Shown: piece by piece, positions 1-64,000 of the stretch | How the letters are laid out: the number at the start of each line of letters is the position of its first letter | Numbering within the stretch: position 1 is the stretch's first letter | From: Acidimicrobiia bacterium | Lineage (GTDB): Bacteria; Actinomycetota; Acidimicrobiia; Spongiisociales; ZC4RG35 | Assembly: GCA_036555105.1 (NCBI GenBank) | Contig: DATBMA010000062.1 | Location: forward strand, 7,063 to 71,062 | Length of the DNA stretch: 64,000 bases | Direction of reading: 5' to 3' | The notes under the pieces: model-generated | What the model saw: the letters and a program-made list of their open reading frames with translations, nothing else | What the model was told of the DNA's origin: nothing | Databases searched by the model: none | Program-made: the position numbers and the translations under genes

Positions 1-135
1 GGTGAGGAATTCGCCCAGAGCCTGACGGGCGGTATCGCAGGCGGCAGCCAGTTCGGAGAACTCGCCGAGGTGGCGCTCGGCGACCGGCTCCCCCGGCCGG
101 TCTCTCGCCTCCACGTACTCGACTGCCTCGAACAT
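1..135 (-). CDS. Hypothetical protein, N-terminal fragment. The start codon is in the window and the gene runs off the 5' edge.
   Basis: ATG at 133-135 on the complement, preceded by GGGAGGACGAGG (RBS-like) at an appropriate spacing. The translation begins MFEAVEYVEARDRPGEPVAERHLGEF. It was too short to appear in the ORF track because it is truncated by the window edge. Confidence 0.35.
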   Translation of the reverse strand, partial: MFEAVEYVEARDRPGEPVAERHLGEFSELAAACDTARQALGEFLT

Positions 136-189
136 CCTCGTCCTCCCAGACCGTGGTCAGGCTACTCCACCCCGGTGGGTGGGAAGGGG

Positions 190-1809
190 TCAGTCGGAGG
201 CGTCCATCAACAGGTCGGCGTACTGGTCGCGCACGACCTTCTTGTCGAACTTGCCGGTGCCGGTCTTGGGAATGGCATCGATGAAAACGATCTTGTCCGG
301 CAGCCACCATGTCGCCACCCGCGACTCGAGGAATTCGCTCAACTCCTCGGCGCTGGCTTCTGCCTCGGGCTTGAGCACCACGAAGGCGACGGGCCGCTCC
401 TGCCATTTCACGTGCTTGAGCCCCACCACGGTCGCCTCCGCCACCGCCGGGTGGGCCATGAGGTGGTTCTCCAGGTCGAGCGAGGAGATCCATTCGCCGC
501 CGGACTTGATCACGTCCTTGGCACGGTCGGTGATGCGGATGTATCCCTCGGGGGTGATCTTGCAGACGTCACCGGTGCGGAGCCATCCATCGACGAAGCT
601 TTGCGATGAGCGGGGGTCGTTGTAGTACTCGGCTGCGATCCATGGCCCTCTGATCAAGAGCTCTCCAAAGGCCTCTCCGTCATGTGGTAACTCCTCCCCC
701 AGCTCGTCGACGATCTTGACCTGCAAGCCGGGGACAGGAATCCCCGCCGTCTCCATGAAGTCGAGCTGGCGCTCGAAGTCCCAGTCCTCCATCCCCGGTT
801 TCAGCATTGCCGTGGCCGCCACCGGGTTGGTCTCGGTCATGCCCCAGCCCTGCAGCACCCTGATGCCGCGGTTCCTCCAGTACCAGTCGATCATCGCCCT
901 CGGCACTGCCGAGCCCCCACAGAAGAAGGCGCGCAGCGACGAAACGTCTACGTCCGGGTTGGCGGCGAGATACTGCTGGATGCCGAGCCACACCGTGGGG
1001 ACTCCGGCCGAGATCGTGACGTGCTCACTCTTGAACAGGGCGGTCAGGCCCTGGGGGGTGAGATCCGGGCCCGGATAGGTGAGCTTGGCCCCGACGGTGA
1101 CCGCCTGGAATGGATAACCCCATGCGGCCGCGTGGAACATGGGGACCACCGGCAGCACGTTGTCGTTGGCGGAGACGGCGAAGTTGGCCAGGTTGGAGAT
1201 CGTGTGCAAATAGGTGGAGCGCTGGGTGTATGCAACCCCTTTCGGGTTGCCGGTGGTACCCGACGAGTAACAGAACATCATCGGCGAGCGCTCGTCGAGA
1301 AGCGGCCACTGCCCGTGCGGCTCCACCCCGTCGATCAGATCCTCATAGGCGATGGAGCCCGGGATCAGGTCACTCGCCTCTGGGCCCATAACTACGAATG
1401 CTCGAACCGATCCGAGCTTGGGAGCCAGTGGTGCCATCAGCTTTGCCAGGTCGGGATCGACGAAAATGACCTCGTCCCCGGCGTGGCCGACGATGTATTC
1501 GATCTGGTCGGGGAACAGACGGATATTGAGGGTGTGGCAGACCCGCCCTGTGTTGGCGGTTGCCCAATAGAGCTCGTGGTGGCGGTGGTTGTTCCAGGCG
1601 AAGGTTCCTATCACCCCGCCAGGGTCGACCCCCAGCTTGGTCTGGAGAGCAGTGGCCAGCCTTCGGACCCTGTCGTCGAGGGAGCCGTAGGTGTGACGCC
1701 CCACGGTGCGATCGGCATCGACTGAGACCACCTCCTGATCCGCGTAGAGCCCGACCGCGCGGTCGTAGAGAGTTGAAAGGAGAAGAGGGAAGTCGTCCAT
1801 CATGTGCAT
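190..1809 (-). CDS. Fatty-acid--CoA ligase (AMP-binding, FadD-like), about 539 aa.
   Basis: The ORF 190-1977 carries the AMP-binding signature YSSGTTGNPKG. The start was refined to ATG at 1809 (the reading is MHMMDDFPLLL) because the upstream 56 codons are Arg/Gly/Pro-rich with no family-like sequence. Confidence 0.85.
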   Translation of the reverse strand: MHMMDDFPLLLSTLYDRAVGLYADQEVVSVDADRTVGRHTYGSLDDRVRRLATALQTKLGVDPGGVIGTFAWNNHRHHELYWATANTGRVCHTLNIRLFPDQIEYIVGHAGDEVIFVDPDLAKLMAPLAPKLGSVRAFVVMGPEASDLIPGSIAYEDLIDGVEPHGQWPLLDERSPMMFCYSSGTTGNPKGVAYTQRSTYLHTISNLANFAVSANDNVLPVVPMFHAAAWGYPFQAVTVGAKLTYPGPDLTPQGLTALFKSEHVTISAGVPTVWLGIQQYLAANPDVDVSSLRAFFCGGSAVPRAMIDWYWRNRGIRVLQGWGMTETNPVAATAMLKPGMEDWDFERQLDFMETAGIPVPGLQVKIVDELGEELPHDGEAFGELLIRGPWIAAEYYNDPRSSQSFVDGWLRTGDVCKITPEGYIRITDRAKDVIKSGGEWISSLDLENHLMAHPAVAEATVVGLKHVKWQERPVAFVVLKPEAEASAEELSEFLESRVATWWLPDKIVFIDAIPKTGTGKFDKKVVRDQYADLLMDASD

Positions 1810-1841
1810 GCGCCGGAGCCTAGAGAAAGGCGCAGACGCGA

Positions 1842-1889
1842 GAGACCCCGAGGGAGCCTCGGCCGAAGCCTCCGCCCTCTCGGGGTTCC
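1842..1889. repeat. Copy 1 of an intergenic hairpin repeat of about 48 bp (ACCCCGAGRGAGCC...GGCCGAAGCC...CCCTCTCGGGGTTCC).
   Basis: It is near-identical to 2196-2244. A 10-bp inverted repeat, CCCCGAGAG/CTCTCGGGG, flanks an inner GGC-CGAA-GCC mini-hairpin. Confidence 0.6.
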
Positions 1890-2195
1890 CGCTACCACCT
1901 TGCGATGGCAGTGTCCCCGTTTCCGGGGAACGCTTCGGCGTCTCGACGGCCCGAAGGCCCCCGGCCGGCTTTCGCACACCCTTGCGGATGTCCGAAGCGT
2001 GCAGTCCGCCTTGCGGCTTCCTGCCGCCTCAGGAGTCACCCCCTGAAGCGGTCGGCACGATAACCGTCCGCTACAGGATGGCAAGCCCGGAGCCAACCCA
2101 GTTTTCGCGAGGTGGTGTGGGCGTTCCCTTCAGGGTGGGAAAGGTTTTCGTCACCCCGAATCACTCCCCGCGAGGCCCACAAAAGTGAAACCCCG

Positions 2196-2244
2196 AGAGA
2201 GCCAGGGCCGAAGCCCCCACCCTCTCGGGGTTCCTTGCCTCCGG
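2196..2244. repeat. Copy 2 of the intergenic hairpin repeat.
   Basis: The sequence AAACCCCGAGAGAGCCAGGGCCGAAGCCCCCACCCTCTCGGGGTTCC is a direct repeat of the element at 1842-1889. Confidence 0.6.
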
Positions 2245-2430
2245 CTTCCCGGGCCCGAAGACCCGTTCCCCCGGTGACCCCGTTGAGGCCTTTCGGCCCC
2301 TCCGAGACCGGTCTGGAGTCACCCCCACACCGGCCTGCGCAACATACGAGGGCATCCTCCGCCTCGTCAAGCCGGGAGCCTCTCCAGTTTTCGCGAGGGC
2401 CTGCCTGGTTTTCGCGAAACAACGCTCCCG

Positions 2431-2464
2431 GTTTCTGTCACAGGCCGGCCATATAGTCGGAGGG
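2431..2464 (+). promoter_or_regulatory. Candidate DNA-damage (RecA-NDp / PafBC-type) promoter with a leaderless start.
   Basis: The sequence is tTTCTGTCAcaGGC-N6-TATAGT, i.e. TGTCA at 2436-2440 and TATAGT at 2451-2456. The GTG start of the downstream nuclease lies 8 nt after the -10. The same architecture is seen at 5511-5538. Confidence 0.4.
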
Positions 2465-3247
2465 GTGACGCTGGAGACTCTCTCGCCCAGCCGGGCGGCC
2501 GATTTCAAGGCCTGCCCAAGGCTTTTTCGCTTCCGGGCAATCGAGCACCTGCCCGAGCCGACCACGGTTCACCAGGCTCGTGGGACCACGGCCCACCTCG
2601 CTCTGCAGCGGCTTTTCGACGAGGCCCCGGCCGAGCGGACCCCGGACCGGCTCTTCGACCTCTTCCGCCAGGCATGGACCGAGTTGCGCTCGGACGAGGA
2701 GTTCGCGGGGCTCTTCCCTGACCTCGACGAGGAGCGCGCCTGGGGGGTGTCGAGCCTGGCGGTGCTGGCCAACTACTTCGGGTTGGAGGACCCGACCTCC
2801 TTCGATCCCCTCGACCGCGAGCTCGACCTCCTACAGGACTTCGACGGGGGCATCACCATCCGCGGCATCCTCGACCGGATCGATCGGAGGCCGGATGGGC
2901 GCCTGGTCATCACCGACTACAAGACCGGGAGCGCTCCCCCAGAGCCATACGCCCTGCCTGCGTTCTTCGCCTTGAAGATCTACGCCCTGTTGATCCGCCG
3001 ACATCTGGGAGAGACGCCGGCCGAGATCCGGCTGCTCTACTTGAACGGCCCCACCATGTACCGGATCCCGGTGGACGACGGTCAGCTCGACGCAATGGAG
3101 CGTCAGCTGCGGGCGCTGTGGAAGGCGATCGAGCGAGCCCTCGAGAAGGATCTCTTTCCGCCCCGGCCCTCGCGTCTCTGCGACTACTGCTCTTTCCGAG
3201 ACCGCTGCCCGGCATGGGTGGAGCTGGCGGCTGACCTGGCCGGCTGA
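2465..3247 (+). CDS. PD-(D/E)XK nuclease of the Cas4/RecB family carrying the cysteines of a 4Fe-4S cluster.
   Basis: It has a GTG start. It carries the RecB nuclease motif LVITDYKTGS, a C-terminal CDYCSFRDRCPAW (C-x2-C-x5-C) and an N-terminal Cys (FKACPRLF), which is the Cas4/AddB-type Fe-S arrangement. Confidence 0.8.
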   Translation: MTLETLSPSRAADFKACPRLFRFRAIEHLPEPTTVHQARGTTAHLALQRLFDEAPAERTPDRLFDLFRQAWTELRSDEEFAGLFPDLDEERAWGVSSLAVLANYFGLEDPTSFDPLDRELDLLQDFDGGITIRGILDRIDRRPDGRLVITDYKTGSAPPEPYALPAFFALKIYALLIRRHLGETPAEIRLLYLNGPTMYRIPVDDGQLDAMERQLRALWKAIERALEKDLFPPRPSRLCDYCSFRDRCPAWVELAADLAG

Positions 3248-3273
3248 CCTGGCCGGCTGACCTGGCCGGCTGA
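3228..3273. repeat. Tandem 13-bp repeat (CGGCTGACCTGGC, about 3.5 copies) spanning the stop codon of the nuclease gene.
   Basis: Read directly from the sequence. It lies in the 32-bp gap between the convergent genes 2465-3247 (+) and 3280-4551 (-). Each copy carries a TGA in a different frame. Confidence 0.85.
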
Positions 3274-3279
3274 GGTCCG

Positions 3280-4551
3280 CTAGGGGAATATCCCCCTCAC
3301 CAGCTTGGCCTCGGCCACCTTGCCTATCCCGCGCATCAGCGCGGCGGTGCGCATGTCGACGTCGCGGGCGATGCTCACCGAGAGGACGTCATCGAAGGCC
3401 CTGGTCATGATCTCCCGCAGCCTGGCCACGATCTCGTTCTCGGTCCAGAAGTACTTCTGCACGTCCTGGACCCACTCGAAGTAGGAAGCGGTCACCCCCC
3501 CGGCATTGGCGAGGATGTCGGGAACGATGAAGACGCCCTGCTTGCGGAGGATCTCGTCCGCCTCGAGCGTGGTCGGGTTGTTGGCGCCCTCGATCACGAT
3601 CCTCGCCTGCACCTCATGGGCATTTTCGACCGTGAGCACGTTCTGCACTGCGGCCGGCACCAGGATGTCGCATGGGAGCCCGAACACCGCACCCGGGGCG
3701 AGCTGGTCCGCATCGGGATAGCCCTCCAGGTATCGATTCTGGTCCACCCACTTGGCGACGTTCTCGAGCTCGAGCCCATCCGGGTTGTAGAGGGCGGAGC
3801 CGATGTCGGCCACGGCCACCACCTTGCAGCCGAGCTCGTTTGCCGCGATCGCCGCGTAGCGCCCGACGTTGCCGAACCCGTGCACGGCCACCGCGGCGTC
3901 CTTGTATGGGATGCCGACATGGGTGGTGGCCTGGGGGATAAGGCTCACCAGCCCGCGCCCGGTCGCCTCCCGCCTGGCGACGCTGCCGCCCAGTGCGGGC
4001 GGCTTGCCGGTGACCACTGCCGGGACCGAATGCCCGACATGCTGGCTGTAGGTGTCCATCAGCCAGGCCATCACCTGCTCGTTGGTCCCCAGGTCGGGAG
4101 CGGGGATGTCGACCTCGGGACCGATCACGTTGATGATCTCCATCGTGTAGCGGCGTGTGACCCGCTGCAGCTCGGCCCTCGAGAGCTCCATTGGGTTGAC
4201 CCGCACCCCGCCCTTGGCCCCCCCGAAGGGGAGCCCGACGATGGCGCACTTCCAGGTCATCAGCATTGCCAGCGCCGAAACCTCGCCCAGGTCGACATCC
4301 GGGGCGAAGCGGATCCCGCCCTTGGTCGGGCCCATCGTCTTGAGATGCTGAACGCGGTATCCGAAGAGGGTGTCGACCTTGTTGTAGCTGTCACGACGGA
4401 ATGGGAAGCTGACAACTGTGGCGCGCTGGGGGACGCGCAGGCGGTCGGCGACATTGGCGTCGAGCTCCATGAGGGCCGCCACCCGGTCGAACTGCCCCAC
4501 CGCCTCCCGGTACATCGGGGAGTCCCACTCTTTGTTGAGCTCTTCTGGCAT
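3280..4551 (-). CDS. gdh: Glutamate dehydrogenase (Glu/Leu/Phe/Val dehydrogenase family).
   Basis: It has the KGGIRF and GLPFGGAKGG motifs and is 423 aa long. The RBS GAAGGAG precedes the ATG at 4551. Confidence 0.9.
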   Translation of the reverse strand: MPEELNKEWDSPMYREAVGQFDRVAALMELDANVADRLRVPQRATVVSFPFRRDSYNKVDTLFGYRVQHLKTMGPTKGGIRFAPDVDLGEVSALAMLMTWKCAIVGLPFGGAKGGVRVNPMELSRAELQRVTRRYTMEIINVIGPEVDIPAPDLGTNEQVMAWLMDTYSQHVGHSVPAVVTGKPPALGGSVARREATGRGLVSLIPQATTHVGIPYKDAAVAVHGFGNVGRYAAIAANELGCKVVAVADIGSALYNPDGLELENVAKWVDQNRYLEGYPDADQLAPGAVFGLPCDILVPAAVQNVLTVENAHEVQARIVIEGANNPTTLEADEILRKQGVFIVPDILANAGGVTASYFEWVQDVQKYFWTENEIVARLREIMTRAFDDVLSVSIARDVDMRTAALMRGIGKVAEAKLVRGIFP

Positions 4552-4675
4552 GGCTCCTTCTCTGGTGGCGGGCGGATGTTACGTCTGGCCACTGAATCGG
4601 CGGGGTTGGCGGGTCCCTCAAGTATCGAAAAGCCATTGCCGATAGGCATGAGATGGGACGGAGGTCCGCGGCCTG

Positions 4676-5401
4676 ATGCGCCGTGCGCTCGTGCTCGTTG
4701 CAACTGTCGGTGGCTGGGTCCTGGCCATCAACCTCACGGTCTCCGCCGTCGCCCCTCCCGGCCCCGTCTACGAGGTGGAGGTGGCTACCACCTATGCCAA
4801 CGCCACCTTTCCCGAGATCACCGACCCCTCCCCCGATCGCCTGACCCCGGCAGCCGCCCTGCCCAGCATCACCTCCACGGCTCCCACCACCTCCACTACC
4901 GCCGCCCCCTCGACCACCACCGCCCCGACCACTACCACGGCCGCGCCGACCACCACGACCAGGCCAAAGCCCAAGCCGACCACCACCAGCACCACCAACA
5001 CGACCGCGGCGCCGACCACCACCGCGGCACCGGCAGGCAGCTTCTCCTCTTCGGCGGAGACCGACTTCGTCAACCGCATCAACGGCCTCCGAGCCGACAA
5101 CGGCCTGCCGGCGCTCAAGGTCGACGGCGACCTCAAGGCTTACGCCCGCAATTGGGCGGAACACATGGCGACGGTGGACAAGTTCCAGCATTCCGACATC
5201 GGCGACCTCCTAAACCCGTGGACCATCGTCGGGGAGAACATCGGGAAGGGCGGCTCGGTCGCCTCGTTGTTCCAGGCGCTGGTCAACAGCCCCGGCCACT
5301 ACGCCAACATGGTCGAGGACTCCTTCACCCATGTGGGAGTGGGAGTGTGGATCGACGACGACGGCACGATGTGGACCACCCACGTCTTCGCCGGCAAGTA
5401 G
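4676..5401 (+). CDS. Secreted CAP/SCP (PR-1-like) domain protein with an N-terminal TM/signal segment and a Thr/Pro-rich linker.
   Basis: It has the CAP signature GHYANMV...HVGVGVW. The N-terminus is hydrophobic. A TTTAAPTTTT low-complexity linker lies at about 4880-5035. Confidence 0.75.
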   Translation: MRRALVLVATVGGWVLAINLTVSAVAPPGPVYEVEVATTYANATFPEITDPSPDRLTPAAALPSITSTAPTTSTTAAPSTTTAPTTTTAAPTTTTRPKPKPTTTSTTNTTAAPTTTAAPAGSFSSSAETDFVNRINGLRADNGLPALKVDGDLKAYARNWAEHMATVDKFQHSDIGDLLNPWTIVGENIGKGGSVASLFQALVNSPGHYANMVEDSFTHVGVGVWIDDDGTMWTTHVFAGK

Positions 5402-5512
5402 CACAGTCTCACGGTCTCACGGTCTCACGGTCTCACGGTCTCACGGTCTCACGGTCTCACGGTCAGACTTCGAGACCTCGAGACCTCGAGACTGTCCGAC
5501 TTCGAGACCTCA
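5402..5512. repeat. Tandem octamer array (ACGGTCTC, about 7 copies) followed by an array of its inverse (CGAGACCT, about 4 copies), forming a long imperfect hairpin.
   Basis: Read directly: cacagtctc(acggtctc)x6acggtcagacttcgagacctcgagacctcgagactgtccgacttcgagacctc. GGTCTC and GAGACC units can pair, leaving 2-nt bulges between them. Confidence 0.85.
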
Positions 5513-5544
5513 TTTCTGTCCCTGCCCTCTGATACGTTGGCCGG
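5511..5544 (+). promoter_or_regulatory. Second copy of the candidate DNA-damage promoter, with a leaderless start for adnA.
   Basis: The sequence is tTTCTGTCCctGCC-N6-TACGTT, and the GTG start at 5545 lies 7 nt after the -10. It shares the layout TTCTGTC[A/C]-N11-TANNNT with 2431-2456. Confidence 0.35.
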
Positions 5545-8508
5545 GTGAGTGAGGAGCGGAGGATCGGGCCGGCCGAATGGCCCGAGGCGATAGAGGCGAC
5601 CGACGGCCCCCAGCTGGTGGTGGCCGGCCCCGGCACGGGCAAGACCGAGTTTCTGGTGCAACGGGCGGTGCACTTGATCCGGTCCGGCCGGGCAAGGTCT
5701 GACCAGATCCTGGTGCTGTCCTTCTCCCGGCGGGCGGCGACCGACCTACGCAACCGGATCGGGGCTGGGGTCGAGGGCTCGTGGACTGGGATCGCCGCGT
5801 CGACCTTCCACTCCTTCGCCTTCAGGCTGCTCGAGGCCCATTCGGAAAGGGCGCTGGGGTGGCCTTCGATGCCGTCGCTCCTGACTGGGCCTGAACAGGT
5901 CGCTCTGGTTCATCATCTCCTTCGCGAGGAGGACAGTGAGGACTGGCCATCTGACCTCGGCGCCTTTCTGGGAACCCAGACGCTGGCGGTGGAGCTGAGC
6001 GACCTGATCATGAGGACTCGCGAGCTGTTGCTCGATGGGACAGCGTTGGCGGCGATGGGAGTGCCTGAATGGCAGGCCATCCCCTCCTTCCTCCAAGCGT
6101 ACGACCGCAGGCTCGAGGCCGAGGGCAGGATCGACTACGGGACCTTGCTGCTGAGAGCCGCGCAATGCCTCGAGTCGGGGGTGGCCGCCGAGGCCGAAGA
6201 GCAGTACCCCTACGTGTTGGTCGACGAGTTCCAGGACACCACCGTCGTCCAGGCCCGGATGCTCGACCTCCTCACCGCCAGTCGCCGCAACCTCACAGTG
6301 GCAGCCGATCCCTATCAGTCCATCTACGGCTTCCGGGGGGCCGCGATCGACAACGTGATCTCGTTCGTGGAACGCTTCGGTGGAGGCCGTGAGCCTCGTC
6401 GGTGGGTGCTGGCGGAAAGCTTTCGGGTCCCGGCCCCGATCCTGGAGTCGGCCCTGCGGGTGGTGGCGGGTGGGGCCCTTCCTGGCGGGGCCGGCGTGGT
6501 ACTCCCGGCCGGGCATGGCGGCCAGGTTGGGGCATATGTGTTCGACCAGGCGACTGCCGAAGCGGAGTGGATCGCAACCGAGGTCGAGCGGATGCACCTC
6601 GAGGAGGCCGTGCCCTATTCGGCGATGGCGGTCCTGGTCCGCTCCAAGCGCCACCTGCTGCCAGAGCTGTCGAGGGCGCTTGACCGGCGCAACATCCCCC
6701 ATGACCCTCCCGACTCGAGGCTGGCCGACCACCCGGCGGTGCGGATGGTCCTCGACCTCGTCACCGCCGCCACCGACACTGATCCGGAGGAAGTCGACCG
6801 GGCGGTGCGCAGGCTCCTGCTGGGACCGCTCTTCGCCCTCTCGCTCAGCCAGGAGCGCGAGATCTGGCGCATGCGGCGCCGCACCGACAGAGACTGGCCG
6901 CAGCTGCTGAGAGAGACGCTGCCGGAGGGCTCCGCTCTGGCCGGCTTGATCGAAGACCCGGCCTGGGCCGGCCAGGAGGCTGCCGCCGACGGGTTCTGGA
7001 AGGTCTGGTCGCGACTGCCTCAGTTCGGTCGCGTGGTGCACGAGCCCGGGTTCGAGGAGCATCGGGCAGCCCTGGCCTCGCTCGCCCAGTCGCTCACCCA
7101 GCAGAGCGAGCGCGATCCCCGAGTGACGCTGAGGGACTATGGCCGAATGGCGGCCGAGGAGGACTTCGAGGCCACCCCGCTCCTCTCGTTTCGCGCACAC
7201 CAGCCCCACTTGACCCTCACCACGCTCCACCAGGCCAAGGGTCTCGAGTTCGACACCGTCTTCATCGCCGACGCCATCGAAGGCCTGTTCCCCGACAACC
7301 GCCGCACCCAGGCTCTGATCAGGCTCGAACTCCTCACGAGACGCGATGACGACCCCGAGGGCAGGCGGGCGCGCCTCCAGGAGGAGATGCGCCTGGCCTA
7401 CACAGCCATGACCCGGGCAAGGCGCCGGGTGGTCTGGTCGGCGACCTCCGCCGGTCTGGACGAAACCGAAAACCGCCCCTCACGCTTCCTGTTGGCGGCA
7501 GCCGGTGTTTCCCAAGTGGATGAGCTCGTCAGTCCCCCGGCCGAGGCGACCAAGCCGCTGACGGCGGCAGCCGCACAAGCATTCCTACGCCGCACGCTGA
7601 CGGACGCCGCCGCACCGGCTCCTGCTCGAGTAGCCGCGCTGGCAGCCCTGTCCCACCCGCCGGCGGGAGACTGGTGGGAGCCACGACGTTTCCCCGGCGT
7701 AGCCGAGCGCGGCCCCGATCACGGGGTCATCTCGTTGCCCATCGTCCTTTCCCCGAGCCAGGCCGACTCCTACGAGTCCTGCCCGCGCCGCTACGTGCTG
7801 GAGAAGCGCCTGGGCCTGCAAGGAGGCGACAGCCCGTATGCCCAATTCGGCCGGCTGATCCACACAGTCCTCGAGCGAGCCGAGAGTGCTGCCAGGGTGA
7901 GCGGGCTCCCCCACGCCCAGTTGGAGACCGCCCTTGCCAAGCTGGCCGAGGTGTGGGCGAAGGAGGCCGACTTCGGAAGCCCCGTCCTCACCGAGGCATG
8001 GGAGATGCGCGGCGCCAAGTTGCTCACCATCCTCTATGAGGCGTGGCCGCCTCCGGAGGGCACCGAGTTGCTCGCCGTCGAGAAGAGCCTCGAGTGGACG
8101 CTTGACGAGATCAAGTGGTGGGGGCGGGCCGATCGGATCGAGCGGCTCCCCACCGGTGGGCTGCGGGTCATCGACTACAAAACGACCACCAGTCCCCCCA
8201 CCACCGGGGAGGCAGCCGAGTCCCTCCAGCTCGGCTTCTATCTCTGCGCAGTCGCAGACGATCCCGAGATGGCGGCCTGGGGCGAGCCGGAGGCAGCCCA
8301 GATGTGGTTCCCGCTCGGCGGCAAGAGGCCGGCGGTGCGCGACTTCGAGGTCGCCAAGCTCGAGGGGGTGGGCCATCGCCTCCTCGAGGTCGAACGGGGG
8401 ATCAAGGCAGAGGAGTGGCCGGCCCGGCCCTCCAAGGATTGCGGCCGCTGCTCGGTCAAGCTCGTCTGCCCGGCATGGCCCGAGGGAAGAGAGGCCTACC
8501 TCCCATGA
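5545..8508 (+). CDS. adnA: AdnA-like subunit of an ATP-dependent helicase-nuclease: an N-terminal UvrD/PcrA-type SF1 helicase and a C-terminal RecB-type nuclease with Fe-S cysteines.
   Basis: It has the Walker A motif GPGTGKTEF, UvrD-family helicase motifs (DEFQDT), the C-terminal nuclease motif RVIDYKTT and a Cys cluster KDCGRCSVKLVCP. Its stop TGA overlaps the start of the next gene (ATGA at 8505-8508). Confidence 0.75.
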   Translation: MSEERRIGPAEWPEAIEATDGPQLVVAGPGTGKTEFLVQRAVHLIRSGRARSDQILVLSFSRRAATDLRNRIGAGVEGSWTGIAASTFHSFAFRLLEAHSERALGWPSMPSLLTGPEQVALVHHLLREEDSEDWPSDLGAFLGTQTLAVELSDLIMRTRELLLDGTALAAMGVPEWQAIPSFLQAYDRRLEAEGRIDYGTLLLRAAQCLESGVAAEAEEQYPYVLVDEFQDTTVVQARMLDLLTASRRNLTVAADPYQSIYGFRGAAIDNVISFVERFGGGREPRRWVLAESFRVPAPILESALRVVAGGALPGGAGVVLPAGHGGQVGAYVFDQATAEAEWIATEVERMHLEEAVPYSAMAVLVRSKRHLLPELSRALDRRNIPHDPPDSRLADHPAVRMVLDLVTAATDTDPEEVDRAVRRLLLGPLFALSLSQEREIWRMRRRTDRDWPQLLRETLPEGSALAGLIEDPAWAGQEAAADGFWKVWSRLPQFGRVVHEPGFEEHRAALASLAQSLTQQSERDPRVTLRDYGRMAAEEDFEATPLLSFRAHQPHLTLTTLHQAKGLEFDTVFIADAIEGLFPDNRRTQALIRLELLTRRDDDPEGRRARLQEEMRLAYTAMTRARRRVVWSATSAGLDETENRPSRFLLAAAGVSQVDELVSPPAEATKPLTAAAAQAFLRRTLTDAAAPAPARVAALAALSHPPAGDWWEPRRFPGVAERGPDHGVISLPIVLSPSQADSYESCPRRYVLEKRLGLQGGDSPYAQFGRLIHTVLERAESAARVSGLPHAQLETALAKLAEVWAKEADFGSPVLTEAWEMRGAKLLTILYEAWPPPEGTELLAVEKSLEWTLDEIKWWGRADRIERLPTGGLRVIDYKTTTSPPTTGEAAESLQLGFYLCAVADDPEMAAWGEPEAAQMWFPLGGKRPAVRDFEVAKLEGVGHRLLEVERGIKAEEWPARPSKDCGRCSVKLVCPAWPEGREAYLP

Positions 8509-11500
8509 CCTTCGAACCGACGCCCGAGCAGCAGGCGGTCATCGACGCCCCCACCGGTCCGCTGCGGGTGTCGGCCGGCGCGGGAACCGGCAAGACCACC
8601 ACCATCGCCCTGCGGGTGGCATCAATGGTGACCAATGGCGGAGTCGCCCCCGAGGAGGTCCTCGGGGTCACGTTCACCAACAAGGCGGCCGGCGAGCTGT
8701 CCGACCGGATCCGATTCCATCTCGCCTCCCGTGTCGAGGCCGGACAGGAGGTCGAGGTCCGCACCTATCACGGCTTCGCCGCCCAGATCGTCCGGGAGTT
8801 CGGCGTGCTGATCGGGATCGAACGGGGCACCAAGGTCATCAGCCCCACCTACAGCCGCCAGCTGCTGCTGGAAGTGATGCGGCGCCATCGCCTGCCCGGC
8901 GTCGACCAGACCTACTTCCAGGTCGTGGGGAGGATGCTCCGACTGTCGTCCAGCCTCGGCGACCACCTCCTGACCGCCAGAGAGGTGGCGGCCCCTGAGG
9001 GAGCCGGCGGGGCCTGGGTGGAGCGGGCGGGGCTGTTGGAAGGCCTTCGCCACTACGAGTTGGAGAAGAGGCGGCTGGGGGTGGCCGACTACGGCGATCT
9101 GATCACCGGCGCCCACCGGGTCTTGATCGAGCGGCCGGAGACGGCCGCCCGCATCTCCGCCCGGTACCGGGTCGTCCTGCTCGACGAGTATCAGGACACC
9201 AACCCGGCCCAGCGAAAGATGCTCCAGGCGCTCTTTCCATCCGGGCACTCGGTGACCGCGGTCGGGGACACGGACCAGACCATCTATGAATGGAGGGGAG
9301 CCTCCCTCGACAACTTCAGGAGCTTCCCCCTTCACTTTCCGTCGGCCTCAGGCCATCCGGCGCCGACCCTTCCCCTCACCTTCAACCGGCGGTCCGGTAC
9401 CAGGATCATCGAAGTGGCGAACGCCATCCGCGACCAGATCGGGTCGGACTCGGCCCCGCTGCAGCCCAAGCCCGACGCCCCCGAAGGCGGGGTGGAGACC
9501 GCTTGGTGGCGAACCTCGGTCGACGAGGCCGAATGGATAGCCACCCGGCTGGAGGAGTTGCACGAATCGATGCGCTGGCGCGACGCGGCGGTCCTGTTCC
9601 GCAAGAACAAGGACATCCCGTTGATCCTGGAGACTCTTGGCCGCCACGAGATCCCGGTCGAGGTCGCCAATCTGGGTGGGCTGCTCTCGGTTCCCGAGGT
9701 GACCGACCTCCACTGCTGGCTGCGGATCCTGGCGGATCCCGAGGACGGTCCCGCCTTGGCCAGGGTGATGCTTGGGTCCGGCTACCGGCTGGGCCTGGCC
9801 GACCTGGCCGCACTGGCCAGGTGGGTTCGAAGCCTGCGGCCCAGGCGACCCGAGCGTGATGACGAGGCGGGGCCCTCGCCGATCGAAGCCGTCGACCGAC
9901 TCGAAGACGTGGCCGGCCTCCGACCGGAGGCGGCACCGGTCCTCCAGTCGTTCCGCGCCACCTACAGAGCGCTGTTGGTGGCCGCCCAGGGATCATCCCT
10001 GGTGGAGTTGTGCCGGACGGTGCTCGAGGCCACCCGCGCCTGGTCCCACGTCGATGCCTTGCCCAGCGCATCGAGGCTTAGTGCCCGGCTCAACCTCTAC
10101 AGATTCCTCGATCTGGCAGAGGACTGGTCGCCGTTGGAGGGGCGCCCCTCGTTGGATGCATTCCTGCTCTTCCTCGCCGACTCGGCGGACGCCGAGGCCG
10201 ACGAGCTCGATCCGGCGCGGCTGTCTGGCGCCGATGCAGTCACCCTGGTGACGGTCCACCGAGCCAAGGGCTTGGAGTGGGAAGCCGTCTTCCTGCCCGC
10301 CGTCCACAAGGACAACTTCCCTTCCCGGCAGATCAACTCGGACAATCCGCGCAAGAACGCCCAGTCCCTGCCCTATGAGCTGCGCCTCGACGCCGGCGAC
10401 CTGCCTGGCCCGGAGATGACCGACGCCAAGTTCGAGGCCGCGGTCCGCGAGCGTCACCTCCAGCAGGAGTGGCGAGTGGCGTACGTCGCCGCCACCAGGG
10501 CCAAGAGCCTCCTGGCGGTGAGCGGCGCCTTTTGGGGGGGCAGCCCCGAGCCGAACACCAACCCGCGGGAGCCCAGCCCGCTGTTCGAGCTCGTCGACAG
10601 CCATCCGATGTCAAGGCAAGTGAACTTCGAACCCGATCCGGGCGAGCAGCCCGAGCTGCTCGGACTCGAGCCGACGGCCCCCTCCCCTGATCCCACCTTC
10701 GCCAGCGGTTGGGAGGAGGCCATGCGACGCGCCATCGCCGACCCCGCCTACCCGGCCCAGCTGGCTGACGAGCTGAAGGTGTCCGACGCGTTCGAGCGCA
10801 GATTGGCCGACGAGGAGGCGACCCTGTTCGACCTACCCCAACTCCCGGGCGAGGAGGCCTCCGCTACTCCCATCGTCTCGGTGACCGGGCTGGTCACCTA
10901 TGCATCCTGTCCCCTCCGGTACAGGTGGTCGGAGGTCGACCGACTGCCCCAGCGACGCTCACCGGCGGCCAGGCGCGGGTCCGAGGTGCACCGGCGCATC
11001 GAGCTCCACAACCTGGGAGTGGTCCCGCTCGACGATCTCGCCTTCGACACATATGACGCCACTTCCGACGTCACCACCGCCGCAGGACAGGACGAACGAC
11101 CTCACGACCCCATGGTCTCTTTCCTCGGCTCGCGCTTCTCGACCGACAGGCCCCTGCTGACAGAGGCCCCGTTCGAGTTGCGACTCAATTCGGGCACCAA
11201 GGTGCGCGGGCGGATCGATGCCGTGTACGAGAGCTCGGAGGGAATCTGGGAGGTGGTCGACTTCAAGACCGGCCCGCCGAGCGCCGACCCGGCCACCCGC
11301 GTGCAGCTGCAGGCATACGCGGTGGCGGTCGAGGACGTCCCGTTTCGCAGCAATCCGCCCGATGATGTGACCGTCACCTTCGCCCACCTAGGCAAGGAGG
11401 CAATCGAGCTGAGCGAGCACGTCGATGAAGCCTGGCTGCAGGAGGCGCGAGAACATCTGGATCAGCTGACGGCCGGGATCGAGGCGCAGGCCTACCCGGC

Positions 11501-11573
11501 CACCCCGGGTCCCGGCTGCGCGAGCTGTGACTTCTTCGGCTTCTGCGCCGCCGGCCAGGCCTATCTCAGCTGA
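8505..11573 (+). CDS. adnB: AdnB-like subunit of an ATP-dependent helicase-nuclease (UvrD-like helicase fused to a RecB nuclease with Fe-S cysteines).
   Basis: The start was set at ATG 8505 (reading MTFEPTPEQQAVIDAP), in frame with the track ORF 8115-11573, whose upstream extension is Arg/Gly-rich. It has the Walker A motif GAGTGKTTT and DEYQDT, the C-terminal nuclease motif EVVDFKTG and the cysteines PGCASCDFFGFC. Confidence 0.75.
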   Translation: MTFEPTPEQQAVIDAPTGPLRVSAGAGTGKTTTIALRVASMVTNGGVAPEEVLGVTFTNKAAGELSDRIRFHLASRVEAGQEVEVRTYHGFAAQIVREFGVLIGIERGTKVISPTYSRQLLLEVMRRHRLPGVDQTYFQVVGRMLRLSSSLGDHLLTAREVAAPEGAGGAWVERAGLLEGLRHYELEKRRLGVADYGDLITGAHRVLIERPETAARISARYRVVLLDEYQDTNPAQRKMLQALFPSGHSVTAVGDTDQTIYEWRGASLDNFRSFPLHFPSASGHPAPTLPLTFNRRSGTRIIEVANAIRDQIGSDSAPLQPKPDAPEGGVETAWWRTSVDEAEWIATRLEELHESMRWRDAAVLFRKNKDIPLILETLGRHEIPVEVANLGGLLSVPEVTDLHCWLRILADPEDGPALARVMLGSGYRLGLADLAALARWVRSLRPRRPERDDEAGPSPIEAVDRLEDVAGLRPEAAPVLQSFRATYRALLVAAQGSSLVELCRTVLEATRAWSHVDALPSASRLSARLNLYRFLDLAEDWSPLEGRPSLDAFLLFLADSADAEADELDPARLSGADAVTLVTVHRAKGLEWEAVFLPAVHKDNFPSRQINSDNPRKNAQSLPYELRLDAGDLPGPEMTDAKFEAAVRERHLQQEWRVAYVAATRAKSLLAVSGAFWGGSPEPNTNPREPSPLFELVDSHPMSRQVNFEPDPGEQPELLGLEPTAPSPDPTFASGWEEAMRRAIADPAYPAQLADELKVSDAFERRLADEEATLFDLPQLPGEEASATPIVSVTGLVTYASCPLRYRWSEVDRLPQRRSPAARRGSEVHRRIELHNLGVVPLDDLAFDTYDATSDVTTAAGQDERPHDPMVSFLGSRFSTDRPLLTEAPFELRLNSGTKVRGRIDAVYESSEGIWEVVDFKTGPPSADPATRVQLQAYAVAVEDVPFRSNPPDDVTVTFAHLGKEAIELSEHVDEAWLQEAREHLDQLTAGIEAQAYPATPGPGCASCDFFGFCAAGQAYLS

Positions 11574-12021
11574 TCCGGCCTTCCCTCACCTCGATGACGA
11601 GCGTCACCGGACCGTCGTTGACGAGTTCCACCTCCATGTGGGAGCCGAAATGCCCGACGGCCACTGCCAACCCGTTCGATCGGATCCGCTCAACCAGCCG
11701 TTGCACCAGGGATGCCGCTACAGCCGGGGGCGCCGCCCGGGTGAAGGACGGACGCCTCCCCCGGCGCAAGTCGGCCGCGAGAGTGAATTGGCTGATGACC
11801 AGGGCCTGACCGCCCACGTCGCGCAGCGAGCGATTCATCAGCCCTCCCTGATCGGCGAAGATGCGCAGATCGACCAGCTTCGCCGCGAGGGCGTCGACGT
11901 CAGCCTCGCCATCGCCTTCCTCCATGGCCACCAAGACGACGAGGCCGAGGCCGATTGACCCGATCGTCGTCCCCGCCACCGACACCTGGGCTCGGCTCAC
12001 CCTCTGCACCACGGCGCGCAT
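11566..12021 (-). CDS. dtd: D-aminoacyl-tRNA deacylase.
   Basis: It begins MRAVVQRVSRAQVSV, carries the SQFTL motif and is 151 aa long. Confidence 0.9.
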   Translation of the reverse strand: MRAVVQRVSRAQVSVAGTTIGSIGLGLVVLVAMEEGDGEADVDALAAKLVDLRIFADQGGLMNRSLRDVGGQALVISQFTLAADLRRGRRPSFTRAAPPAVAASLVQRLVERIRSNGLAVAVGHFGSHMEVELVNDGPVTLVIEVREGRIS

Positions 12022-12058
12022 GAGGGAGTAGAAGGTAACGATCCCGTACCATCCGGAC

Positions 12059-14347
12059 GTGGCTCAGGCCGAAGGGGCAGCCTCGACTCCGCTGTGGCCG
12101 TCCGAGTCCGACGGCTCGGCGACGGCCGTCGTGCTGATCGATGCCTCGAGCCGGCTCGAGGAGAACCTCCTCCGGCAGTGGGTTGAGCTTCGGCGCCCCC
12201 CCGGTCAACAGGTCGATGTCTTCGACGTCACCTCCAGCCGCCGAAGGCGGCGGGCGGTGAGAACCTCGCCGGCTGTGGTCGAGCGCCTCGAGAGGGGTGA
12301 CGACCCGCTCGTGTTCGCCATCCGACTTGCGTGGTCCCCATCCGAGCGCGACGGGACGCGTTCTGCCAGGTGGACCGACCTGCTGAAGCTGGGCGATCCC
12401 CGCGACCCGGGGTTCATCCGCCAGCGGGTAATCGCCGGGCGACGACCCGATCGGATGGCGATCGTCGTCGGCGAAGCCGTTCTTGCCTCCCGCGCCCTCG
12501 CCGACCACGGCTCGCACCGCGAGAACATCGACCCGGTCGAGTTCATCACCTTGCGGGCCTGGCGGAGCCTGGAGCGGGCCGAGCGGGCCCTGCGCGGCAA
12601 CCGGTACAAGGTCCCCAAGTTCGTGCATGAGGAGCTGACTGCCCGCAGCGAGTTCCGAGGTGGAGCAGAGGAATCTGGCAGCGCGATGGGACTGGATCCC
12701 GAGCAGTCCATGCGGAAGGCCGGGGCCTATCTGGATGAGATGGCCGCTTCCCACAGCACCTTCCTGATCGACCTCATCGCCAACGCCATTCATGCCCTTT
12801 ACCGCCAGGGCTACAACGAGATCCGGTACGACCCGGCCGACCTCGCCGAGGTGGCCGCCCTAGGTCAAGAGCATCCGGTGGTGTTCCTTCCTTCCCATCG
12901 CTCCAATCTGGACCGGCTGGCTCTCCAGTATCTGCTCTGGGAGAACGATCTCCCACCCAACCACACCGCCGGCGGGATCAACATGGACTTCTTTCCGGTG
13001 GGCCCGCTGGTGAGGAGAACAGGTGTCTTCTTCATCCGACGCTCGTTCAAGGACAATCCCTTGTACAAGTTCGTTTTGCAGTCCTACCTCGACTACCTGC
13101 TCCAGAAGCGCTTCACCCTCGAGTGGTACCTGGAGGGAGGTCGCTCTCGCAGCGGGAAGCTCCTGCCTCCGCGGTTCGGGTTGCTCGCCTACGTCGTGGA
13201 CAGCTGGCGCCGGGGCAAGGCCGAGGATGTGATGCTGGTCCCGGTATCCATCTCCTACGACCAGATCCAGGATCTCTCCGCCTACACCGACGAGGCCAAG
13301 GGGCAAGCGAAGGAGAAGGAAACCCTGGGGTGGGTGATCCGCGGGGTCTCCTCCTTGCGGCGACGCTACGGGGACATCCACGTCGCCTTCGCGGATCCCC
13401 TGTCGCTGGTCAAGGAGCTGGGACCTGCCCCCGACAGCCCAGATGACCTCGACATCGCCAAGCTGGGACTCGAGGTCATGTACCGCATCTCACGGGTCAC
13501 ACCCATCACGCCCGCTTCGGTGGTGGTGACCGCGGTCCTCGAGGCCGATGGCGCCCCCGCCTCGATCGAGGAGATCGGCAGACGTGCTCATGCCATGCAA
13601 CAGCTGATCGAGCAACACCGACTTCCGACGACCGACCGGCTGGGTTTCGCCGACCTCGCCGAGGTGAGGAGGGTGCTGACCCTGCTCGCCTCACACGGCA
13701 ATGTCACCCTCGCCTCCGATGGCTCCCTCCCCTCCCAGCTGACCGACGATCAGGTACTCCGGGCGTCGTACTACCGGAACGCAATCGTCCATCACTTCCT
13801 GTCTCGGGCCATCAGCGAGATGGCCCTGGCAGGAACCAGCCCTCTGGTCCCGGAGGAGTTCTGGGAGGAAGTGGGGCGGTTGCGCGACCTTCTGAAGTTC
13901 GAATTCTTCTTCCCCGAGAAGGAAGAATTCAAGATGGGGATCGAGCGCGACCTGGATACCGCATGCCCTGGCTGGCTCGACGCCCTGGCTGAACCTGCCC
14001 TGATCCTCGAACGTCTGCAGCCCCCGGTGGCGGGGTGGGCGATCGCTCCTTTTCTCGAGGCCTATCAGATCGCGGCCGACGTCTTGCTCGAATGGGAAGG
14101 AGAGCTGGAGGACAAACAGTTCCTCGCCGCCTGTCAGCGGCGAGGGGTGTCGTATCGGGGGGAACGCCGCGTCACCGCCGCCAGCGTCTCCCAGCCGCTC
14201 TTCGAGCAGGCGCTGGGCCTCGCCCGACACCGGAGCCTGCTCGAGGCCGGATTCAAAGAGAGAGAGCAGTTCGCCGCCGAGGTGGGGGACGCCTTGGGGA
14301 GAGCGAGGTCGAGGGTCAGCCGCGCCCAACCAGCTGCAGCTGGCTGA
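12059..14347 (+). CDS. plsB: Glycerol-3-phosphate acyltransferase (PlsB-like).
   Basis: It is 762 aa long, has a GTG start and carries the acyltransferase HX4D motif (LPSHRSNLDRL). Confidence 0.7.
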   Translation: MAQAEGAASTPLWPSESDGSATAVVLIDASSRLEENLLRQWVELRRPPGQQVDVFDVTSSRRRRRAVRTSPAVVERLERGDDPLVFAIRLAWSPSERDGTRSARWTDLLKLGDPRDPGFIRQRVIAGRRPDRMAIVVGEAVLASRALADHGSHRENIDPVEFITLRAWRSLERAERALRGNRYKVPKFVHEELTARSEFRGGAEESGSAMGLDPEQSMRKAGAYLDEMAASHSTFLIDLIANAIHALYRQGYNEIRYDPADLAEVAALGQEHPVVFLPSHRSNLDRLALQYLLWENDLPPNHTAGGINMDFFPVGPLVRRTGVFFIRRSFKDNPLYKFVLQSYLDYLLQKRFTLEWYLEGGRSRSGKLLPPRFGLLAYVVDSWRRGKAEDVMLVPVSISYDQIQDLSAYTDEAKGQAKEKETLGWVIRGVSSLRRRYGDIHVAFADPLSLVKELGPAPDSPDDLDIAKLGLEVMYRISRVTPITPASVVVTAVLEADGAPASIEEIGRRAHAMQQLIEQHRLPTTDRLGFADLAEVRRVLTLLASHGNVTLASDGSLPSQLTDDQVLRASYYRNAIVHHFLSRAISEMALAGTSPLVPEEFWEEVGRLRDLLKFEFFFPEKEEFKMGIERDLDTACPGWLDALAEPALILERLQPPVAGWAIAPFLEAYQIAADVLLEWEGELEDKQFLAACQRRGVSYRGERRVTAASVSQPLFEQALGLARHRSLLEAGFKEREQFAAEVGDALGRARSRVSRAQPAAAG

Positions 14348-15680
14348 TCGTCGGCTCGGCGCAGCAGAACCAAGGCTCGGTCAGGTGCGGCCCGGCAGGT
14401 CCGGCCTCCAGCACCGGCGGCGACGGGCGAAGGGCGGCCGCTGCCGCCTGCGACCACATCTCAGCGAGGGTGTCGGCGGGTGGGTGTCCGCCTGCACCCT
14501 CCTCAGCGAGGCGCGCCGCCTCAGCCTGCAGCGCGTCGACCATCGGGTCGGCAGCGGACCAGGTGTGAGTCAGGGAACGGTGGTCGTACGGCCCGAGGTG
14601 CGGTTGCATTTCGGGCAAGCCCAGCAACAGTGATCCGTCCGGGACCAGCAGCCTGATGCTGAGCTGGACGGGGTCGGTGGCGCCGAACAGCCGGTGTCTT
14701 TGGAGGAACTCGAAGATGTCGGCGACGTCGGCCGGAGTAGTCCATGGCGTGTATGGCAGCCACGAAGGTCGCACCTCCGCTCCGGCACAGCGCACCAGAT
14801 CGACCACCTCGCTCATGTCGCTCGCCGTGTGCCCCTTGTCGAGGAGACCGAGGATGCGGCCATTGGTTGACTCGAAGGCGGATACGACGAAGACGAGCCC
14901 CTTGTCGACCATTCCGGGAAGGACATCGCGATGGGCCAGCAGGTGCTCGACCTTGGCGGTGATGTCGAAGGTGAGGCCGGGGAAGGAGGCGTGGAGCTCG
15001 TCGACCACGTGCTGGGAGTGAGCGGGCCCGTTGAGGAAGTCGGGATCGCCGAAAGTGACGTGGCGCGCCCCCATCGCCACGAGCTGGGAGATGTCGGCCA
15101 ACAACGACTCGCGGTCGACGATTCGGAATCGGCCGTCGTATACGGACGGCACCGGACAGTGCCTGCATCGATGCCGGCATCCGCGGGAGGCCTCGACATA
15201 GGCGGCCACTCGCTCCTCCCCGTCGATCGAGAGGCGGGCATAACCGTCGAGGGGCGGAAGGAGATTGCGGGCAGGGACCACCGATTCGTGCAAACCGATT
15301 TCGACGGTGAGCCCGGAACCGGTTCCGGCCGGCCAGGCGGCCAGGTCGTCGACGTATTCCCCGGCGATGAGGCGGTCGGCGAGCCCCGCCAGGGTGCGAT
15401 CTGCCCCGACCGCGGCATAGAGGCCGTAGAAGGCGATGGGCAGGTCGGGCCGGGATAGGCGGAGACCGACGGCCACCTCCACCCCCAAGCGCATTGCCGT
15501 GTGCATCGGGACCGAGATCGCCGCCGCCTCGGCCCATCCGGCCAGATCGGAGGGCAAGGGCTCCACGGCCAGGTCGCAGCATCGAACTTCATGCCCCTCC
15601 ATCAGCAGACGGGCCGCCGGCGCCGCCACGTGCAGCGGCTGGTGGCCGAGCTCGTAGGTGGAGATGAGGGCTATACGCAT
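14316..15680 (-). CDS. B12-binding-domain radical SAM protein with a C-terminal CCAEP tail (CUAEP/CCAEP-tail family).
   Basis: The N-terminal MRIALISTYELGHQP resembles a B12-binding-domain start. It has the radical SAM motif CRHRCRHC (C-x3-C-x2-C), and the extreme C-terminus reads EPWFCCAEPTISQLQLVGRG. Confidence 0.7.
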   Translation of the reverse strand: MRIALISTYELGHQPLHVAAPAARLLMEGHEVRCCDLAVEPLPSDLAGWAEAAAISVPMHTAMRLGVEVAVGLRLSRPDLPIAFYGLYAAVGADRTLAGLADRLIAGEYVDDLAAWPAGTGSGLTVEIGLHESVVPARNLLPPLDGYARLSIDGEERVAAYVEASRGCRHRCRHCPVPSVYDGRFRIVDRESLLADISQLVAMGARHVTFGDPDFLNGPAHSQHVVDELHASFPGLTFDITAKVEHLLAHRDVLPGMVDKGLVFVVSAFESTNGRILGLLDKGHTASDMSEVVDLVRCAGAEVRPSWLPYTPWTTPADVADIFEFLQRHRLFGATDPVQLSIRLLVPDGSLLLGLPEMQPHLGPYDHRSLTHTWSAADPMVDALQAEAARLAEEGAGGHPPADTLAEMWSQAAAAALRPSPPVLEAGPAGPHLTEPWFCCAEPTISQLQLVGRG

Positions 15681-15688
15681 CTGGTGAG

Positions 15689-16618
15689 ATGGTACGGGCG
15701 CCGCGGTACTGTGAGCAGGTGCCTGGAACCTTCTGGCCCCTCAGCACCGGGCCGGTATACGTCGAGGACGAGGGCCAAGGGATCCCGATCGTCTGTGTGC
15801 ACGGGCTGGGCGGGTCCCACCTCAACTGGCGCCCGGCGGCCAAGGCCCTTGGCCAGATCGGGAGGGTGATTGCCCTCGACCTGCCAGGATTCGGGTACTC
15901 CCCTCCTGGCCGGCGCTCAACCATCGGCGCGTACGTCGACACCGTCACAGAGCTCATAGCCGGCCTCGGGCGCCCGGCCCTGCTGATCGGCAACTCGATG
16001 GGCGGAGTGGTGGCCCTGGAGACCGCCTACCGCTCACCGCAGCTCATCGAAGGCCTGGTCTTGATCAATCCCGCCCTTCCCTTGGCGCCGGGAGCCAGGG
16101 ACATCGACCGGGAGACCGCCCCCCGGCTCCTGATCCAGTCGATCCCGGTGGTCGGCACCAGGATGGTGGCCCGGTACCTCGAAGGGACCACCCCGGAGGT
16201 CCAGGTGTGGGACGCCCTGGGAGTGGTCTGCGCCAATCGGGATCGGGTCCCCATGACCGTGCTCACCGAGGGCACCAGGTTCGCCGCGATGCGGAGGCGC
16301 CAGCCGTGGACGGCAGCCACCCATGCTCGGTCGGCCAGGTCAACGGCGCTCAGGCTGTTCAGGCGCAGGCACATGCTCGACCAGCTGGCGGCCGTGCAGC
16401 CGCCGACGCTGGTGATCTTCGGCGCCAAGGATCGCATCATCCCTCCCTCGTCTCACCGGCGGGTGCGAGAGCTCCGCCCTGACTGGACCGTGCTCGAAAT
16501 CAAGGACTGCGGCCACTGTCCTCAGATCGAAGACCCGGAAATGACCGCGGATCTGATCCGAACGTGGTGGGACGAGAGCGGAGCGAAGGTGCCAGAGGGG
16601 AATGCAGCGGCCGGCTGA
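15689..16618 (+). CDS. Alpha/beta-fold hydrolase.
   Basis: It has HGLGGSHLNW and a GNSMGG nucleophile elbow (GxSxG). It is 309 aa long. An in-frame GTG at 15719 is an alternative start. Confidence 0.75.
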   Translation: MVRAPRYCEQVPGTFWPLSTGPVYVEDEGQGIPIVCVHGLGGSHLNWRPAAKALGQIGRVIALDLPGFGYSPPGRRSTIGAYVDTVTELIAGLGRPALLIGNSMGGVVALETAYRSPQLIEGLVLINPALPLAPGARDIDRETAPRLLIQSIPVVGTRMVARYLEGTTPEVQVWDALGVVCANRDRVPMTVLTEGTRFAAMRRRQPWTAATHARSARSTALRLFRRRHMLDQLAAVQPPTLVIFGAKDRIIPPSSHRRVRELRPDWTVLEIKDCGHCPQIEDPEMTADLIRTWWDESGAKVPEGNAAAG

Positions 16619-16630
16619 TAGGCTCGGCGA

Positions 16631-19354
16631 ATGACGGACCCCGGCGAATCGCGCCGGACCCTTCCCGACGAGTTCGTACACCAGCTCACCGACAACGACC
16701 CGGTCGAGACGCAGGAATGGATCGACTCGCTCGATCAGGTGGTGTCGGCCCACGGGCCGGTGCGGGCGCGCTACCTGCTTGCCAAGCTGCTCGAACGCGC
16801 TCACCAGACCAACCTCGGCATCCCACCCACCATCACCACGCCTTATGTGAACTCGATCCCGCCGGAGGAGGAGCCCGAGTACCCGGGTGACACCGACCTC
16901 GAGCAACAGATCCGGCGCTACATCCGCTGGAACGCGGCAGTGATGGTGGTCAAGGCCAACCACGCCGAGAAGGGCATCGGCGGCCACCTCTCCACCTTTG
17001 CCTCATCCGCCACTTTGTACGAGGTGGGCTTCAACCACTTCTTCCGCGGCAAGGCCGACGGCAGCCCGGGCGACCACGTCTATTTCCAGGGCCACGCCGT
17101 GCCAGGCGTATATGCCCGCGCATTCCTGGAGCGGCGGCTCGATGAAGGACAGCTGGACAACTTCCGATTTGAGATCGGCGGCAACGGGCTGTCGTCATAC
17201 CCCCACCCACGGCTGATGCCCGACTTCTGGGAGTTCCCAACCGTCTCCATGGGCCTGGGCCCGATCAACTCCATCTACCACGCCCGCTTCAACCGCTATC
17301 TCCACAATCGCGGAATCGACGACACCTCCGACTCCAAGGTCTGGTGCTTCCTCGGCGACGGCGAGACCGACGAGCCGGAGACGTTGGGAGCGATCGGACT
17401 GGCAGCCAGGGAGCGGCTCGACAACCTCATATGGGTGGTCAACTGCAATCTCCAGCGCCTTGACGGGCCGGTGCGGGGCAACGGGAAGATCATCCAGGAG
17501 CTCGAGGCCGTGTTCCGAGGGGCCGGGTGGAACGTCATCAAGGTGATCTGGGGATCTGGCTGGGATCCGCTGCTCGCCGCCGACAAGGACGGCGCCCTCG
17601 TCCAGGTGATGACCGACACCGTCGACGGCGAGTACCAGCGATACAAGGCGGAGGATGGGGCCTTCGTCCGCGAGCGCTTCTTCGGCAAGGACCCCCGCAC
17701 CCTGGCCTTGGTGGAGAAATGGACCGACGACGAGATCTGGGCACTGCGACGCGGCGGGCTGGACTTCCGCAAGGTGTACTCGGCTTATCGCCTGGCCAGT
17801 GAGATGACCGAGGCGCCGACGGTCGTGCTGGCCAAGACCATCAAGGGCTGGACGCTCGGCCCTGACGTGGAAGGGCGCAACGCCACCCATCAAATCAAGG
17901 AGCTCACCAACCAGCAGCTGATGCAGCTGCGAACCCGGCTCCACCTCGAGAACGAGATCCCGGCCGAGGCGCTCGAAGGGGACCGCGAGCCACCCTACTT
18001 CCGGCCGCCGGAGGACTCCCCCGAGTTCCAGTACCTGCAGGAGAGGCGCAAGATCCTCAACGGCAGCGTGCCCACCAGGGTGGTCCGCACCCGGCGGCCG
18101 ATGACCCTGCCGGGGCCGGAGCCGTTCGCCGACATCTACGCGGGAAGCGACAAGGTGGACGCCTCCACCACTACGGCCTTCACACGCCTCGTGCGCAACC
18201 TGTCGAGAGTGGAGGGATTCGGGGACCGGGTGGTTCCAATCGTCCCTGACGAGGCCCGCACCTTCGGCATGGACTCATTGTTCAAGGAGCTGAAGATCTA
18301 CGCCTCGCAAGGCCAGCTGTACGAGCCGGTCGACGCCAAGATGGTCCTCTCCTACAGCGAGTCGCGCGACGGCCAGATCCTCGAAGAAGGGATAACCGAG
18401 GCCGGCTCCACCGCCAGCTGGATTGCCGCCGCCACCTCCTACGCGGTGCGGGGCGTCCCAATGGTCCCGTTCTTCATCTTCTATTCGATGTTCGGCTTCC
18501 AGCGGGTCGGGGACCTGCTGTGGGGCGCGGGCGACGCCAGAGCCCGCGGCTTTCTCCTCGGCGCCACCGCCGGCAGGACCACCCTCCAGGGTGAGGGGCT
18601 CCAGCACCAGGACGGCCACAGCCTGATCCTCTCCTCCACCAATCCAGCCTGTGAGTCATACGACCCCGCCTTCGCATACGAGGTGGGGGTGGTCGTCGAG
18701 CGGGGGCTGCAGCGCATGTACGGGGCAGAACCCGAGGACGTCTTCTTCTACGTCACTCTCTACAACGAGAACTTCCGACAGCCGCCCAAGCCCGACGGTG
18801 TCGACCAGGGTGTGGTCGACGGCCTCTACCGCTTCGCTGCCGCCCCGGAGGGCACGAACCTGGGCGCTGCCCTTCTGTTCTCCGGCTCGGCCAACCTGGC
18901 CGCGAGGGAGGCGGCCGCGGTGCTGGCCAACGAGTACGGGGTGGGCGTGGAGTTGTGGTCGGCAACCTCCTATCAACGCCTGCGCCGCGAGGCGATGGAG
19001 GCAGAGCGATGGAATCGCCTCCACCCAGGGCTGCCCCCGCGGGTGCCGATGGTGACCAGGCTGCTCTCCCACGTTCAAGGCCCGGTCGTCGCGGTGACTG
19101 ACTTCATGCACATGGTCCCCGACCAGGTCGGCCGCTGGGTCCCCGGCGGGCTGGCCACCCTGGGCACGGACGGCTACGGCAGGTCCGACAGTCGCGCCCG
19201 GCTGCGCCGATTCTTCGAGGTCGACGCCCCCCATGTCACGGTGGCGGTGTTGGCCTCCCTGGCGGCCGCCGGGAGCCTCGAGCCTGCGGTCGTCCACGAT
19301 GCCATCACCCGTTACGGAATCGACCCCGAGACGGCGCCTCCCTGGCTGCGCTGA
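16631..19354 (+). CDS. aceE: Pyruvate dehydrogenase E1 component, homodimeric type.
   Basis: It is 907 aa long. It has an AceE-like N-terminus (DNDPVETQEWIDSLD), and the TPP-binding and transketolase-like regions are conserved throughout. Confidence 0.9.
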   Translation: MTDPGESRRTLPDEFVHQLTDNDPVETQEWIDSLDQVVSAHGPVRARYLLAKLLERAHQTNLGIPPTITTPYVNSIPPEEEPEYPGDTDLEQQIRRYIRWNAAVMVVKANHAEKGIGGHLSTFASSATLYEVGFNHFFRGKADGSPGDHVYFQGHAVPGVYARAFLERRLDEGQLDNFRFEIGGNGLSSYPHPRLMPDFWEFPTVSMGLGPINSIYHARFNRYLHNRGIDDTSDSKVWCFLGDGETDEPETLGAIGLAARERLDNLIWVVNCNLQRLDGPVRGNGKIIQELEAVFRGAGWNVIKVIWGSGWDPLLAADKDGALVQVMTDTVDGEYQRYKAEDGAFVRERFFGKDPRTLALVEKWTDDEIWALRRGGLDFRKVYSAYRLASEMTEAPTVVLAKTIKGWTLGPDVEGRNATHQIKELTNQQLMQLRTRLHLENEIPAEALEGDREPPYFRPPEDSPEFQYLQERRKILNGSVPTRVVRTRRPMTLPGPEPFADIYAGSDKVDASTTTAFTRLVRNLSRVEGFGDRVVPIVPDEARTFGMDSLFKELKIYASQGQLYEPVDAKMVLSYSESRDGQILEEGITEAGSTASWIAAATSYAVRGVPMVPFFIFYSMFGFQRVGDLLWGAGDARARGFLLGATAGRTTLQGEGLQHQDGHSLILSSTNPACESYDPAFAYEVGVVVERGLQRMYGAEPEDVFFYVTLYNENFRQPPKPDGVDQGVVDGLYRFAAAPEGTNLGAALLFSGSANLAAREAAAVLANEYGVGVELWSATSYQRLRREAMEAERWNRLHPGLPPRVPMVTRLLSHVQGPVVAVTDFMHMVPDQVGRWVPGGLATLGTDGYGRSDSRARLRRFFEVDAPHVTVAVLASLAAAGSLEPAVVHDAITRYGIDPETAPPWLR

Positions 19355-19410
19355 CCAGGGCTTTCTTCTCAGGTTTGGTCCTTCAGACCCACTAACCCGG
19401 GCCTCTCGCC

Positions 19411-21504
19411 GTGCCGATAAAGGAATCGGTCACGAGGAGGGCTGCCGGCCTGGCTGCACCCGAGCTCCATACGCCCGAGCGGTGGCGCTCCCGAAGGGGA
19501 GCGGCCGCGCTTTTGCGCGCCTGTGTCTTCCTGCTCCCGCTGGGTGCCGGCTACCTCGCCGGAAGGATCGTCTCGGCTTCCCTGCCTGAGCCGAGCTCGG
19601 TCGCCGAGACAGTGGGATGGTGGGTTCTGGTCCTCGCCTCCGCCGCCGTGGCCGGCCATTTCGCCGACCGGCTGGGACGCCGACTCCTCCCGCTCACGGT
19701 CCTGCTGCGGATGACCATGCTCTTCCCCGACCAGGCCCCTTCCCGCCTGCGCATCGCCCAGCAGGCCGGCAACGTCACCGAGCTCAAGCGCCGTATCCAC
19801 GAGTCCCTCGAACAGGGCAACAACGACATGGCGGCTACCTCCGAGCTGATCCTGTCACTGGCCGGTGCGCTCAGCGCTCATGACCGCAAGACCCGCGGAC
19901 ACTCGGAGCGGACCCGCGCATACGCCGACCTCCTGGCCGAGCAGATGCGAATCCCCGACGATGGGCGGGACCGGCTGCGGTGGGCAGCCCTGCTCCACGA
20001 CGTCGGCAAGCTGGAGATACCGGGCGAGATCCTCAACAAGAACGGCCCGCTATCGGAGGATGAGTGGGAGCTGGTCAGCAAGCACCCGATCCATGGAATG
20101 CGGCTGATCGCTCCCCTGGCCGAATGGCTCGGCCCCTGGGCGCAGACCATCGAGCATCACCACGAGCGCTGGGATGGCTCCGGCTATCCATACGGGCTGG
20201 TCGGAATCGACATCGCGCTGGGGGCGCGCATCGTCTCTGTGGCCGACGCATACGACGTGATCACCACCGGCCGCTCGTATCAGAGCAAGGTCGACCACGC
20301 TTCGGCCCGGGCCGAGATCGCGAAGCACTCTGGAACCCAATTCGACCCCACTGTGGTGCGGGCGCTGATGAACCTGAACCTGACCAAGATGAGATGGGCC
20401 ACCGGGCCGTTGGCGGCCCTGGCCGAGTTTCCTTTGCTACGGCCCCTGCAGTCGCTCGGTCGCGATGTCTCCACGCTGCTGTCGGCAGCGGCGGTTGTGG
20501 GAGCGGCCGGGCTGGCGGGCGTGGCCGCGGCTCCGATCCTGCCGCCCCCGCCGGTGGTCGCCGCCGAAGCTCCCTCGACCTCCACCACCCAGACGACATC
20601 GGCCGCGGTCGGCACCACCATCCCCGGGCCCGGCACCACCCTCGACTCGACCACCACCTCCCAGGCCGAGGGGCCGACGACGACCACCTTCGTCGAGCCG
20701 ACCGTCACCCAGCCGGGATCCACCACCCAGCCTCCGACCACTACCACCACTGAGCCCACCACGACCAGCCAGCCGACCACCACCTCCACCACCCAGCCTT
20801 CAACCACGACCACCACCCAGCCGACCACCACCTCGACCACCCAGCCATCCACCACCACCACCACCCAGCCTCCCACCACGACCACCACCCAGCCCGGCAA
20901 CCACCCGCCCAATGCCGTGAACGACACCGCCACCACTCAGACCGGGCGAAGGGTCGACATCCCGGTGCTGGCCAACGACAGCGACCCGGACGGGGACCCG
21001 ATCACGATCAGGCCGCCGCTGGGCAGCCCTCAGCACGGGACCGTATCCCTACGCAATAACGGAACCGTCGTCCGCTACCGACCTGCCCAGGGTTTCGCCG
21101 GCAGCGACAGCTTCGGTTACACGGTTTGCGATTCCCACAACGCCTGTTCCACGACGACCGTGGCGGTAACGGTCACGCCCAACGGACAGCCTCCGAATGC
21201 CCAACCCGATTCAGCATCGGTATCCCCGGGAGAATCGGTCTGGATACAGGTCCTGCGCAACGACTCCGACCCGAACGGGGACCTGAACAACAACAGCCTC
21301 ACGATCACGGTGCCACCCCCTGCCGGGCAGGGCAATGCGGTGGTCAGCAACAGTTGGAGTCGCTGTGGCCGAGGCAATGGAGTGCGGCCCTGCATCCGCT
21401 ACACGGCGCCGCCGCTTTTCACCGGGACCGTGGTGTTCACATATCGAGTGTGTGACTTCGGTGGCAACTGTTCGACGGCAACGGTGACTGTCACCGTCTC
21501 CTGA
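19411..21504 (+). CDS. HD-GYP phosphodiesterase with two N-terminal TM helices, a third TM helix, and a C-terminal Thr/Pro-rich linker plus two cadherin-like/VCBS-like repeat domains.
   Basis: It has the HD-GYP signatures HDVGKLEIP and HHERWDGSGYPYGL. After residue about 330 there is a TM segment (LLSAAAVVGAAGLAGVAAAPILPPP), then a TTTQP repeat region, then VNDTATTQTGRRVDIPVLANDSDPDGDPITI and a second LRNDSDPNGD-containing repeat. Confidence 0.75.
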   Translation: MPIKESVTRRAAGLAAPELHTPERWRSRRGAAALLRACVFLLPLGAGYLAGRIVSASLPEPSSVAETVGWWVLVLASAAVAGHFADRLGRRLLPLTVLLRMTMLFPDQAPSRLRIAQQAGNVTELKRRIHESLEQGNNDMAATSELILSLAGALSAHDRKTRGHSERTRAYADLLAEQMRIPDDGRDRLRWAALLHDVGKLEIPGEILNKNGPLSEDEWELVSKHPIHGMRLIAPLAEWLGPWAQTIEHHHERWDGSGYPYGLVGIDIALGARIVSVADAYDVITTGRSYQSKVDHASARAEIAKHSGTQFDPTVVRALMNLNLTKMRWATGPLAALAEFPLLRPLQSLGRDVSTLLSAAAVVGAAGLAGVAAAPILPPPPVVAAEAPSTSTTQTTSAAVGTTIPGPGTTLDSTTTSQAEGPTTTTFVEPTVTQPGSTTQPPTTTTTEPTTTSQPTTTSTTQPSTTTTTQPTTTSTTQPSTTTTTQPPTTTTTQPGNHPPNAVNDTATTQTGRRVDIPVLANDSDPDGDPITIRPPLGSPQHGTVSLRNNGTVVRYRPAQGFAGSDSFGYTVCDSHNACSTTTVAVTVTPNGQPPNAQPDSASVSPGESVWIQVLRNDSDPNGDLNNNSLTITVPPPAGQGNAVVSNSWSRCGRGNGVRPCIRYTAPPLFTGTVVFTYRVCDFGGNCSTATVTVTVS

Positions 21505-21519
21505 CCCTACGATCGGTCG

Positions 21520-22311
21520 GTGCGCGCCGGCTACGACCGACTCCCGTTCGACCAGGTGAAGGATGATGCCCGCGACTGGGTCTCATTCGAGGACCCCGAC
21601 TTCGAGCGCACGTGGATCTTCGACGCCACTTTTCTCACCTCCAACTGGAAGTGCATCTACGGAGCCGGCTGCCTAGGCATCCTCCCTTACGCAGCTCCCG
21701 AAAAGGCATTGGGATGCTGCCACCTCGGCGCCTACCTGACGGACGGCAAGGACGCACGCCGGGTTGAGAAGGCGGCCGCCAGGCTCACCCCCGAGCAGTG
21801 GCAGCACATCCCGGCACCAGACAAGAGCCCGCTCCGCAATCGTCCTGGTGGGGACCGCAGCACCCGGGTGGTGGACGGCGCCTGCATCTTCCTCAACCGG
21901 CCCGGCTTTGCAGGTGGCACGGGCTGTGCCCTTCACATCGGGGCCGTGGCCGCCGGGGAGGAACCGCACACCTGGAAGCCAACCACCTGCTGGCAGCTGC
22001 CCTTGCGCCTCGAAGACACGGTCGACGACAACGGGTGGATGACCTCGATCGTGCGCGAGTGGCGGAGCCGTGACTTCGGGCCGGGCGGCGAGGAGTTCAA
22101 CTGGTGGTGCACGGAGTCACCACTCGCCTTCGTGGGGGCGACTCCGGTCTATGTCGGCTTGCGAGCGGAGCTGGTGGAGATGATTGGTCCGCGTGTGTAC
22201 GAGATGCTGGCTGCCAAGCTGCGCCGCCCGCAGCTGCTACCCCATCCGATGATGCGCAACGGTCACACCAGTCCGCCGGCCAAGGCCCCCAATCCCAGAA
22301 CCACCGCGTAG
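21520..22311 (+). CDS. Conserved hypothetical cysteine-rich protein.
   Basis: It has a GTG start and 263 aa. It carries about 9 Cys in clustered pairs (CIYGAGC, GCCH, ACIFLNRPGFAGGTGC, TCW, WWC). I could not assign a family from memory. Confidence 0.4.
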   Translation: MRAGYDRLPFDQVKDDARDWVSFEDPDFERTWIFDATFLTSNWKCIYGAGCLGILPYAAPEKALGCCHLGAYLTDGKDARRVEKAAARLTPEQWQHIPAPDKSPLRNRPGGDRSTRVVDGACIFLNRPGFAGGTGCALHIGAVAAGEEPHTWKPTTCWQLPLRLEDTVDDNGWMTSIVREWRSRDFGPGGEEFNWWCTESPLAFVGATPVYVGLRAELVEMIGPRVYEMLAAKLRRPQLLPHPMMRNGHTSPPAKAPNPRTTA

Positions 22312-24197
22312 GCGAGCAGTCCGCCGACCACCACCCCCCACCGCAGCCAGGCGGGTAGCTTGGAGCGGCCGAAGACGAAATAGATGATCGGCCCCAGGAG
22401 GGGGACGAGCAGGATCACCGCCAGCCAGCCGACCACCCGCCAACCACTGCGACCGGACTGGGCCAGATCGATCAGGGCGATGGCGAGCCATGCTGCGTAG
22501 AGAGCCACCGGCAAGAAGTAGCCGAACACCTCGAAGAACGTCGAGGTGGCCGAGCCGAGCACCATCCCGAACACAGTAACCACGGGCGCCTGGTCGGCTA
22601 CCAGCCCGGCAGGCATGGGCGGGACCGAGACCGCCGCCAGGTCGACCACGGCCCCGGCAAAGACCGACACCGCCGGATGCACAGCGGCAAACTCGATATC
22701 CGGCATCGGCTCCTGCAGCCCGGGAGTCGGAGCACTCCCCACCGGGTTGTCGGGTGCCCGTCCGAGGTTGGTGTCTGCAAAGCGACCCGCCAACTCCATC
22801 AAGGCCGCCAGCTCGTACTTGACCGGCAGCCGCAGCCCGGTGCAGCCGTGCACAAGTTGCAGCCCTGGCGGGAGGCTGGTCGCAGCCTGGTTGTCACTGA
22901 AGCAGTTGCCGTCCCCGGCCGGCCCTGCCATGGCCAGATCCGCCCGGCCAGAGCCTTCGACCAGATTCCCCTCGACCCGGTTGTCCGAGCTGGTCCAGAA
23001 GTTCTTGTCGAGGATCGGGGTGACGATGATCCCGTTGCCCTGGTGGTTCACCACGCGGTTGCGGATCACCTGTGACCCGTTGCTGCCGGCCAGGACGATG
23101 CCGTTGCCGAACCCGGCCCACTCCCACGCCTTCATCGGCGCTTCCAGGTTGTCGTTGTCGTGCACGAGATTGCCCGCGATCACCACCTCCTGGGATGGAG
23201 GCAGTAGCTCGGAGTCGAGGGTGTTGGGAACGATGCCGGCCCCATTGAACCGGAAGACCGACTCCACGATGTAGATGTCACCCGACGAGTTGGTCCCCGA
23301 GTAGCCGAGCCCGTTCCACTCCGAGATCACATCTCGAATCATCGCCCGGCACGGGTTGCACTGGCCGACATAGAAGCCAGAGTCGGGCGAGCCCGAGGCA
23401 TAGGAGTGCTCGAACAATCCCTCCGACGCGTCGAAGGCATAGATGCCGTAGTCGCCGTTGTCGATGGCCGTCACGTAGGACGCCCGGTAGCCGACCACCC
23501 GGCTCCAGTAGATGCCGTTCAGGTCGGCGTTGCGGACCGTCAGATTCTCGACCGCCACCCCGTCGGCGAACACGTCGATTGCGTTCTCATGACCGTCAGC
23601 GTCGATTACCACCTCATTGCGGTCCGTGCCTCTTATCACCAGTCCCGGGGTGCCGACTTCCACCCCTTCCCGGTATACCCCTGGCGCGATCAGGATCAGA
23701 TCACCTGGCTCGGCGGCGTCGACCGCCGCCTGAATGGTGGGATACTCGTCGGGGACGTTGCGGGTCTCGCCGGACCAGCCTGCGGGAGCCTGGCTATGGG
23801 CGGCGCCCTGGGCGGCAGCCGAGGCATCGGGGTCCCCCACGATCACCTTGCCGGCCATCCCGCTGCCGTAGGCGGTGCCGTGGAACGTGCAGAAGAACTC
23901 GTACTGGCCCGGCTGGTCAAAAGTGACGGCGGCTGCGTCTCCGTCCAGTTGATTCAGGCTCCCGAACGAGTCCTCGGTGCTCCATGAGCCGTCTGAGGCG
24001 ACCGCATTGTGAGGGTTGCGGCCCGCCCCGACAAATGTGACGGTGCCCCCCACCGGGACATGCACCTCGGCGGGGCCGAAGCTGTTGTCGAGCATCTCGA
24101 CCACCGCATCACCGGTGGCCTGGCTCTCGGCGCAGGCCCCCAAAGCCAATGCCGTCACCGGCAGCAGCAAGAGCCACCACCGGCCGTGCCGGGTCAC
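22263..24197 (-). CDS. Predicted lipoprotein with a type-1 copper (cupredoxin) domain, a NosD-like right-handed beta-helix domain and a C-terminal membrane-embedded PLDc_N-like segment.
   Basis: The start was set at GTG 24197, which overlaps the coxG stop as GTGA and is in frame with the track ORF. It has a signal/lipobox-like RWWLLLLPVTALALGAC, a cupredoxin ligand pattern CTFHGTAYGSGM, parallel beta-helix repeats (NLTVRNADLNGIYW..., VISEWNGLGYSG..., NLVHDNDN) and a C-terminal LAVILLVPLLGPIIYFVFGRS (PLDc_N-like). Confidence 0.65.
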   Translation of the reverse strand: MTRHGRWWLLLLPVTALALGACAESQATGDAVVEMLDNSFGPAEVHVPVGGTVTFVGAGRNPHNAVASDGSWSTEDSFGSLNQLDGDAAAVTFDQPGQYEFFCTFHGTAYGSGMAGKVIVGDPDASAAAQGAAHSQAPAGWSGETRNVPDEYPTIQAAVDAAEPGDLILIAPGVYREGVEVGTPGLVIRGTDRNEVVIDADGHENAIDVFADGVAVENLTVRNADLNGIYWSRVVGYRASYVTAIDNGDYGIYAFDASEGLFEHSYASGSPDSGFYVGQCNPCRAMIRDVISEWNGLGYSGTNSSGDIYIVESVFRFNGAGIVPNTLDSELLPPSQEVVIAGNLVHDNDNLEAPMKAWEWAGFGNGIVLAGSNGSQVIRNRVVNHQGNGIIVTPILDKNFWTSSDNRVEGNLVEGSGRADLAMAGPAGDGNCFSDNQAATSLPPGLQLVHGCTGLRLPVKYELAALMELAGRFADTNLGRAPDNPVGSAPTPGLQEPMPDIEFAAVHPAVSVFAGAVVDLAAVSVPPMPAGLVADQAPVVTVFGMVLGSATSTFFEVFGYFLPVALYAAWLAIALIDLAQSGRSGWRVVGWLAVILLVPLLGPIIYFVFGRSKLPAWLRWGVVVGGLLAYAVVLGLGALAGGLV

Positions 24198-24748
24198 TTG
24201 TGGCGGCGGAACAGGTTCTTGAACCAGGCTGCCAGGCTGGCGAAGAACAGCGAGATGCCCTTGACCTCGCCCGCTTTGATGGCCGCGGCCTCCTCGGCGG
24301 TGCCCGCCTCGAGCTTTCCTTCCAGGCACTGGGCGAACTCGCCTATGAGACGCGACGACATCTCGTTGATCAGGCCGGTGCGACCGAACTGGGCAGCGGC
24401 ACCGCTCAAGGTGACATCGGCCTCGATCTTGACATCGGTTCCTCCCTCGGCCGGGGCGATTGAATAGCCCACCTTCACTTGACCGCGGCTCCCTCCTTTG
24501 CGGTCGACGCCGGTGCCGTCGATCACACAGGTCCGGGTGCTCGAGTCGGGGTTGATCAACGCCTCACCCTCGAAGACCGCATGGAGGGGCCCGAGCTTGA
24601 CCGAGACCTTGCCAATGCAAGTGCCGTCCTCAGCCACCGAGATGAGCTCGGCACCGGGCATGCAGGCGGCGACAGCCGGCACGTCCTGGAAGAAGTCCCA
24701 CACGACGTCGGGCGTGCGCGCAACCTGGAATTGATGCGTCATCTTCAT
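24194..24748 (-). CDS. coxG: SRPBCC-fold protein of the CoxG family (carbon monoxide dehydrogenase subunit G-like).
   Basis: It begins MKMTHQFQVARTPDVVWDFFQDVPAVAACMPGAELI and is 184 aa long. Confidence 0.75.
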   Translation of the reverse strand: MKMTHQFQVARTPDVVWDFFQDVPAVAACMPGAELISVAEDGTCIGKVSVKLGPLHAVFEGEALINPDSSTRTCVIDGTGVDRKGGSRGQVKVGYSIAPAEGGTDVKIEADVTLSGAAAQFGRTGLINEMSSRLIGEFAQCLEGKLEAGTAEEAAAIKAGEVKGISLFFASLAAWFKNLFRRHK

Positions 24749-24766
24749 GGCACGGGACGGTAGCCG

Positions 24767-25804
24767 TCAGGCCGAATTGCGACGCCCGTTGAGAGAGCCT
24801 CCGTCTCGTCCGCGCCGACTGGCGAGGATCTCAGCCATGATCGACCACGCGATCTCCACCGGCCCCTCGGCTCCCATGTCGAGACCGGCCGGGCCCCGCA
24901 GGTTGGCCATGTCTTGGGACCCAACCTCAACGCCCTCGGCCGCCAGATCCTCGAGCATCCTTTGAGTTCGAGCCGATGGCCCCAGGCAGCCGATGTAGCC
25001 GACGCCGGTGCCGAGGACCGATCGGAGGTAGTCGAGGTCGCGCAGATAGTTGTGAGACATGATCACCACCGAGGTGGATGGGCCAGTTGGGACGTGCTTG
25101 GCCAGGTCGATTGGCTGGCAATTGACCAGGGTGGTCGCCTCCGGGAACCGCTCGCGGTTGAGGAACCCTGTGCGGTCGTCGACCAAGATGACTTCGAACC
25201 CGAGCTCCCACCCGAACCTGACGAGCGGCACCGCATCGTGCCCGGCACCGCACACCACCAGCAGAGGCGGGCCTGCCATGACCTCCACCAGCGCGTGCCC
25301 CATCTTCGTCTCCGCCCTGGCATTGCGCCCTGCCGTCAGGGCTTGCTCGACAGCTTCCCCCTGAGATCGATCACCGGATCCGACCGCATAGTGGGCTCCC
25401 AACTCGGCTCCGTCGAGCGGGTGGATGATGGCAGCGGCCCTGCCCCCTTTGACGATCTCGACAAGCTTCCTCGCCCCTTCTGCCGGCTCGACCAGCAGCT
25501 CGGTGGCGCCGTTGCAGCCGATCCCCCATCCCCACACCGCCTCGTCGTCGGCGGTGAGGTCGAACTCGACCAACTGCGGGGAGCCGGACTCGATGACCTT
25601 CATCGCCACTTCCTGTAGGTCTCGATCCAGGCACCCACCGGAGACGGTCCCCACCGAAGCACCATCAGCTGCGACCAGCTGGCGGGCGCCCAAGCCTCTG
25701 TAGGTGGAGCCGCGCACCCCGACCACGGTCGCCAGCGCGAATTCGATGCCGCGCGCCGACCACTCCTCGATCGAGGTGAATATGCGCTCACTGTCACCGG
25801 CCAC
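24767..25804 (-). CDS. xdhC: XdhC/CoxI-family molybdoenzyme maturation factor.
   Basis: It has the XdhC_CoxI N-terminus (GSTYRGLGARQ...GTVSGGCLD) and a Rossmann-like C-terminal domain (VVCGAGHDAV). Confidence 0.8.
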   Translation of the reverse strand: MAGDSERIFTSIEEWSARGIEFALATVVGVRGSTYRGLGARQLVAADGASVGTVSGGCLDRDLQEVAMKVIESGSPQLVEFDLTADDEAVWGWGIGCNGATELLVEPAEGARKLVEIVKGGRAAAIIHPLDGAELGAHYAVGSGDRSQGEAVEQALTAGRNARAETKMGHALVEVMAGPPLLVVCGAGHDAVPLVRFGWELGFEVILVDDRTGFLNRERFPEATTLVNCQPIDLAKHVPTGPSTSVVIMSHNYLRDLDYLRSVLGTGVGYIGCLGPSARTQRMLEDLAAEGVEVGSQDMANLRGPAGLDMGAEGPVEIAWSIMAEILASRRGRDGGSLNGRRNSA

Positions 25805-25837
25805 GACGATCAGGTTACCGACGGGGCGGGAATCGGC

Positions 25838-26320
25838 TCACTGATGTTCGGTGTCGCCGCCGAGCAAATCCAGGGCATGGCCGACCACAGGAAGGACCGC
25901 CTGCAGCCCTGACCTGGCTCCGGCCGGGCTCCCCGGCAGGTTGATGATCAGCGTGCTGCCACGCCCTCCCGCCCGCGGCCGGGAAAGGGCGGCCATGGGG
26001 GTGGATTCGATCCCCCTGGCCAGCATCAGGTGGACCAACCCCGGGGCCTCCCGCTCGAGGATCTCGGCCGTCGCCTCGGGGGTCACATCCCGCGGGCCGA
26101 AGCCGGTGCCCCCGGTCGTGAGCAGCAGATCGCAGGCGTCGGCCAGATCCGCCAGCGCGCTTGCAATGGCGGCTCGATCGTCGGGAACCACTCCCCTCGC
26201 CACCACCTCGAAACCTGCCGCAGTGAGGTCTTCCTGTAGAGCGTGCCCCGAGTCGTCCTGCCTGGTCCCGGCGGCAACCCCATCCGAGACCGTGAGGACC
26301 GCCGCCCGGCGCCGGGTCAC
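25838..26320 (-). CDS. mogA: Molybdenum cofactor biosynthesis protein of the MogA/MoaB family.
   Basis: The start was set at GTG 26320, which overlaps the upstream stop as GTGA. It has the MogA-like core LTVSDG...LLLTTGGTGFGPRDVTPEA...INLPGSP. The remainder of the track ORF 25838-26839 is an unsupported Arg/Gly-rich extension. Confidence 0.75.
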   Translation of the reverse strand: MTRRRAAVLTVSDGVAAGTRQDDSGHALQEDLTAAGFEVVARGVVPDDRAAIASALADLADACDLLLTTGGTGFGPRDVTPEATAEILEREAPGLVHLMLARGIESTPMAALSRPRAGGRGSTLIINLPGSPAGARSGLQAVLPVVGHALDLLGGDTEHQ

Positions 26321-27168
26321 TGCGCGAAGAAGCCGTCTGGATTCGGTGGGAGCGGGATGCCCCTGGAGAGGAAGAACCGAAAGACAACCAGCGTGACCAC
26401 GAACGTGCCCGCCAAACCCCAGGAGAAATTCTGCTCCACCGGGTACTGAGGAGCCTGGACATGTTTGGTGCCTGGGCTGGCCAACAGAGTGATCAAGGTG
26501 AACGCCGCTCCCAAGGGGACGGCGGCGATCAACCCGGTACCGGGATCGGGGAGGAAGAAGGGGACAGCCAACAGTGCTCCCAGGACCCCCGCCAGCACCG
26601 CCACCCTCGCCACGAAGCCCAACCGCTTGCGGGGCCCGGCAATATCGTCGCGGGAGGGGGCGTAGGCGAGGAAGGCAGGGGCCGCCGCCAGAGACACGAG
26701 CAGGATCCCGATCGCCCCGGCGGCACCGATCACCACGTCGAACCCACCCGGGAGATCGAGGGTGGCGAGGGCCTTCGTGAGGTCGGCGTCGGAGTCGAAC
26801 GGGACCATGGCCATTTGCACGAAGCCCTGACGGAAGCAATGGAGGATCAGCCAGAGGACCGCAAGCCGGGAGGCATCATGGGCACGGCTGCCCGGGTAGA
26901 TCGCCAGGAAGATGATCCCCGCGACGATCGAAGCGGCTGCACCAGCGGCCAGGGCCAGATCCGATCCCCCGGTCGTGAACTCGACGCGGTTGTTGTAGAG
27001 CACAGGGCCCCGGTCCAACAGCGCTCCCACCACCCACCGGCCGAGTGAGTCGATGAAGAATGCGAACACGACGCCGAGGGCGGCGGCGATCGTGGAGTTG
27101 ATGGTGAGGATGGTGGTTGGCGCCAACCGGCGCTTCTCCACCACCTGCTCGGCGGTCATCGATCCCAA
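26317..27168 (-). CDS. Multi-pass integral membrane protein, hypothetical.
   Basis: It has 283 aa and about 7 hydrophobic helices. It is the first gene of the mogA-xdhC-coxG-cupredoxin operon. Confidence 0.55.
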   Translation of the reverse strand: MGSMTAEQVVEKRRLAPTTILTINSTIAAALGVVFAFFIDSLGRWVVGALLDRGPVLYNNRVEFTTGGSDLALAAGAAASIVAGIIFLAIYPGSRAHDASRLAVLWLILHCFRQGFVQMAMVPFDSDADLTKALATLDLPGGFDVVIGAAGAIGILLVSLAAAPAFLAYAPSRDDIAGPRKRLGFVARVAVLAGVLGALLAVPFFLPDPGTGLIAAVPLGAAFTLITLLASPGTKHVQAPQYPVEQNFSWGLAGTFVVTLVVFRFFLSRGIPLPPNPDGFFAQ

Positions 27169-27232
27169 TGCTAGAGGGGGTCTCCCCTCCGGCCTGTCCT
27201 CTCCGGATCTCCGACGTGGATAGCGTTGTCAG

Positions 27233-27646
27233 ATGACTTCGGAAGACGGCGTCGAGCCGATAGGGCCGACCTCCGGATCGGCGGTGGAGGACTCCATCCT
27301 CCGGGCGATCGCCCAAGGCGATTTCGACCAGCTTCCGGGAGCCGGGAAGCCGATTCCCGGGCGGGGGGTGGCAGACCCGCCCGGTTGGTGGGCGCAACGC
27401 CTCCTCGATGACGAGCGGCGACGACGCACGAGGGCACGGGAGGACGCACTACTGGAGGCAGAGTTGAGCGCCATCTGGATGCTCGAAATCGAGGCGGAAG
27501 CCAGGGCAGCCGCCGAGGACCTGGCTCGAAGGGTCACCTCGATCAACGCCGCACGGCTGGCGGAAGATGCATTTCCCACGCCCGAGCCCGATCAAGTTAT
27601 GGCTGAGTGGAGGGCGATGTCGGCGGCGCGCCGGGCCCGCCCCTAG
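27233..27646 (+). CDS. DUF1992 (DnaJ-C28-like) domain protein.
   Basis: It has the DUF1992 core IAQGDFDQLPGAGKPIPGRG and is 137 aa long. Confidence 0.5.
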   Translation: MTSEDGVEPIGPTSGSAVEDSILRAIAQGDFDQLPGAGKPIPGRGVADPPGWWAQRLLDDERRRRTRAREDALLEAELSAIWMLEIEAEARAAAEDLARRVTSINAARLAEDAFPTPEPDQVMAEWRAMSAARRARP

Positions 27647-30336
27647 CTGTGCTTGCGCCGCATCAGCCGCTGCAGGGTCTCCGACTCGGACAGGGTGGGG
27701 GGCGGCTGTCCCCCGGCCTCGGCCTCCTGCTTCTTCTCGTCGACCTGCTTGCGCCCGCGCACCTTGGCCGGGGTGAAGCCCGACTTCCATGCGGAGCTGT
27801 CGCCTGCGGTGAAGACCAGCCGTCGCAAGGCGACGTCGGCCAGGAAGAGGGCGAGGGCCAGGCCCACCAGCCATGGCCAGACACCGACCTCGGCGCTGCC
27901 CCTGACCGGCGCCGGATCGAAGACCGAGTCGGCTGCTGGGTCGATCCGCCCGCCGGTGGGGCCGGTCAGGTCGGTGGCCAGAGTCGGGTCGGGCTCGCGA
28001 AAGGCGAACTCCTCCTGGTAGCTGGAAACCGCCCCCGAGCTGGAGCCGGTGCGGGAGCCGTCCTCGCCGTCCAGCAGCACAGACACCCAGTAGGCGCCTG
28101 GCCCGGAGGCGGGCGCGTCGGCCACGAAGGTATCTGAGCCGAGGCGGCTCATCGGAACCAACACCACCTCGCCGCCGGGCAGGCGGATGCGGGCGGTGGC
28201 GGTGTCGTCGATGCCCGCCCCCTCGGCGGTGTAGCTGACCTTCACGCGCCCGTCCTCCACCGCGACCTCCGGCGGGTTGTCCCTGCCGGCCGGAAGGACG
28301 TCGCGCACGACCTTGCCCCAGAATTCCACGTACCCGTCCCAGTCGACCCAGAGGGATGACCAGCGGGCGGTTGCATCCGAGGTCCACACCGACGCCCGGC
28401 CGAGCCCGCGTTGCCAAGAGGCGAAGAGAGGATCTCCCGGCCCGATCTCGAGCGCGACCGAGGCGGTGCCCTTCGCCTTGGTGAGCACGTAACCGAGTAG
28501 CGCCGGCGAGCTCGTGAGGCCGGCCGTCACCTGCGACGGCGCCGCCAGGGCCGGGAAGAAGCTGCCCTCCTCGGCGAGGTTGCGGGCGACTGTCAGAGTC
28601 TCTTCCACGAAGATGTCGGGGATGGATTCGAGGTCGTCCCCCGGGTAGTAGCGGCCTCCGCCCAGCTCGGCCATGCGTTGCAGGGCGCTGCCAGGGCCCT
28701 CCCCGGTACCGAGAACCGAGAGGGTCACGCCGGCGTCGGCGATCTCGCGAGCGATTGGAAGGAGGTTGGCGTCGCTCGGGTCCCAGCCGTCGGTGAAAAG
28801 CACGATGTGCCGCAGCGACTCCGGCACGTCGCGCAGGCTGTCGAGCGCCACCTCCAGCGCCGCCGAAATCTCGGTGTCGCCGTTGGGGGTGATGGTGCCA
28901 AGTGCATCTCGCACCTCCGCTGTCCCCGGACGCTGTGCCAGCGGCAGCACCCAGCGGCTGCCCGAGGTGAAGGCCAGGACCCCCACCCGATCGGTGTCGG
29001 ACAACGCCTGGATCGCCAGCTCCGCCCCCGCCTTGGCGATGTCGGTCTTGACGACCCCGCCCTCCTGGGCATTGCCACTGTTGCAATGGCAGGCCGCCAT
29101 CGAGCCGGATGAGTCGATGACCAGTACCTCGGCCACCGGCTGGCGCCGCACCAGGTCGTCGGGATTGGAGGAGACGGGCAGGACCGACTCCAGCGCCGTG
29201 AGGTGATAATCACCGAGCCCGAAGGATTGGTCGCCGCCGATCACCACCAGGCCCCGCCCCAGGTCCTCGACGAACGAGGCGAGGGCCGCGGCGGAGGCAT
29301 CTGAAGGACGGTCCACGTTCACCAGGACCACGGCGTCGTAAGTCAGCAGCTGCTCCGGCCCGGGAATGGTGCCAACCAACTCGACATTGATCCCTCCGGC
29401 CTCGAGTGCCCTGGTGACCTCGTCCGCCTCGCCTTCAACTCCCTCGACCACCGCCACTTTGGCCGGGCCAAGGACCCGAGTGATCCCCTCGGCTTCGTCG
29501 TTCTCGGGCCGCTCGTCGAAGGGTGCCGTCAGCCTGGCGTCCACCCGCAGGAACCCGCTTTCGCCTGCCGGCACCTCCACTTCCACCTCGTTGCGGCCGG
29601 CTTCGAGCTCGATGTCCATCTCCTGGCGATCGGCGCCCGCCGTCACCACCAGATGGGCGGTCCCAGCGACGTTGGAGCGGATGACCACCGTGGCGGTGAC
29701 CATCTCACCCTGTCTGACCGATGAGGGAAGGCGGACCGACTCGACCAACCCATCTGCCGCCCGGCCCGGGTCCAGCGAGACCACGTCTACGGCGATGCCG
29801 GCCTCCTCCAGCTGGGTGACCACTTCCCTGGGATCGGCCCCGGTCGCCACCAGGTCGGTCAGCACGATGATCCGGCGGGAGCCCTCACTCGGCATCAAGG
29901 CCGCCGCCCCCCGCAGGGCGCCGGCCAGGTCAGAGGCCGACCCGTCCACTTCGGTGAGGATCGGGGCGAACAGTCGCCCAGGGGTGAAGGCTGACTCGAG
30001 GCGCAGCTCGGACCCGAACACCGCGATCGCGGACCGATCAGCAGGGCGACCCTGATCGAGGGCGGCCGCCAGGTATTGCTCCTGCAGCGCCCGCGCCTCC
30101 GATGAGATCGAGGCGGATCTGTCGAGGAGGAAGAGGACGTGCCGGTCTTCGACGGCGCGGTTGAGGATCGGAGCGGCCGCGGCCAGGACCAACAGCACCA
30201 GCGCCACGGTGCGGGCCACCACCGCCCAACGATGCTGGGAGCGCGGCACGGTGCGCCCCCCGCGTCTAGCAACGAAGTGCGCGATGAGCAACACCGGCAC
30301 CAGGGCGAGCAACCACCAGGGGTTCTCGAAGCTCAC
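27643..30336 (-). CDS. Large membrane-anchored von Willebrand factor A (VWA) domain protein (BatB-like) with a C-terminal TM helix.
   Basis: The start was set at GTG 30336, which overlaps the upstream stop as GTGA and gives a BatA_N-like start VSFENPWWLLALVPVLLIAHFVARRGG. It has the VWA motifs LFLLDRSASIS and VLVIDSSGSM, and a C-terminal TM segment WPWLVGLALALFLADVAL. Confidence 0.75.
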   Translation of the reverse strand: MSFENPWWLLALVPVLLIAHFVARRGGRTVPRSQHRWAVVARTVALVLLVLAAAAPILNRAVEDRHVLFLLDRSASISSEARALQEQYLAAALDQGRPADRSAIAVFGSELRLESAFTPGRLFAPILTEVDGSASDLAGALRGAAALMPSEGSRRIIVLTDLVATGADPREVVTQLEEAGIAVDVVSLDPGRAADGLVESVRLPSSVRQGEMVTATVVIRSNVAGTAHLVVTAGADRQEMDIELEAGRNEVEVEVPAGESGFLRVDARLTAPFDERPENDEAEGITRVLGPAKVAVVEGVEGEADEVTRALEAGGINVELVGTIPGPEQLLTYDAVVLVNVDRPSDASAAALASFVEDLGRGLVVIGGDQSFGLGDYHLTALESVLPVSSNPDDLVRRQPVAEVLVIDSSGSMAACHCNSGNAQEGGVVKTDIAKAGAELAIQALSDTDRVGVLAFTSGSRWVLPLAQRPGTAEVRDALGTITPNGDTEISAALEVALDSLRDVPESLRHIVLFTDGWDPSDANLLPIAREIADAGVTLSVLGTGEGPGSALQRMAELGGGRYYPGDDLESIPDIFVEETLTVARNLAEEGSFFPALAAPSQVTAGLTSSPALLGYVLTKAKGTASVALEIGPGDPLFASWQRGLGRASVWTSDATARWSSLWVDWDGYVEFWGKVVRDVLPAGRDNPPEVAVEDGRVKVSYTAEGAGIDDTATARIRLPGGEVVLVPMSRLGSDTFVADAPASGPGAYWVSVLLDGEDGSRTGSSSGAVSSYQEEFAFREPDPTLATDLTGPTGGRIDPAADSVFDPAPVRGSAEVGVWPWLVGLALALFLADVALRRLVFTAGDSSAWKSGFTPAKVRGRKQVDEKKQEAEAGGQPPPTLSESETLQRLMRRKHS

Positions 30337-32135
30337 GCCATTGCCTCCTTGCGCCGCAAGCCAGGTCGCTGATGGCCCACCCACCATTCGATCGCCATAA
30401 GGAGGAGAACCAGCCCGATGAACCATGGCGCCCACTCCCTTATCAACTGAGCCGCTTCCTGAGGGGCCCCGGGAGCATCGGCTGTGGCGATCTGACGCGA
30501 CGCTCCCGCCGACTCGTCAGAGACGAATGTCCTCACCGCCATAGGGCCGGGGCTGCTGGTGCCGTCCGCCTTCAGGTAGTCGACCCTGTAGAGACCGGGC
30601 AGGCCGGTGTCGGCAAAGGAAGCCGCTTCTGGCGGGAGGTCGCGGGTGGAGGCATCCGGGAGGGTGACCCTGGGAACGGTCCCGGCCGGGGCAGAGAGGG
30701 CGATGGGGGTGCCTGCCGTCTCGGAGGAAACCGTTCCAGCACCCGCCCCTGCCAGCCAATCGAGCAGCCTGGCTCCCAGGATCGGGAACCCGATCTGCAC
30801 CGGCAGGTTCGACTTGGAGATGTCGAACGTGAAGTATGCGACCCGCTGCCCTTCCACCTCGCCGAGGAGCACCAGCGGGACGTCCCCGGCTCTCACCAGA
30901 GGCAGCCAGCCTGGTGCATCCACCACTTGGGCTTCGGCCACCGCCACCTGTGAGAGATCGACGCCATCGAGGATGGGCTCCCCAGGCCGTTGCCAGGTGA
31001 CCACGGTGTTCCGTACCAGCTCCGTCGGTGTGATGCCGGCTGGCGGGGTCTCGGTGGCGATCACCCAGGCCGGCCTGTCGATGGTGGCACTCGCCCCGCC
31101 ATCGACCACCAGCAGCTCGGGCTCGCCTTCGCCACCGCCGGTGAAGCCAGGTGCGGCCTCGATCAGAGCAGCGAGGAATGGCGACCCCGAGCTGAGGCCT
31201 ACCTTCCTCTCCGGGCCTCCCCCCACCACCAGCACGGACTCGTCGTCGAGGCTCAGTGAGTCCTCCGTGTCGAGCAGCTGAACGGTGACCACGTCGCCGG
31301 GGCCGGCATCGACCGGGATCGTCTGCCTGGCCTCACCCAGCCCGGGCAACTCGAGGGTGACCACCCCGGCGGGCAGGCCGTTGACCGCCACCTCGGCCGC
31401 CACCGACTTGGCATCACCGCCGTAGTTCGAGAGCTGCAGGAACGCCCGCAGGCTTCCCTCGGTCGATGGCTCGATCGACCACGCACTCACTCCCACGTTG
31501 GGGCCGAAGTCGTCGATTCGGACCTGGCGGGCACCGGCGACCGGCTCCTCAGGCAGGGGGTCGGTGCCACCGTCGGAGAAGATCAGCAGGCTGGTCGGGC
31601 GATCGGGAGTGGCCAGGCCTCGACCCAGCCTGATGGCGGCAGAGAGGTCGCCGTTCCCGCCGGTCGCCTGAAGCGAAGTGATGGCGGCAATGACCAGGTC
31701 TGGATCCCGGGACAGGCCGGCGAGGACCCTGGGCTGCGCCCCGGCCTCCACCACCGACACCAGGTTGGCTTCAGAGATGTCGGCGACCATGGTCAGCGCC
31801 CGCTCCTTGGCCCGTTCCAGCCGCCCCGCCATCGCCATCGAGCCGGATACATCGAACACCATGACGGTGTGCGGGCCCAGCAGGGTGTCCTGCGAATAGA
31901 AGGGCCGGGCCAGGGTGAAGACCAGTGCAGCCAGCACCAAGAGTTGGAGCAGCAACAGAGGGGTGAGCCGCAGCTTCTGCCATGGGACCGCCGACGAAAC
32001 CGGAGCACCGACCTGCTCCCACAACAGAGTGCTCGGCACCTCCACCCGGCGCCGGCGGGAACGCAACATATAGAGGACAACCAGGGGGATGGCCAGGGAG
32101 GCCAGGCCCAAGGCGATCGGGGCCAGCAGGTTCAT
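30333..32135 (-). CDS. BatA-like VWA domain membrane protein.
   Basis: It has an N-terminal TM pair MNLLAPIALGLASLAIPLVVLYMLRSRRRR and the VWA motif VMVFDVSGSMAM. Its start overlaps the DUF58 stop as ATGA at 32132-32135. Confidence 0.75.
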   Translation of the reverse strand: MNLLAPIALGLASLAIPLVVLYMLRSRRRRVEVPSTLLWEQVGAPVSSAVPWQKLRLTPLLLLQLLVLAALVFTLARPFYSQDTLLGPHTVMVFDVSGSMAMAGRLERAKERALTMVADISEANLVSVVEAGAQPRVLAGLSRDPDLVIAAITSLQATGGNGDLSAAIRLGRGLATPDRPTSLLIFSDGGTDPLPEEPVAGARQVRIDDFGPNVGVSAWSIEPSTEGSLRAFLQLSNYGGDAKSVAAEVAVNGLPAGVVTLELPGLGEARQTIPVDAGPGDVVTVQLLDTEDSLSLDDESVLVVGGGPERKVGLSSGSPFLAALIEAAPGFTGGGEGEPELLVVDGGASATIDRPAWVIATETPPAGITPTELVRNTVVTWQRPGEPILDGVDLSQVAVAEAQVVDAPGWLPLVRAGDVPLVLLGEVEGQRVAYFTFDISKSNLPVQIGFPILGARLLDWLAGAGAGTVSSETAGTPIALSAPAGTVPRVTLPDASTRDLPPEAASFADTGLPGLYRVDYLKADGTSSPGPMAVRTFVSDESAGASRQIATADAPGAPQEAAQLIREWAPWFIGLVLLLMAIEWWVGHQRPGLRRKEAMA

Positions 32136-33014
32136 GCCACCGCCTCGGCCCCGGCCAGCGCCGCCAGCACCTGGTCGGCGGCTTCGGGCCCGGCAGGCAC
32201 CAGGACGTAGTCGAGCCCCGCCCGCCTGGCTCTCCCGGCCGCCCCTGCCGCGAAAGCCTCGAGGGCGGCCCGGTACTTGCGCATGGTCTCCTCGGAGGTG
32301 GAGACCGGGACCTCGCGCCCAGACTCCGCATCCGCCAGCCGCAAATCACCTGCCAGGGTCGGCTCCAGCTCCTCTTGACCGAGCACATGCAGCACCACTC
32401 CGCCGGAGGTCACCAGCAGCCCGTCCAGCGCCGACTGCCAGTCGGGCGACATGAGGTCGGAGACCAACACCAGCGAGCCGCGGTTGACGCCCTCTCCCGC
32501 CAGGCGCCTCACCGGCGGGCTCAGCTCCGCCCCCCCGACAGGTTCGATCTCCTCCAACCATCGCTCCAGCGCGGGCCATGACGACAGGTGCCGGCCGGCT
32601 GGGCCGGCAGCCCACGCCCTCCCCTCCGGCCCAGGTATCGAGTAGACCTGCACACGGTCCCCGCCTGCCAGGCCGAGGTACGCAACCATCCCCGCCAGCA
32701 CCCTCGCCGTATCGTGCTTCGAGTAGAAGCCCATCGACCGCGAGCGATCGAGCACGACCCTCACGGGCAGCTCTTCCTCGGCCTCGAAGCGCCGCACCAG
32801 CAGGACCCCGAGCCGTGCCCAGAGGTTATGGTCGATACGCCTGAAGTCGTCACCCGGCACGTATTCGCGGTAGTCGGCGAAGTCGAGGCTCTCGCCCTTG
32901 TGCTGCGAGCCGTGGCGTCCCGCCCACTGCGCTCTGACCCTCCGCCTCGCCACCAGCGAGAGTCGCTCGAGCCTTCCCCTCAGTTCGACCGGAAGCAGCA
33001 TGATGCGGCGCCTC

Positions 33015-35648
<2,634 letters not shown>

Positions 35649-35662
<14 letters not shown>

Positions 35663-36704
35663 TTCGTGACCTCCTGGTGAGGAAAGGCTTGGAGGCGGGT
35701 GCCCGCACCCAGGCAGCTGCCCTTATCAACGAGATGAGGGTGATTGTCAGGAATATGACGATCGTTCGCACCCAGATGGGTCCCCGTCGCAACGCCGGGG
35801 CCACCTGGGCGACCGCGGCAGCAGGGTCATCCTTGGGCAAGTCGACCGCGATCGCTCCATCGTCTCCCACCCCGATCACTCCTCCCCGCCCCACTCCCTC
35901 GAAGGGGACCGGGTTGAAGCCAACCCCCTGCCGCCGCAGGAGGACCTGGGTGAAGACCGCATATGGGCCGGCCTCCACCCCGGACTGGATCTCGTTGAGC
36001 GGTGCCACCACTGCGTCGACCATCCCGAAGTAGGGGTTGGGCCAGATCGTGTAGAGCTCGCGACCCTGGAACCCGAACGGGTCGCCGACGTTGTCGTTGG
36101 GCGAGAACACCAGCATCTCACCGATCATCAGGGCGAACGTGAAGAACCCTATGAGGAAGGCGATCACGTATGAGCCCGCCACGGCGGCTCTCGACGACTT
36201 GGCCCTGGCGGACACGTAGATCGAGACGCTGCCGAGGGTGACGGCGGTGAGGAGAATCATGCCGAGGGCGATGAGCACCTCGTCGACCCCCACTCCCCCG
36301 TACAGGAGGGGCAGCGCCATGACCGGGGTGATCGCCAGCAGGAGCAATAGGAGAAAGGCGAGCGATGACCAGAGCTTGCCCCCGATCAACTGCATGGGCT
36401 TGAGCTGAGTCACCTGCAGCAGCGGGAAGGTCTGCCGTTCACGCTCGCTGACAATGGCCAGGGCTGCCAGGCCGGGGACGACCATGATCACCGCGGTCAT
36501 GAGGACGAGAGTTATCCCCTCGAACATGAACCGGCCCATCAGGCCGGTGGCCACGAGGCGGCCCACCCCGGTGTAGCTCCCACGGGCCATCAGGTAGAGC
36601 AGGTAGACGAACAGGCCCACCAGCAGGGTCCAGGCGAACACCCAGAACGAAGCCCGGCGTGTGCGGAAGCGCTCCTTGACCTCGCGGGCGAGCACCGGGT
36701 TCAT
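35649..36704 (-). CDS. ABC-2 type transporter permease (NosY/GldF-like).
   Basis: The start was set at ATG 36704, which overlaps the ATPase stop as ATGA (reading MNPVLAREVKERF). It has six hydrophobic helices. Confidence 0.7.
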
Positions 36705-37636
36705 TGCTCGGCCTCGTCCTGAGCCGTGATCTGGAGGAAGATCTCCTCGAGCCCGGCCGCGTCGAGCCTCCACTCCGAGACCGGGACCCCGGCCTCGACC
36801 AGTCCGGCCAGCAACCTCGAGGAGACCTCGTCGTCTCCCGCCATCATGAAGCGCAGGCGCCCTCGTTCGACGTCGACCTCGGACACCGCCGGGTCCCCGT
36901 TGACGATCTCGAGCGCCTGGTCGACCTGCTCGTCGGGGAGGCGCGCCACCACCCGGCGTCCTGACACCAGTGCGGAGCGAATCTGGTTGAGGTCGCCGAA
37001 TGCGCGAACCTTCCCCCGGTCGACCACCGCCAGATGGGTGCAGATCCCCTCGAGCTCGGAGAGGATGTGGGAGCTGATCACCACTGTCTTGCCCATACGG
37101 CTCAGCTCGGCGATCAGCTCGCGCAGCTGCACCCTGGCCCGCGGATCGAGCCCCGACGCCGGCTCGTCCAGGATCAGGAGGCGGGGGTCGTGTACCAACG
37201 CCCGCGCCAGGGAGAGCCGCTGCTTCATGCCGCGTGAGAGGGTGTTCACTTCGGCATCTGCCTTGTGGTCCAGATCGACCAGACCCAACAGGTCTTCGGT
37301 GACCGAGAGAATCTGATCGCCGGGGACGTGCTGAGTCGAGGCGAAGAACTCCAGGTACTCCCGGGCGGTGAGGTGGTCGTAGAAGCCGAAGAAGTCGGGC
37401 ATGTAGCCGAGGACCTTGCGCACCTTCTCGGGGCTGTGCTGCGGGTCCTCCCCGGCCACGGTCACTGAGCCGCCATCGCGTCCGAGCAAGGTGCTCATCA
37501 CCAACATCGAGGTGGTCTTCCCCGCTCCGTTGGGCCCGATGAGACCGACCACCGAGCCCTCTTCCACCTCGAGGTCGAGGCCGTCGAGCGCCTTCAGCCC
37601 CCCGTAGCGCTTATCGACCTGTTGCATCGAGATCAT
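36701..37636 (-). CDS. ABC transporter ATP-binding protein.
   Basis: The start was set at ATG 37636 (reading MISMQQVDKRYGG). It has Walker A GPNGAGKTT, the ABC signature LSRGMKQRL and Walker B LLILDEPASGLD. The 404-codon upstream extension in the track ORF is unsupported. Confidence 0.85.
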   Translation of the reverse strand: MISMQQVDKRYGGLKALDGLDLEVEEGSVVGLIGPNGAGKTTSMLVMSTLLGRDGGSVTVAGEDPQHSPEKVRKVLGYMPDFFGFYDHLTAREYLEFFASTQHVPGDQILSVTEDLLGLVDLDHKADAEVNTLSRGMKQRLSLARALVHDPRLLILDEPASGLDPRARVQLRELIAELSRMGKTVVISSHILSELEGICTHLAVVDRGKVRAFGDLNQIRSALVSGRRVVARLPDEQVDQALEIVNGDPAVSEVDVERGRLRFMMAGDDEVSSRLLAGLVEAGVPVSEWRLDAAGLEEIFLQITAQDEAEQ

Positions 37637-39720
37637 CCGGCTGCTCCCCAGTCGAGAGAGAAGGCCATGGGTGTGAACATCATCTCGAACATGTCGGGGT
37701 CGGGGTTGTCCGGGTCCTGAGCGAGAGCTCGCAACAGGTACTCGCCGGACGACGAGCGGTGGGTGGTGGCATCGAGAGATGCCCCTACCTCCACCGACTC
37801 GTAGGTCGACGTCGCCCAGTTGTAGGCCTCGAGCTTGCCGGGGAACTGCCCGAAGAAATTCTGCATCGACAGCGTCGGGTTGCCCGCCTCTGCCGGCACG
37901 TGGAAGCTCATCGTGATCTCGTCGGTGGAGAAGTTCACATAGCCGGCCCCGCGCTCGACATAGGAAGGGGATCCGGCGTCGACCACGGTGGCGGCTGCCC
38001 GATTGCTCGAGTACTCGAGGGGCACCAGGATCAGCGTCCACCCCGAGACCTGGCGGGGGGCGCCGTCTAGTTGGAGGTCGAGCTTCAGGTCTTCGACGTA
38101 GGCGAACACGTACTCGCCGTTGGTGGCCGCGAGGGCGGCGGCGGCCGTGCTCAACCCGTTGTATCTCTGCCAGGCCAGATCGTCGAGCGGCTGGCGGCTC
38201 TGCATCACCGCGTCCCCGATTTGGGAGAACATCATGTTGGGGATCAGGGAGGTGGTGACCGTCCCTTCCTCGCCGGTGGCCAGGGGCTGGAGCGCCACGT
38301 CTACCTGGCCACCCCTCACCACTCCCCATGCCCACAGGTCCCATGGGCTGGTGTTGGCCACCGTCACCTCGATGCCGTTCCCGCCCTCTTGCAACTCGGT
38401 GGTGATCGTGGGCAGCGCCACCGCCGGGCCTGGCCAGCTTGCCTGCAAGCCGGCAGACTCGAGCTCGCCAAGGTCGAACTCCATCGAGGTCGGACCCACT
38501 TTGGTGGCGCTGGGAGACGCCAGCACTCCTGACATGTCGGTCACCCCACCCGGGTATGCCCGCCAATCGGCGGGAAGCCCGATCTCGTGGTGGCCTCCAC
38601 CTCCACTGGCCAGGACCAGGGCGGTCTGGGCAGTCAAGGCGTCGCCGGTACCCACCAGCACCGTGGCGTGATTCATCACATTGGTCTCCAGCCGCTGCCG
38701 CCCTGCCACCCAGAACCCGGCCAGGGCGAGCAGAGAGATGGCAGGGATGGTGATCCAGGCCAGCTCCCGACGGTGAAAGCGCTTCAGCACCAGCATGTTG
38801 ACCGGGCCGAGGACAACCGCCAGCAGGACTACCGCCGCCAGCAGCCACGGCAGCTCCGGAACTCTCTGATCGGTGGCGGCGGTGGCAGAAGACATCAGCT
38901 GCTGGTCGGGGGTCTGCCAGCTGTCACGGAAGGCGACCTCGACCGGCGACGGCCTCAGGACCTCGGCCCATTGCTCTGCGTCGATGGCGCCGATGGCGGC
39001 GACGGTTATCACCTCCCCCTGTCCAACGCGATAGATCGTGGCGTCGGCCTCGGCCTGGGGATCTCCGGCCCCAGGGTCGATGCCGATGCGAGAGAGCGAG
39101 TCGGATTCGATCACGAGCCGGCCCCCCTGATGCAGCCAGCGCACCGCCGAGGGGGGCAGCTCAACCGGGTCGGCCAGGACCAGATAGGCGATCGGGTCGA
39201 GGTAGCCGTCGAGCGAATCGGCGGCGAGGTCGATCGGGACCACAGGTCGCTCGGTGACGATCGACTCGACCCGCTTGAGCAGGCCGTCGAGCTCCGGGGC
39301 GCCAACCACTCCCACCAGGGTCTCGTCCTCAGGCACCTTGAGCTGGGTCGACTCATCGGCCACCACTTGGCCGTCCACCAGGAGCCGAACCCGCACCGCC
39401 TCCCGGGCCAGTGGGGCCGGGACCACCGAGGTGTAGGTCTTGACTCCGGCGGCCGGCACCTCGACCGGGATGTCGACGGTGCTGTCTCGAAGCTTGACCT
39501 GGAGGGTGCCGGAGATGAGGACGTCACTGCTGATGGTGACGCTCACCTCCACCGGCCGCTGGGGGTGGACATAGCCGCTCACCCCTGCTGCGATCGCGAT
39601 GGTCACGGGCGTCTGGGCTGCGCCCGCCGCGGCCGCCGGGCCAAGGAGTATCGAGCCGAGCACGACCGCGAGGAACCGCACGGTCGTAAGACGAATGCGG
39701 CGGGTGGCAGGTTCCCGCAT
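37633..39720 (-). CDS. Large exported/membrane protein, possibly a GldG-like ABC-associated auxiliary component.
   Basis: The start was set at ATG 39720 (reading MREPATRRIRLTTVRFLAVVLGSILL), which gives a signal or TM segment. It has internal TM segments (LPWLLAAVVLLAVVLGPV; ITIPAISLLALAGFWVAG). Its stop overlaps the ATPase start as ATGA. Confidence 0.5.
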   Translation of the reverse strand: MREPATRRIRLTTVRFLAVVLGSILLGPAAAAGAAQTPVTIAIAAGVSGYVHPQRPVEVSVTISSDVLISGTLQVKLRDSTVDIPVEVPAAGVKTYTSVVPAPLAREAVRVRLLVDGQVVADESTQLKVPEDETLVGVVGAPELDGLLKRVESIVTERPVVPIDLAADSLDGYLDPIAYLVLADPVELPPSAVRWLHQGGRLVIESDSLSRIGIDPGAGDPQAEADATIYRVGQGEVITVAAIGAIDAEQWAEVLRPSPVEVAFRDSWQTPDQQLMSSATAATDQRVPELPWLLAAVVLLAVVLGPVNMLVLKRFHRRELAWITIPAISLLALAGFWVAGRQRLETNVMNHATVLVGTGDALTAQTALVLASGGGGHHEIGLPADWRAYPGGVTDMSGVLASPSATKVGPTSMEFDLGELESAGLQASWPGPAVALPTITTELQEGGNGIEVTVANTSPWDLWAWGVVRGGQVDVALQPLATGEEGTVTTSLIPNMMFSQIGDAVMQSRQPLDDLAWQRYNGLSTAAAALAATNGEYVFAYVEDLKLDLQLDGAPRQVSGWTLILVPLEYSSNRAAATVVDAGSPSYVERGAGYVNFSTDEITMSFHVPAEAGNPTLSMQNFFGQFPGKLEAYNWATSTYESVEVGASLDATTHRSSSGEYLLRALAQDPDNPDPDMFEMMFTPMAFSLDWGAAG

Positions 39721-39730
39721 GTAGCTCAAG

Positions 39731-40333
39731 CTATTTCTTCGAGCGTTGGTAGTAGGGATTGCTCCCTGCTCCATGGTCCGTCACGTCGACGACCTCGGTC
39801 AGCTCCGGTATCGCCTCGCGCAGAATGCGATCGATCCCCTGGCTCAGCGTCACCTGGGCGAGGCCGCATCCCTGGCAGCCGCCGCTCAGGCGCAAGTAGG
39901 CCACGGTGCCATCCACCGAGACCAGCTCGGCTGCCCCGCCATGCATCGCAATCGAAGGGTTGACGCTCTCTGTCAGCACCCTGGCAACCTGGTCGGCCAG
40001 CGGGCCCTCGAGGTCGCCTGGCACTGCCGCCATCGCCGGGCTCGGGCTGTTGGGGTTGTTCATTGACAGACCCTCGTCGGTCAATCCGAGCGAGGCCCCC
40101 TGGAGGTTGGAGACGTCGCGCTCGAACACGATGACCGCGAGGTCGTCGTGGCGCTCGAGTACCTGGTCGTCCTGCAGGTCGGCGACCGGGATGAAGGCGA
40201 GATCGTAAGAGAACTGCCCTCCCCGCACTCCGGTGATCTCGAGTAGGAGTCCTACCTCCCCCTCCGTCCCTTCCTGGTCCCGGAGGCTGCGGATCATCTG
40301 CAGGGCATCCGCTTCGACTGTGAGGATGGCCAT
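39731..40333 (-). CDS. nfuA: Fe-S cluster biogenesis protein NfuA-like (an IscA/HesB-like N-domain plus a NifU C-domain).
   Basis: It has a C-terminal GGCQGCGLA (CxxC NifU motif) and is 200 aa long. Confidence 0.65.
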   Translation of the reverse strand: MAILTVEADALQMIRSLRDQEGTEGEVGLLLEITGVRGGQFSYDLAFIPVADLQDDQVLERHDDLAVIVFERDVSNLQGASLGLTDEGLSMNNPNSPSPAMAAVPGDLEGPLADQVARVLTESVNPSIAMHGGAAELVSVDGTVAYLRLSGGCQGCGLAQVTLSQGIDRILREAIPELTEVVDVTDHGAGSNPYYQRSKK

Positions 40334-40392
40334 GAGACTTCAATGGTACCGGACCGACCCCCCTAGACCCCCCTCGTCATTAGCGTTGCCTG

Positions 40393-41631
40393 GTGCCGCG
40401 AGTCCTCCTCGTGCTCCCCACTTCCACCTATCGCGCCAGTGACTTCCTGGAAGCCGCGGCCGAAGCCGGGGTGGAGGTGGCAGTGGCGGCAGAGGCACCG
40501 CTCCCCCTGATTCCCGAGGACCGATTCGTCCTGATCGACTGCTCACGCCCAGAGCACGCCGCCGAGGAGATCGCCGACTTCCTGGCGAGAACGCCCGTCG
40601 ATGCGATCGTGCCGGTGGACGATGCCGGCGTGGTGGTGGCGGCTCTTGCAGCCGATCGCATGGGGATGGCCCACAACCCACCCGAAGCGGTTGCCGCCAC
40701 CCGCAACAAGGTCCAGATGCGCAGGCTCCTCGACCGATCCGAAGTCCCCCAACCGACTTTCCGATTGCTCGGTCAGAGTGATGACCCCTCCGAGGTGGCC
40801 GAGCAGGTGGGGTATCCGCTCGTGGTCAAGCCGCTCGGGCTCTCCGGGAGCCGCGGGGTGATCAAGGTCACATCTCCATCCGACCTGGAGCAGACGGTCG
40901 AGCGAGTCCGCCTGATCAACATCACCTCGGGCTCGAGCCCTTCCGAGCCACTCCTGATGGAAGCTTTCATGCCGGGCCCTGAGGTTGCGGTCGAGGGCCT
41001 GGTATGGAACGGGCGCCTCGAGGTCCTGGCCGTGTTCGACAAGCCAGAAGCGCTGGACGGGCCCTATTTCGAGGAGACCATCATGGTCGCCCCCTCCACC
41101 CTCCATCCCGAGATGCTGGAGGAGGTCGAGCGGGTGGCCGGCCTGGCAGTATCGGCAATAGGCATCGCCAACGGTCCCGTCCACGCCGAGCTCAGGATCA
41201 CCGATGGCCGGGTCGGGGTGCTCGAGGTTGCGGCCAGATCGATTGGGGGCCTCTGCGGGCGCACCCTTCGCTTCGGTCTGTCCGGCGACAGCCTGGAGAG
41301 CCTCATCATCGAGCAGGCGTTGGGCAAGCCCCAGGACGGCAGACGGCTGCTGGGCAGCACCGGGGTGCTGATGATCCCCATCCCGGCCGGCGGCAGGTTG
41401 GCCGGCGTCGATGGGATAGGTGAGGTATCGGCGCTGCCGCACGTGACCGGGGTCGAGATCACGGTCCCGGTCGGGAGCAGGATCCGCCCTGTGCCCGAGG
41501 CCGACCGCTATCTCGGGTTCGTCTTCGCTCGCGCGCCAGATCCGAAGACCGTCACCGACACTCTGCTGGCCGCCAAGCGCATGCTGGTCGTGCTGATCGA
41601 GCCTCCTACGACTTCAGCCCCCAGCGCGTGA
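40393..41631 (+). CDS. ATP-grasp domain protein (predicted carboxylate-amine ligase).
   Basis: It has a GTG start. It has a pre-ATP-grasp N-domain and an ATP-grasp core (VVKPLGLSGSRGV...; E/N-rich Mg-binding region). Confidence 0.6.
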   Translation: MPRVLLVLPTSTYRASDFLEAAAEAGVEVAVAAEAPLPLIPEDRFVLIDCSRPEHAAEEIADFLARTPVDAIVPVDDAGVVVAALAADRMGMAHNPPEAVAATRNKVQMRRLLDRSEVPQPTFRLLGQSDDPSEVAEQVGYPLVVKPLGLSGSRGVIKVTSPSDLEQTVERVRLINITSGSSPSEPLLMEAFMPGPEVAVEGLVWNGRLEVLAVFDKPEALDGPYFEETIMVAPSTLHPEMLEEVERVAGLAVSAIGIANGPVHAELRITDGRVGVLEVAARSIGGLCGRTLRFGLSGDSLESLIIEQALGKPQDGRRLLGSTGVLMIPIPAGGRLAGVDGIGEVSALPHVTGVEITVPVGSRIRPVPEADRYLGFVFARAPDPKTVTDTLLAAKRMLVVLIEPPTTSAPSA

Positions 41632-42691
41632 TGCGCGGCCGATGATGGCCGAGTGACGAGCGATCCGACACCCATGGGGCGTATGGGGCCATGGTCAGCT
41701 CGGCCAGCTCCAGCAGGACCGTGTCGTAGTTGACTCTCCAGCCGGCAAAGTCCCGCCACGCCTGCTCGCGATCAACCACCACCGGCAGGCCGGCCTCGGC
41801 CAGGTGATCCAGGGCGTCGTCGAACTCGGCCCGGCCGATCGAGATCGGATCCGTGGGCGCAGGGTCGGGATCGAACTGGATGCCGAAGAATGCGGCCACC
41901 CTTCTCAAGGCCAGGTATCCGGCCCGGATGCACAGCGGGGCCTGGGGGTCACGCGGGTGCTCGATGGCGGCCAGCCAGATGCCGGCCGAGTCGAGGACGG
42001 TGCCGGCCGCCGTCACCCATGACCGATCGGGCTGCGGCGATCGGAACCAGGTGAGCGCCGGGTAGGTGAGGTGGCTTTCTTCTATGTGGGCGAACCAGGC
42101 CTCCCAACGCTCCCAGGTGCTGGAGAGGTCCCTGGTCCAGCCGATGATGTGGAAGCGGGTCAGCAGCTCCACCGCGGTGGGCGGTGAGCCGGCCCTCACC
42201 TCGAGCAGATTGACCGCCTGCTCGCGGCGGGCGAAGGCGCTGTAGATGGCAGGGAGGAAACTGATCAGGAGGGCCAGGAGGCCGAGGCCGAGAGCGGCCT
42301 CAGTCGTTGCTAACACGTGGTGGACTCCGCTTTCCAGCGGCACCGAGCCCAAGGTCAGCAGGGACGACGCCGACGCCCAGCCCGACTCGCCGAAGTCGCC
42401 AAACCCGGTCGCCCAGAAGAGGGTCGTGTAGCCGAGGCCGACCAGGCTCAGCCAGGCGATCGGCAGCAGCATGAGCGTGACCGGGGCGTAGAGCGCCATC
42501 ACCCGGTCGCGTTGCCCGAACGAGCGCCGCTCCGACGCCAGCGATCGGAACACACCGGCGGAAGTGCGAAAGATCAGCTGGGTGATGAGCGAAGCATCGG
42601 CTCGCGGCAGTACCACCGTACGTATCGCCGAAAGCAGGGTCACAATCACCAAGCCGACACCTGCCACTGCCACCAGCCATCGCGCCCACAT
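41606..42691 (-). CDS. Hypothetical membrane protein with four N-terminal TM helices and a soluble C-domain.
   Basis: It is a 361-aa ORF with a hydrophobic N-terminal third. It lies downstream of pfkA on the same strand. Confidence 0.45.
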   Translation of the reverse strand: MWARWLVAVAGVGLVIVTLLSAIRTVVLPRADASLITQLIFRTSAGVFRSLASERRSFGQRDRVMALYAPVTLMLLPIAWLSLVGLGYTTLFWATGFGDFGESGWASASSLLTLGSVPLESGVHHVLATTEAALGLGLLALLISFLPAIYSAFARREQAVNLLEVRAGSPPTAVELLTRFHIIGWTRDLSSTWERWEAWFAHIEESHLTYPALTWFRSPQPDRSWVTAAGTVLDSAGIWLAAIEHPRDPQAPLCIRAGYLALRRVAAFFGIQFDPDPAPTDPISIGRAEFDDALDHLAEAGLPVVVDREQAWRDFAGWRVNYDTVLLELAELTMAPYAPWVSDRSSLGHHRPRITRWGLKS

Positions 42692-42748
42692 CGGCAGCCA
42701 CGATAGATGTGGGGGGCTTGCGCACTCCGGACGCGCGGATTTGCAGGC

Positions 42749-43843
42749 CTAGAGGCTGAGCACGCCCTGGATGGCTTCCATCCTTCGCATCCGGTCCTGG
42801 GTCACCGCACTCGATCCATCGAGCAACGCAGCCGTCTCCTCCAGCACCGACTCGAAGCTGAAGAGGCGAATCCACGAATCGGAGGTGGGCTCGCCGAGAT
42901 CTGTGAGGTTCCAGCCCGCCATCTTGTCGGTCTTGCCCGCCAGCACCGCCTCCACTGCCACCAAGCCGTAACGGCCGGCGAGCAGGCGATCGCGAAACGA
43001 CGGGCTGCCTCCCCTGACCAGGTGCCCGAGCACCGTGCCCCGCACCTCGGCGTCGTAGCCTGGTCCGAGCCGGTTCTGCACCTCGGTGACCAGCTCGTGG
43101 GTCGGGATGGTCACACCCTCAGCCTTGATGATCAGCACCAGGTTCTTGTCCCGGGTGGCATCGAAGCTCCGCCGGATCGAGTCGGCCACCGAGGAGATCG
43201 CCTCTTCCGGAGTGCGATTCTGTTCGGGCAGCAGCACGGCGTCGGCCGCTGCCGCCACCGCCGATGACATCGCCAGGTAACCGGAGTGGCGGCCCATCAC
43301 CTCGACGATGAACGCGCGGTGGTGGCTGCGGGCGGTATCACCGATGCGGTCGCAGGCCTCGACGATCGTGTTGAGGGCCGAGTCGACGCCAAGCGACTCG
43401 CGGGCCAGGCCTATGTCGTTGTCGATCGAGGCCGGGATTCCGATGATCGGCACCGAGCACTCATTGGCAAGGGCGTGGGCCCCGGCCATGGTGCCGTTTC
43501 CGCCGATGACCAAAAGGCCGCCGACTCCTCGCTCTTCCAGTTGGGCCACGGCCGCGGCCCGGCCCGGCCCTCCATAGAAGCGCCCGCAGCGGGATGACCC
43601 GAGCACGGTTCCCCCCAACCCGCCCATCGTCTCTACCTCCGGCACCGGGTTGAGGCTGCCGCCGGCATCGAGCCTGCGGGTGAGCTGCCTGAACTCCCCG
43701 TCGATCAGCCCGTCGTAGCCCATCTCGATGCCCCACACCTCCACCCCGCGGGCGGCGGCGACCTTGGTGACCGAGCGGATCGCCGCGTTCATCCCCGGGG
43801 CATCTCCGCCCGAGGTCAGCACGGCGAGTGAAGTCGCGGTCAT
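42749..43843 (-). CDS. pfkA: 6-phosphofructokinase.
   Basis: The start was set at ATG 43843 (reading MTATSLAVLTSGGDAPGMNAAIR). It has the PFK motifs GGDGS and MGR. Confidence 0.85.
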   Translation of the reverse strand: MTATSLAVLTSGGDAPGMNAAIRSVTKVAAARGVEVWGIEMGYDGLIDGEFRQLTRRLDAGGSLNPVPEVETMGGLGGTVLGSSRCGRFYGGPGRAAAVAQLEERGVGGLLVIGGNGTMAGAHALANECSVPIIGIPASIDNDIGLARESLGVDSALNTIVEACDRIGDTARSHHRAFIVEVMGRHSGYLAMSSAVAAAADAVLLPEQNRTPEEAISSVADSIRRSFDATRDKNLVLIIKAEGVTIPTHELVTEVQNRLGPGYDAEVRGTVLGHLVRGGSPSFRDRLLAGRYGLVAVEAVLAGKTDKMAGWNLTDLGEPTSDSWIRLFSFESVLEETAALLDGSSAVTQDRMRRMEAIQGVLSL

Positions 43844-43923
43844 TGGAGGTCCGAGGCCATTGGTCACGAACACGGTACCCACGCCTGCCGGCGGCCCTAG
43901 GATCCGCGCGACGAGAGGCGGTG

Positions 43924-45093
43924 ATGCGTAGGCACGCACTGGTCCTGACAGCGGCCTTAGCCCTCGCCGCGTGCGCCCCCGCTTCCGAAGAAGTGGAGCC
44001 TGCACTGATGGTGCAGGGACCGCAAGGCTCGCTCGCCACCCTCGACTCGGCCGGGATGATCACCGACCTCCTCGAGGAAGGGGCGGGGAAGGTGGCCCTC
44101 CAGCCCACCTGGGGACCGGGAGGAGAAGCCGCGTGGACCGAGCTCAGTGGCAGCGACGCCGAGGTCGCCATCCTTCGGGAAGGCGAGGTCAATCGCTATC
44201 CGTCAGGCCACTCGCCCTTCTATTACGCCTGGAGCCCCGATGGTGAGAGACTCGTTCACCTCGGCTCAACGGTCCCGGGGGTGATCGACCTCACGCTCGT
44301 CAACGTGGATGGCGGGGGCGAGCGAGCGCTCGACCAGGGAGGGCCGTACTACTTCGACTGGGCCCCATCCTCGGACCGGCTGCTGGCGAACATCCAGAGC
44401 AGCAGGCTGGCGCTGGTCGATGTCGATGGGAATGCGACCGACCTGGCGGTGGCAGTGGCTCCGTTCCAAGCCCCGGAATGGGTGGGAGACCACGAGGCGG
44501 TCGTGGTGATCAGGCGAGCCGACAGCGGCACAGCCGGCCTCGGCGAAGCGGCCGCAGCCCAGCTCGAGGTAGACGTGCTGGCGGTGATCGCCGACGATGG
44601 GTCGATAGTCCGCGAGCTGGCGACGCTTCGTGGATCCGCGGCATTCACTGTCGACCCGCAGCAGGAACGGGTTGCCTACACCGACACCGTGGGGCGGCGC
44701 TCGTACAGCCTGGGGCCACTGTATGTGGTGCCGCTGGCGGGCGGGGAGCCCGAACAGATCAGCGAAGACCGCGTCATCGCCCACCAGTGGAGCCCGAACG
44801 GGCGGCGCCTCCTCTACATGACCTTCGTAGAGGACATCGCCGGGCTGGCCCCCCACGTCTGGGAGGACGGAGTGCAGACCCAGTTCGAGGCATTCGTGCC
44901 CACCCAGACCTTCGCGCAGAACTACCTCCCATTCTGGGATCAGTACACCCGGTCGTTGTCTCTGTGGGCACCAGACTCGGAGTCGTTCGTCTACCCGTCG
45001 GTTGATGGGGTGAAGACCCAAAAGATGGGGGACGATTCACCCGAGATCCTGGCCGAAGGCGAGTTCGCCACCTGGAGCGTCGCCGCCGGCTGA
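43924..45093 (+). CDS. TolB-like beta-propeller lipoprotein (PD40 repeats).
   Basis: The start was set at ATG 43924 (reading MRRHALVLTAALALAACAP), which gives a lipoprotein signal. It has repeated WSPDGERL, WAPSSDRL, WSPNGRRL and WAPDSESF motifs. Confidence 0.7.
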   Translation: MRRHALVLTAALALAACAPASEEVEPALMVQGPQGSLATLDSAGMITDLLEEGAGKVALQPTWGPGGEAAWTELSGSDAEVAILREGEVNRYPSGHSPFYYAWSPDGERLVHLGSTVPGVIDLTLVNVDGGGERALDQGGPYYFDWAPSSDRLLANIQSSRLALVDVDGNATDLAVAVAPFQAPEWVGDHEAVVVIRRADSGTAGLGEAAAAQLEVDVLAVIADDGSIVRELATLRGSAAFTVDPQQERVAYTDTVGRRSYSLGPLYVVPLAGGEPEQISEDRVIAHQWSPNGRRLLYMTFVEDIAGLAPHVWEDGVQTQFEAFVPTQTFAQNYLPFWDQYTRSLSLWAPDSESFVYPSVDGVKTQKMGDDSPEILAEGEFATWSVAAG

Positions 45094-45115
45094 CCTGACC
45101 GGATATGGTCGGCGG

Positions 45116-47068
45116 ATGGGCCGGGTGTTAACTGCCGAAGACCTCTGGACGCTGGCGCGGGTTGGCAGGCCGGCGCCGGCGGGCGCAGGGCGGGTGGTGG
45201 TTCCGGTCACCGAGCACGACATCGCCGAGAACAACTCCACCAGCCGGCTGTGGCTGGTGGACGGGGACGGCCCGCCTCGCCCGCTTACCGCGGCCGGCCG
45301 GGACGCCGCCAAGCCAGTTGTCTCCCCGGCCGGCGACCGCCTGATCTTCGTGAGGAAGGTCGCCGACCGGCCACAACTCCATCTCATGCCGATCGACGGC
45401 GGGGAACCGGAGCCGATCACCGACCTCCCCCTGGGCGTGCACGGGGGGAGATGGATGCCGGATGGCAGGCGGCTGGTGGTGCTTGCCAACCTCTTCAGGG
45501 GCCACCTGACGATCGAAGAGACGGCAGCCGAGCAGGAGCTCAGGCAAGCCCGGAAATTCGAAGTGCACGTCACCGAAGACGCGGTGTACCGCTATTGGGA
45601 TGCATGGCTCACCGGAGGTGAGACCCCCCATCTGTTCATGCTCGATCTGGACGGAGGGCAACTGCGGGACCTGACCCCGGACGCCGTCCGCTGGTGGCTC
45701 TGGCCGAGCACCGACGATCCCTTGCAGGAGTTCGACGTCGCCCCTGACGGATCCGAGATGGCATTCGCCGCAGACCGCAGCGAGCCTCCGCACCGATTCC
45801 TCCACTGGGGGGTATACCGACTCCGGCTGGACGACCTTGCCACCACCCTGATCACCGGCGAAGCCACCGGCCATTGTCACCGACCTCGGTACTCCCCCGA
45901 TGGCCGCTCGCTCGTGTACGGACGGCAGTACGACCTCGACTTCTACGCGGACCGTGTCCGGCTTGCCAAGGTCGACCTCGCCTCGGGCGAGCACACGATC
46001 CTGACCGACCACTGGGACCAATCCGCTGCCGAGTGGGAGCACCACCCGGACGGATCGCTCTTGCTCGTCGCCGAGCACAACGCTCGCCAGCATCTCTACC
46101 GCCTGGATGACGGTGACCACGAGCCGGTGCTGGTTGCGTCCGGCGGGACGATCGACGGTCCCCGGATCTCGCCGGAGGGCGCGGTGTACTCGTTGCACCA
46201 CACCCTCTCCCATCCACCTGAGGTCGTGAGGGTGGAAGGCGGCTCACTGGTGCCGGTCACCTCGTTCACCGAGGCCGGCCTGAGCGGGATCGAGTTTGGC
46301 GAAGTCAGCGACCTCGCGGTGGAGGGAGCTGACGGGGCCGCGATCCAAGCCTTCCTGGTGATGCCGCCTGCGCCCCCGGCCGCGACGCCGCTGCCGCTGG
46401 TTCACATGATCCACGGCGGCCCCCATGCCACGTTCGGAGATGCATGGCACTGGCGATGGAACGCCCACGTCTTCGCTTCTCCCGGTTTCACCGTCTGCCT
46501 CGTCAACTTCCATGGATCGACCTCGTTCGGGCAGGCATTCACGGAGTCGATCTCGGGCGAATGGGGGGACAAGCCATTCCGCGATATCGAGGCCACGACC
46601 GACCACCTGCTGGGCCTAGGCCTGGTCGATCCAGCGCGGATGGCGGTCGCAGGCGGCTCCTACGGCGGCTACCTCACCGCCTACATCACGTCGCAGACCA
46701 GTCGTTATGCGGCGGCGGTGGCGCACGCCGCCGTCACCAACCTCGGTGCGATGTATGCCTCCGACGTGACCTCGGGGAGGGCCCGGGCATACGGGGCCGA
46801 GGTCTGGGAAGACCTGGCGGCGGTCGAGCGTTGGAGCCCATCGGCCCACGCCGGCGGCTACTCGACCCCCACCCTGGTGGTACATGGTGAGCGCGACTAT
46901 CGGGTGCCGTTGACCCAGGGCCTCGAGCTCTATGGAGTGCTGCGGGCCAAAGGGGTCCCTGCCCGCCTCCTGTACTACCCGGGGGAGAATCACTGGATCC
47001 TCCACCCGCAGAGCTCGCTGCACTGGTATCAGGAAGTCCTCGGATGGCTCAAGCTCTACTTGACATAG
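45116..47068 (+). CDS. S9-family serine peptidase (prolyl oligopeptidase / acylaminoacyl-peptidase-like) with an N-terminal beta-propeller.
   Basis: It has the catalytic GGSYGGYL, a later HGERDYRVP and GENHW (the Asp and His of the triad), and is 650 aa long. Confidence 0.8.
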   Translation: MGRVLTAEDLWTLARVGRPAPAGAGRVVVPVTEHDIAENNSTSRLWLVDGDGPPRPLTAAGRDAAKPVVSPAGDRLIFVRKVADRPQLHLMPIDGGEPEPITDLPLGVHGGRWMPDGRRLVVLANLFRGHLTIEETAAEQELRQARKFEVHVTEDAVYRYWDAWLTGGETPHLFMLDLDGGQLRDLTPDAVRWWLWPSTDDPLQEFDVAPDGSEMAFAADRSEPPHRFLHWGVYRLRLDDLATTLITGEATGHCHRPRYSPDGRSLVYGRQYDLDFYADRVRLAKVDLASGEHTILTDHWDQSAAEWEHHPDGSLLLVAEHNARQHLYRLDDGDHEPVLVASGGTIDGPRISPEGAVYSLHHTLSHPPEVVRVEGGSLVPVTSFTEAGLSGIEFGEVSDLAVEGADGAAIQAFLVMPPAPPAATPLPLVHMIHGGPHATFGDAWHWRWNAHVFASPGFTVCLVNFHGSTSFGQAFTESISGEWGDKPFRDIEATTDHLLGLGLVDPARMAVAGGSYGGYLTAYITSQTSRYAAAVAHAAVTNLGAMYASDVTSGRARAYGAEVWEDLAAVERWSPSAHAGGYSTPTLVVHGERDYRVPLTQGLELYGVLRAKGVPARLLYYPGENHWILHPQSSLHWYQEVLGWLKLYLT

Positions 47069-47144
47069 AGTTCTTACGCGCGCAGTGGCGGGTAAGACGA
47101 TTTTGTCATTTGCTCGCTCCCCCAACCGCAGACCTGGAGGGGAG

Positions 47145-47783
47145 ATGAGGCCTGAGGTCGTGGTGGTGGTGGCCGGGGGCGAGTCCCTCCCGGCTGCCCT
47201 CCTTCATGAGATCCCTGAAGGTGCCTACGTGATCGCAGCCGATGGCGGTCTCGACCAGGCCAGGAAGCTCGGCCTCGAGGTCGCCCTGGTGATCGGTGAC
47301 CTCGACTCCACCATCGGGTCACCGGCGGCGGGGGATGATCCGGAGACGGTCCGCCTGCCGGTCGACAAGGACCTCACCGACCTCGAGGCCGCGCTCACGC
47401 GGGCCGCCTCCCTCGATCCCGATCGAATCGTGGTCCTCGGCGGCTTCGGCGGCAGGCTCGGGCACCTCATCGCCAATGCCAACCTGATCGCGGCCGCCGA
47501 CCTCCGGCCATTCGGGATCGAGTGGGTCGGCGCCGGCGGCCGGGTGACGGTGGTGACGGACGTCGTCGAGCTGCACGGCTCCCCCGGAGACCTGGTGGCG
47601 CTGGTCCCGGTGGGGGGAGACTGCGGAGGGGTGTCCGCCCGTGGCTTCCGATGGGAGCTCGACGGTGCCACCCTCGAGTTCGGGACGACTCGCGGGGTCT
47701 CGAATGAGATGACCTCTCCCGTGGCCAAGGTGACCGTTGGGCACGGCTGCCTGCTGGTGATCCAGGAGTTCTCCCGGAGATAG
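47145..47783 (+). CDS. Thiamine pyrophosphokinase.
   Basis: The start was set at ATG 47145 after the RBS GGAGGGG. It has the TPK-like core VVVVAGGE...YVIAADGG...VIGDLDS. Confidence 0.6.
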   Translation: MRPEVVVVVAGGESLPAALLHEIPEGAYVIAADGGLDQARKLGLEVALVIGDLDSTIGSPAAGDDPETVRLPVDKDLTDLEAALTRAASLDPDRIVVLGGFGGRLGHLIANANLIAAADLRPFGIEWVGAGGRVTVVTDVVELHGSPGDLVALVPVGGDCGGVSARGFRWELDGATLEFGTTRGVSNEMTSPVAKVTVGHGCLLVIQEFSRR

Positions 47784-47793
47784 GAGCAGATGG

Positions 47794-48081
47794 TCAGGCG
47801 GCCGGATCCGACCTGAGGTCCTCGACCATGAAGCGGGCGTAGGCCCGCGGCCATGCCTCACCCTCTCTGGGCGGCACTCGGGAGGCCGCCACCAACAGGT
47901 AGACGAGCCTGCTCTCGGTCAAATCCGGCCCGAGCAGCGCCCGGGTCCGGCCAACCATGCGCTGCGCATACCAGAGGGGCCACTCCGGGTCCGCTCCGTC
48001 CACGTCGGCGAAGGCATCGTGGTGGGCTTCCGAGACCTCAGTCAGCAGGGCAGCCAATTGCTCTTCCACTGCCTCAAACAT
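47794..48081 (-). CDS. Small hypothetical protein (95 aa).
   Basis: The ORF begins MFEAVEEQLAALLTEV and is the last gene of the beta-oxidation operon. The partial gene at 1-135 begins with the same six residues, MFEAVE. Confidence 0.4.
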   Translation of the reverse strand: MFEAVEEQLAALLTEVSEAHHDAFADVDGADPEWPLWYAQRMVGRTRALLGPDLTESRLVYLLVAASRVPPREGEAWPRAYARFMVEDLRSDPAA

Positions 48082-49045
48082 ATACCGCCGGGTTGGCGCA
48101 CTCGGGCATCCTCTCCCCTGCCAGCCCGGCCAGGAGGTTGCTCACGGCCAGGTCCGCCATCGCCAGGCGAGTCTCCTCAGATGCCGAGCCCAGGTGGGGG
48201 ATGATCAGGCAGTTGGGCCGCGCCATCAATGGATGATCCGGGGGCAAGGGCTCGGGATCTGTCACGTCGAGGGCGGCTGCCCAGATCTGGCCGGAAGCGA
48301 GAGCAGCATCGAGAGCGGCGTGATCAACCAGCCCCCCACGGGAGATGTTGACCAGCAAGGCGGTCGGCTTCATCAACCCGAGGGCATCTGCATCGATCAA
48401 GTTCCTGGTCGAGTCGTTGAGCGGTGTAGACAGCACCACGACGTCAGACTCGGCCAGCAATTGGTCAGGATGCCGGTAGGCAACGCCGAGCTCGGCTTCG
48501 GCCTCCGGGTGGCGGCGGGGCCCGGTATAGAGGAGATGGCAATCGAAGCCCCGCAGCCTGCGAGCCACCGCCGTGCCGATCCGCCCCAGGCCGACGATCC
48601 CCACAGTCGCACCATGCAAGTCCTTCCCAACCAAGAGGTCGGGCACCCACTGTCCCCAGAGGCCGGCCCGGACGTGCTCCGCCCCTTCGGTTACCCGCCG
48701 CAAGCAGTCGAGCATCAGAGCCAGGGCAGTGTCGGCCGTGGTCTCGGTGAGAACGCCGGGGGTGTGGCCTACCGGTATGCCGCGCACGATGCACTCGGCC
48801 AGGTCGATGTTGTCAACCCCGACGGCCATCTGCGATATCGCCTTCAGCCGGGGTGCGACCTCCAACAAGGCTGCATCTACCCGATCGGTCAGCAGGCAGA
48901 AGAGACCGTCCGCCTCCGCCACCACTTCCGCAAGCTTTTCGGGCGGGACCGGGCTGTCCTCGGGCCAAACCCAGAGGTCGTGATCGGCCGAGAGACGGTC
49001 GGGGATCACAGGATGGGCCACTCTGGTGACGACGATCAGGGCCAT
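48074..49045 (-). CDS. D-isomer-specific 2-hydroxyacid dehydrogenase (glyoxylate/hydroxypyruvate reductase-like).
   Basis: The start was set at ATG 49045 (reading MALIVVTRV). It has the NAD-binding motif GIVGLGRIGTAVARRL and the catalytic-region residues RGG...D...H. Confidence 0.8.
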   Translation of the reverse strand: MALIVVTRVAHPVIPDRLSADHDLWVWPEDSPVPPEKLAEVVAEADGLFCLLTDRVDAALLEVAPRLKAISQMAVGVDNIDLAECIVRGIPVGHTPGVLTETTADTALALMLDCLRRVTEGAEHVRAGLWGQWVPDLLVGKDLHGATVGIVGLGRIGTAVARRLRGFDCHLLYTGPRRHPEAEAELGVAYRHPDQLLAESDVVVLSTPLNDSTRNLIDADALGLMKPTALLVNISRGGLVDHAALDAALASGQIWAAALDVTDPEPLPPDHPLMARPNCLIIPHLGSASEETRLAMADLAVSNLLAGLAGERMPECANPAVYV

Positions 49046-49070
49046 CAGGGACCGGAGCCGGCGATCGGTC

Positions 49071-50267
49071 TCATCGCGGGATCTGGGACCAGGGCAGGTC
49101 GCGGTCGACCCGGGGCTCGCCAGGCAGCCCCAGCACCCGCTCTCCGAGGATGTTGCGCATGATCTCGGACGTTCCCCCCTCGATCGAGTTGGCACGCGCC
49201 CGCAGGAAGCGCATCTGGTGACTGTGGTGGCGGCTGCTCTCCTGGTCGGGGATGGAGAGCCCGTATCCATCCGGATACAGCATCCCCTCCGGTCCCATGA
49301 GATCGACACAGAACTCCCCGATCCTTCGATTGAGCTCGGCCCACTGCAACTTGGTGGTCGATCCGGCCGGGCCCGGCGTGCCTGACATGGCACCGCGAGC
49401 TGCCCTTCGCCCGGTCAGGCGGAGAACCTCGGCCTCGCACCAGAGGCGCATCAAGCGGTCGCGGCGCAGGGAGTCGCTCACATCACGGCGCCGCCATATG
49501 GAGACCGCCCCGGCGATCGGCCCCTCGCCGCGGGCAAGCGGGTTCGAGCCGATCGCCACCCGCTCGTTCATCAGCGTGGTCAGGGAGACCGACCATCCCT
49601 CCCCTACGGCCCCGATGCGGTTGCCGTCTGGGACTCTGACCTCGGTCAGGTACACCTCGTTGAATTCGGCCTCTCCCGTCATCTGCCGCAGCGGACGCAC
49701 CTCGATCCCGGGAGCCGTCATGTCGACCACGAAGTAGGTGAGCCCGGCATGCTTGGGCAGCGCAGAGTCGTGTCGAGCCACCAGCATCCCCCAACGCGCC
49801 AGATGGGCGAAGGTGCTCCAGACCTTCTGCCCGCTGATGACCCACTCATCGCCATCGCGCACGGCACTCGTGGAGAGGCCGGCGAGATCCGACCCTGCCC
49901 CCGGCTCGGAGAAGAGCTGGCACCAGATCTCGTCGGCAGTGAAGAGGGGCCGCAGCCATCGGCTGAGTTGCGGGTCGGTGGCGTGGGCGATGAGGGTGGG
50001 GGCTCCCATGCCATAGCCCAGCAGGTTGCGCCTGATGTTGGAGATAGAGGCTCCGGCTGCGAGCAAGCGATCGAAGACAACCTGCTGCATGGCGGGCGCC
50101 ACCCCCAGACCCCCTCTCCCCACCGGGAAATGCACCCAGGCGAGCCCAAGGTCGAACTGCGCTGCCCAGAAACGTGAGTCGGGAGTCGATCCGGGCGGAT
50201 TGGCGGCGAGGAGCGCGTCCAACCGTGACTCGACCAGCGCGGCGGGATCGACATTCACCATCGCCAC
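49071..50267 (-). CDS. Acyl-CoA dehydrogenase.
   Basis: It is 398 aa long and ACAD-family throughout (LFSEPGAGSDLAG; a C-terminal ARANSIEGGTSEIMRNILGE). Confidence 0.85.
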   Translation of the reverse strand: MAMVNVDPAALVESRLDALLAANPPGSTPDSRFWAAQFDLGLAWVHFPVGRGGLGVAPAMQQVVFDRLLAAGASISNIRRNLLGYGMGAPTLIAHATDPQLSRWLRPLFTADEIWCQLFSEPGAGSDLAGLSTSAVRDGDEWVISGQKVWSTFAHLARWGMLVARHDSALPKHAGLTYFVVDMTAPGIEVRPLRQMTGEAEFNEVYLTEVRVPDGNRIGAVGEGWSVSLTTLMNERVAIGSNPLARGEGPIAGAVSIWRRRDVSDSLRRDRLMRLWCEAEVLRLTGRRAARGAMSGTPGPAGSTTKLQWAELNRRIGEFCVDLMGPEGMLYPDGYGLSIPDQESSRHHSHQMRFLRARANSIEGGTSEIMRNILGERVLGLPGEPRVDRDLPWSQIPR

Positions 50268-51094
50268 TCCCCGGTCAGGACCGGGGCCGATCGCTCCTGG
50301 GCGATCATGTGGACACTCACCCCGTCGTCCTCCTCCCAGATGCTGACCTCCATCGTCTCACCCGGGTATGCCACCCCGCTGAACCTGGCCCACAGTGATC
50401 CCAGTCGAGCTGTGTCACCGCCCAACACCGAGTCGACCACCGCCTTGCATGCGATCCCGTACGAGCACAGGCCATGCAAGATCGGGCGGTCGTAGCCGGC
50501 GAAGGCGGCAAAGCCCGGGTCGGCGTGAAGGGGGTTCTTGTCTCCAGACAGCCGGTAGAGCAGCGCCTGTTGGTGGGTCGTCTGCGACTCCACCACGACG
50601 TCGGGCTCCCGGGCCGGTGGGGTGGGGGTGCGGGCTGGGCCGGGGTCACCCCCGAACCCACCCTCACCTTTGAATAGGATCGAGAGGCGATTCACGAAGA
50701 GCGGGCCTGATCCGTCTTCGCTCTCGAGCACCACCACGACCAGGGCATGGCGACCTTTGTCGTAGATCGCCTCGATCCGGCCCTTCGTCACTACCTGCCC
50801 GTTGGGGGGCAGGGGTCGAAGCAGGGTCAGCCGGTGGTCACCGTGCAAAGCCGAGGCCAGGCTGACGTCCATCCCGTCAACTCCTCCCACCGCGAAGACA
50901 TCCGGGAACAGCGGAACTGTGGCGAACGTAGGAAGGACCTTCAGATGTGGCTCGTAGCAATAGGCCAGATCGTCCTGGCCGGGTCGCAGCCCCGCTCCCA
51001 GTCCCAGGTGGTAGAGGATCACCCGGTCTTCGTCCCAGGAGAAGTCGCTGATTTGGAGCTCGGCGCCGACAGCCCGGGTCGGATCGACTGGCAT
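50255..51094 (-). CDS. MaoC-like double hot-dog (R)-specific enoyl-CoA hydratase / hydroxyacyl dehydratase.
   Basis: The start was set at ATG 51094 (reading MPVDPTRAVG). It has two hot-dog halves, and the hydratase-2 motif region YRLSGDKNPLHADP is present. Confidence 0.75.
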   Translation of the reverse strand: MPVDPTRAVGAELQISDFSWDEDRVILYHLGLGAGLRPGQDDLAYCYEPHLKVLPTFATVPLFPDVFAVGGVDGMDVSLASALHGDHRLTLLRPLPPNGQVVTKGRIEAIYDKGRHALVVVVLESEDGSGPLFVNRLSILFKGEGGFGGDPGPARTPTPPAREPDVVVESQTTHQQALLYRLSGDKNPLHADPGFAAFAGYDRPILHGLCSYGIACKAVVDSVLGGDTARLGSLWARFSGVAYPGETMEVSIWEEDDGVSVHMIAQERSAPVLTGEWRW

Positions 51095-51096
51095 CC

Positions 51097-52014
51097 CTAG
51101 CCGCCTTCGGTTGAGGCGAGCATCGAGGCGAGAAGCATGATCTCCTCGGTGGAGTTCGATGGTGTGACCAGCTCGGAGGAGTCGGTTATCTCGCTCAGGT
51201 GGGCCTCCACCTCCTCGAGGCTCGGCACCCTGCCCGACCCGGCAAACCAACCTCGGTTGGTAGAGATGACGATCGACCCATACCGGCCCCCTCCCGCGGT
51301 GAAGATCCGATGGGTGAGATCACACCTCTCCGAGCAGAGATAGAGGACCATCGGCATGACCTGGGCCGGCTCCACCTGCCCTGCCAACGGGCCGAGCAGC
51401 TCCTCTGTCATACGGGTCCGGGCGATGGGAGCGATCACGTTGGATTTGATCCCGTACTTGGCGCCTTCGATGGCGACTACGTTCGAGAGCCCGACCAGCC
51501 CCATCTTGGCCGCCGCGTAATTTGCCTGGCCGAAGTTGCCGAACAACCCCGACCCGGAGCTGGTGAAGACGAAGCGGCCGTAGCCGGCTTCCTTCATCAC
51601 CGGGTAGGCGGCAATCGACACATTGAAAGCGCCACCCAGATGGACGTCGATGACTGGATCGAGCTCCTCGCTGGTCAACTTGGCGAAGCTGCGATCGCGC
51701 AGGATCCCCGCGTTGCTTATGACGATGTCAACCGAGCCGAAGGCCGCCAGCGCAGCCTCGACCACGGCCTTGCCTCCGGCCGGGGAGGCGATGGAGTCGT
51801 AGTTGGCGAGCGCCTCCCCTCCAGCCGCCGTGATCCCGGCGACGACCGCATCAGCCGGGCCGGTGCCGGAGCCCGTCCCGTCGACCCCTCCTCCGAGGTC
51901 GTTGACCACCACCCTGGCGCCCCGGCGGGCGAGCTCGGCGGCGTAGGCGCGGCCCAGTCCTCCTCCCCCTCCGGTGACGATCGCCGTCCGGCCGTCGAAT
52001 CCGATCTGTTCCAT
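51097..52014 (-). CDS. SDR-family dehydrogenase of the MFE-2 / 3-hydroxyacyl-CoA dehydrogenase type.
   Basis: It has TGGGGGLG in a Rossmann fold and the catalytic YAAAK. Confidence 0.8.
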   Translation of the reverse strand: MEQIGFDGRTAIVTGGGGGLGRAYAAELARRGARVVVNDLGGGVDGTGSGTGPADAVVAGITAAGGEALANYDSIASPAGGKAVVEAALAAFGSVDIVISNAGILRDRSFAKLTSEELDPVIDVHLGGAFNVSIAAYPVMKEAGYGRFVFTSSGSGLFGNFGQANYAAAKMGLVGLSNVVAIEGAKYGIKSNVIAPIARTRMTEELLGPLAGQVEPAQVMPMVLYLCSERCDLTHRIFTAGGGRYGSIVISTNRGWFAGSGRVPSLEEVEAHLSEITDSSELVTPSNSTEEIMLLASMLASTEGG

Positions 52015-52031
52015 GGGTTGTGGCGAGTCGC

Positions 52032-53891
52032 TCAGAGGTCTGCAGGCCCGCCGTACATGTCGTCGATCGACCCCTGGTACTTCTCCAGCACCACCCGGCG
52101 CTTGAGCTTGAGCGATGGGGTGATCTCACCGGACTCGGGCGTCCAGACGTCGGACACGATGACGAACTTCTTCACCTGCTCGACCCTGGACACCTTCTCG
52201 TTGGCCGCGTCCAGCGCCTTCTGCACCTCGACCCGCACCTCGGCCAACCCGCTGAAGGAGGTCATGTCCGTGTATTCGAGGCTGTTGGCCTTGGCCCATC
52301 CAGGCGCCTCATCGGGGTCGAGGGAAATGACCATCGACAGGAACTGCCTGCCATCACCGACCATGCAGGCGTGGGCCACGAGAGGATGGTTCTTGATCGC
52401 CGTCTCCAGGGTCGCCGGGGCGATGTTCTTGCCGGCGGCGGTGATGATGATCTCCTTCTTGCGGCCGACGATGAACAGGAAGCCGTCCTCGTCGAACCGG
52501 CCGAGGTCACCCGAGTGGATCCATCCGTCCTTGGTGAAGGTGGCGGCCGTCTCCTCTGGCATCTTGTAATAGCCGGCGGTGACCACTCCCCCTCTCATCA
52601 TGATCTCGCCGTCCTCAGCCAGCTCCACCTCGACCCCGGGAATGGCCTTCCCGATCGAGCCGATCCGATCGGCGCCGGGAAGGTTGGTCGTGGCAGGACC
52701 GGTGGTCTCGCTCATGCCGTACAGCTCGTAGAGAGGCACCCCGACTGCCCGGAAGAAGCGAATGAGGTCGTCGTTGATCGGAGCAGCGGCGGTGATCGCG
52801 ATGAGCAATTGGTCCAGGCCGAGGCCGTGCCTCACCTTGGAGAACACGAGACGTTCGAACACGGCGTGCTTGACCCTGCGACCGCCGGGCGAGCGCCGCC
52901 CGGCTTCCTGATCCGCCACCACCTCCAAGCCGTTTTTGAGGGCGGCCTTGATGATTCCTTCCCGTTTGGGATCCTCTGCGAAGCGCGCAAGGAGCCGTGA
53001 GTGGAACTTCTCCCACACTCGCGGCACTGCCACGAACACGGTGGGGCGGGCCTTGGTTATGTAGTCGAGCACCCGACCGAGGTCGGGGCAGTAGAACACC
53101 TCGCCCGCCTTGTAGAGGCCCAGGTAGTGGGTGGCGAGCCGCTCGGCGATGTGGGCGAGCGGGAGATAGCTCACCAGCCTGGGGTTGTCCGGGATCTCGA
53201 TCGCTCGCACGAGGCATTCGGTCGTCCACAGCACGTTGCGATGGGTGATCATCACGCCCTTGGGGGTGCCAGTGGTGCCGCTCGTGTAGATCAGGGTGGC
53301 CAGTCCGTCGGGTCTGGCGGCGGCGGCTGCCCTCGTCACCAGGTCATGGTCTTCGGCCAGCGCCTTGCGTCCACGGGCGACCAGGTCCTCCCAAGAGAGC
53401 ACCCAGTCGGTGGTGTCGTAGTTGTCGGCTCCCTCCATCAGCACGATGTAACGGAGCTCCGGCAGCTCCGACTTGATCGCCTCCCACCGTTTCATGAACG
53501 TGAGATCCTCGAGGATGGCGACCTTGGCAGAGCAGTTCGAGGCGATGTACTGGATCTGGCCCTGGGCGAGGGTCGAGTAGATGGTCACCCCGGTGCCGGC
53601 GGCATGCACCGCCCCGAGGTCGGCGATGACATGCTCGGGCCGGTTGCCGGCCATGATGGCGACAAAGTCGCCAGCTCCCACGCCGAGCCCGATCAACCCG
53701 GCCGCGACCTCGTGGACCGCGGTCCGGTAGCCGGACCAGGTGAGATCCTTCCAATCCTCCCCTTCCTTCCACCAGATGGCGGACTTGTCGGGGAAGTCAC
53801 GGGCATTGCGGTCGATCACGTCGACCAGGGTCTTGCCCTCGACGGTTGCGTCGATCTCGGACCGCTCTTGCAGGACGGTGCTGCGGGTCAT
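52032..53891 (-). CDS. Long-chain fatty-acid--CoA ligase (AMP-forming).
   Basis: The start was set at ATG 53891 (reading MTRSTVLQERSEI) after the RBS GGAGGAGG. It has the AMP-binding motif YTSGTTGTPKGV. Confidence 0.85.
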   Translation of the reverse strand: MTRSTVLQERSEIDATVEGKTLVDVIDRNARDFPDKSAIWWKEGEDWKDLTWSGYRTAVHEVAAGLIGLGVGAGDFVAIMAGNRPEHVIADLGAVHAAGTGVTIYSTLAQGQIQYIASNCSAKVAILEDLTFMKRWEAIKSELPELRYIVLMEGADNYDTTDWVLSWEDLVARGRKALAEDHDLVTRAAAAARPDGLATLIYTSGTTGTPKGVMITHRNVLWTTECLVRAIEIPDNPRLVSYLPLAHIAERLATHYLGLYKAGEVFYCPDLGRVLDYITKARPTVFVAVPRVWEKFHSRLLARFAEDPKREGIIKAALKNGLEVVADQEAGRRSPGGRRVKHAVFERLVFSKVRHGLGLDQLLIAITAAAPINDDLIRFFRAVGVPLYELYGMSETTGPATTNLPGADRIGSIGKAIPGVEVELAEDGEIMMRGGVVTAGYYKMPEETAATFTKDGWIHSGDLGRFDEDGFLFIVGRKKEIIITAAGKNIAPATLETAIKNHPLVAHACMVGDGRQFLSMVISLDPDEAPGWAKANSLEYTDMTSFSGLAEVRVEVQKALDAANEKVSRVEQVKKFVIVSDVWTPESGEITPSLKLKRRVVLEKYQGSIDDMYGGPADL

Positions 53892-54040
53892 TCCTCCTCC
53901 TGTCCAGGCACTTGGCTGTCCAAGCGATTGGCTGTCAAAGCGGTTGGCATTTGAGCCCTTGGCGCCCGGGCAGCATACCGGCCGGGGTCGGGAACGTCCC
54001 GGCCGGTCCCATGGCCCAGCCGCGCTGCTTTCATGAGCCC

Positions 54041-54664
54041 ATGTCATCCAAGACGATCACGGTCACCGGGAACGGCGCCGCCTCGGGAGCGCCGGATGTA
54101 TGCAGGGTCAACCTGGGCGTGAGCGTGGCCAGGGCAGGGGTGGGTGAGGCCGCCTCCGAGGCCGATGCCGCGCTGCAGGCGATGCTGGCAGTTCTCACCG
54201 CCAAGGGAGTGGCCAAGGAAGATATCCGTACAGTCGACTACGGGATCCATCCTGAATACGAGCACCGTCCCGAAGGCGGGCGGTTCATCGGCTTCCGAAT
54301 TCGGAATCAGGTAGAGGCGCTCGTGAGGAGTGCGGAAGACGTCGGCGATGTGCTCACCGCTGTGGTGGCAGCCGGGGGCGACGCAGTCGAGGTGCAGGGG
54401 CTTACGTTCGAGGTGTCGGACCCGGCCGCCCTGCTCTTACATGCACGCGATCTGGCGTGGGCCGACGCCGTGGCGAAGGCGGGCCAACTAGCCAAGCTGG
54501 CCGGCGCCAAGCTTGGCCCGGCCCGGCGCATCGAGGAGGGGAGGCTCGGGCCTCCGGGACCGATGCCGATGGCAAGGCTCGCCATGGCCGACAGCACTCC
54601 CATCGAGCCTGGCACGAGCACACTGCGCACGTCGATCACGGTCACCTTCTCGATCGGAAAGTGA
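54041..54664 (+). CDS. SIMPL (DUF541) domain protein.
   Basis: The start was set at ATG 54041 (reading MSSKTITVTGNGAASGAPD), which matches SIMPL-family N-termini. Confidence 0.65.
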   Translation: MSSKTITVTGNGAASGAPDVCRVNLGVSVARAGVGEAASEADAALQAMLAVLTAKGVAKEDIRTVDYGIHPEYEHRPEGGRFIGFRIRNQVEALVRSAEDVGDVLTAVVAAGGDAVEVQGLTFEVSDPAALLLHARDLAWADAVAKAGQLAKLAGAKLGPARRIEEGRLGPPGPMPMARLAMADSTPIEPGTSTLRTSITVTFSIGK

Positions 54665-56169
54665 GACCAACCCGCGAGCGCAGCTCCGGGGTCCTTCTCC
54701 ACATAACTTCGCTGCCGGGCGACGAAGGGATCGGGACGCTGGGGGAGCCGGCCCTTCGCTTCGCCGACCAGCTGGCTCAAGCCGGTCAGAGCTGGTGGCA
54801 GATGCTCCCGGTCGGCCCCACCGGATACCAGGACTCGCCATACCAATCGACCTCGACATTTGCCGGGAACCCAATGCTCGTGTCGTTGCCGGGCCTGGTG
54901 GCCGATGGCCTGCTCGAGCCCGCTGAGATCGAAGGCGCTCTCACTCAGGGAGGGGACACGGTCGAGTTCGGGAGAGTGATCCCGGTCAAGCACGCTCTGC
55001 TCGAGCTGGCGGCGTCACGGTTCCTCCTCGGCGGCGCCGACCCCGAATACGCCGTGTTCCGGAAGACCTCGTGGCTGGCCGACTTTGCCCTGTTCGCGGC
55101 CCTGAAAGCCGAGCATCGCGGGGCTTCCTGGACGGACTGGGACGCCGGGCTGGGTGCCAGGCGAGAGCCCGACCTGCAGCGCGCCGGGCGGAGGCTGGCT
55201 GCCAAGGTCGAGCGACACGCGGCGATCCAATATCTCTTCGACCGCCAATGGTCGGAACTGGCTCAACGCTGTCGCAGCCTCGGCATCGGCCTGATCGGCG
55301 ACCTCCCGATCTATCTCGCTCTCGACTCCGCCGACATCTGGGCGCGGCCGGAACTGGTTCAACTCGGCAACGACTTCGCCCCCCGGGTTGTGGGCGGGGT
55401 GCCTCCCGATTACTACACCCGGTTCGGGCAGCTGTGGGGCAATCCCATCTATCGATGGGAGGAGATGGCCGCAGATGGCTTCACCTGGTGGGCCTCGAGG
55501 CTACGTCATGCCTGCGCGCGCTTCGACCTGGTCCGACTCGACCACTTTCGGGGCTTCGCCGCCTATTGGGAGGTGGCTCCCGACGCGCCCGACGCGGTCA
55601 ACGGGCGGTGGGTGCCTGGGCCGGGGCTTCGATTCTTCGAGGCGATGCGATCCTCCCTGGGCGGGCTGCCGCTCGTGGCGGAGGACCTGGGCTTCATGAC
55701 CGATGATGTCCACGAGCTGCGGGCCACGCTCGGGCTGCCGGGGATGCGAGTCGCACAGTTCGGGTTCGGACCGGAGCCGGGTGCCAAGCTCCATCACCCG
55801 GCCAATTACCCGGAGGATGTCGTCGCATATACCGCCACCCACGACAGCGACACCACGCAGGGCTGGTTCTGGAAGGCCAATCCTCGCCACGACCGTCGAC
55901 GCCTGCGGGGTGGGCCGCGGCGAATGACCCGTGAGCTCGGCATCGACGGGACCGAAGTGCACTGGGATCTGGCCGGCCTGGTCTGGGAGTCGGCGGCCGG
56001 GGTGGCGATGATGCCGGCTCAGGACCTGCTCGGCCTCGGGTCGGAGGCAAGGATGAACGTGCCCGGTGAGCCCCGTGGGAACTGGCGCTGGCGACTGGCC
56101 CGTCCGGTGACCGAGGTCACATGGCAGCGCATGCGGCAGCTGACGGTGGGGTCCGGCCGTGATCGATGA
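54661..56169 (+). CDS. malQ: 4-alpha-glucanotransferase (amylomaltase, GH77).
   Basis: The GTG start at 54661 overlaps the SIMPL stop as GTGA. It has the MalQ N-terminus SSGVLLHITSLPG...GIGTLG and conserved GH77 blocks. Confidence 0.85.
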   Translation: MRPTRERSSGVLLHITSLPGDEGIGTLGEPALRFADQLAQAGQSWWQMLPVGPTGYQDSPYQSTSTFAGNPMLVSLPGLVADGLLEPAEIEGALTQGGDTVEFGRVIPVKHALLELAASRFLLGGADPEYAVFRKTSWLADFALFAALKAEHRGASWTDWDAGLGARREPDLQRAGRRLAAKVERHAAIQYLFDRQWSELAQRCRSLGIGLIGDLPIYLALDSADIWARPELVQLGNDFAPRVVGGVPPDYYTRFGQLWGNPIYRWEEMAADGFTWWASRLRHACARFDLVRLDHFRGFAAYWEVAPDAPDAVNGRWVPGPGLRFFEAMRSSLGGLPLVAEDLGFMTDDVHELRATLGLPGMRVAQFGFGPEPGAKLHHPANYPEDVVAYTATHDSDTTQGWFWKANPRHDRRRLRGGPRRMTRELGIDGTEVHWDLAGLVWESAAGVAMMPAQDLLGLGSEARMNVPGEPRGNWRWRLARPVTEVTWQRMRQLTVGSGRDR

Positions 56170-58096
56170 CGTCGCCTGGCGCCAGCAGCCCGAGGAGGCC
56201 GCCCGCAGCGCCACCGGCCGGTTCATGGCGGTGCACGAGATCGAGACCTACGAAGAGCTGGTCTCGCGCTCCCGGGCCGATCCCGCATGGTTCTGGCCGG
56301 CCGCGCTGGACTTCCTGGGGATTCGATTCGACCCGCCTTTCTCCGGGGTGTGGGACCAGAGCCGGGGACTGCCCTGGACCACCTGGTTCACGGAAGGCGG
56401 GCTCAACCTCTCGACGGTGTGCGTCGACCGCTGGGCGGCCGCCCAGCCGGAACGCCCGGCATTGCTCTCGACCCGGGAGGACGGCAGCCGGACGACCCTC
56501 AGCTTCGGCGCGCTGCGGGCGGAGGTAGGTCGCTGGGCGTCAGCCCTCTCGGCACTCGGTGTCCGTAAAGGCGACGCAGTGGCCGGCTACCTGCCCATGT
56601 CCCCCCAGGCGGTCGTCCTCTTCCTGGCCGTTGCTCGGCTGGGGGCGGTATTCGTACCGATCTTCTCTGGGTTCGGGGCAGGGGCGGTGGCGGAGAGGCT
56701 CAGGCGACCACCGATCAAGGTGATCGTCACGGCCGACGGCTTCGTGCGCAGAGGACGGCTCAATCCGATGAAAGAGGTGGCATCGGAGGCGGTCGAGCTG
56801 GCCGGGACGGTCACCACGGTGGCAGTGGTCAGGTACTCGAAACCGGACGATATGGCGGTGTCGCCGGGCGAGGTGTCGATGGATGATCTGCTTTCCCAGG
56901 CGGGGGATGCGCCCGCGGCCGCCACTGGCTCGGAGGACCCGCTGCTGATCGCATACACATCCGGCACGACCGGCCGGCCCAAGGCGGCAGTGCACGTCCA
57001 TGGCGGGCTGACCGCCAAGCTGGCAGTGGAAGGGGCGTTCCAGTTCGACCTCGGCCAGGGGGACATCCTCATGTGGATGACCGACATGGGCTGGATCATG
57101 GGCCCGTGGACCGTTGTAGCCGGCCTGGCCAACGGCGCCGCCATCGCCACCTTCGACGGCGTCCCCGACCATCCGAGCCCTGGCAGGCTGTGGCAGCTGA
57201 CCCGCGACATGGGGGTGACGGTGCTGGGGGTCTCGCCGACGCTGATCCGCACCCTGCAGCCCCATGGCACCGCCCACGTCGGAGCCGACGACCTCGCGAC
57301 GGTGCGAGCCTTCGGCTCCACCGGGGAACCATGGAACCCCGACCCGTGGTGGTGGCTGTTTCGCGACGTCGGCCATGCCACCCGCCCGATCATCAACATT
57401 TCGGGTGGCACCGAGATCGGGGCATGCATCCTCTCGGCCCACCCCATGCAGGGGATCAAGCCGACCTCACTTGGCGGCCCTGCACTGGGAATGGATGCGG
57501 ATGTGGTCGGCCCCGACGGCCGGCCCGTACGAGGCGAGGTCGGGGAGCTGGTGGTGCGGCGGCCCTGGCCGGCGATGACCCGCGGCTTCTGGGATGAGCC
57601 CGAGCGCTATCTGGATGCCTACTGGCGGCGATTCGACGACGTGTGGGTTCATGGAGACTGGGCTTCGATCGATGCCGACGGCTTCTGGTATCTGCACGGT
57701 CGATCGGACGACACCCTCAACATCGCCGGTAAGCGGATCGGCCCTGCCGAGGTGGAGTCGGCGGCGGTGGCGCTGCCTGACGTGACGATGGCGGCCGCGG
57801 TCTCACTCCCCCACCCGACCAAGGGCGAGTCCATCGCGGTCTACGTGGTGGCAGGCACGGGGATCGAGCGAGGGCCGGAGCTGGCCGCGCGGGTGGCCGA
57901 CGCCGTCGCCGAGAGCCTCGGCCGCCCCTTCCGCCCTAGTCGAGTCGAGTTCGTCGAGGATCTTCCCAGGACCCGATCCGCCAAGATCATGCGGAGAGTC
58001 ATAAGGGCGCTGGCGCTGGGTCAGGACCCTGGCGACCTCACCAGCCTCGAGAACCCTGGCTCACTCGAGGGCTTCGCGACCCTGGACCTCGATTGA
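56159..58096 (+). CDS. AMP-forming acyl-CoA synthetase (acetate/propionate--CoA ligase family).
   Basis: It has an Acs-like N-terminal region (WFWPAALDFLGIRFDPPFSG...GGLNLSTVCVDRW), the AMP-binding YTSGTTGRPKA and a C-terminal RTRSAKIMRR. An alternative start is the ATG at 56225. Confidence 0.8.
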   Translation: MIDDVAWRQQPEEAARSATGRFMAVHEIETYEELVSRSRADPAWFWPAALDFLGIRFDPPFSGVWDQSRGLPWTTWFTEGGLNLSTVCVDRWAAAQPERPALLSTREDGSRTTLSFGALRAEVGRWASALSALGVRKGDAVAGYLPMSPQAVVLFLAVARLGAVFVPIFSGFGAGAVAERLRRPPIKVIVTADGFVRRGRLNPMKEVASEAVELAGTVTTVAVVRYSKPDDMAVSPGEVSMDDLLSQAGDAPAAATGSEDPLLIAYTSGTTGRPKAAVHVHGGLTAKLAVEGAFQFDLGQGDILMWMTDMGWIMGPWTVVAGLANGAAIATFDGVPDHPSPGRLWQLTRDMGVTVLGVSPTLIRTLQPHGTAHVGADDLATVRAFGSTGEPWNPDPWWWLFRDVGHATRPIINISGGTEIGACILSAHPMQGIKPTSLGGPALGMDADVVGPDGRPVRGEVGELVVRRPWPAMTRGFWDEPERYLDAYWRRFDDVWVHGDWASIDADGFWYLHGRSDDTLNIAGKRIGPAEVESAAVALPDVTMAAAVSLPHPTKGESIAVYVVAGTGIERGPELAARVADAVAESLGRPFRPSRVEFVEDLPRTRSAKIMRRVIRALALGQDPGDLTSLENPGSLEGFATLDLD

Positions 58097-58101
58097 GCCG
58101 G

Positions 58102-58899
58102 CTACTTGGGGGCCATGCGGATTCCGCCATCCATCCGGATCACCTCTCCATTCATGTAGGAGTGACCCAGGAGAAAGCAGGCAAGCTCCGCAAACTCCTC
58201 GGGACGCCCGAGGCGCTTCGGGAAGAGGACCTGCTCTCCCAACGAGAGCCGGGCCGGCTCCGGCATGGCAGCCAGCATGGGCGTGTCCATGATCCCGGGG
58301 GCGATGGTATTGACCCTCACTCCGATGGCGGACAGATCGCGTGCCAGGGGCAGCGTCATTCCTACGATTCCCCCTTTGGACGCCGAGTACGCCACTTGTC
58401 CGATCTGACCGTCGAACGCCGCCACCGAGGCGACGTTGACGACCGCCCCTCGCTCCCCATCCTCGCCGGGCTCGTTGGCAGCCATCACCTTCGCCACGTG
58501 CCTGGTGACGTCGAACACTCCGACCAGGTTGATCCTGACGGTCAGCTCGAAGAGGTCGAGAGGGTGAAGGTCGCCGCTGCGGCTCAGCAGGCGATGGGCT
58601 GGGCCGATTCCGGCCGCATTGACGAGGAAGCGAAGGGCTCCCAGCGCCCCGGCCGCCTGCCCGACAGCCTGCTCAACCTGTTCAGTCCGTGTGACATCTG
58701 CGGGCACGAACACGCAACCGGTTCCAAGCGACGCCGCCATCGCCTCCCCGCGCTCTCCCGGGAGATCGACGATCGCCACCGTGGCACCTGCGTCGACCAG
58801 CCTTCGGGCCGTTGCCGCGCCCAGCCCGGACGCGCCTCCCGTCACTACTCCTGCCGACCCCCGCAGTTGCAACGACACCTCCCGGCTAGGGCCGGGCAA
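58102..58899 (-). CDS. SDR-family 3-hydroxyacyl-CoA dehydrogenase (type II / HSD10-like).
   Basis: It has VVTGGASGLG and the catalytic YSASKGG. Confidence 0.8.
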   Translation of the reverse strand: MPGPSREVSLQLRGSAGVVTGGASGLGAATARRLVDAGATVAIVDLPGERGEAMAASLGTGCVFVPADVTRTEQVEQAVGQAAGALGALRFLVNAAGIGPAHRLLSRSGDLHPLDLFELTVRINLVGVFDVTRHVAKVMAANEPGEDGERGAVVNVASVAAFDGQIGQVAYSASKGGIVGMTLPLARDLSAIGVRVNTIAPGIMDTPMLAAMPEPARLSLGEQVLFPKRLGRPEEFAELACFLLGHSYMNGEVIRMDGGIRMAPK

Positions 58900-58913
58900 G
58901 CTACCACCGACCC

Positions 58914-59687
58914 ATGATCGGCGTATTCGACTCTGGGCTCGGCGGCTTGTCGGTGTTGCGCCACGTGCGCGCCCAATTGGCCGCTGCCGACCTCGTGTAC
59001 GTGGCCGATCGGGCCCACGCCCCCTACGGGGAGCGGAGCCTCGACTTCGTGCGCGAGCGAGCGGAGGCCATTACGAGCGGCCTGCTGGCGGCAGGCGCCG
59101 ATGTGATCGTGATCGCATGCAACACCGCCTCGGCCGCGGCCCTCAACCATCTCAGGCAGGTTCATCCAACGATTCCGTTCGTGGGAATGGAGCCTGCGGT
59201 GAAGCCGGCAGCTGCCAGCACCAGGTCGGGAGTTATAGGAGTCCTCGCCACCACTGCCACATTCCAGGGAGACCTATTTGCTTCCCTGATCGATCGCCAT
59301 GCCAACGGTGTGACGGTTCTCGAGCAGCCCTGTCCTGGATGGGCAGATCTGGTCGAGGCTGGCGTCCTCGATGGGCCCGAGGTGGAAGCCAAGGTCCGCC
59401 CGCCGGTGACCAGCCTGGTGCGACAAGGGGCGGACACGCTGGTCCTCGGGTGCACCCACTACCCCTTCCTGGCCCCCGCCGTGCAGCGGGTGGCGGGAAG
59501 CGGGGTGAGCCTGATCGACCCGGGTGGAGCGGTCGCCAAGCAGGCGGCGCGCACCGCAGATGGCATCGACGGGGCATCGGGCTCGGGGACCACTCGGGTC
59601 CTGGTGACCGGGGAGGTCACAGGGGTGGCGCAGCTGATCGATCAACTCATCGGGTGGCAGGCCGAGATCGAAGCGGTGGGATGGTGA
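58914..59687 (+). CDS. murI: Glutamate racemase.
   Basis: It begins MIGVFDSGLGGLSVL and has the two catalytic-Cys regions (ACNTAS; GCTHYP). Confidence 0.9.
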   Translation: MIGVFDSGLGGLSVLRHVRAQLAAADLVYVADRAHAPYGERSLDFVRERAEAITSGLLAAGADVIVIACNTASAAALNHLRQVHPTIPFVGMEPAVKPAAASTRSGVIGVLATTATFQGDLFASLIDRHANGVTVLEQPCPGWADLVEAGVLDGPEVEAKVRPPVTSLVRQGADTLVLGCTHYPFLAPAVQRVAGSGVSLIDPGGAVAKQAARTADGIDGASGSGTTRVLVTGEVTGVAQLIDQLIGWQAEIEAVGW

Positions 59688-60823
59688 GCGTGCCGGCAGA
59701 GCCAAGTCTGCGATCCGTCCTGGCCGCTCGGCCCGACCACTTCTGGTGCTCCCCAGGGTCGCTGGTAGCGGGCTGGGGCACCGCCGCCGTTTTCGATCCC
59801 GGCACCGGCCCACGGCGTTACACCCGCGCCGGGAGGTTTCTTCGGGACTGGTCGCAGGCCAACGGGCAAGCGTCGACCCCGGCTCTTGCCTCTTTCACAT
59901 TCGATCCTGATGTGGCCGGGTCGATCGTCATCGTCGCCCAGCAGACGGCAATGCGACGCGAAGGCCAGTGGTCCGTCTATTCGGCAAACGGCGCAGCTCA
60001 AGCTCCCCCCACTCCCCAATGGGACGCCCCCGGCGGCGACGACGAAGCCGTATTCATCCGCCGGGTCCAAGACGCGCTGTCGGCCATCTCGTCCGGAAGC
60101 CTCTCCAAGGTGGTCATGGCCAGATCGGTCGAGGTGCGGTTCGCCGATCCCCTCGACCGCCACGCCGTGCTGGCCTCGCTGACTTCGCGTTACCCACAGG
60201 GCCACACCTTCCTGCTCGAGGGGCTGATGGGCTCGTCGCCCGAGCTACTCGTGGAGCGGCGGGCCAGCCAGGTGCGTTCGGTGGCGCTGGCCGGGTCGGT
60301 CGCCATTGAAGCGGGCGGTGAGCGCCTCACCGCCTCCGCCAAGGAGGCGGAGGAGCACCGGCTCACGGCCGACTGGGTGGAGTCGAAGCTGCGAGCCGTT
60401 GCCCCCGGCATCACCCGGTCGGCAGTCGAGGTGGTCGAGTTCGGCCCTGCCCTCCACCTCGCCACCGCGTTCGTCGGGGACCTCGTTTCGCCGGTGGAGG
60501 TCATGGACCTGGTCGCCGCCTTGCACCCGACCCCGGCGGTGGCCGGAGTCCCGGCGGATGAGGCCATGGCGCTGATCCGACAAGCGGAGGGGGCCATGCG
60601 GGGAAGATACGGAGGGCCGATCGGCTGGTTCGACCCTGCCGGTGATGGAGAGTGGGCGATCGCCCTCCGATGCGCGTACCTCAACGGTGCCCACGCCAGG
60701 TTGCTGGCAGGAGCAGGCGTCGTGGCAGGGTCAGACCCGGAGGCCGAGCTGGCAGAGACCACCTACAAGCTCGAGACGATGCAGATGGCGCTCGCCGGGA
60801 CCGGAGTGGCGCCGCTCAGCTGA
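59681..60823 (+). CDS. menF: Isochorismate synthase (menaquinone-specific).
   Basis: The ATG at 59681 overlaps the murI stop. It has a chorismate-binding C-terminal domain (GRYGGPIGWFD...AIALRCA...AGAGVVAGSDPEAE). The upstream part of the track ORF 58619-60823 is antisense to murI. Confidence 0.8.
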   Translation: MVSVPAEPSLRSVLAARPDHFWCSPGSLVAGWGTAAVFDPGTGPRRYTRAGRFLRDWSQANGQASTPALASFTFDPDVAGSIVIVAQQTAMRREGQWSVYSANGAAQAPPTPQWDAPGGDDEAVFIRRVQDALSAISSGSLSKVVMARSVEVRFADPLDRHAVLASLTSRYPQGHTFLLEGLMGSSPELLVERRASQVRSVALAGSVAIEAGGERLTASAKEAEEHRLTADWVESKLRAVAPGITRSAVEVVEFGPALHLATAFVGDLVSPVEVMDLVAALHPTPAVAGVPADEAMALIRQAEGAMRGRYGGPIGWFDPAGDGEWAIALRCAYLNGAHARLLAGAGVVAGSDPEAELAETTYKLETMQMALAGTGVAPLS

Positions 60824-62492
60824 GGGCAGCCGTAACCGCCTTTTCGATTTGCTCATGGACCTCGACGTTCCTGATGCGGTCGCCCGGCACCTCGACCAGC
60901 CAACCGGTGCCTTCTGCCAGGGCCGACTCCACCATCGGGATGAGGTCCTCGGCCGATTCGATCCGCCCGAAGGCGAGGCCGTGAAGCTCGGCCACCTTCC
61001 CGAAGCGCCGGTGGTGGGGGGTGGCGAACAACTGCTCGAACCCGGGCAAGGCGGACTGAGGCAAGAAGTGGAAGAGGCCCCCCCCGTCGTTGTTGTTGAC
61101 GACGAACACAACCGGTGGCCGCGGCTCAACCAGCAGCCCGGCCTGGTCGTGCAGCATCGAGAGGTCCCCGGCCAGGGCAAGCACCGGCCCTCCCCGCCCC
61201 CAGCTAACTCCGAGAGCCGTGGAGACAAAGCCGTCGATTCCCGATGCGCCCCGGTTGGCCAGGATCTCCGGTCCACCCGCTTCCATCACCAGGTCGAGGT
61301 CGCGGACCGGCATCGAGGAGCTGACGACCAGAGGATGTTCGCCCGCGATGCGCGCCACATCGCGGGCGGTGCGCGGCTCGCTCGGCTCGCCGAGCGCGTC
61401 GAGGGCGGCGTCGAGTGCGGCCCTCGCCACCGCCTCCGCCTCGGCCCAGCCCTCGAGCCAGCGCCCGGAGGGACGGGGAGTGGGTATCTCAGGCAAAGCC
61501 GAGTGGACAGCCACGGCCGACCGGGAAGGGTCAGACCATGCCCAGGGATCGAAGACGAGGCGGGGAATGTCGCTGTTGGCCAGTGTTGCCACCCGGCGTG
61601 AGAGGCCAACCCGTCCCAGCTGGATGATCACCTCCGGGCGGTGGCTCTCGGCGAACACGTCATGCCCGAGCAGGTAATGAGCGGTGCTTATGGCTCCTTG
61701 CCCTCTTGCCCCGGAGTGGGGCTCCGCGATCAGCGGCCAGCCAAGGGCGGCGGCCATTGCGGCGGCGACGGCGCCCCCTTCGGCCCGGCAATCGCCTGCG
61801 AGGACCAATCCCCGGGCCGCCTGCCACCTCTCGGCGACGGTGACCCGCGGCATGGGGACGGGGGCGACCTCGCTCCAGGGCAAGCCGCCGGGGCGGCCAT
61901 CCACGCCGGACTCGAAAGGACCTGCCGAGCTGCGGCCGTCGTCGGCGACGGGCACGGTCGGCTCCCTGAACCCGAGATTGAGGTGAACCGGGCCGGGCCG
62001 CCTCCCCATGCCGCGAGCGGCGGCCACACCCTGGCACACCACCGACCGCCAGTACCCGTTCGAGGTCGGCAGGTCCTCAGCCGGGCCGACCTCGGCGAAG
62101 AAGCGCACGCGCTCGCCGTAGAGCTTGATCTGATCGATCACCTGGTTGGCTCCCGCCTGGCGCAGCTCGGGTGGGCGATCGGCGGTCAGAGCCAGCAAAG
62201 GAACACCGGCCGCGTCTGCCTCGACGATGGCCGGCAAGAGGTTGGCGGCGGCCGTGCCGGAGGTGGTGACAACGGCAGCCATGTCTCCGGCCAGCCCTGA
62301 CCCGAGGGCGAGGAACCCGGCCGAGCGCTCGTCGATCTCGGTGGCGAGCTCGATGCCGGGATGGCCGGCCAACGCGAGCGCGAGAGCGGCCGACCTCGAC
62401 CCTGGGGCGATGACGGCGCGCTTCACGCCGTTGCGCACCAGCTCGTCGACCATGACCATGGCTTCGGCAGTCGACGGGTTGGGGACAGTCAC
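60816..62492 (-). CDS. menD: SEPHCHC synthase (2-succinyl-5-enolpyruvyl-6-hydroxy-3-cyclohexene-1-carboxylate synthase).
   Basis: The start was set at GTG 62492, which overlaps the menC stop as GTGA (reading VTVPNPSTAEAMVMVDELVRNGV). It is a TPP enzyme with the MenD N-terminus. Confidence 0.85.
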   Translation of the reverse strand: MTVPNPSTAEAMVMVDELVRNGVKRAVIAPGSRSAALALALAGHPGIELATEIDERSAGFLALGSGLAGDMAAVVTTSGTAAANLLPAIVEADAAGVPLLALTADRPPELRQAGANQVIDQIKLYGERVRFFAEVGPAEDLPTSNGYWRSVVCQGVAAARGMGRRPGPVHLNLGFREPTVPVADDGRSSAGPFESGVDGRPGGLPWSEVAPVPMPRVTVAERWQAARGLVLAGDCRAEGGAVAAAMAAALGWPLIAEPHSGARGQGAISTAHYLLGHDVFAESHRPEVIIQLGRVGLSRRVATLANSDIPRLVFDPWAWSDPSRSAVAVHSALPEIPTPRPSGRWLEGWAEAEAVARAALDAALDALGEPSEPRTARDVARIAGEHPLVVSSSMPVRDLDLVMEAGGPEILANRGASGIDGFVSTALGVSWGRGGPVLALAGDLSMLHDQAGLLVEPRPPVVFVVNNNDGGGLFHFLPQSALPGFEQLFATPHHRRFGKVAELHGLAFGRIESAEDLIPMVESALAEGTGWLVEVPGDRIRNVEVHEQIEKAVTAALS

Positions 62493-63451
62493 GTCAGCAC
62501 CTCGGCGGCCCAGCGCAGGCGGCGGAGGAGCTCTGCCGCGGTCTCGCGGCCCGCGGCCCAACGTTCCAAGAGGCCGGGGTCGGGGCTCGGTCGCCGCACT
62601 TCCATCCAGCCATCCTCCGCCAGCATCGGCTCGGTGACGACGTCTCCCTCGAGGAGGGCAACGGTCCCCAATCCGCATGCGTAAGGAAGGTCGGGGAGGT
62701 TGGCTGCGGCAGCTACGCCTGCCGCAATCCCCACCGAGGTCTCCAGCGCCGAGGACACCACTACCGGCAGCCCCGACCGGTCAGCCAAGTCGAGCGCCCT
62801 CCTGACTCCGCCCAGCGGCTGCACCTTGATGACCATCACATCGGCCCCGCCTGCTTCGGCCACCTCCAATGGATCCACCGCCATGCGAATTGCCTCGTCT
62901 GCTGCGATCGGAACCTCCACACGCTGACGAAGGGCGACCATGTCTTCGAGCGACCCCACCGGCTGTTCAACGTATTCGAGGTCGTAGATGGAAAGCTTGA
63001 AGATCTGTTCAACGGCGGTCTCCAGGTCCCAGGCGGCGTTCACATCGATGCGCAGCCTGCCATCCGCGCCTAGGGCACCACGAACTGCGGCCACCCTTGC
63101 TTCGTCTTCCCCGGGGTCCTGACCGGGCTCCGCCACCTTCACTTTGGCAGTCGTGCAGCCGGAGCTCGCGACGAGCTCGGCCGCAATCTCGGGCGCCACC
63201 GCCGGCACGGTCACGTTCACGGGGATGCGCCGCCGGCGGGGCTCTGGGAGGGGCACACAGGCCGATTCGAGTGCCGACGCCAACCAACGGGTCGTCACCT
63301 CGGGTGGGTAATCGGGGAACGGCGAGAATTCACCCCAGCCGGCCGGCCCTCGCATCAGGACAGCGTCTCGCACCGTCACTCTGCGGAAACGATGCCTCAT
63401 GGGAATGCTCACCGGATACAACTCGAGCTGCTCGAGCAGAGAGGCGCTCAT
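62489..63451 (-). CDS. menC: o-Succinylbenzoate synthase (enolase superfamily).
   Basis: The start was set at ATG 63451 (reading MSASLLEQLELYPVSIPMRHRF). It has the enolase-superfamily metal ligands (IDVNAAW...EQP...AADE). Confidence 0.8.
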   Translation of the reverse strand: MSASLLEQLELYPVSIPMRHRFRRVTVRDAVLMRGPAGWGEFSPFPDYPPEVTTRWLASALESACVPLPEPRRRRIPVNVTVPAVAPEIAAELVASSGCTTAKVKVAEPGQDPGEDEARVAAVRGALGADGRLRIDVNAAWDLETAVEQIFKLSIYDLEYVEQPVGSLEDMVALRQRVEVPIAADEAIRMAVDPLEVAEAGGADVMVIKVQPLGGVRRALDLADRSGLPVVVSSALETSVGIAAGVAAAANLPDLPYACGLGTVALLEGDVVTEPMLAEDGWMEVRRPSPDPGLLERWAAGRETAAELLRRLRWAAEVLT

Positions 63452-63753
63452 CCCGCTTCCTTCTCGCGAATGTAGGCGACGACACGATCGACCTGCTCGG
63501 CGGTGAGGGTTCGCTCGAAGGAGGGCATCCGCCCCTCCCCGCGGGTGATCGTCAACACGAGGTAGGAGTCTGGCTTGTCGGCGACCTCGGAGCCCGGACC
63601 CAGAGGAGGGCCGACGCCACCCTCGAGGTCGGCACCATGACAGTGCGCACACAACTGGTCATAGATCTCTGCCCCTGATGCATCCGCCGGAGGCCGGCCG
63701 ACGCAAGCCGACAACATGCAGAAGACCATGCTGACGACGGCAACGCGCTTCAT
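63448..63753 (-). CDS. Small class-I c-type cytochrome with a lipoprotein-like signal.
   Basis: The start was set at ATG 63753 (reading MKRVAVVSMVFCMLSAC). It has the heme motif CAHCH and a distal Met (EGRMPSF). Its stop overlaps the menC start as ATGA. Confidence 0.7.
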   Translation of the reverse strand: MKRVAVVSMVFCMLSACVGRPPADASGAEIYDQLCAHCHGADLEGGVGPPLGPGSEVADKPDSYLVLTITRGEGRMPSFERTLTAEQVDRVVAYIREKEAG

Positions 63754-63784
63754 CGCAGTTGCGGCCACGCGGCGATGGTAAGCC

Positions 63785-64000
63785 TCAGGCCTCGTTTCGC
63801 TCGCCGAGCTTCTCAACCAGGCCCTTGACCATCTGTGAGTGCTGTCGCCCCACTACCAGAACCGCTTCGGGGGTCTCCACCACTACCACATCGTCGACTC
63901 CGGCCACCGACACCAGCCTCGAGGTCGAGCGCACGTATGAACCTGTGACCTCGTTGAGCAACACATCACCGAGCACGACGTTGCCATCTGCATCGTGTTG
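63785..64000 (-). CDS. Mannose-1-phosphate guanylyltransferase-like nucleotidyltransferase. Only the C-terminal end is in the window; the gene continues past the 3' edge.
   Basis: The C-terminal peptide SRLVSVAGVDDVVVVETPEAVLVVGRQHSQMVKGLVEKL resembles the end of the ManC nucleotidyltransferase domain ([26 protein letters not shown]...). It stops without a cupin domain. Confidence 0.5.
   Translation of the reverse strand, partial: QHDADGNVVLGDVLLNEVTGSYVRSTSRLVSVAGVDDVVVVETPEAVLVVGRQHSQMVKGLVEKLGERNEA

Follow-up and report, generated by a model that had tools for sequence, protein, structure and literature searches.

The locus and its promoters

The window (the whole 64-kb stretch of DNA analysed here) carries two promoter sites of common design, both directly upstream of nuclease or helicase genes, and its remainder is full of metabolic genes (Table 1). 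The product of the first of these genes belongs to the PD-(D/E)XK fold family and has the four-Cys AddB/Cas4-type pattern (C17, C238, C241 and C247); its homologues are 259-264 aa long and start at the same position. It had been described as a Cas4-like nuclease, which holds loosely, in view of the PF12705 match and the four-Cys pattern, but Cas4 membership was rejected because the TIGR00372 score is 43.9 bits against a 65-bit equivalog cut-off and the window showed no CRISPR array. We therefore file the protein as a PD-(D/E)XK RecB-family nuclease and, since the four-Cys pattern and the fold family are common to both groups while the score is below the cut-off, use the label 'RecB-family/Cas4-like fold' rather than Cas4. 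A representative search made in comparing it with Mycobacterium tuberculosis rv2119 gave 314 clusters below 1e-30, and the ten that were looked up were unnamed metagenome proteins.

The second unit consists of two adjacent genes, each encoding a UvrD-like motor with a C-terminal RecB-type nuclease, which we read as one operon because the adnB start codon overlaps the adnA stop. The best PDB matches of the two products are chains A and B of Mycobacterium smegmatis AdnAB (7sjr_A, E = 2e-39, and 6ppu_B, E = 6e-102, respectively); as judged from sequence, the genes are true AdnA and AdnB orthologues, which bears out their earlier description as an adnAB-like operon.

Table 1 Features of the two promoter regions and of the genes that they precede.
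Feature	Positions	Strand	Details
Site 1, tttcTGTCAcaggccggccaTATAGTcggagggGTG	TGTC 2436-2439; -10 2452-2457; GTG 2465	+	
Site 2, tttcTGTCCctgccctctgaTACGTTggccggGTG	TGTC 5517-5520; -10 5533-5538; GTG 5545	+	
-26 element, nuclease promoter (tttcTGTCAc)	2432..2441	+	Core TGTC 2436-2439; matrix score 32.0 bits; kept in 79 nuclease promoters
-10 hexamer TATAGT, nuclease promoter	2452..2457	+	12 nt after TGTC; the 12-nt spacer is specific
PD-(D/E)XK 'RecB-family exonuclease', 260 aa	2465..3247	+	Pfam PF12705, E = 1.9e-40; GTG start
Periodic hairpin, (CACGGTCT)x8 facing GAGACC units	5402..5512	+	Between the stop of a CAP-domain gene and the adnA promoter
-26 element, adnAB promoter (tttcTGTCCc)	5513..5522	+	Core TGTC 5517-5520; matrix score 28.7 bits; 62 adnA-associated sites in relatives
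-10 hexamer TACGTT, adnAB promoter	5533..5538	+	TGA directly before it (extended -10-like TGn); 12 nt after TGTC
adnA, UvrD-type motor and C-terminal PD-(D/E)XK nuclease, 987 aa	5545..8508	+	Pfam; GTG start
adnB	8505..11573	+	Pfam; ATG overlaps adnA stop (ATGA)

As the initial annotation had noticed, the two sites share one layout, TGTC-N12-TANNNT followed by a GTG. The ranges given for them, 2433-2456 and 5513-5537, each stopped one nucleotide too early on the 3' side, and the distance from the -10 to the start codon, put at 7-8 nt, is indeed 7 nt at the nuclease but 6 nt at adnA. In both open reading frames this GTG is the earliest possible start after an in-frame stop, which for adnA is a TGA (5530-5532) that abuts the -10. 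Both elements are single, non-palindromic half-sites. An ordinary sigma-70 promoter was rejected, as a search of the + strand gave no sigma-70-type -35/-10 pair at the two sites, and SOS/LexA control was rejected too: no SOS box was found near either window promoter, and the 57 loose SOS matches of the window as a whole are GC-rich palindromes dispersed along it.

Conservation across Acidimicrobiia

The promoter motif before both gene units proved to be conserved across Acidimicrobiia with a strict 12-nt spacer. In 80 other species of the class, the element stands at 79 sites before the orthologous nuclease and at 62 sites before adnA or the small open reading frame that precedes it, many relatives having a 35-73-aa frame between promoter and adnA. 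DUF222-HNH genes carry the motif as well, in related loci L079, L080 and L031. The N12 spacer gave 149 matches in 1.12 Mb of Acidimicrobiia DNA, against 1-9 for each of the other spacers from N8 to N16. Among orthologous sites only TGTCA and the -10 are conserved, spacer and flanks being variable, and across 141 sites the -35 region shows no conservation beyond a TTC immediately before TGTC. No meaning attaches to the variable GTGGC half, which had been singled out as notable: positions after TGTCA(y) are not conserved in these bacteria. The 62 adnA-type sites have no dyad and no conserved left arm; in relatives, 38 nuclease promoters carry a left half-site that completes the dyad GAATnACA-N4-TGTnATTC.

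An ATG or GTG lies 5-8 nt past the -10 in 144 of the 149 N12 matches, and in 141 of these 144 the gap is 6-8 nt (6 nt, n = 48; 7 nt, n = 83; 8 nt, n = 10). This geometry, in line with the leaderless layout first proposed, fits leaderless mRNAs, as far as sequence can indicate. The nuclease mRNA is probably leaderless because its GTG follows the -10 by 7 nt, and the GGAGG at site 1, which ends 1 nt before the GTG, is too close to it to be a ribosome-binding site.

Comparison with PafBC and other damage-response promoters

The published PafBC motif, tGTCgg(N10)tA(N3)T, consists of a -26 element and a SigA -10 without a -35 (PMC8635444), and the mycobacterial RecA-NDp or P1 promoter has also been written tTGTCRgtg-N8-TAnnnT. 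ChIP-seq and cryo-EM identify PafBC as the factor at the RecA-NDp motif (PMC8223512; PMC8635444), and within PafBC the PafB HTH alone contacts DNA (PMC8635444). AdnAB is a named member of the PafBC regulon in mycobacteria (PMC8223512; PMC8151990), the M. tuberculosis 13E12 (DUF222-HNH) family carries RecA_NDp, and mitomycin C induces recB-like rv2119, an exonuclease gene, even when recA is deleted (PMC8151990).

The suspected resemblance to PafBC/RecA-NDp promoters extends to an identical layout, TGTC-N12-TANNNT. Like PafBC promoters, the window sites combine TGTC, with its invariant GTC triplet, and a TANNNT at a fixed distance of 12 nt downstream, and lack a -35; the element is non-palindromic, with the exception of the 38 nuclease promoters in relatives that have a left half-site; and the start codons are near the -10. 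A lone half-site of this kind fits PafBC, in which only the PafB HTH touches DNA. The Acidimicrobiia sites also precede repair genes of the regulon type, adnAB and DUF222-HNH (13E12-type) genes, and together with the recB-like nuclease this gene content appears to parallel the mycobacterial regulon. Differences are nonetheless evident. The published examples all come from class Actinomycetes, whereas the host here belongs to class Acidimicrobiia; TGTC is set in TTC-TGTCA-(c/t)(a/t) and not, as in mycobacteria, in t-TGTC-gg/Rgtg, such that it is followed by A-y-t/a here and by g-g in M. smegmatis; and the 35-73-aa frame before adnA sets many Acidimicrobiia apart. Since the PafBC motif is reported not to be conserved in Streptomyces venezuelae, an extension across the phylum is not automatic.

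Other known systems share parts of this design. The SiwR promoter of M. smegmatis (msmeg_1357-56) is likewise served by a WYL activator through the -26 region beside the -10, under genotoxic stress, but the triplet read by SiwR is GGA and lies in a 19-bp palindrome, and SiwR controls one adjacent operon, whereas the window sites have GTC in a lone half-site. DriD of Caulobacter, a WYL regulator too, senses ssDNA and governs a damage response that is independent of SOS; unlike the factor expected at the window sites, it acts as a homodimer on a dyad site, with another promoter geometry and in Proteobacteria. LexA/SOS box promoters of Actinobacteria (TCGAAC-N4-GTTCGA) also control DNA-repair genes, and some mycobacterial genes carry both an SOS box and a PafBC element (PMC8223512), but LexA control is release of repression rather than activation, and the window promoters have no SOS box.

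Candidate regulators

Pfam scans of the 44 window open reading frames found no pafB, pafC or other WYL gene in the 64-kb window. Relatives had none within ~10 kb of their copies of the locus, ~1.1 Mb of sequence in all, in which a WYL regular expression and tblastn with a typed HTH_11 consensus also gave no match. Class-A HTH-WYL-WCX regulators do occur in Acidimicrobiia/Acidimicrobiales, as does the pupylation locus in Acidimicrobiales. Two WYL regulators of Acidimicrobiales, P0124 and P0159, were found with a typed generic YafY consensus; they are single genes, not beside pafA, and only distantly related to PafB and PafC. In most of 27 metagenome loci, genes of the P0124 family have leaderless promoters of their own with the palindrome CCTGACA-N5-TGTCAGG, and a TANNNT -10 follows the right half-site, TGTCA, at 12-13 nt. 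The metagenome scan for P0124 thus turned up an autoregulatory palindrome and no link to the nuclease/adnAB locus.

Interpretation and alternatives

We consider it probable that both sites are damage-inducible, leaderless promoters of the PafBC/RecA-NDp class, served by a predicted WYL-family activator. They would be hybrid promoters in which a housekeeping-sigma -10 (TANNNT) is combined with an activator-specific -26 element (TTC-TGTCA) 12 nt upstream, with no -35, and which, if the case of mycobacteria is a guide, RNA polymerase-SigA holoenzyme would be unable to use alone. The sequences show how the motif is built, spaced, placed and conserved, and which genes follow it; the identity of the activator, induction by single-stranded DNA or damage and the exact transcription start are what we infer here. 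Single-stranded DNA would switch on PafBC or its Acidimicrobiia counterpart, which would slot in between the DNA and sigma region 4, reading the GTC triplet ('sigma adaptation'). Transcription would begin 6-7 nt past the -10, on the first base (A or G) of the start codon, and both mRNAs are on this account proposed to be leaderless. DNA damage would then co-induce AdnAB, the end-resection machine, together with a small RecB-type iron-sulfur nuclease.

The two sites could in principle be chance matches, or the promoters ordinary and constitutive: bare TGTC-N12-TANNNT occurs exactly twice in the 64-kb window, both times at these promoters, and with 0.73 matches expected and 14 of 100 shuffles reaching 2, this count alone is not significant. 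Significance comes from the matrix scores, the nuclease/helicase gene context and conservation across 80 species. On a matrix built from 142 orthologous sites, both promoters score far above the Markov-shuffle maximum (15.9 bits) and the rest of the window stays below 8 bits; orthologous positions keep the sites while their flanks vary; and the spacer control is equally one-sided. Chance or constitutive promoters are effectively refuted by these three observations, and we give them almost no credence. Rather less far-fetched, although improbable, is the reading in which TGTCA serves an unrelated regulator, for instance a repressor or ClgR-like factor, as its operator, or belongs to an alternative-sigma promoter, the likeness to PafBC being coincidental. 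The bases after TGTC do depart from the mycobacterial consensus, the window and related loci yielded no regulator gene, and an earlier study reported that ClgR binds RecA-NDp (Wang 2011); however, PafBC has since been established at that motif, exact 12-nt phasing to a SigA-type -10 is a property of promoter architecture and not of operators, a sigma-70-family -35 would need 16-18 nt to the -10 where TGTC leaves 12 nt, and the downstream gene families are those of the mycobacterial regulon.

A somewhat better contender, still unlikely, keeps the same -26/WYL logic but assigns it to a single-gene, homodimeric YafY-family regulator like P0124 or P0159 in place of the PafB/PafC heterodimer, so that Acidimicrobiia would have sigma adaptation in an ancestral form or an alternative one. 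P0124-family genes stand singly and away from pafA, most of their 27 metagenome promoters share the TGTCA half-site and its geometry, the 38 nuclease promoters of relatives have a dyad, and SiwR, a homodimeric WYL activator, also uses the -26 region inside a palindrome. Yet the window promoters and all 62 adnA-type sites have one half-site only, the nuclease-promoter dyad has an N4 and not an N5 spacer and a different left arm, nothing links P0124-type genes to genomes that carry the sites, and homologous HTH domains would be expected to have similar half-sites, PafB and SiwR sharing the R-x3-R recognition helix. We accordingly give little weight to the notion that one autoregulated P0124-type activator might run the Acidimicrobiia damage regulon; were it true, -26 sigma adaptation would predate the PafBC gene duplication, and the core ancestral regulon would be an end-resection set, the small Fe-S nuclease and AdnAB, joined in many species by the co-transcribed 35-73-aa protein ending in Ala-Ala.

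Under the preferred PafBC-class reading, a known system is extended and no new mechanism is revealed: the PafBC-type -26/-10 architecture, documented only in class Actinomycetes, would reach the deep-branching, mostly uncultured Acidimicrobiia, with DNA-end-resection machinery (AdnAB and the small RecB-type nuclease) as a conserved core of the regulon. The 141 aligned natural sites form a comparative data set that points to TGTCA, the invariant 12-nt spacer and the -10 as the bases needed, and the matrix can be used to find the remaining regulon in Acidimicrobiia MAGs.

Neighbouring elements

A conserved, undescribed small RNA adjoins the nuclease promoter; Rfam searches of the RNA upstream of the nuclease returned noise only. 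The periodic hairpin that precedes the adnA promoter, with a minimum free energy of -55.7 kcal/mol (z = -5.0), may be a terminator or an insulator.

Putative promoters upstream of the nuclease gene and adnAB

Both promoter sites proposed by the initial annotation, one before a gene for a 260-aa RecB-type nuclease (site 1) and one before adnAB (site 2), are present in the high-GC window (GC ~0.67), and their description was correct in every detail except that the 3′ ends of the site ranges fell 1 nt short. GTG is the earliest start codon after an in-frame stop in both the nuclease ORF and adnA; for adnA, a start further upstream is impossible because the in-frame TGA at 5530–5532 directly abuts the −10. 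No −35, SOS box or dyad was found at either window site.

The bare pattern TGTC-N12-TANNNT matches exactly twice in the 64 kb, at sites 1 and 2, which alone is not significant: the expectation is 0.73 matches, and 14 of 100 shuffled sequences also yield at least two. A scoring matrix of 30 columns, built from 142 orthologous sites, gave 32.0 bits for site 1 and 28.7 bits for site 2 (15.9 for the best Markov shuffle), with no other position in the window at or above 8 bits. The spacer was controlled in 81 sequences (1.12 Mb, both strands), where 12 nt returned 149 matches and every other length within 8–16 nt returned 1–9; an ATG or GTG lies 5–8 nt past the −10 in 144 of the 149 N12 sites, the gap being 6 nt at 48 sites, 7 nt at 83 and 8 nt at 10.

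Coordinates of promoters, genes and RNA features in the window and in related loci
Feature	Locus	Position	Strand	Description
Site 1	window	TGTC 2436–2439; −10 hexamer 2452–2457; GTG start 2465		tttcTGTCAcaggccggccaTATAGTcggagggGTG
Site 2	window	TGTC 5517–5520; −10 hexamer 5533–5538; GTG start 5545		tttcTGTCCctgccctctgaTACGTTggccggGTG
PD-(D/E)XK protein, 260 aa	window	2465–3247	+	PF12705, E 1.9e-40
adnA	window	5545–8508		UvrD-type motor and C-terminal nuclease; best solved relative M. smegmatis AdnAB chain A, E 2e-39
adnB	window	8505–11573		UvrD-type motor and C-terminal nuclease; best solved relative M. smegmatis AdnAB chain B, E 6e-102
Structured RNA gene, ~155 nt	window	2180–2336	−	immediately upstream of the nuclease promoter
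RNA gene promoter	window	−35 2370–2365; −10 2346–2341	−	canonical TTGACG-N18-TATGTT
Two phased elements	window	2388–2396 and 2409–2417		CGCGAAAA, upstream of the RNA promoter
Second copy of the RNA	window	1835–1937	−	covariance model
ORF of 35–73 aa before adnA	L021; L049; L080	10119–10262; 10122–10259; 10125–10262		examples; also in ~40 other loci
DUF222-HNH gene	L079	2523–3563	−	TGTC-N12-TANNNT leaderless-type promoter
DUF222-HNH gene	L080	5714–6772	−	TGTC-N12-TANNNT leaderless-type promoter
DUF222-HNH gene	L031	3087–4466	+	TGTC-N12-TANNNT leaderless-type promoter
CCTGACA-N5-TGTCAGG	L084; L085	266–303; 9960–10000		loci with single-gene WYL regulators
CCTGACA-N5-TGTCAGG	L086–L112	upstream of WYL gene		loci with single-gene WYL regulators

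The genes downstream of the two sites encode nucleases and helicases, and the other scanned ORFs of the window encode metabolic or membrane proteins, with no repair protein or comparable regulator among them. The closest relatives of the window nuclease are proteins from Acidimicrobiia MAGs, and it carries an AddB/Cas4-type cysteine pattern (C17...C238-x2-C241-x5-C247). Its 43.9 bits fall short of the Cas4 equivalog cut-off of 65 bits, so it is not labelled Cas4 but, more accurately, 'RecB-family nuclease with a Cas4-like fold'. Since the adnA stop overlaps the adnB ATG (ATGA), the two genes form one operon; a 92-nt tRNA-Gly(ACC) called by ARAGORN at 9755–9846, within the adnB coding region, is almost certainly a false positive. 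The nuclease and adnAB units are separated by a glutamate dehydrogenase gene (− strand) and a gene for a CAP-domain protein, and the arrangement AMP-ligase(−) .. nuclease(+) gdh(−) [small ORF or CAP] adnA adnB .. dtd(−) plsB is kept in Acidimicrobiia.

Two repeats occur in these intervals. A tandem array of CTGGCCGGCTGAC (3.9 copies, 3224–3273) straddles the nuclease stop codon, where the convergent nuclease and gdh genes are 32 nt apart. In the stretch that separates the stop codon of the CAP-domain gene from the adnA promoter, eight copies of CACGGTCT followed by GAGACC-type units form a long periodic hairpin (5402–5512; −55.7 kcal/mol, z −5.0) that is missing in close relatives; it could act as a terminator or insulator or be no more than an unstable microsatellite.

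Conservation across Acidimicrobiia

The orthologous locus was collected from 80 Acidimicrobiia species by one genome scan, the window nuclease being 66–77% identical to its orthologues. In 75 of the 80 loci the strict motif is found no more than 90 nt from the start of the nuclease gene, and 79 nuclease-associated sites are found in the 81 sequences once variation in N-terminal length is allowed for. Conservation is confined to TGTCA(y)(t) and the −10, and because the information content at spacer positions is below 0.5 bit, the conserved motif is a footprint rather than general sequence similarity.

Sites associated with adnA number 62 and are of two types. The motif stands directly before adnA in 14 sequences, including the window, and in most other loci ttTC-TGTCACACCC-N6-TAnnTT precedes an ORF of 35–73 aa, a few nucleotides past whose stop adnA begins. 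This small ORF, absent from the window, has a conserved core (F.DPV.YL...GIEAELV) and no Pfam match. Its last two residues, immediately ahead of adnA, are always Ala-Ala, and its product might act on AdnAB as a short-lived partner or regulator. In three related loci, the few leftover well-formed sites stand before genes for DUF222-HNH endonucleases; we take these proteins to be the 13E12 family. In a homologue from a locus with a single-gene WYL regulator (L084 4227–5384), an SOS-box-like TCGAACTGGTGTACGC overlaps the −10 instead.

Comparison with the mycobacterial PafBC system

In M. smegmatis the published PafBC motif reads tGTCgg(N10)tA(N3)T, with the SigA −10 as its 3′ part, a 5′ part at −23 to −28 and no −35; PafBC is inserted between sigma region 4 and DNA ('sigma adaptation'), and at the GTC triplet two guanines are read by PafB R46/R50 (PMC8635444). 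PafBC is activated by ssDNA (PMC11804915), AdnAB is a named member of its regulon (PMC8223512; PMC8151990), the M. tuberculosis 13E12 family carries RecA_NDp (PMC3381160), and mitomycin C induces expression of the 'recB-like exonuclease rv2119' in a recA deletion mutant (PMC8151990). Because the PafBC motif is reported not to be conserved in S. venezuelae, its occurrence in Acidimicrobiia was not a foregone conclusion. The window sites nevertheless share its exact geometry, and the gene content matches that of the mycobacterial regulon in AdnAB and in DUF222-HNH/13E12, rv2119 being only a candidate counterpart of the nuclease. This double likeness supports the initial annotation: both sites are probably damage-inducible promoters of the PafBC type, and their mRNAs would be leaderless. 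From this likeness we infer the identity of the regulator and damage induction at both sites. The promoter system itself is known; new are the class of the host, the consensus of the flanks (TTC-TGTCA-y), which differs slightly, and 141 natural sites.

No WYL or pafBC gene was found in the window nor, in relatives, up to ~10 kb from the locus; in the literature, a pupylation locus occurs in Acidimicrobiales and a class-A WYL protein is known from an Acidimicrobiia MAG. A typed generic YafY consensus used as query retrieved two Acidimicrobiales HTH-WYL-WCX regulators, which are single genes not beside pafA and about equidistant from PafBC, PafC, DriD and PafB. The promoters of both, and of most of 27 metagenomic relatives, contain the palindrome CCTGACA-N5-TGTCAGG with its right half-site 12–13 nt upstream of the −10 and a leaderless-type start, a layout that suggests autoregulation at −26. 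A homodimeric WYL activator of this kind could serve the regulon described here, as its own promoters place a TGTCA half-site at the same kind of distance from the −10, but we consider this unlikely because there is just a single half-site at the window promoters and at every site of the adnA type. An extra left half-site does occur in 38 nuclease promoters of other loci (among them L001–L014, L016, L020, L023 and L028–L030; the window is not included), so that the −26 element there lies within a dyad, GAATnACA-N4-TGTnATTC. The symmetry of this dyad is 5.7 of 8 positions, against ~2 at other offsets, a hint of a dimeric factor in the lineages concerned. For the window, we retain the PafBC-type reading.

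A structured RNA and other repeats

The RNA gene beside the nuclease promoter ends in an intrinsic terminator, and its transcript is predicted to be strongly folded (MFE −104.8 kcal/mol, z = −6.9), with no match to an Rfam family. When 30 species are aligned, compensatory changes are seen at 19 of the 33 predicted pairs. A covariance model scores at least 62 bits in 73 of 81 Acidimicrobiia sequences, most of which hold two copies of the RNA. Relative to the nuclease gene the RNA gene can point either way, which makes it a gene of its own rather than a leader, and it looks like an undescribed sRNA family.

Elsewhere in the window, 36 copies of the hexamer CCCTGT (34350–34564) would encode (Leu-Ser)n in the + frame of an ORF (33965–34948) that has no Pfam match and is overlapped by a long − strand ORF. 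Three direct 16-nt repeats of CTGTCCAAGCnnTTGG (53900–53948) directly precede, on the − strand, the SD and the start codon (ATG, 53891) of a gene for an AMP-binding acyl-CoA ligase and are probably a direct-repeat transcription-factor site.

Follow-up and report, generated by a model that had tools for sequence, protein, structure and literature searches.

Why a run of tandem octamers, followed at once by its own inverse, should sit between a gene for a secreted CAP-domain protein and the genes for an AdnAB-like helicase-nuclease is the question raised by this locus. On a rough gene map the genome is compact, with intergenic gaps mostly below 60 nt and convergent genes that overlap, so the 143-nt gap that separates adnA from the CAP gene, 110 nt of which is repeat, stands out. 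The features concerned lie in a window of 64 kb, which is the whole stretch of DNA that was analysed, and are as follows.

4676-5401, + strand: gene for a secreted CAP-domain (YkwD-like) protein of 241 aa (Pfam PF00188, E = 1.4e-16)
5402-5465, + strand: left arm of the array, with CACAGTCT, 6 x CACGGTCT and CACGGTCA, making 8 head-to-tail octamers
5466-5511, + strand: right arm of the array, GACTTC-GAGACCTC-GAGACCTC-GAGAC-TGTCC-GACTTC-GAGACCTC, 46 nt of inverse units
5545-8508, + strand: adnA-like helicase-nuclease gene (Pfam UvrD-helicase and PDDEXK_1)
8505-11573, + strand: adnB-like helicase-nuclease gene (Pfam UvrD-helicase and PD-(D/E)XK nuclease), with a 4-nt overlap with the adnA stop

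The array as a whole occupies 110 nt (5402-5511, + strand), with the TAG stop of the CAP gene (5399-5401) directly abutting it on one side and the adnA promoter on the other, which is the position given in the preliminary description; the right arm is followed by a single A and then TTTCTGTCCC. That description also had tandem octamers with an inverse copy able to fold back on each other, and the sequence, the repeat finder TRF and the predicted RNA fold all agree with it. It is apparent that the word perfect holds for six of the eight left units and not for the first and last, which carry one change each, and that the exact inverse unit CGAGACCT is present three times in the right arm, rather than the four or so copies first given. 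On the left part TRF finds 7.9 copies of period 8 (5402-5464, 98% matches, score 119) and on the right part 5.5 copies of the same period (5465-5508, 78% matches). The 16-mer CACGGTCTCACGGTCT, allowing up to 3 mismatches, has 7 overlapping matches at the array and 1 elsewhere in the 64 kb, with shuffled sequences giving 1.0 +/- 1.0 and none of 100 shuffles reaching the observed 8. By both measures this is a simple-sequence repeat, in which copies of a short unit stand head to tail far above chance. As inverted repeats the arms are 50 nt each and 70-75% complementary. The 2-nt linker between units is AC in one arm and TC in the other, which suggests that each arm was homogenised on its own. The G+C content of the array is 56% against 68% for the genome, and no stop codon interrupts any frame of the sense strand in either arm.

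The same 16-mer search (up to 3 mismatches) found no further array of the CACGGTCT type in the 64-kb window. Other repeats of the window were considered as members of one system with the array and rejected, as none is related to it: CCCTGT x36 at 34350-34564 encodes (Gln-Gly)n, a 13-mer x3.9 at 3224-3273 is not variable, and a 16-mer repeat at 53900 lies within a promoter region. GGTCTC is the recognition site of BsaI/Eco31I, and the idea that it matters here as a restriction site was dropped, since its 75 occurrences in the window show neither avoidance nor enrichment against the 72 expected. Rfam gave no matches, either for the whole window at the gathering threshold or for 1900-5600 at E <= 1.

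The CAP protein has an N-terminal hydrophobic segment and a Thr/Pro-rich linker and is identical to NCBI HEY7704391.1, from the metagenome-assembled genome TPA Acidimicrobiia bacterium, whose AdnA (HEY7704392.1) falls in the 90%-identity cluster of the window AdnA, both proteins being encoded on one 103,706-nt contig. An adnB-like gene is also called in the contig L061 and in the relatives, and upstream lie a stand-alone PD-(D/E)XK nuclease gene and, on the opposite strand, a gene for glutamate dehydrogenase (Pfam). Outside the 90%-identity cluster the closest AdnA is 89% identical and the next ones about 56%, so the lineage is poorly sampled; a scan of a genome collection with AdnA returned only a 34%-identical Acidobacteriota locus and no close reference genome was found.

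The guess that the array is a variable-number tandem repeat (VNTR), to be judged by comparing copy number across strains, is supported. Contigs from five further JGI samples were used, in which the CAP protein is identical or in the same 90%-identity cluster and the flanking DNA matches the window at 99.0-99.8% identity with gaps counted. With the array measured between the flanks CGCCGGCAAGTAG ... ATTTCTGTCCCTGCC, and copy numbers read from short-read assemblies rather than from individual reads, the 5 complete contigs give 4 length alleles (78, 110, 118 and 126 nt), in which all steps are multiples of 8 nt.

Window and L062: 110 nt, the same allele in two independent assemblies
L001: 78 nt, 3 left units and 1 right GAGACCTC unit fewer than the window
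L002: 118 nt, variant first unit CACAGTCT duplicated
L004: 126 nt, 2 extra left units compared with the window
L003: incomplete, the contig ending within the array after at least 8 left units

The left arm is the main variable tract, with 5 to 10 units in the other contigs, and the right arm varies too. Copy number thus differs by whole units between unchanged flanks, as seen in the assemblies, with the variation concentrated in the perfect run of units, which is what slippage predicts. It begins at least 57 nt upstream of the adnA start codon, and all alleles retain the predicted hairpin described below (-35.7 to -60.2 kcal/mol), its basal helix, its tail and an identical promoter-proximal 45 nt. 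In a relative with an 89%-identical AdnA the gap between the CAP gene and adnA is 183 nt, equal to 143 + 5x8. The boundary of four JGI contigs falls within the array or at its margin (L003, two of sample 3300056388 and a 1179-nt contig of sample 3300043331), and the Logan contigs L061 and L069 also break there, which is expected for technical reasons. The variation was taken as real, because a single read is longer than the periodic tract and the 110-nt allele was obtained in two independent assemblies. The array is a slippage-prone VNTR, and this part of the interpretation is far more secure than the part concerning termination.

Downstream of the array the promoter of adnA can be recognised, and a second of the same type is found further upstream.

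5514-5538, + strand: conserved promoter TTCTGTCCC-N7-TGATACGTT, with TGTC at 5517-5520, 12 nt, then TACGTT at 5533-5538
2433-2467, + strand: second promoter of the same type, TTTCTGTCAC-N10-TATAGT-N7-GTG, with a 1-nt offset, before the PD-(D/E)XK nuclease gene
2465-3247, + strand: PD-(D/E)XK nuclease gene (Pfam PF12705)

The array ends one base before the T-rich start of the adnA promoter and 33 nt before the adnA GTG. This GTG lies about 6-7 nt 3' of the -10 hexamer and has no Shine-Dalgarno sequence, which makes a leaderless adnA mRNA probable; translation cannot begin further upstream because of an in-frame TGA at 5530-5532, and the same start is used in the gene calls of L002 and L004. The pattern TGTC-N12-TANNNT-N6-RTG has a single match in the window, the 5517-5538 site, with 0.04 expected. 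What had been picked out as a TTCTGTCC promoter element is indeed one to judge from its conservation, as the motif is kept in two relatives with about 55% identical AdnA, as TTCTGTCCCACCCCGGTGATACCTT-N6-GTG in L068 and as TTTTGTCCCACCCCCCTGATACCTT-N6-ATG in L065. The RecA-NDp consensus of Gamulin et al. 2004 is reported to read tTGTCRgtg-N8-TAnnnT. The adnA promoter matches this DNA-damage-inducible RecA-NDp/PafBC type in having TGTC, 12 nt and TANNNT at an equal spacing before a DNA-repair gene, conserved in L068 and L065, but it differs in that CCCTG follows TGTC where the consensus has RGTG. RecA-NDp is the target of PafBC and extends beyond the mycobacteria (PMC6789036, PMC8223512), and in mycobacteria adnA is PafBC-dependent (PMC8682763).

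The second element of the locus that may bear on function is the structure that a transcript of the array is predicted to take, together with the sequence that follows it.

5413-5509, + strand: predicted interrupted RNA hairpin of 35 bp in six helices, with the apical loop at 5458-5464
5510-5519, + strand: T-rich tail TCATTTCTGT, directly 3' of the basal helix and overlapping the 5' part of the promoter motif

In the RNA fold the helices are of 4-8 bp each with 2x2 internal loops between them, and the fold of the array (-55.7 kcal/mol, z = -4.99) was equalled by none of 200 shuffles, with the minimum free energy (MFE) structure making up 46% of the ensemble. An exceptional raw folding energy was considered and rejected, as 120-nt windows of this 68% G+C genome average -47 +/- 8 kcal/mol and the array is not extreme among them; what sets the array apart is that, for a sequence of 56% G+C, it forms one clean hairpin, and its regularity is unusual. 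The strong fold is predicted for RNA rather than for DNA. The cruciform that had been proposed is not supported, the arms being imperfectly complementary and the DNA fold weak (-23.5 kcal/mol, z = -2.3, MFE frequency 2%, centroid almost unpaired). The stability of the two strands was also compared as a test of selection at the RNA level, and the sense strand of the window array has no advantage: the antisense RNA folds slightly better (-58.4 against -52.9 kcal/mol), so the G-U asymmetry shows no sign of selection on the sense transcript.

The hairpin starts 12 nt 3' of the CAP stop codon and is stable, and like an intrinsic terminator it is a G+C-containing hairpin close behind a stop codon with a T-rich stretch after it. 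The tail UCAUUUCU has 5 U in 8; the claim that there is no U-tract was thus too strong, being correct only in that the tract is weak, and the tail TCATTTCTGT may act as a weak U-tract. U-tract-poor intrinsic-terminator hairpins have been reported for Actinobacteria. The array differs from intrinsic terminators in its variable copy number, in the weakness of its U-tract and in its stem, which has about 35 bp of repeated units in six helices with 2x2 internal loops where a compact stem has about 5-14 bp and a small loop. When 4000-6500 was scanned for terminators and promoters by a simple method, the array gave no hit, and with gaps mostly so short and convergent genes overlapping, obvious terminators are not the norm of this genome. 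The weak U-tract and an interrupted 35-bp stem far from that of a typical terminator count against a terminator reading, as does the fact that one relative, L068, has no hairpin in the same slot, so that the element is dispensable.

The two relatives L068 and L065 are informative about the history of the gap. In both the order of CAP gene and adnA is conserved, with the CAP gene directly before the promoter motif, so the neighbourhood is ancestral; the L068 CAP protein is full-length and 47% identical to that of the window, and the L065 protein is 61% identical across the CAP domain. The L068 spacer, from CAP stop to promoter motif, is 30 nt of unstructured sequence (z = +0.85) without the array, which is therefore neither ancient nor indispensable and, on the sequences compared, is lineage-specific. 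The L065 spacer contains a hairpin whose 12-bp basal stem has no mismatch and is built from a duplicated GGAGCGC; CACCUUUUUUGUCCC comes next, giving a canonical terminator-like hairpin with U6. The sequence in the position of the T-rich tail is CACCTTTTTTGTCCC, directly after this stem, with the U-tract merging into the same TTTTGTCCC promoter motif. The repeat hairpin of the window, followed by UCAUUUCUGUCCC, lies in the same slot, and this is the main support for reading the array as an element in the position of a terminator.

The reading that is favoured, with moderate confidence, is that of a lineage-specific octanucleotide VNTR that has expanded on both arms of a terminator-position hairpin upstream of the leaderless adnAB promoter. 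The ancestral seed may have been a short terminator stem of GGTCTC/GAGACC, in each arm of which replication slippage, aided by the hairpin itself, would have multiplied the 8-nt units, with intrastrand template switching perhaps contributing to the expansion of the arms. The CAP transcript would then fold into the hairpin which, with the weak tail UCAUUUCU, would end or stabilise the CAP mRNA and limit read-through from the CAP gene into adnAB. The earlier suggestion of a structural insulator, in the sense of a terminator, is plausible on this model. The basal helix, the tail and the 45 nt nearest the promoter are preserved in every allele, so the changes in copy number would be mostly neutral, and copy number is probably near-neutral, although it may tune read-through into adnAB.

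How ordinary such an array is can be judged from other organisms. An exact scan of a metagenome collection for (CACGGTCT)3 gave 55 contigs, amounting to about 40 independent loci of 41-69% G+C with unrelated flanks, where most arrays also contain versions of the unit that differ by one base. Between samples a given locus often differs by whole units (L007/L016, L031/L033, L034/L052 and L012/L057). An inverted partner array is present at at least 4 independent loci (L023, L054, L058 and L027/L060), and the resulting hairpins are very long (up to -269 kcal/mol). At the three loci where neighbouring genes could be identified, the hairpin comes shortly after the 3' end of a gene that has a Pfam match.

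L023: hairpin preceded by an 830-aa gene and followed by an ECF sigma factor gene
L054: hairpin between converging 7TM-HD and ComF-like genes
L058: hairpin 17 nt 3' of a gene for asparagine synthase

In L054, L058 and L027 the better-folding strand has extra G-U pairs, and in L054 and L058 this is the sense strand of the neighbouring gene, an asymmetry that hints at structure at the RNA level. A further contig, L045, was considered as an element bounded by inverted arrays and rejected, being a whole-contig palindrome and an assembly artefact. A miniature inverted-repeat mobile element was also considered; the array is present as a single copy in the window and the metagenome loci have unrelated flanks and internal sequences, which does not fit such an element. 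In viral contigs the unit has 0 matches, against 3, 3 and 1 for three control octamers of the same composition. With controls no rarer than it, the unit has nothing special about it, and octamer arrays are a generic product. The preliminary description had named as a refutation that such arrays turn out to be common simple repeats with no positional conservation, and for the unit itself, as for any role specific to its sequence, this is largely the case.

These observations bear most directly on the possibility that the array is a purely neutral simple-sequence expansion, slippage debris without function that built up in one of the rare non-coding gaps, with the hairpin a by-product of its origin. 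That the unit is not special agrees with this, as do the absence of the array from L068 with the same gene order, the unbalanced arms of L004 (10 left units and about 6 right) and a sense strand without any folding advantage. The observations that do not fit so readily are that a 110-nt insert survives in all strains seen despite a compact genome, and apparently also in the relative with the 89%-identical AdnA, that the basal helix and tail are kept in all alleles, that L065 has its terminator-like hairpin at the same position, and that inverted partner arrays are found behind three genes of unrelated organisms, a frequency far above that of chance juxtaposition. A purely neutral origin is considered rather unlikely, though less so than the other alternatives.

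A further explanation is that the array is a contingency locus, phase-variable or rheostat-like, in which copy number sets the read-through into adnAB or alters the promoter, giving heritable but reversible variation in the capacity for double-strand-break repair. Copy number is indeed hypervariable among strains, and the array lies directly upstream of a promoter that matches the DNA-damage-inducible RecA-NDp type. The tract of a classical phase-variation switch would lie inside an open reading frame or between core promoter elements, and the array does neither: the CAP gene TAG precedes it, adnA cannot start further upstream because of the in-frame TGA at 5530, the array does not lie between the -35-equivalent and the -10, and its promoter-proximal 45 nt are invariant, all of which weakens the contingency reading. 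All alleles also have a strong hairpin, and there is no known upstream operator. A coding or frameshift switch was considered separately and rejected, with the CAP stop ahead of the tract and adnA unable to start upstream of 5533. There are precedents for expression being tuned by tracts that lie upstream of promoters or in untranslated regions, in the TAAA tract upstream of the promoter of nadA in Neisseria meningitidis (PMC2791445) and in the upstream tract of 7-bp repeats of hmw1A in Haemophilus influenzae (PMC12721329, PMC8262952). With these the array shares a short-unit tandem tract in a non-coding gap by a promoter and whole-unit polymorphism among near-identical strains. It differs in having an 8-nt unit that is paired with an inverted tract and folds back on itself, in lying upstream of all recognisable promoter elements with its promoter-proximal part invariant, and in its host, an uncultured free-living actinobacterium where the hosts of nadA and hmw1A are host-adapted pathogens. 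A contingency locus is regarded as improbable. The same low standing is given to the bolder proposal that two-armed microsatellite hairpins are a recurrent and unrecognised class, formed from terminator stems by slippage and intrastrand template switching in many bacterial phyla as terminators of heritable but quickly changeable strength, and acting here as a population-level rheostat for read-through from a constitutive CAP gene into a damage-inducible adnAB operon; no account that treats two-armed, co-expanded repeat hairpins as a class was found.

The preliminary description had also raised a binding array for a repeat-recognising protein, and here two known systems of short intergenic repeats are relevant. 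The cyanobacterial STRR heptamer arrays are intergenic runs of 7-8-nt units that are abundant and variable, as the present array is intergenic, built of units of this size and variable, and they form multicopy families with characteristic units; to our knowledge they are not described as fold-back pairs. Closer in layout are the class 1 and class 2 sites of Geobacter metallireducens, proposed 'global regulator sites' in intergenic DNA where 3-4 tandem octamers have a matching set, variably spaced from them, on the other strand (Aklujkar et al. 2009, PMC2700814), which number 21-24 pairs per genome, have a fixed small unit number and have been proposed as protein-binding sites and insertion sequence (IS) targets (PMC2700814). 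The regular 8-nt units on both strands, inverted with respect to each other, reproduce this arrangement, and the class 2 unit TCTCCGTS loosely resembles TCTCACGG. The present array differs in being single in the 64 kb, longer and variable in number, and in having arms that abut to form one hairpin; it has no further copy in the 64-kb window and does not share the Geobacter consensus. A site for a DNA- or RNA-binding protein, like iterons or the Geobacter sites, is thus very improbable given that there is one site in 64 kb, that GGTCTC occurs at chance frequency, that copy number is not constant, that the spacer of L068 lacks the array, that control octamers are no rarer in viral contigs and that no candidate binding protein was identified.

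Hardly credible at all is an assembly artefact, in which de Bruijn graph loops would produce the length differences and contig breaks, for whilst six contigs are indeed interrupted within the array or at its margin, two of them (L061 and L069) where repeats longer than the assembler word size would force breaks, the perfectly periodic tract of 35-75 nt is shorter than the reads and than the largest k normally used in such assemblies, the window and L062 share an identical 110-nt allele as independent assemblies, and a duplicated variant unit and the loss of a right-arm unit are not simple collapses.

The array is thus a fairly ordinary slippage-prone repeat whose two-armed pairing recurs at several unrelated metagenome loci, and if it is neutral it is one more bacterial microsatellite. 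The tract provides a ready strain marker for this Acidimicrobiia population and explains the assembly breaks between the CAP gene and adnA in this lineage. If the hairpin is an active terminator with a strength that depends on copy number, it would be a case of operon insulation tuned by mutation in an actinobacterium that is free-living and uncultured, and it would suggest a simple way for terminator stems to grow. The presence of RecA-NDp-type promoters before both adnAB and the PD-(D/E)XK nuclease gene suggests, from the motifs, that PafBC-type regulation of the response to DNA damage reaches the Acidimicrobiia.

Octamer-type arrays are also carried by metagenome contigs whose flanks are unrelated to those of the window, and one of these, L054, holds a two-armed hairpin:

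L054, about 1966-2268: octamer hairpin of roughly 300 nt, consisting of little else than octamer units

One arm has about 20 GTGAGACC/GTGGGACG units and the other about 13 TACGGTCT/CACGGTCT units; the hairpin has a folding energy of -243 to -269 kcal/mol and is flanked by converging 7TM-HD and ComF-like genes on a contig of 69% G+C. The strand that folds better, via 18 G-U pairs, is the sense strand for the ComF-like gene. A further contig, L045 (Ga0137411_1377880), was considered as an element bounded by inverted arrays and rejected as a palindromic assembly or read artefact; it is 95.5% identical to its own reverse complement, with the full 4.1 kb aligned.

The octamer array is not the only repeat within the window:

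34350-34564: CCCTGT, about 36 copies, inside the minus-strand gene 33977-35662
4862-5032: Thr/Pro-rich coding repeat in the linker of the CAP gene
3224-3273: 13-mer CTGGCCGGCTGAC, 3.9 copies, spanning the stop of the PD-(D/E)XK nuclease gene
53892-53960: 16-nt unit, about 2.5 copies, upstream of a minus-strand gene starting near 53891

The CCCTGT repeat was rejected as a non-coding array because it lies within a gene, where it codes for an extended low-complexity tract of the form (Gln-Gly)n. The CAP linker repeat differs in length between strains, with proteins of 241, 242, 243 and 245 aa among the cluster members, and is a second length polymorphism near the octamer array, in-frame and in the same gene neighbourhood. 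The 13-mer repeat occupies the 32-nt gap between the nuclease gene and the converging glutamate dehydrogenase gene, and each of its units contains TGA, therefore providing stops in all three frames; two contigs near-identical to the window, L001 and L062, do not differ in how many copies they carry. Read on the minus strand, the 16-nt units (TTGACAGCCAA / TTGGACAGCCAA / CTGGACAGGAGG) resemble -35 boxes, and are possibly stacked promoters or operator repeats.

The divergent intergenic region 1978-2464, at 487 nt, is very long given the compactness of the genome, and CCAGTTTTCGCGAGG occurs in it three times (at about 2099, 2384 and 2407). Two features are found here:

2189-2232: hairpin with 20-nt arms, inside the intergenic region
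2433-2467, plus strand: second RecA-NDp/PafBC-type promoter match, TTTCTGTCAC-N10-TATAGT-N7-GTG

On the minus strand the fold at 2181-2300 reaches -78 kcal/mol, among the strongest local folds of the window, and the region may represent an unknown RNA; it gave no Rfam match, either with the whole window at gathering threshold or with 1900-5600 at E <= 1. The promoter match precedes the stand-alone PD-(D/E)XK nuclease gene (2465-3247), whose start is near-leaderless as read from the window sequence.

This nuclease gene adjoins the CAP-adnAB genes in relatives, with the order PD-(D/E)XK nuclease, CAP, adnA, adnB conserved in the contigs L065 and L068, and the minus-strand glutamate dehydrogenase gene (3280-4551) appears to be an insertion into that otherwise conserved order. 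A small ORF lies immediately 5' of adnA in only some Acidimicrobiia relatives and is absent from the window and L068:

L063, 2346-2477: small ORF, roughly 40 aa
L065, about 2381-2500: small ORF, roughly 40 aa

The two products have a DGPA and a CPxC motif in common, and in these relatives the conserved promoter would drive the small ORF that lies before adnA.

Follow-up and report, generated by a model that had tools for sequence, protein, structure and literature searches.

A CCAEP-tail radical SAM gene of an Acidimicrobiia genome: a Cys-type member of a widespread family related by sequence to ArsL

The presence of a radical SAM gene that ends in a Cys-Cys tail, between a plsB-like gene and a hydrolase gene, raises the question of which family it belongs to, which genes it works with, and what chemistry it might perform. 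We analysed it within a single stretch of DNA of 64,000 nucleotides (hereafter, the window) from an Acidimicrobiia bacterium (GenBank assembly GCA_036555105.1).

A Cys-type member of a catalogued radical SAM family

The gene and its two motifs are placed as follows.

14316..15680, minus strand: CCAEP-tail radical SAM enzyme of 454 aa, a Cys-type NF040546 member (open reading frame with an ATG start)
15156..15179, minus strand: CRHRCRHC, the CxxxCxxC radical SAM [4Fe-4S] ligand motif, aa 168-175 (read from the sequence)
14352..14372, minus strand: WFCCAEP tail motif, aa 437-443 (read from the sequence)

Both motifs had been pointed out in an earlier note on this DNA, which assigned the protein to the CUAEP/CCAEP-tail family. 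A profile search agrees with this assignment: NF040546 scores 509.7 bits against the protein, above its curated cutoff of 500, and the alignment runs end to end (residues 3-449 on profile positions 1-467 of 468). The gene is a genuine Cys-type member of this catalogued family. Nothing defining sets it apart from NF040546, and its closest homologues are Acidimicrobiia proteins that bear this name at NCBI. It adds one member to an already known, uncharacterised family, and the family itself is not new. Its function is still uncharacterised in the literature (Haft preprint 10.1101/2022.07.06.499078); our literature searches gave no functional study of the CUAEP/CCAEP-tail family NF040546 and no mention of the ligase partnership described below.

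In the protein, a Rossmann-like N-domain precedes a radical SAM barrel, which has a single CxxxCxxC [4Fe-4S] site; a C-terminal domain and then a conserved tail complete it. PF04055 (Radical_SAM) is the sole Pfam domain found at E<=0.01 (36.7 bits). The cluster ligands C168, C172, and C175 are invariant in our alignment (A1), as are the tail residues C439, C440, E442, P443, T444, and Q447; invariant Cys are limited to positions 168, 172, 175, 439, and 440, and the N-domain has none. The tail reads WFCCAEPTISQLQLVGRG, with two Cys only, and its CCAEP is followed by 11 residues (TISQLQLVGRG) rather than the "about 13" first counted. The family consensus is LTExWFC-[C/U]-[A/S]-EPTxxQ, and C-[C/U]-[A/S]-E-P is retained among orthologues, wherever a related locus includes the tail. 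Because the tail is conserved in all these loci and the curated family threshold is passed, the motifs are not the product of chance.

The family is normally encoded with a ligase and an NfuA-like protein

Four other genes of the window bear on the question of partners.

12059..14347, plus strand: PlsB-like glycerol-3-phosphate acyltransferase (Pfam Acyltransferase and GPAT_C; NF002886 at 642.8 bits, below the 721 cutoff)
15689..16618, plus strand: alpha/beta-fold hydrolase, divergent neighbour (Pfam Abhydrolase_1/6)
39731..40333, minus strand: NfuA-like Fe-S cluster carrier (Pfam NifU; NCBIfam NfuA at 89 bits, below cutoff)
40393..41631, plus strand: ATP-grasp L-amino-acid ligase of the LAL type (Pfam ATP-grasp_4, LAL_C2, and ATPgrasp_N)

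The radical SAM gene had been described as an orphan without obvious partner genes. This is correct for the immediate flanks, but the same window holds ligase and NfuA-like partners at 39731..41631. The plsB-like, hydrolase, and dtd genes were rejected as functional partners: of the 82 related loci, only 11-12 have each of them near the radical SAM gene, and all of these belong to one Acidimicrobiia block. The plsB-like gene lies within 8 kb in 11 loci, every one of which shows the Acidimicrobiia type of synteny, and the hydrolase gene is also near in 11. Since these adjacencies are confined to a single synteny block, they represent lineage synteny. The hydrolase reading frame of the window starts 8 bp from the radical SAM start codon. 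In the window's Acidimicrobiia clade the gene adjoins aceE, the hydrolase gene, and plsB, and the neighbours of the family are housekeeping genes such as aceE, lipA, plsB, and pfk.

The comparison of neighbourhoods in relatives, suggested in the earlier note, revealed a recurrent ATP-grasp L-amino-acid ligase and an NfuA-like gene. Across 83 loci (82 relatives and the window), the ligase gene is immediately upstream of the radical SAM gene and on the same strand in 47, and this adjacency spans Acidimicrobiales, Thermoleophilia/Solirubrobacterales, and Chloroflexota. The two reading frames often overlap or abut. The NfuA-like gene is found in 46 of the 83 loci and is nearly always divergent from the ligase gene. 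The module of the family is thus normally made of a divergent NfuA-like gene, the ligase gene, and the radical SAM gene. Most NF040546 members are accompanied by both partners, whereas the radical SAM gene of the window is separated from them: in its Acidimicrobiia clade the module is split, and the NfuA-like and ligase genes, still paired, lie about 25 kb away in the same window. The ligases adjacent to the radical SAM genes of relatives match the window at one place only, 40393..41631 (50-54% identity), and the pair has the divergent arrangement seen in loci L094 and L095. The NfuA-like protein has a degenerate A-type N-domain and an Nfu domain with a CQGC motif. The best named NCBIfam resemblances of the ligase include BacD and DdaF, all far below cutoff. 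At the scale of the window the gain is modest: the radical SAM protein is identified, the plsB-like and hydrolase genes beside it are no functional partners, and the real ones are at 39.7-41.6 kb.

Two other genes recur near the radical SAM gene, one encoding a SaoD/DsrE-family protein (NF040913, 198 bits; 17 loci) and one a DUF169 protein (18 loci); both are Cys-rich carriers. An aminotransferase was rejected as a conserved partner: it occurs beside the Thermomicrobium roseum gene and beside the ligase of locus L087, and the window reading frame at 41606..42691 is similar to neither. A link to ABC transporters was also rejected. In some Acidimicrobiia the radical SAM gene is followed by ABC genes (clusters 11 and 24), and those of the window, at 35.6-38 kb, are only paralogous (32% identity).

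ArsL is the closest characterised relative

The only other strong profile match of the protein is the ArsL profile NF040542, which gives 245.3 bits (E 1e-72, residues 4-395), below its cutoff of 450; the next family reaches 36 bits. Judged by sequence, ArsL is the closest characterised relative of the CCAEP enzyme by a wide margin, and the CUAEP/CCAEP-tail family is its close sister, far more widespread. Both have a C-terminal tail rich in Cys and a partner ligase of the ATP-grasp type. This kinship turns a family that could not be annotated into one with a concrete hypothesis on methylthioadenosine (MTA) versus 5'-deoxyadenosine (5'-dA), on the ligand of the tail, and on the substrates of the ligase.

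[quoted passage not shown] It produces MTA and an ACP radical and binds As(III) by its tail, whose deletion abolishes C-As bond formation and leaves SAM cleavage intact (bioRxiv 10.1101/2024.02.01.577332; 10.64898/2026.04.29.721666). In vitro, the reaction could be reconstituted with enzyme, SAM, arsenite, and a reductant, and the product is released as a free amino acid (10.1101/2024.02.01.577332). In the literature, ArsL is described as the sole canonical-fold radical SAM enzyme known to convert SAM to an aminocarboxypropyl radical, and its authors predict that further such enzymes are hidden within the superfamily.

The likeness extends over most of the protein. Proteins with the RCCLKC tail are 28-32% identical to ours over 76-84% of the length, with motifs shared throughout, and the three-part architecture, the length, and the place of the cluster motif are all the same. 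In both families a Cys-Cys dipeptide stands on a C-terminal tail, after the same C-terminal helix, and ATP-grasp ligase genes are found in the loci of both. The ArsL loci of Klebsiella, Pantoea, and B. cereus encode ligases of the same type as the CCAEP loci, with ATP-grasp_4 and, in B. cereus, also LAL_C2. Because these ligases are only 24-26% identical to that of the window, the partnership common to the two families could be convergent.

There are also clear differences. The CCAEP family has two tail Cys where ArsL has three (WFCCAEPT versus RCCLKC, as in the ArsL tail …FKRCCLKC*), about 40 extra linker residues before the tail, and family-specific His (H60, H174, and H284). It lacks the arsR, arsM, aquaporin, or CobW context: neither in the window nor in the related loci with annotation was arsR, arsM, or a permease gene found near the radical SAM gene, whereas ArsL loci carry such genes. 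The family is also far larger and of different taxonomy. The one-genome-per-species GTDB collection yields 582 or more matches to it, of which the 80 examined are mostly from Actinomycetota and Chloroflexota, whereas NF040542 was reported with 147 sequences (10.1101/2024.02.01.577332).

The resemblance to B12-binding proteins is one of fold

A search of the PDB by sequence gave no close relative (best match 9ccb, E 3e-9, core only). The AF2 model of the protein has a pLDDT of 89.3 (about 75-78 in the tail), and its best structural match is AprD4 (PDB 6FD2; TM 0.71, Foldseek E 4e-17), a radical SAM diol dehydratase. The two have the same order of domains, but they are 16% identical in sequence, the NCBIfam model of AprD4 gives 19 bits, and AprD4 has no Cys-Cys tail. 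AprD4 has a B12-like domain and is not known to bind cobalamin. The next matches are the B12-dependent OxsB, MgmA, and TsrM, and TokK and CysS are also similar, so that the predicted fold appears to match B12-dependent enzymes and the B12-free AprD4 alike.

The cobalamin-binding-like N-domain announced by the earlier note is therefore upheld at the level of the fold and not at that of PF02310, which has no match in the protein at E<=0.01; the "B12-binding" label expresses a resemblance of fold and is not evidence of cobalamin. The protein could nevertheless depend on cobalamin, as a class B radical SAM methyltransferase or a related enzyme, in line with its structural resemblance to OxsB, TsrM, TokK, CysS, and MgmA and with the precomputed PF02310 matches of many homologues. 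We regard this as very improbable, given the lack of a PF02310 match in the protein itself, the cobalamin-free domain of AprD4, the reconstitution of ArsL from enzyme, SAM, arsenite, and reductant, and the scores of all class B families, which are at most 37 bits. A methylthiotransferase of the MiaB/RimO type was rejected: the N-domain lacks the three conserved Cys that bind an auxiliary [4Fe-4S] cluster in these enzymes, and the MTTase models give at most 25 bits.

The second tail position switches between Cys and Sec

The second Cys of the tail was said to be selenocysteine in some lineages, and this is what the related loci show. The codon is TGA in 22 of the 80 nonredundant related loci with the tail in view, and never TAA or TAG. 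A census of all 86 loci, including 4 redundant copies of L001/L004, gives TGC 51 times, TGT 7 times, and TGA 27 times. The TGA is followed by a 7-bp SECIS-like hairpin at +16..+34, counted from the U of UGA. In the TGA loci 95% of the cells of this hairpin are paired and 4 of the 7 pairs show compensatory changes, with a covariation of 0.514 versus 0.188 in shuffles (none of 500 shuffles reaches 0.514). The same columns in most Cys-type genes pair at 1-3 of 7 positions. The gene of the window belongs to the latter type: its tail codons are TGC TGC (14361..14366), the second at the Sec position of the relatives, and with 1 of 7 pairs it has no SECIS hairpin. A cultured host of the Sec type is Thermomicrobium roseum DSM 5159. 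The switch between Sec and Cys took place at least 6 times on a neighbour-joining tree, and its repetition at one tail position therefore marks this residue as chemically active.

A mobile C-terminal Cys-Sec pair is also characteristic of redox shuttles, thioredoxin reductase among them. Both MerA (…CCAG) and thioredoxin reductase (…GCUG) have a vicinal dichalcogen pair near a flexible C-terminus, with interchange of Cys and Sec, but they are flavoprotein disulfide reductases of unrelated fold and the likeness is one of analogy only. CU motifs have also been tied to heavy-metal handling (Haft preprint 10.1101/2022.07.06.499078). The enzyme might use a 5'-deoxyadenosyl radical to abstract hydrogen from a small molecule or peptide, in which case the Cys-Cys/Cys-Sec tail would be a mobile redox shuttle or H-atom donor, resolving the product radical or re-reducing the active site in the manner of the C-terminal Cys pairs of class I ribonucleotide reductase, thioredoxin reductase, and MerA, and not the site of the substrate. 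The canonical CxxxCxxC motif and PF04055 barrel are consistent with this, as are the two chalcogens only of the tail, the repeated replacement of Cys by Sec (typical of redox-active sites), the lack of metalloid-handling genes nearby, and the best structural match, since AprD4 is a canonical 5'-dA enzyme. However, ArsL, by far the nearest characterised relative, makes no 5'-dA and binds its substrate by the tail, and the conserved ligase partner, common to the ArsL loci, fits an amino-acid product. We consider this 5'-dA mechanism with a redox tail somewhat unlikely.

An ArsL-like mechanism is tentatively proposed

The kinship with ArsL suggests, as a plausible reading still short of probable, that the CCAEP enzyme works like ArsL and transfers an ACP group onto a heteroatom held by the tail, and that the ligase extends the amino acid so formed. 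The reduced cluster would cleave the C-gamma-S bond of SAM into MTA and a 3-amino-3-carboxypropyl radical or an Fe-C intermediate, and the ACP group would be joined to a soft heteroatom (S, Se, metalloid, or metal) on the vicinal Cys-Cys/Cys-Sec of the mobile tail. The product, a gamma-substituted 2-aminobutyrate, would then be joined by the ATP-grasp ligase to another amino acid, while the NfuA-like protein would load or repair the radical SAM cluster. The class of the ligase, which acts on free amino acids, fits an amino-acid product. Against the ArsL-like mechanism, the tail offers two chalcogen ligands where ArsL has three Cys for As(III), and no ars, mer, or other metalloid genes were found alongside the CCAEP family. 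An S or Se acceptor would lead to homocysteine or selenohomocysteine, which is metabolically odd, SAM being consumed.

The tail could also be the substrate. ACP or another SAM-derived group would then be put on the enzyme's own C-terminal Cys/Sec, e.g., in a radical substitution reaction of a disulfide or selenenylsulfide that leaves a cystathionine-like residue, and the ligase would elaborate the appended amino acid, the protein being a carrier or a single-turnover scaffold. This would account for the strict conservation well past the Cys pair (LTExWFC[CU][AS]EPTxxQ) and agrees with the moderate confidence of the tail in the AF2 model and with the overlapping or abutting ligase and radical SAM genes. 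Yet it is improbable: it has no precedent in the clade, in which ArsL releases a free amino acid, free amino acids are the normal substrates of LAL_C2-type ligases, and the unlinked radical SAM and ligase genes of the window's clade are less expected for an obligate protein-protein pair.

Taken at its broadest, the ArsL-like mechanism would make the CUAEP/CCAEP enzymes a second, much larger canonical-fold clade that generates an ACP radical and uses it to bond carbon to an atom of S, Se, or a metal(loid) presented on the tail. With the ligase, they would make a novel heteroatom amino acid or dipeptide, and this product would be common among the Actinomycetota (Acidimicrobiia, Thermoleophilia) and Chloroflexota of soils and sediments. 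This extended proposal is quite doubtful.

The 3' end of the gene

Two features lie at or beyond the 3' end of the radical SAM gene.

14316..14347, no strand: 32-nt convergent overlap between the 3' ends of the radical SAM and plsB-like genes (from ORF coordinates)
14122..14145, minus strand: terminator-like hairpin with a 10-bp stem and a T-rich tail (consensus scan only)

The overlap was correctly recognised in the earlier note, but its length, both stop codons included, is 32 nt and not 31. It contains a 14-nt palindrome, CCAGCTGCAGCTGG, at 14330..14343. We see nothing special in it: a 77%-identical orthologue has the same overlap of 32 nt on its contig, and the overlap falls outside the profile-aligned parts of both the radical SAM and the PlsB-like protein, which points to ordinary compact packing. 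In one Sec-type relative there is a 4-nt overlap of stop codons once the TGA is read through. An Rfam scan of the entire window returned zero matches and, therefore, no riboswitch upstream of the radical SAM gene. The hairpin at 14122..14145 lies about 170 nt 3' of the radical SAM stop codon, within the plsB-like coding sequence, and is a possible terminator of the radical SAM gene.

A Cys-type member of the CUAEP/CCAEP-tail family

The radical SAM gene belongs, as a new and ordinary member of Cys type, to a known, uncharacterised family. ORF analysis and reading of the sequence confirmed, with small corrections, the frame with a radical SAM motif and a CCAEP tail that the earlier note had described at 14316-15680:

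14316..15680, minus strand, radical SAM ORF (ATG start, 454 aa)
15156..15179, minus strand, CRHRCRHC motif (residues 168-175)
14352..14372, minus strand, WFCCAEP motif (residues 437-443), with 11 residues after it
14361..14366, minus strand, the two tail Cys codons, TGC TGC

The protein scores 509.7 bits against NF040546, the NCBIfam model of the CUAEP/CCAEP-tail radical SAM (seleno)proteins, above the curated cutoff of 500 bits; its residues 3-449 align to positions 1-467 of 468 in the profile, which bears out the proposed family identity. Radical_SAM is the only domain recognised by Pfam. A search of 5.8 billion proteins gave at least 7,994 homologues at E<=1e-10; with clustering at 50%, E<=1e-30 is reached by 362 clusters, and at least 582 loci were confirmed in a collection with one genome per species. 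The best homologues are Acidimicrobiia metagenome proteins (54-77% identity), several of which carry NCBI's CUAEP/CCAEP-tail name, and the labels of the 80 retrieved loci are chiefly those of Acidimicrobiia, Thermoleophilia/Solirubrobacterales, and Chloroflexota. The CCAEP motif is conserved among orthologues: C439/C440, E442, and P443 are invariant in an alignment of 23 sequences, as are C168/C172/C175, T444, and Q447. The same alignment shows the family-specific motifs STYELGHQP, SVPMHTAMRL, GDPDFLN, KVEH, LDKGH, and DPVQ..IRLL. There is a single CxxxCxxC cluster site, and conserved cysteines for an auxiliary cluster are absent.

The AF2 model of the protein is confident (pLDDT 89.3, pTM 0.89; about 75-78 in the tail). 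Its best structural match is AprD4 (TM 0.71), followed by OxsB, MgmA, TsrM, and MiaB/RimO; no close relative was found among solved structures. Because of these matches, the "B12-binding" label given to the N-domain is to be read as a statement on the fold: the resemblance to AprD4, OxsB, MgmA, and TsrM stands, and the cobalamin-binding domain PF02310 had no Pfam match at E<=0.01. We regard cobalamin-dependent chemistry as very improbable.

Selenocysteine at the second tail cysteine of relatives

Many database homologues terminate exactly at "...TEPWFC", and the DNA of two such relatives (L001 and L004) has a TGA there, followed in frame by AEPT.... We read the codon of the second cysteine in 86 fetched loci (80 from the genome scan and L001-L006; 4 of the 86 duplicate L001 or L004, and one ends before the tail). 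There are 51 loci with TGC, 7 with TGT, and 27 with TGA, and none with TAA or TAG; the selenocysteine (Sec) codon that the earlier note proposed to look for is thus present in orthologues. The gene in the window is a Cys form.

The search for a SECIS element was also positive. The TGA genes share a 7-bp hairpin with a 5-nt loop, AG(G/T)TN, at a constant offset of +16..+34 from the U of the UGA. Among 22 TGA-type genes, all seven pairs form in 18 and six in 3, whereas 59 Cys-type genes mostly pair at 1-3 of 7 positions in these columns (1/7 in the window gene). In the hairpin alignment (20 sequences), 95% of the cells are paired, with compensatory changes at 4/7 pairs; the covariation score is 0.514 versus 0.188 when shuffled (0/500 reach 0.514) and at most 0.167 in slid registers. 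The hairpin is a bacterial element of SECIS type, specific to Sec forms. In a neighbour-joining tree the Sec forms fall into at least six separate groups among the Cys forms. The Cys/Sec tail of the family is conserved and chemically tuned.

Thermomicrobium roseum DSM 5159, a cultured organism, carries a Sec-type member with a truncated annotation. The RefSeq CDS (WP_012643191.1; megaplasmid NC_011961.1, locus L090, 8935..10446) ends at a TGA, after which the frame continues with AEPLEDPSG... (in full AEPLEDPSGPVASQVRMVDQPLR, then a stop). A hairpin GGACCC-GUC-GGGUCC lies at +17..+31, an offset matching that of the other TGA genes. The neighbours of this gene are a divergent PLP aminotransferase gene, a convergent MFS transporter gene, and a GNAT gene.

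A conserved partnership with an ATP-grasp ligase and an NfuA-like protein

The neighbourhood check in relatives was made by clustering six-frame ORFs from 83 loci (82 nonredundant relatives and the window). It revealed a conserved partnership: an ATP-grasp L-amino-acid ligase (Pfam ATP-grasp_4, LAL_C2, and ATPgrasp_N) is encoded immediately upstream, in the same orientation, in 47/83 loci, its ORF frequently overlapping or abutting that of the radical SAM protein, and an NfuA-like Fe-S carrier is encoded in 46/83, nearly always divergently from the ligase gene. Two further neighbours recur less often: a SaoD/DsrE-family protein (NF040913, 198 bits), in 17 loci, and DUF169, in 18.

The earlier note had called the gene an orphan. 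This holds for its immediate flanks, but both partners are encoded elsewhere in the window:

40393..41631, plus strand, ligase (50-54% identical to the ligases adjacent to the radical SAM gene in relatives, and their sole match in the window)
39731..40333, minus strand, NfuA-like gene, divergent from the ligase gene

The order nfuA-like, ligase, a gene of 360-373 aa, and pfk is common to the window and two other loci (L087 and L088). About 33 kb separate the ligase gene from the radical SAM gene on the Acidimicrobiia chromosome OZ242000.1 (L013, L087), and the lengths of contigs suggest that both genes also lie on three more long ones, of 1,507,123, 2,562,588, and 161,107 bp. The window gene belongs, in the neighbour-joining tree, to a clade in which the radical SAM and ligase genes are unlinked; since the ligase and NfuA-like genes are still in the window, the module was split in this lineage, not lost. 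The third gene of this order is, in the window, a 361-aa ORF (41606..42691, minus strand) with an N-terminal hydrophobic segment, convergent with the ligase gene and overlapping it by 26 nt. It is 64% identical to the gene at the same position in L088, had no Pfam or NCBIfam match, and is a conserved hypothetical protein.

The immediate neighbours of the window gene were rejected as family partners. Genes for a plsB-like protein, the hydrolase, and a uvrD-like protein each occur within 8 kb in 11/82 related loci, and dtd in 12/82, all in one Acidimicrobiia block (aceE, hydrolase, radical SAM gene, sometimes ABC genes, plsB, dtd, uvrD); this is lineage synteny. The gene aceE is within 8 kb in 25/82 related loci and in the window (16631..19354), in two unrelated arrangements: divergent in Acidimicrobiia, and on the same strand in Chloroflexota (L037, L044, L056, L061, L062, L071, L082, L086), where the order is nfuA-like (divergent), ligase, radical SAM gene, lipA, aceE. 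Such proximity may be fortuitous, or it may hint at a connection with lipoate or 2-oxoacid dehydrogenase biology. Kept beside aceE in several related Acidimicrobiia loci is an HD-GYP-type protein, in the window at 19411..21504 (plus strand), with a long region of Thr/Pro-rich repeats (TTTTTQP…) and C-terminal Ig-like (Big_9-type) repeats.

ArsL as the closest characterised relative

The NF040546 family is sister to ArsL. The RCCLKC-tail ArsL model NF040542 is the only other strong profile match of the protein (245 bits, E 1e-72, residues 4-395), the third-best NCBIfam family scoring 36 bits, and tblastn against plasmids found 36 RCCLKC-tail genes (28-32% identity over 76-84% of the query). The pairwise alignment corresponds motif for motif. 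ArsL ends in "...AEEGVFKRCCLKC" directly after the helix matching residues ~380-396 of our protein, which, by comparison, has about 40 extra residues ahead of LTEPWFCCAEPT. The protein is not an ArsL: it scores below the ArsL cutoff, has two tail cysteines instead of three, and lacks ars context.

The ligase partnership is paralleled in the ArsL plasmid loci of Klebsiella, Pantoea, and Bacillus cereus (L091 5001..9740, L093 6001..10744, and L092 1139..7275). The first two read arsR (divergent), arsL, a small carboxymuconolactone-decarboxylase-like gene, ATP-grasp, MFS, arsM, CobW-type GTPase, and aquaporin; B. cereus has an ATP-grasp gene (ATP-grasp_4 and LAL_C2) 3.3 kb upstream. Compared with the window's ligase, those of the ArsL loci show 24-26% identity (E 1e-8 to 3e-16). 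We found in the literature no paper describing a ligase partnership of either family, nor one in which arsinothricin-type clusters are given an ATP-grasp step; arsinothricin may therefore have peptide derivatives. The small carboxymuconolactone-decarboxylase-like gene also accompanies the arsL, arsM, MFS, and CobW-GTPase genes in ArsL loci.

ArsL converts SAM to methylthioadenosine and a 3-amino-3-carboxypropyl (ACP) radical, which is coupled to As(III) held on three tail cysteines; deletion of the tail abolishes C-As bond formation and leaves SAM cleavage intact (10.1101/2024.02.01.577332; 10.64898/2026.04.29.721666). The enzyme has been reconstituted in vitro with SAM, arsenite, and a reductant (10.1101/2024.02.01.577332). 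We tentatively propose an ArsL-like chemistry for the family, with ligation of the product. An ACP radical or Fe-C intermediate would be generated from SAM and its ACP group attached to a soft atom that the two vicinal tail residues (Cys-Cys or Cys-Sec) bind; the ligase would join the resulting gamma-substituted 2-aminobutyrate to another amino acid, and the NfuA-like protein would load or repair the cluster. A resistance function is argued against by the housekeeping neighbourhoods without ars or mer genes. The tail might instead be a redox shuttle or hydrogen-atom donor, like those of thioredoxin reductase, ribonucleotide reductase, and MerA, in an enzyme of canonical 5'-dA chemistry; this would fit a Cys/Sec pair while departing from the SAM cleavage of ArsL, and we think it rather unlikely. 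That the tail is itself the modified substrate seems improbable.

The weight of the finding lies in this possibly non-canonical chemistry of the family, the copy in the window having nothing unusual of its own. The explicit sisterhood with ArsL, the conserved nfuA-like/ligase/radical SAM module with its parallel in ArsL loci, and the covariation-supported SECIS element go beyond the searchable literature; together they make the family's function directly testable.

Immediate flanks of the gene

The gene overlaps the end of its convergent neighbour:

12059..14347, plus strand, plsB-like ORF
14316..14347, overlap of the plsB-like and radical SAM ORFs

This overlap had been noted as 31 bp; it exists, measures 32 nt with both stop codons counted, and is unremarkable. 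It contains a perfect 14-nt palindrome, CCAGCTGCAGCTGG (14330..14343). A strong terminator-like hairpin (14122..14145, minus strand; 10-bp stem, T-rich tail) lies within the plsB-like CDS, about 170 nt beyond the radical SAM stop.

On the other side, the alpha/beta hydrolase ORF starts (15689, plus strand) 8 bp from the radical SAM start codon (15680, minus strand), or 38 bp if it begins at the GTG at 15719, as the 301-aa length of its orthologue suggests. The two starts are too close for conventional divergent promoters and leaders, which probably makes both transcripts leaderless; the stretch 13900..16100 showed no sigma-70-like site. Further away, ARAGORN called a 92-nt tRNA-Gly(ACC) at 9755..9846 (plus strand), within a long UvrD/PcrA-like ORF (8115..11573); the coding sequence there is GC-rich, and the call is probably spurious.

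Follow-up and report, generated by a model that had tools for sequence, protein, structure and literature searches.

The gene at positions 19411-21504 (+ strand) of the window, the 64,000-nucleotide stretch of Acidimicrobiia DNA analysed here, raises the question of why an HD-GYP phosphodiesterase domain should share one polypeptide with cadherin-like repeats, and whether the two parts could work together across the membrane. The open reading frame proposed for these positions was found in the ORF list, and extends from a GTG start to the stop codon at 21502-21504, encoding 697 residues. Judged by its sequence, the product is a membrane HD-GYP phosphodiesterase carrying a C-terminal ectodomain, and its 120 closest full-architecture homologues were retrieved at E < 1e-148. 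The layout put forward by the sequence-only reading, comprising two membrane helices, the HD-GYP domain, a third membrane helix, a Thr/Pro stalk and two Ig-like repeats, was supported by Pfam, hydropathy and AF2.

Both NCBI and JGI call the start of the gene at TTG 19513, which gives a protein of 663 residues, and the NCBI entry HEY7704399.1, an Acidimicrobiia MAG protein, is identical to the query from residue 35 on. GTG 19411 is favoured here over TTG 19513 because the RW motif of the N-terminal tail, present in the family consensus, is conserved; no other in-frame start lies 5' of this motif. The tail (19411-19500, residues 1-30) is basic and predicted to be cytoplasmic, displays the conserved sequence ERWR and, counted over residues 1-36, contains eight Lys/Arg before the first membrane helix. 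A promoter and terminator scan from 19200 to 22500 gave no signal above shuffled expectation.

Domain order and the HD-GYP active site

Hydropathy analysis revealed three hydrophobic segments, at residues ~31-53, 64-86 and 353-378, encoded, like all the coding features below, on the + strand. TM1 (19501-19569) coincides with an AF2 helix spanning residues 29-57 (pLDDT 81-96), and TM2 (19600-19668), in which W70 and W71 are invariant, with a helix extending from residue 64 to residue 104 that is predicted to run on into the cytoplasm; the two are separated by a loop of ~10 residues, predicted to lie outside. The juxtamembrane segment that follows, RLGRRLLPLTVLLRMTMLFPDQAPSR (19669-19746, residues 87-112), is a family-specific link between membrane and enzyme in which R90, P94, L99, F105, P106, D107, P110 and R112 are invariant. 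TM3 (20467-20544) is rich in Ala and Gly and ends in AAAPILPPPP.

The HD-GYP phosphodiesterase domain lies between these membrane elements (19771-20388, residues 121-326) and was identified by Pfam, NCBIfam and Foldseek. Residues 153-315 match Pfam HD_5 (E 2.5e-35; 122.2 bits, cut-off 27.2), with a further match to Pfam HD (67.1 bits, cut-off 22), while the NCBIfam NosR-type HD-GYP region covers residues 121-326. The AF2 core model, with pLDDT mostly above 85-90 in the enzyme domain, found only HD-GYP structures among its top Foldseek matches, namely PA4781 (4R8Z), DvhD (9RBZ), PmGH (4MCW) and V-cGAP3 (5Z7C), the solved structures being matched at E 6e-10 to 4e-05 by Foldseek and at E 1e-34 to 4e-17 by phmmer. 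With these proteins the query shares the catalytic fold, all binuclear-site ligands and the GYP motif. The HD and GYP motifs are intact (HDVGK and HHERWDGSGYP), as the sequence-only reading had stated, and every metal ligand maps onto PmGH (PDB 4MCW): H164, H196/D197, H225, H250/H251 and D279, together with G258-Y259-P260, are invariant in 44 homologues, and align to PmGH H189, H221/D222, H250, H276/H277, D305 and Y285. The domain is thus predicted to be catalytically competent as a cyclic-dinucleotide phosphodiesterase.

The active site is assigned to the binuclear type because the Glu that coordinates a third metal is absent. In the alignment to 4MCW, K160 (codon 19888-19890) occupies the position of PmGH E185, the third-metal ligand, and at this position 63 of 121 family members carry Lys, 46 carry Arg and none carries Glu or Asp; the acidic residue that characterises the trinuclear, PmGH-type subclass is therefore missing. 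The interpretation of a non-acidic residue here as a mark of the binuclear subclass follows 10.1101/2021.11.05.467447. PA4781 likewise lacks the third-metal Glu.

The intact HD-GYP domain agrees with the cyclic-dinucleotide degradation expected by the sequence-only reading, but its choice of c-di-GMP as substrate is unsafe, as the residue equivalent to PmGH K317, a Lys in PmGH, is a Gln in the query (Q291, codon 20281-20283, by alignment) and in 115/121 close homologues. The query motif is consequently RSYQ, and it departs from the guanine-reading Rxx(K/R) of canonical c-di-GMP enzymes while displaying the Rxx(Q/N) of cGAMP-selective HD-GYPs of the GAP, or PmxA, type. RxxQ has been published as the mark of HD-GYPs that select cGAMP (Wright et al., bioRxiv 10.1101/600031), and in PmxA the single substitution Q518R switches the preference from cGAMP to c-di-GMP (bioRxiv 10.1101/600031). 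Since Gln stands in for the Lys that reads the base, 3',3'-cGAMP is a candidate substrate and may be hydrolysed instead of, or besides, c-di-GMP; RxxQ is a signature of cGAMP selectivity rather than a proof of it.

As regards the substrate only, canonical c-di-GMP hydrolysis despite RSYQ, with cGAMP having no role in these organisms, is nearly an even prospect. Among 103 representatives of the broader family the Q291 position is occupied by Lys in 66, Arg in 13 and Gln in 11, and RxYK/R is retained in 79; one family member has a GGDEF-EAL gene nearby; Streptomyces venezuelae HdgA, with an RxxS motif, still hydrolyses c-di-GMP (10.1101/2021.11.05.467447); and two of the five active RxxQ/N enzymes assayed by Wright et al. 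(bioRxiv 10.1101/600031) cleaved both dinucleotides. Against canonical hydrolysis stand the fixation of Gln in the subfamily of the query and the PmxA switch brought about by one residue. A motif scan of the 64-kb window found no GGDEF, EAL or second HD-GYP domain, and a GGEEF string in orf263 was rejected as a GGDEF domain, orf263 having no GGDEF Pfam match. The layout of the query differs from that of PmxA, which is arranged as Cache-TM-HAMP-HD-GYP with an N-terminal periplasmic sensor, and the candidate GAPs listed by Wright et al. belong chiefly to Proteobacteria and Firmicutes, whereas the query is actinobacterial and known here from sequence. The fixed RxxQ would offer a clean test of cGAMP signalling in Actinomycetota.

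The C-terminal half and its modular family

The last 207 residues were modelled by AF2 as two all-β Ig-like domains with a mean pLDDT of 94. Domain 1 (20899-21177, residues 497-589; pLDDT ~95) contains the cysteine pair C573/C579, while domain 2 (21202-21501, residues 598-697) contains the pairs C652/C661 and C681/C687. Both were assigned to Pfam Big_9, matched in two stretches (E 3.2e-37, 127.7 bits, cut-off 23.6), with overlapping Cadherin_4 (70.1 bits) and Cadherin_5 (53.0 bits) matches above their curated cut-offs. The closest Foldseek neighbours of the ectodomain are cadherins, protocadherins, RTX adhesin repeats, SraP and GH107 Ig modules (E 2e-9 to 1e-6). The motif N-D-x-D-P-x-G-D occurs once in each domain (ANDSDPDGD and RNDSDPNGD) and suggests Ig domains of the Ca2+ type, binding being predicted from the motif. 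Of the assignments offered earlier for these repeats, cadherin-like stands and VCBS does not: the suggested HMM searches matched HD_5 and the cadherin-type families, but neither VCBS nor He_PIG was matched in the query by Pfam even at E <= 1. The NCBIfam tandem-95 repeat (NF012211) scored 75.9 bits, below its cut-off of 90. He_PIG was present in a single relative, P0042.

Between TM3 and the Ig-like domains extends a Thr/Pro/Ser-rich stalk (20545-20895, residues 379-495), predicted from its composition and from AF2 to be disordered and extracellular. It comprises 117 residues, 45% of them Thr (of the 112 residues from 379 to 490, 50 are Thr, 18 Pro and 11 Ser), and from residue 374 onward pLDDT stays under 50. 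The linker of about 110 residues of the TTTQP type described by the sequence-only reading is thereby confirmed, its units reading TTT(S/T)TTQP, and it is probably O-glycosylated. These units are encoded by an imperfect 24-nt tandem repeat at 20720-20905, detected by TRF (periods 24/48/72, score up to 237) and by a repeat search (20756-20899, copies at 78-88% identity); the repetitive DNA had been placed at 20690-20900, a range corrected here to about 20720-20905. The suspected variation in linker length was observed between relatives at <=80% identity, but repeat-number polymorphism was rejected for four near-identical alleles, which contain no indels.

The N-terminal membrane module alone (TM1, TM2 and juxtamembrane segment) finds 1385 clusters at 50% identity. 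Its taxonomic spread, taken from a scan of genome contigs, covers at least the Actinomycetota and, among the matches listed, apparently nothing else. The survey of architectures proposed earlier uncovered a large family with swappable C-terminal domains. In a Pfam survey of 63 broader representatives the same core was followed by Big_9 in 23, by fn3 in 4 and by CBM_3, PKD, Big_13, Big_6 or FecR in one each; CBM_2 occupies the C-terminus in Acidothermaceae B102 (E 1.3e-17), and P0056/L086, a close relative whose contig is short, carries CBM96 (E 9e-28) in place of Big_9. Many members possess a low-complexity tail alone, with no folded ectodomain, so that the core does not depend on a folded binding module. 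The sequence-only reading had called the C-terminal part adhesin-like, which is one option only, as the CBM swaps point equally to ligand or polysaccharide sensing.

In the Acidimicrobiia lineage of the query the gene is always directly downstream of aceE, and the orthologues at this location display one, two or three to four Big_9 domains. The arrangement looks like plain synteny, and aceE was rejected as an operon partner, the distant relatives P0120 and P0042 lying in unrelated contexts. A downstream DUF3109/Rv0495c-like gene, present at some loci only and in either orientation, was likewise rejected as an obligatory partner, and no conserved partner gene indicating a pathway was found at the loci compared.

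A literature search found no report of an HD-GYP domain joined to a Big_9, CBM, cadherin-like or Ig-like domain. In the 2021 HD-GYP census the sensor fusions described are all N-terminal (REC, GAF, PAS, dCache, PBPb, CHASE2, MASE9-11), and according to it none of the experimentally characterised HD-GYP enzymes had its sensor outside the cytoplasm. The architecture flagged earlier as unusual is therefore unusual against the published census but not rare: by sequence comparison, a C-terminal ectodomain on the outside would be a layout undescribed for the HD-GYP class, yet one shared by a large actinobacterial family.

A proposed coupling across the membrane

With moderate confidence, we read the protein as a one-component, outside-in transmembrane signalling protein in which a surface domain would regulate or localise the phosphodiesterase. 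TM1 and TM2 would form a hairpin with its short loop outside, leading through the conserved juxtamembrane helix into a binuclear-type HD-GYP cyclic-dinucleotide phosphodiesterase; TM3 would serve as a signal-anchor that is not cleaved and that brings the remainder of the protein to the outside. The ~117-residue stalk would be long enough to cross the Gram-positive wall, placing the variable ectodomain where it might bind a ligand beyond the wall, be it a polysaccharide, a surface or another cell next to it. As the stalk is disordered, a classic conformational relay is unlikely, and binding would instead alter phosphodiesterase activity by making the membrane core cluster or dimerise, or by putting TM3 under tension, with the outcome that cytoplasmic cyclic dinucleotide is lowered. 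Regulation by the ectodomain is a conjecture, because some 117 disordered residues conduct conformational signals poorly.

The same property of the stalk, namely that it is incapable of relaying a conformational change, speaks for an anchor or adhesin without regulation, in which the ectodomain does no more than fasten the protein, or the cell, to surfaces, matrix or polymers of the wall, the HD-GYP domain is constitutive or controlled from inside, and the fusion serves to position degradation or to co-express two functions. The interchangeable ectodomains, the relatives ending in a low-complexity tail and the adhesins and cadherins among the structural neighbours are also consistent with such an anchor. 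We consider it rather unlikely, since motifs flanking the HD-GYP domain are strictly conserved (FPDxAPSR after TM2 and GP...P before TM3) and this conservation of juxtamembrane motifs on both sides suggests coupling between the membrane helices and the enzyme, while the parallel with modular sensors such as RsgI favours sensing.

In the proposed reading TM3 spans the membrane and is left uncut. Were TM3 instead an internal signal sequence or a cut site, a signal peptidase, sheddase or intramembrane protease would free a secreted or wall-bound Ig part and two products would result. TM3 is indeed Ala-rich with AAA runs, resembling the RsgI sequence cut by site-2 proteases, and proteolysis is a signalling mode of RsgI-type sensors. 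In the query, however, the AAA run is followed by Pro, which would fall at +1, and in relatives the outer end of TM3 displays a P-x-P exit motif in place of an SPase-I type AXA site, which disfavours signal-peptidase cleavage; Pfam found no autoproteolytic domain, and the fusion is kept across more than 1000 clusters. A two-product protein is accordingly very improbable.

A three-pass topology, with the N-terminus and the HD-GYP domain cytoplasmic and the C-terminal half outside, is strongly inferred from charge bias, from cysteine distribution and parity, and from the CBM2, CBM3, CBM96, fn3 and PKD swaps in relatives. In 78 full-length homologues Lys and Arg together number 4.1 per 15 residues before TM1 and 3.5 after TM2, 1.9 before TM3 and 0.46 after it, the query having none in the first 100 residues past TM3; the density of Cys per 100 residues is 0.06 in the N-terminal part and 1.54 in the C-terminal part, where the count is even in 78/78. 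CBM2, CBM3 and CBM96 modules are obligately secreted. TM3 has the highest Kyte-Doolittle value of the three segments (2.01), and a hydrophobic helix lies at the same distance after GYP in 120/120 top homologues; on the Hessa scale it is only marginally hydrophobic (+1.5, with a family mean of +2.3, while the most hydrophobic soluble 19-mer scores +8.5), and AF2 predicts a helix at residues 350-368 with a low pLDDT of ~55-62. The placement of the repeats outside in the sequence-only reading is upheld, as the evidence disfavours the cytoplasm and the families and folds matched by the C-terminal domains are all extracellular. Almost no weight attaches to a cytoplasmic C-terminal half, with a non-spanning third segment and Ig-like repeats working intracellularly: the marginal hydrophobicity and low AF2 confidence of TM3 would allow it, but the paired cysteines beside a nearly Cys-free N-terminal part, the Lys/Arg depletion, a Thr/Pro linker typical of secreted actinobacterial proteins, the domains swapped in among relatives and the extracellular nature of every fold match all oppose it.

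Comparison with known systems

Known HD-GYP proteins carry N-terminal sensors. In contrast, the enzyme of the query lies between a two-helix hairpin and TM3, with a large variable domain at the C-terminus, outside. A parallel in layout is the anti-sigma-I factor RsgI of Clostridium thermocellum, which similarly joins a cytoplasmic output module, a membrane helix, a wall-crossing region and a variable C-terminal binding module. The binding modules of RsgI (CBM3b, CBM42, PA14) sense extracellular polysaccharide, and relatives of the query carry CBM2, CBM3 or CBM96 as RsgI carries CBMs. The output of RsgI is an anti-sigma domain, while that of the query is an enzyme, and there is no sequence homology; Pfam and NCBIfam found neither the SigI-binding domain nor the periplasmic Asn-Pro autocleavage domain of RsgI in the query, so that the likeness is one of analogy. 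Unlike RsgI, the query has two extra membrane helices, which would hold the enzyme at the membrane even after a cut in TM3.

LapD/LapG and DvhD also tie cyclic-dinucleotide signalling to a surface repeat adhesin, and DvhD possesses an HD-GYP-fold domain. These are multi-protein, inside-out systems of diderms in which a receptor controls a periplasmic protease, whereas the query is a single polypeptide of a monoderm, with no conserved protease partner near the gene. Streptomyces HdgA and HdgB are, like the query, membrane-bound actinobacterial HD-GYP proteins; they were rejected as characterised relatives, being 6TM (MASE9)-HD-GYP proteins of a different family that end in the enzyme and lack an ectodomain.

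A bolder extension, which we regard as distinctly improbable, is that the family constitutes a monoderm class of surface-contact sensors, in which a glycosylated, wall-spanning stalk presents swappable modules that switch the HD-GYP domain, the messenger in the Acidimicrobiia subfamily being 3',3'-cGAMP. The interchangeable modules (cadherin-like Ig, CBM2/3/96 and fn3) would target a polymer outside the cell or another cell close by, and clustering, tension or a regulated cut in the Ala-rich TM3 would bring about the switching. If this were true, it would mean housekeeping cGAMP signalling in a phylum with none known.

The hosts of the family include abundant, mostly uncultured Acidimicrobiia of soil and water. 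Experiments are feasible because Acidothermaceae bacterium B102, which is cultured and has a complete genome, carries the CBM2 version. The family would invert the usual N-terminal sensor arrangement by means of a wall-crossing stalk and swappable surface modules and, if the coupling is real, it would provide a direct route by which contact at the cell surface, or the binding of a polymer, acts on the cyclic-dinucleotide levels of Gram-positive actinobacteria.

Architecture and genomic setting of the HD-GYP gene

The gene at 19411-21504 (+ strand), confirmed as an ORF, encodes 697 residues from a GTG start. The NCBI (HEY7704399.1) and JGI calls for the identical protein begin at TTG 19513 (663 residues), which within 19411-19515 removes the basic N-terminal tail and, with it, an RW motif conserved family-wide; the only in-frame start 5' of this motif is GTG 19411. 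The HD-GYP domain, three transmembrane (TM) helices, Thr/Pro linker and two repeats proposed in the sequence-only reading were all present according to ORF, Pfam, hydropathy and composition analyses. Pfam matches above curated cut-offs comprise HD_5 (residues 153-315, E 2.5e-35) and HD, as well as two C-terminal Big_9 domains (E 3.2e-37), with which Cadherin_4 and Cadherin_5 overlap. An NCBIfam HD-GYP response-regulator model aligned to residues 121-326, and the tandem-95-repeat match was sub-threshold. The repeats are therefore cadherin-like as first proposed, but Pfam and NCBIfam profile searches of the query returned neither VCBS, the other family suggested, nor He_PIG, which had been named for checking. 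Hydrophobic segments lie at residues ~31-53, 64-86 and 353-378. The stalk that follows contains 50 Thr, 18 Pro and 11 Ser among its 112 residues (379-490). Its DNA is repetitive as noticed initially, although the imperfect 24-nt tandem array spans 20720-20905 rather than ~20690-20900. Altogether, the near-identical alleles P0001 and P0263 depart from the window at four residues, three of which (397, 422 and 488) are located in the stalk (20545-20895), and no stalk indels were seen among them.

The AlphaFold2 model of residues 1-404 (mean pLDDT 78; 44 homologues in the alignment) predicts helices 29-57 and 64-104 and the HD-GYP domain with confidence, the second helix extending from the membrane into the cytoplasm, and helix 350-368 with low confidence. 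Its top Foldseek matches in the PDB are HD-GYP enzymes only (PA4781, DvhD, PmGH, V-cGAP3 and Bd1817). The final 207 residues form two all-β Ig-like domains (pLDDT 94), whose fold neighbours include cadherins, protocadherins, an RTX adhesin, SraP, GH107 accessory Ig modules and phage collar proteins, with no cytoplasmic proteins among the Foldseek matches.

Upstream in the window are genes for GPAT, a radical-SAM protein, an alpha/beta hydrolase and aceE; downstream are genes for a 263-residue Cys-rich protein and, on the other strand, a membrane protein, together with xdhC. The radical-SAM, (hydrolase), aceE, HD-GYP block recurs in seven more Acidimicrobiia loci (L001, L002, L083, L087, L088, L089 and L090), thus identifying the HD-GYP gene as a stable orthologue. 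Big_9 number at aceE-linked loci is one (L083, L087, L088), two (window) or three to four (L001, L089, L090), while the close relative on the short contig L086 carries a CBM96 ectodomain. In L001 (Acidimicrobiia chromosome OZ244213.1), tandem paralogues at 5636-7900 (P0082) and 7980-10457 (P0075) lie between aceE and xdhC. Neighbourhoods of distant family members are unrelated, and therefore no partner gene marks a pathway. In L008, a Kineosporiaceae MAG from a different actinobacterial class, aceE lies ~2 kb from, and convergent with, a family member (5914-7437), which may be due to ancient linkage or to chance.

The Cys-rich ORF (21520-22311, +) starts 16 nt past the HD-GYP stop, is 58% identical to the gene following the CBM96-bearing relative in L086 and has a sub-threshold DUF3109/Rv0495c match. 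Its counterpart is co-oriented with the HD-GYP gene in L086 and L087, lies on the opposite strand in L088 and is absent from L001, L002, L083, L089 and L090. The convergent gene (22263-24329, -), overlapping it by 49 nt at the 3' end, encodes a 688-residue protein with a cupredoxin, a NosD-like right-handed β-helix and a C-terminal PLDc_N membrane region; the fusion also occurs in L088, and in L090 two separate genes adjoin a multicopper oxidase. Unrelated to the HD-GYP gene are a 930-residue VWA/GATase1-like protein (27643-30435, -) and an ORF with UvrD-helicase and PD-(D/E)XK nuclease domains (8115-11573, +), which, with the adjoining 987-residue ORF (5545-8508, +), might at a guess form an AdnAB/AddAB-like pair.

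Active site and candidate substrate

Alignment of the query with PmGH (PDB code 4MCW) matches the published numbering exactly. The metal ligands are intact (query=PmGH: H164=H189, H196/D197=H221/D222, H225=H250, H250/H251=H276/H277, D279=D305), as are the substrate contacts Y259=Y285, K210/G212=K235/G237 and R288=R314. PmGH E185 is replaced by K160, and none of 121 close relatives has an acidic residue there, which places the site in the binuclear class that Galperin and Chou discuss (10.1101/2021.11.05.467447). PmGH K317 is replaced by Q291, within an RSYQ motif. Since K or R is kept at this position in 79/103 broader family representatives and Gln occurs in 115/121 close relatives, Gln is a derived, fixed trait of the Acidimicrobiia subfamily. 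The RxxQ enzyme PmxA favours 3',3'-cGAMP and is switched to c-di-GMP by Q518R, and selectivity for cGAMP was seen in three of the five RxxQ/N candidates that were active (Wright et al., 10.1101/600031). The query's top PDB sequence match is V-cGAP3, a cGAMP phosphodiesterase, albeit with RxxR. Thus, RSYQ, the PmxA data and the V-cGAP3 match make 3',3'-cGAMP a serious candidate substrate beside the originally assumed c-di-GMP.

Family extent, ectodomain variety and predicted membrane topology

A full-length search gave 3736 matches, the best 120 of which all share the same architecture and, where organism-labelled, nearly always derive from Acidimicrobiia MAGs. The two-TM plus juxtamembrane module alone (residues 20-150) retrieved 1385 clusters (50% identity; 621 of them with E <= 1e-10) from 1.84 billion representatives. 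The post-GYP hydrophobic helix is present in 90 of 103 sufficiently complete representatives and HD_5 in all 63 scanned with Pfam; GGDEF and pentapeptide repeats each matched 2/63. Whole-core genome matches, among those listed, include Acidimicrobiia, Ilumatobacteraceae, Acidothermaceae, Kineosporiaceae, Gaiellaceae and Frankiales. Two motifs specific to the family are strongly conserved, RRLLPL..LL.M..FPD.APSR following TM2 and GP......P preceding TM3. Databases name these proteins "HD domain-containing phosphohydrolase" or "Ig-like domain-containing protein". Some members (P0124, P0128, P0241, P0253 and others) have N-terminal extensions of 100-300 residues before TM1.

The same core is joined to CBM_2 in Acidothermaceae bacterium B102 (E 1.3e-17), CBM96 in P0056 (E 9e-28), three Big_9 in a Gaiellaceae relative and six Big_9 plus He_PIG in P0042; fn3, CBM_3, PKD, Big_13, Big_6, DUF11 and FecR appear in the broader Pfam sample. 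These alternative modules are of extracytoplasmic kinds. The B102 protein (L006, 7980-9893; named isolate, complete genome AP028633.1) links its core through a Pro/Ala/Lys-rich stalk to the cellulose-binding CBM_2, and has RAYS at the RxxK position.

Topology was judged from four independent lines, namely charge bias, cysteines, TM3 position and domain swaps. Per 15 residues, 78 full-length close homologues have 4.1 K+R ahead of TM1, 3.5 behind TM2, 1.9 ahead of TM3 and 0.46 behind TM3, and the ~13-residue TM1-TM2 loop has about one basic residue. Cys per 100 residues is 0.06 in the N-terminal part versus 1.54 beyond TM3, where the number is even (2, 4, 6 or 8) in 78/78, as expected for putative disulfides in an exported domain; the query's six fall into three local pairs (573/579, 652/661 and 681/687). 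The third helix is equidistant from GYP in 120/120 top homologues, and its Hessa-scale sum in the query (+1.5) is better than those of TM1 and TM2, compared with +8.5 for the soluble domain's most hydrophobic 19-mer. Together with the extracytoplasmic nature of the swapped modules, these lines strongly support, though they do not prove, a predicted topology with the N-terminus and HD-GYP inside and the C-terminus outside. The extracellular location first ascribed to the repeats, consistent also with their non-cytoplasmic fold neighbours, is likewise strongly supported, though not proven.

Candidate mechanism and comparison with known systems

TM3 would most plausibly act as an uncleaved signal-anchor exporting the stalk and Ig domains. 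When extended, the ~117-residue stalk could span a Gram-positive wall, and we infer that Thr/Pro linkers of this sort are glycosylated in actinobacteria. A constant membrane-enzyme core with interchangeable binding modules typifies modular sensors. Given the disordered stalk, coupling by clustering, dimerisation or tension on TM3 would be favoured over a conformational relay. The main rival to such sensing is a purely anchoring or adhesive ectodomain without regulation. Shedding of the ectodomain from the enzyme is a minor alternative, as is a cytoplasmic C-terminus, against which the topology evidence stands.

Of the systems known to work, RsgI comes closest: its cytoplasmic output is joined through a TM helix and a wall-crossing region to a variable CBM. 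Streptomyces HdgA and HdgB are 6TM MASE9 proteins unlike the query. The architecture is unusual for HD-GYP proteins, as originally supposed: the published census gives N-terminal sensors only, no characterised HD-GYP with an extracytoplasmic sensor and no mention of cadherin or Ig fusions (Galperin and Chou, 10.1101/2021.11.05.467447). HD-GYP paired with Big_9, CBM or cadherin-like domains was not found in the literature searched. The family, for which Acidothermaceae bacterium B102 is a possible experimental model, thus presents a well-defined, testable architecture with a possible substrate switch rather than a categorically new system.
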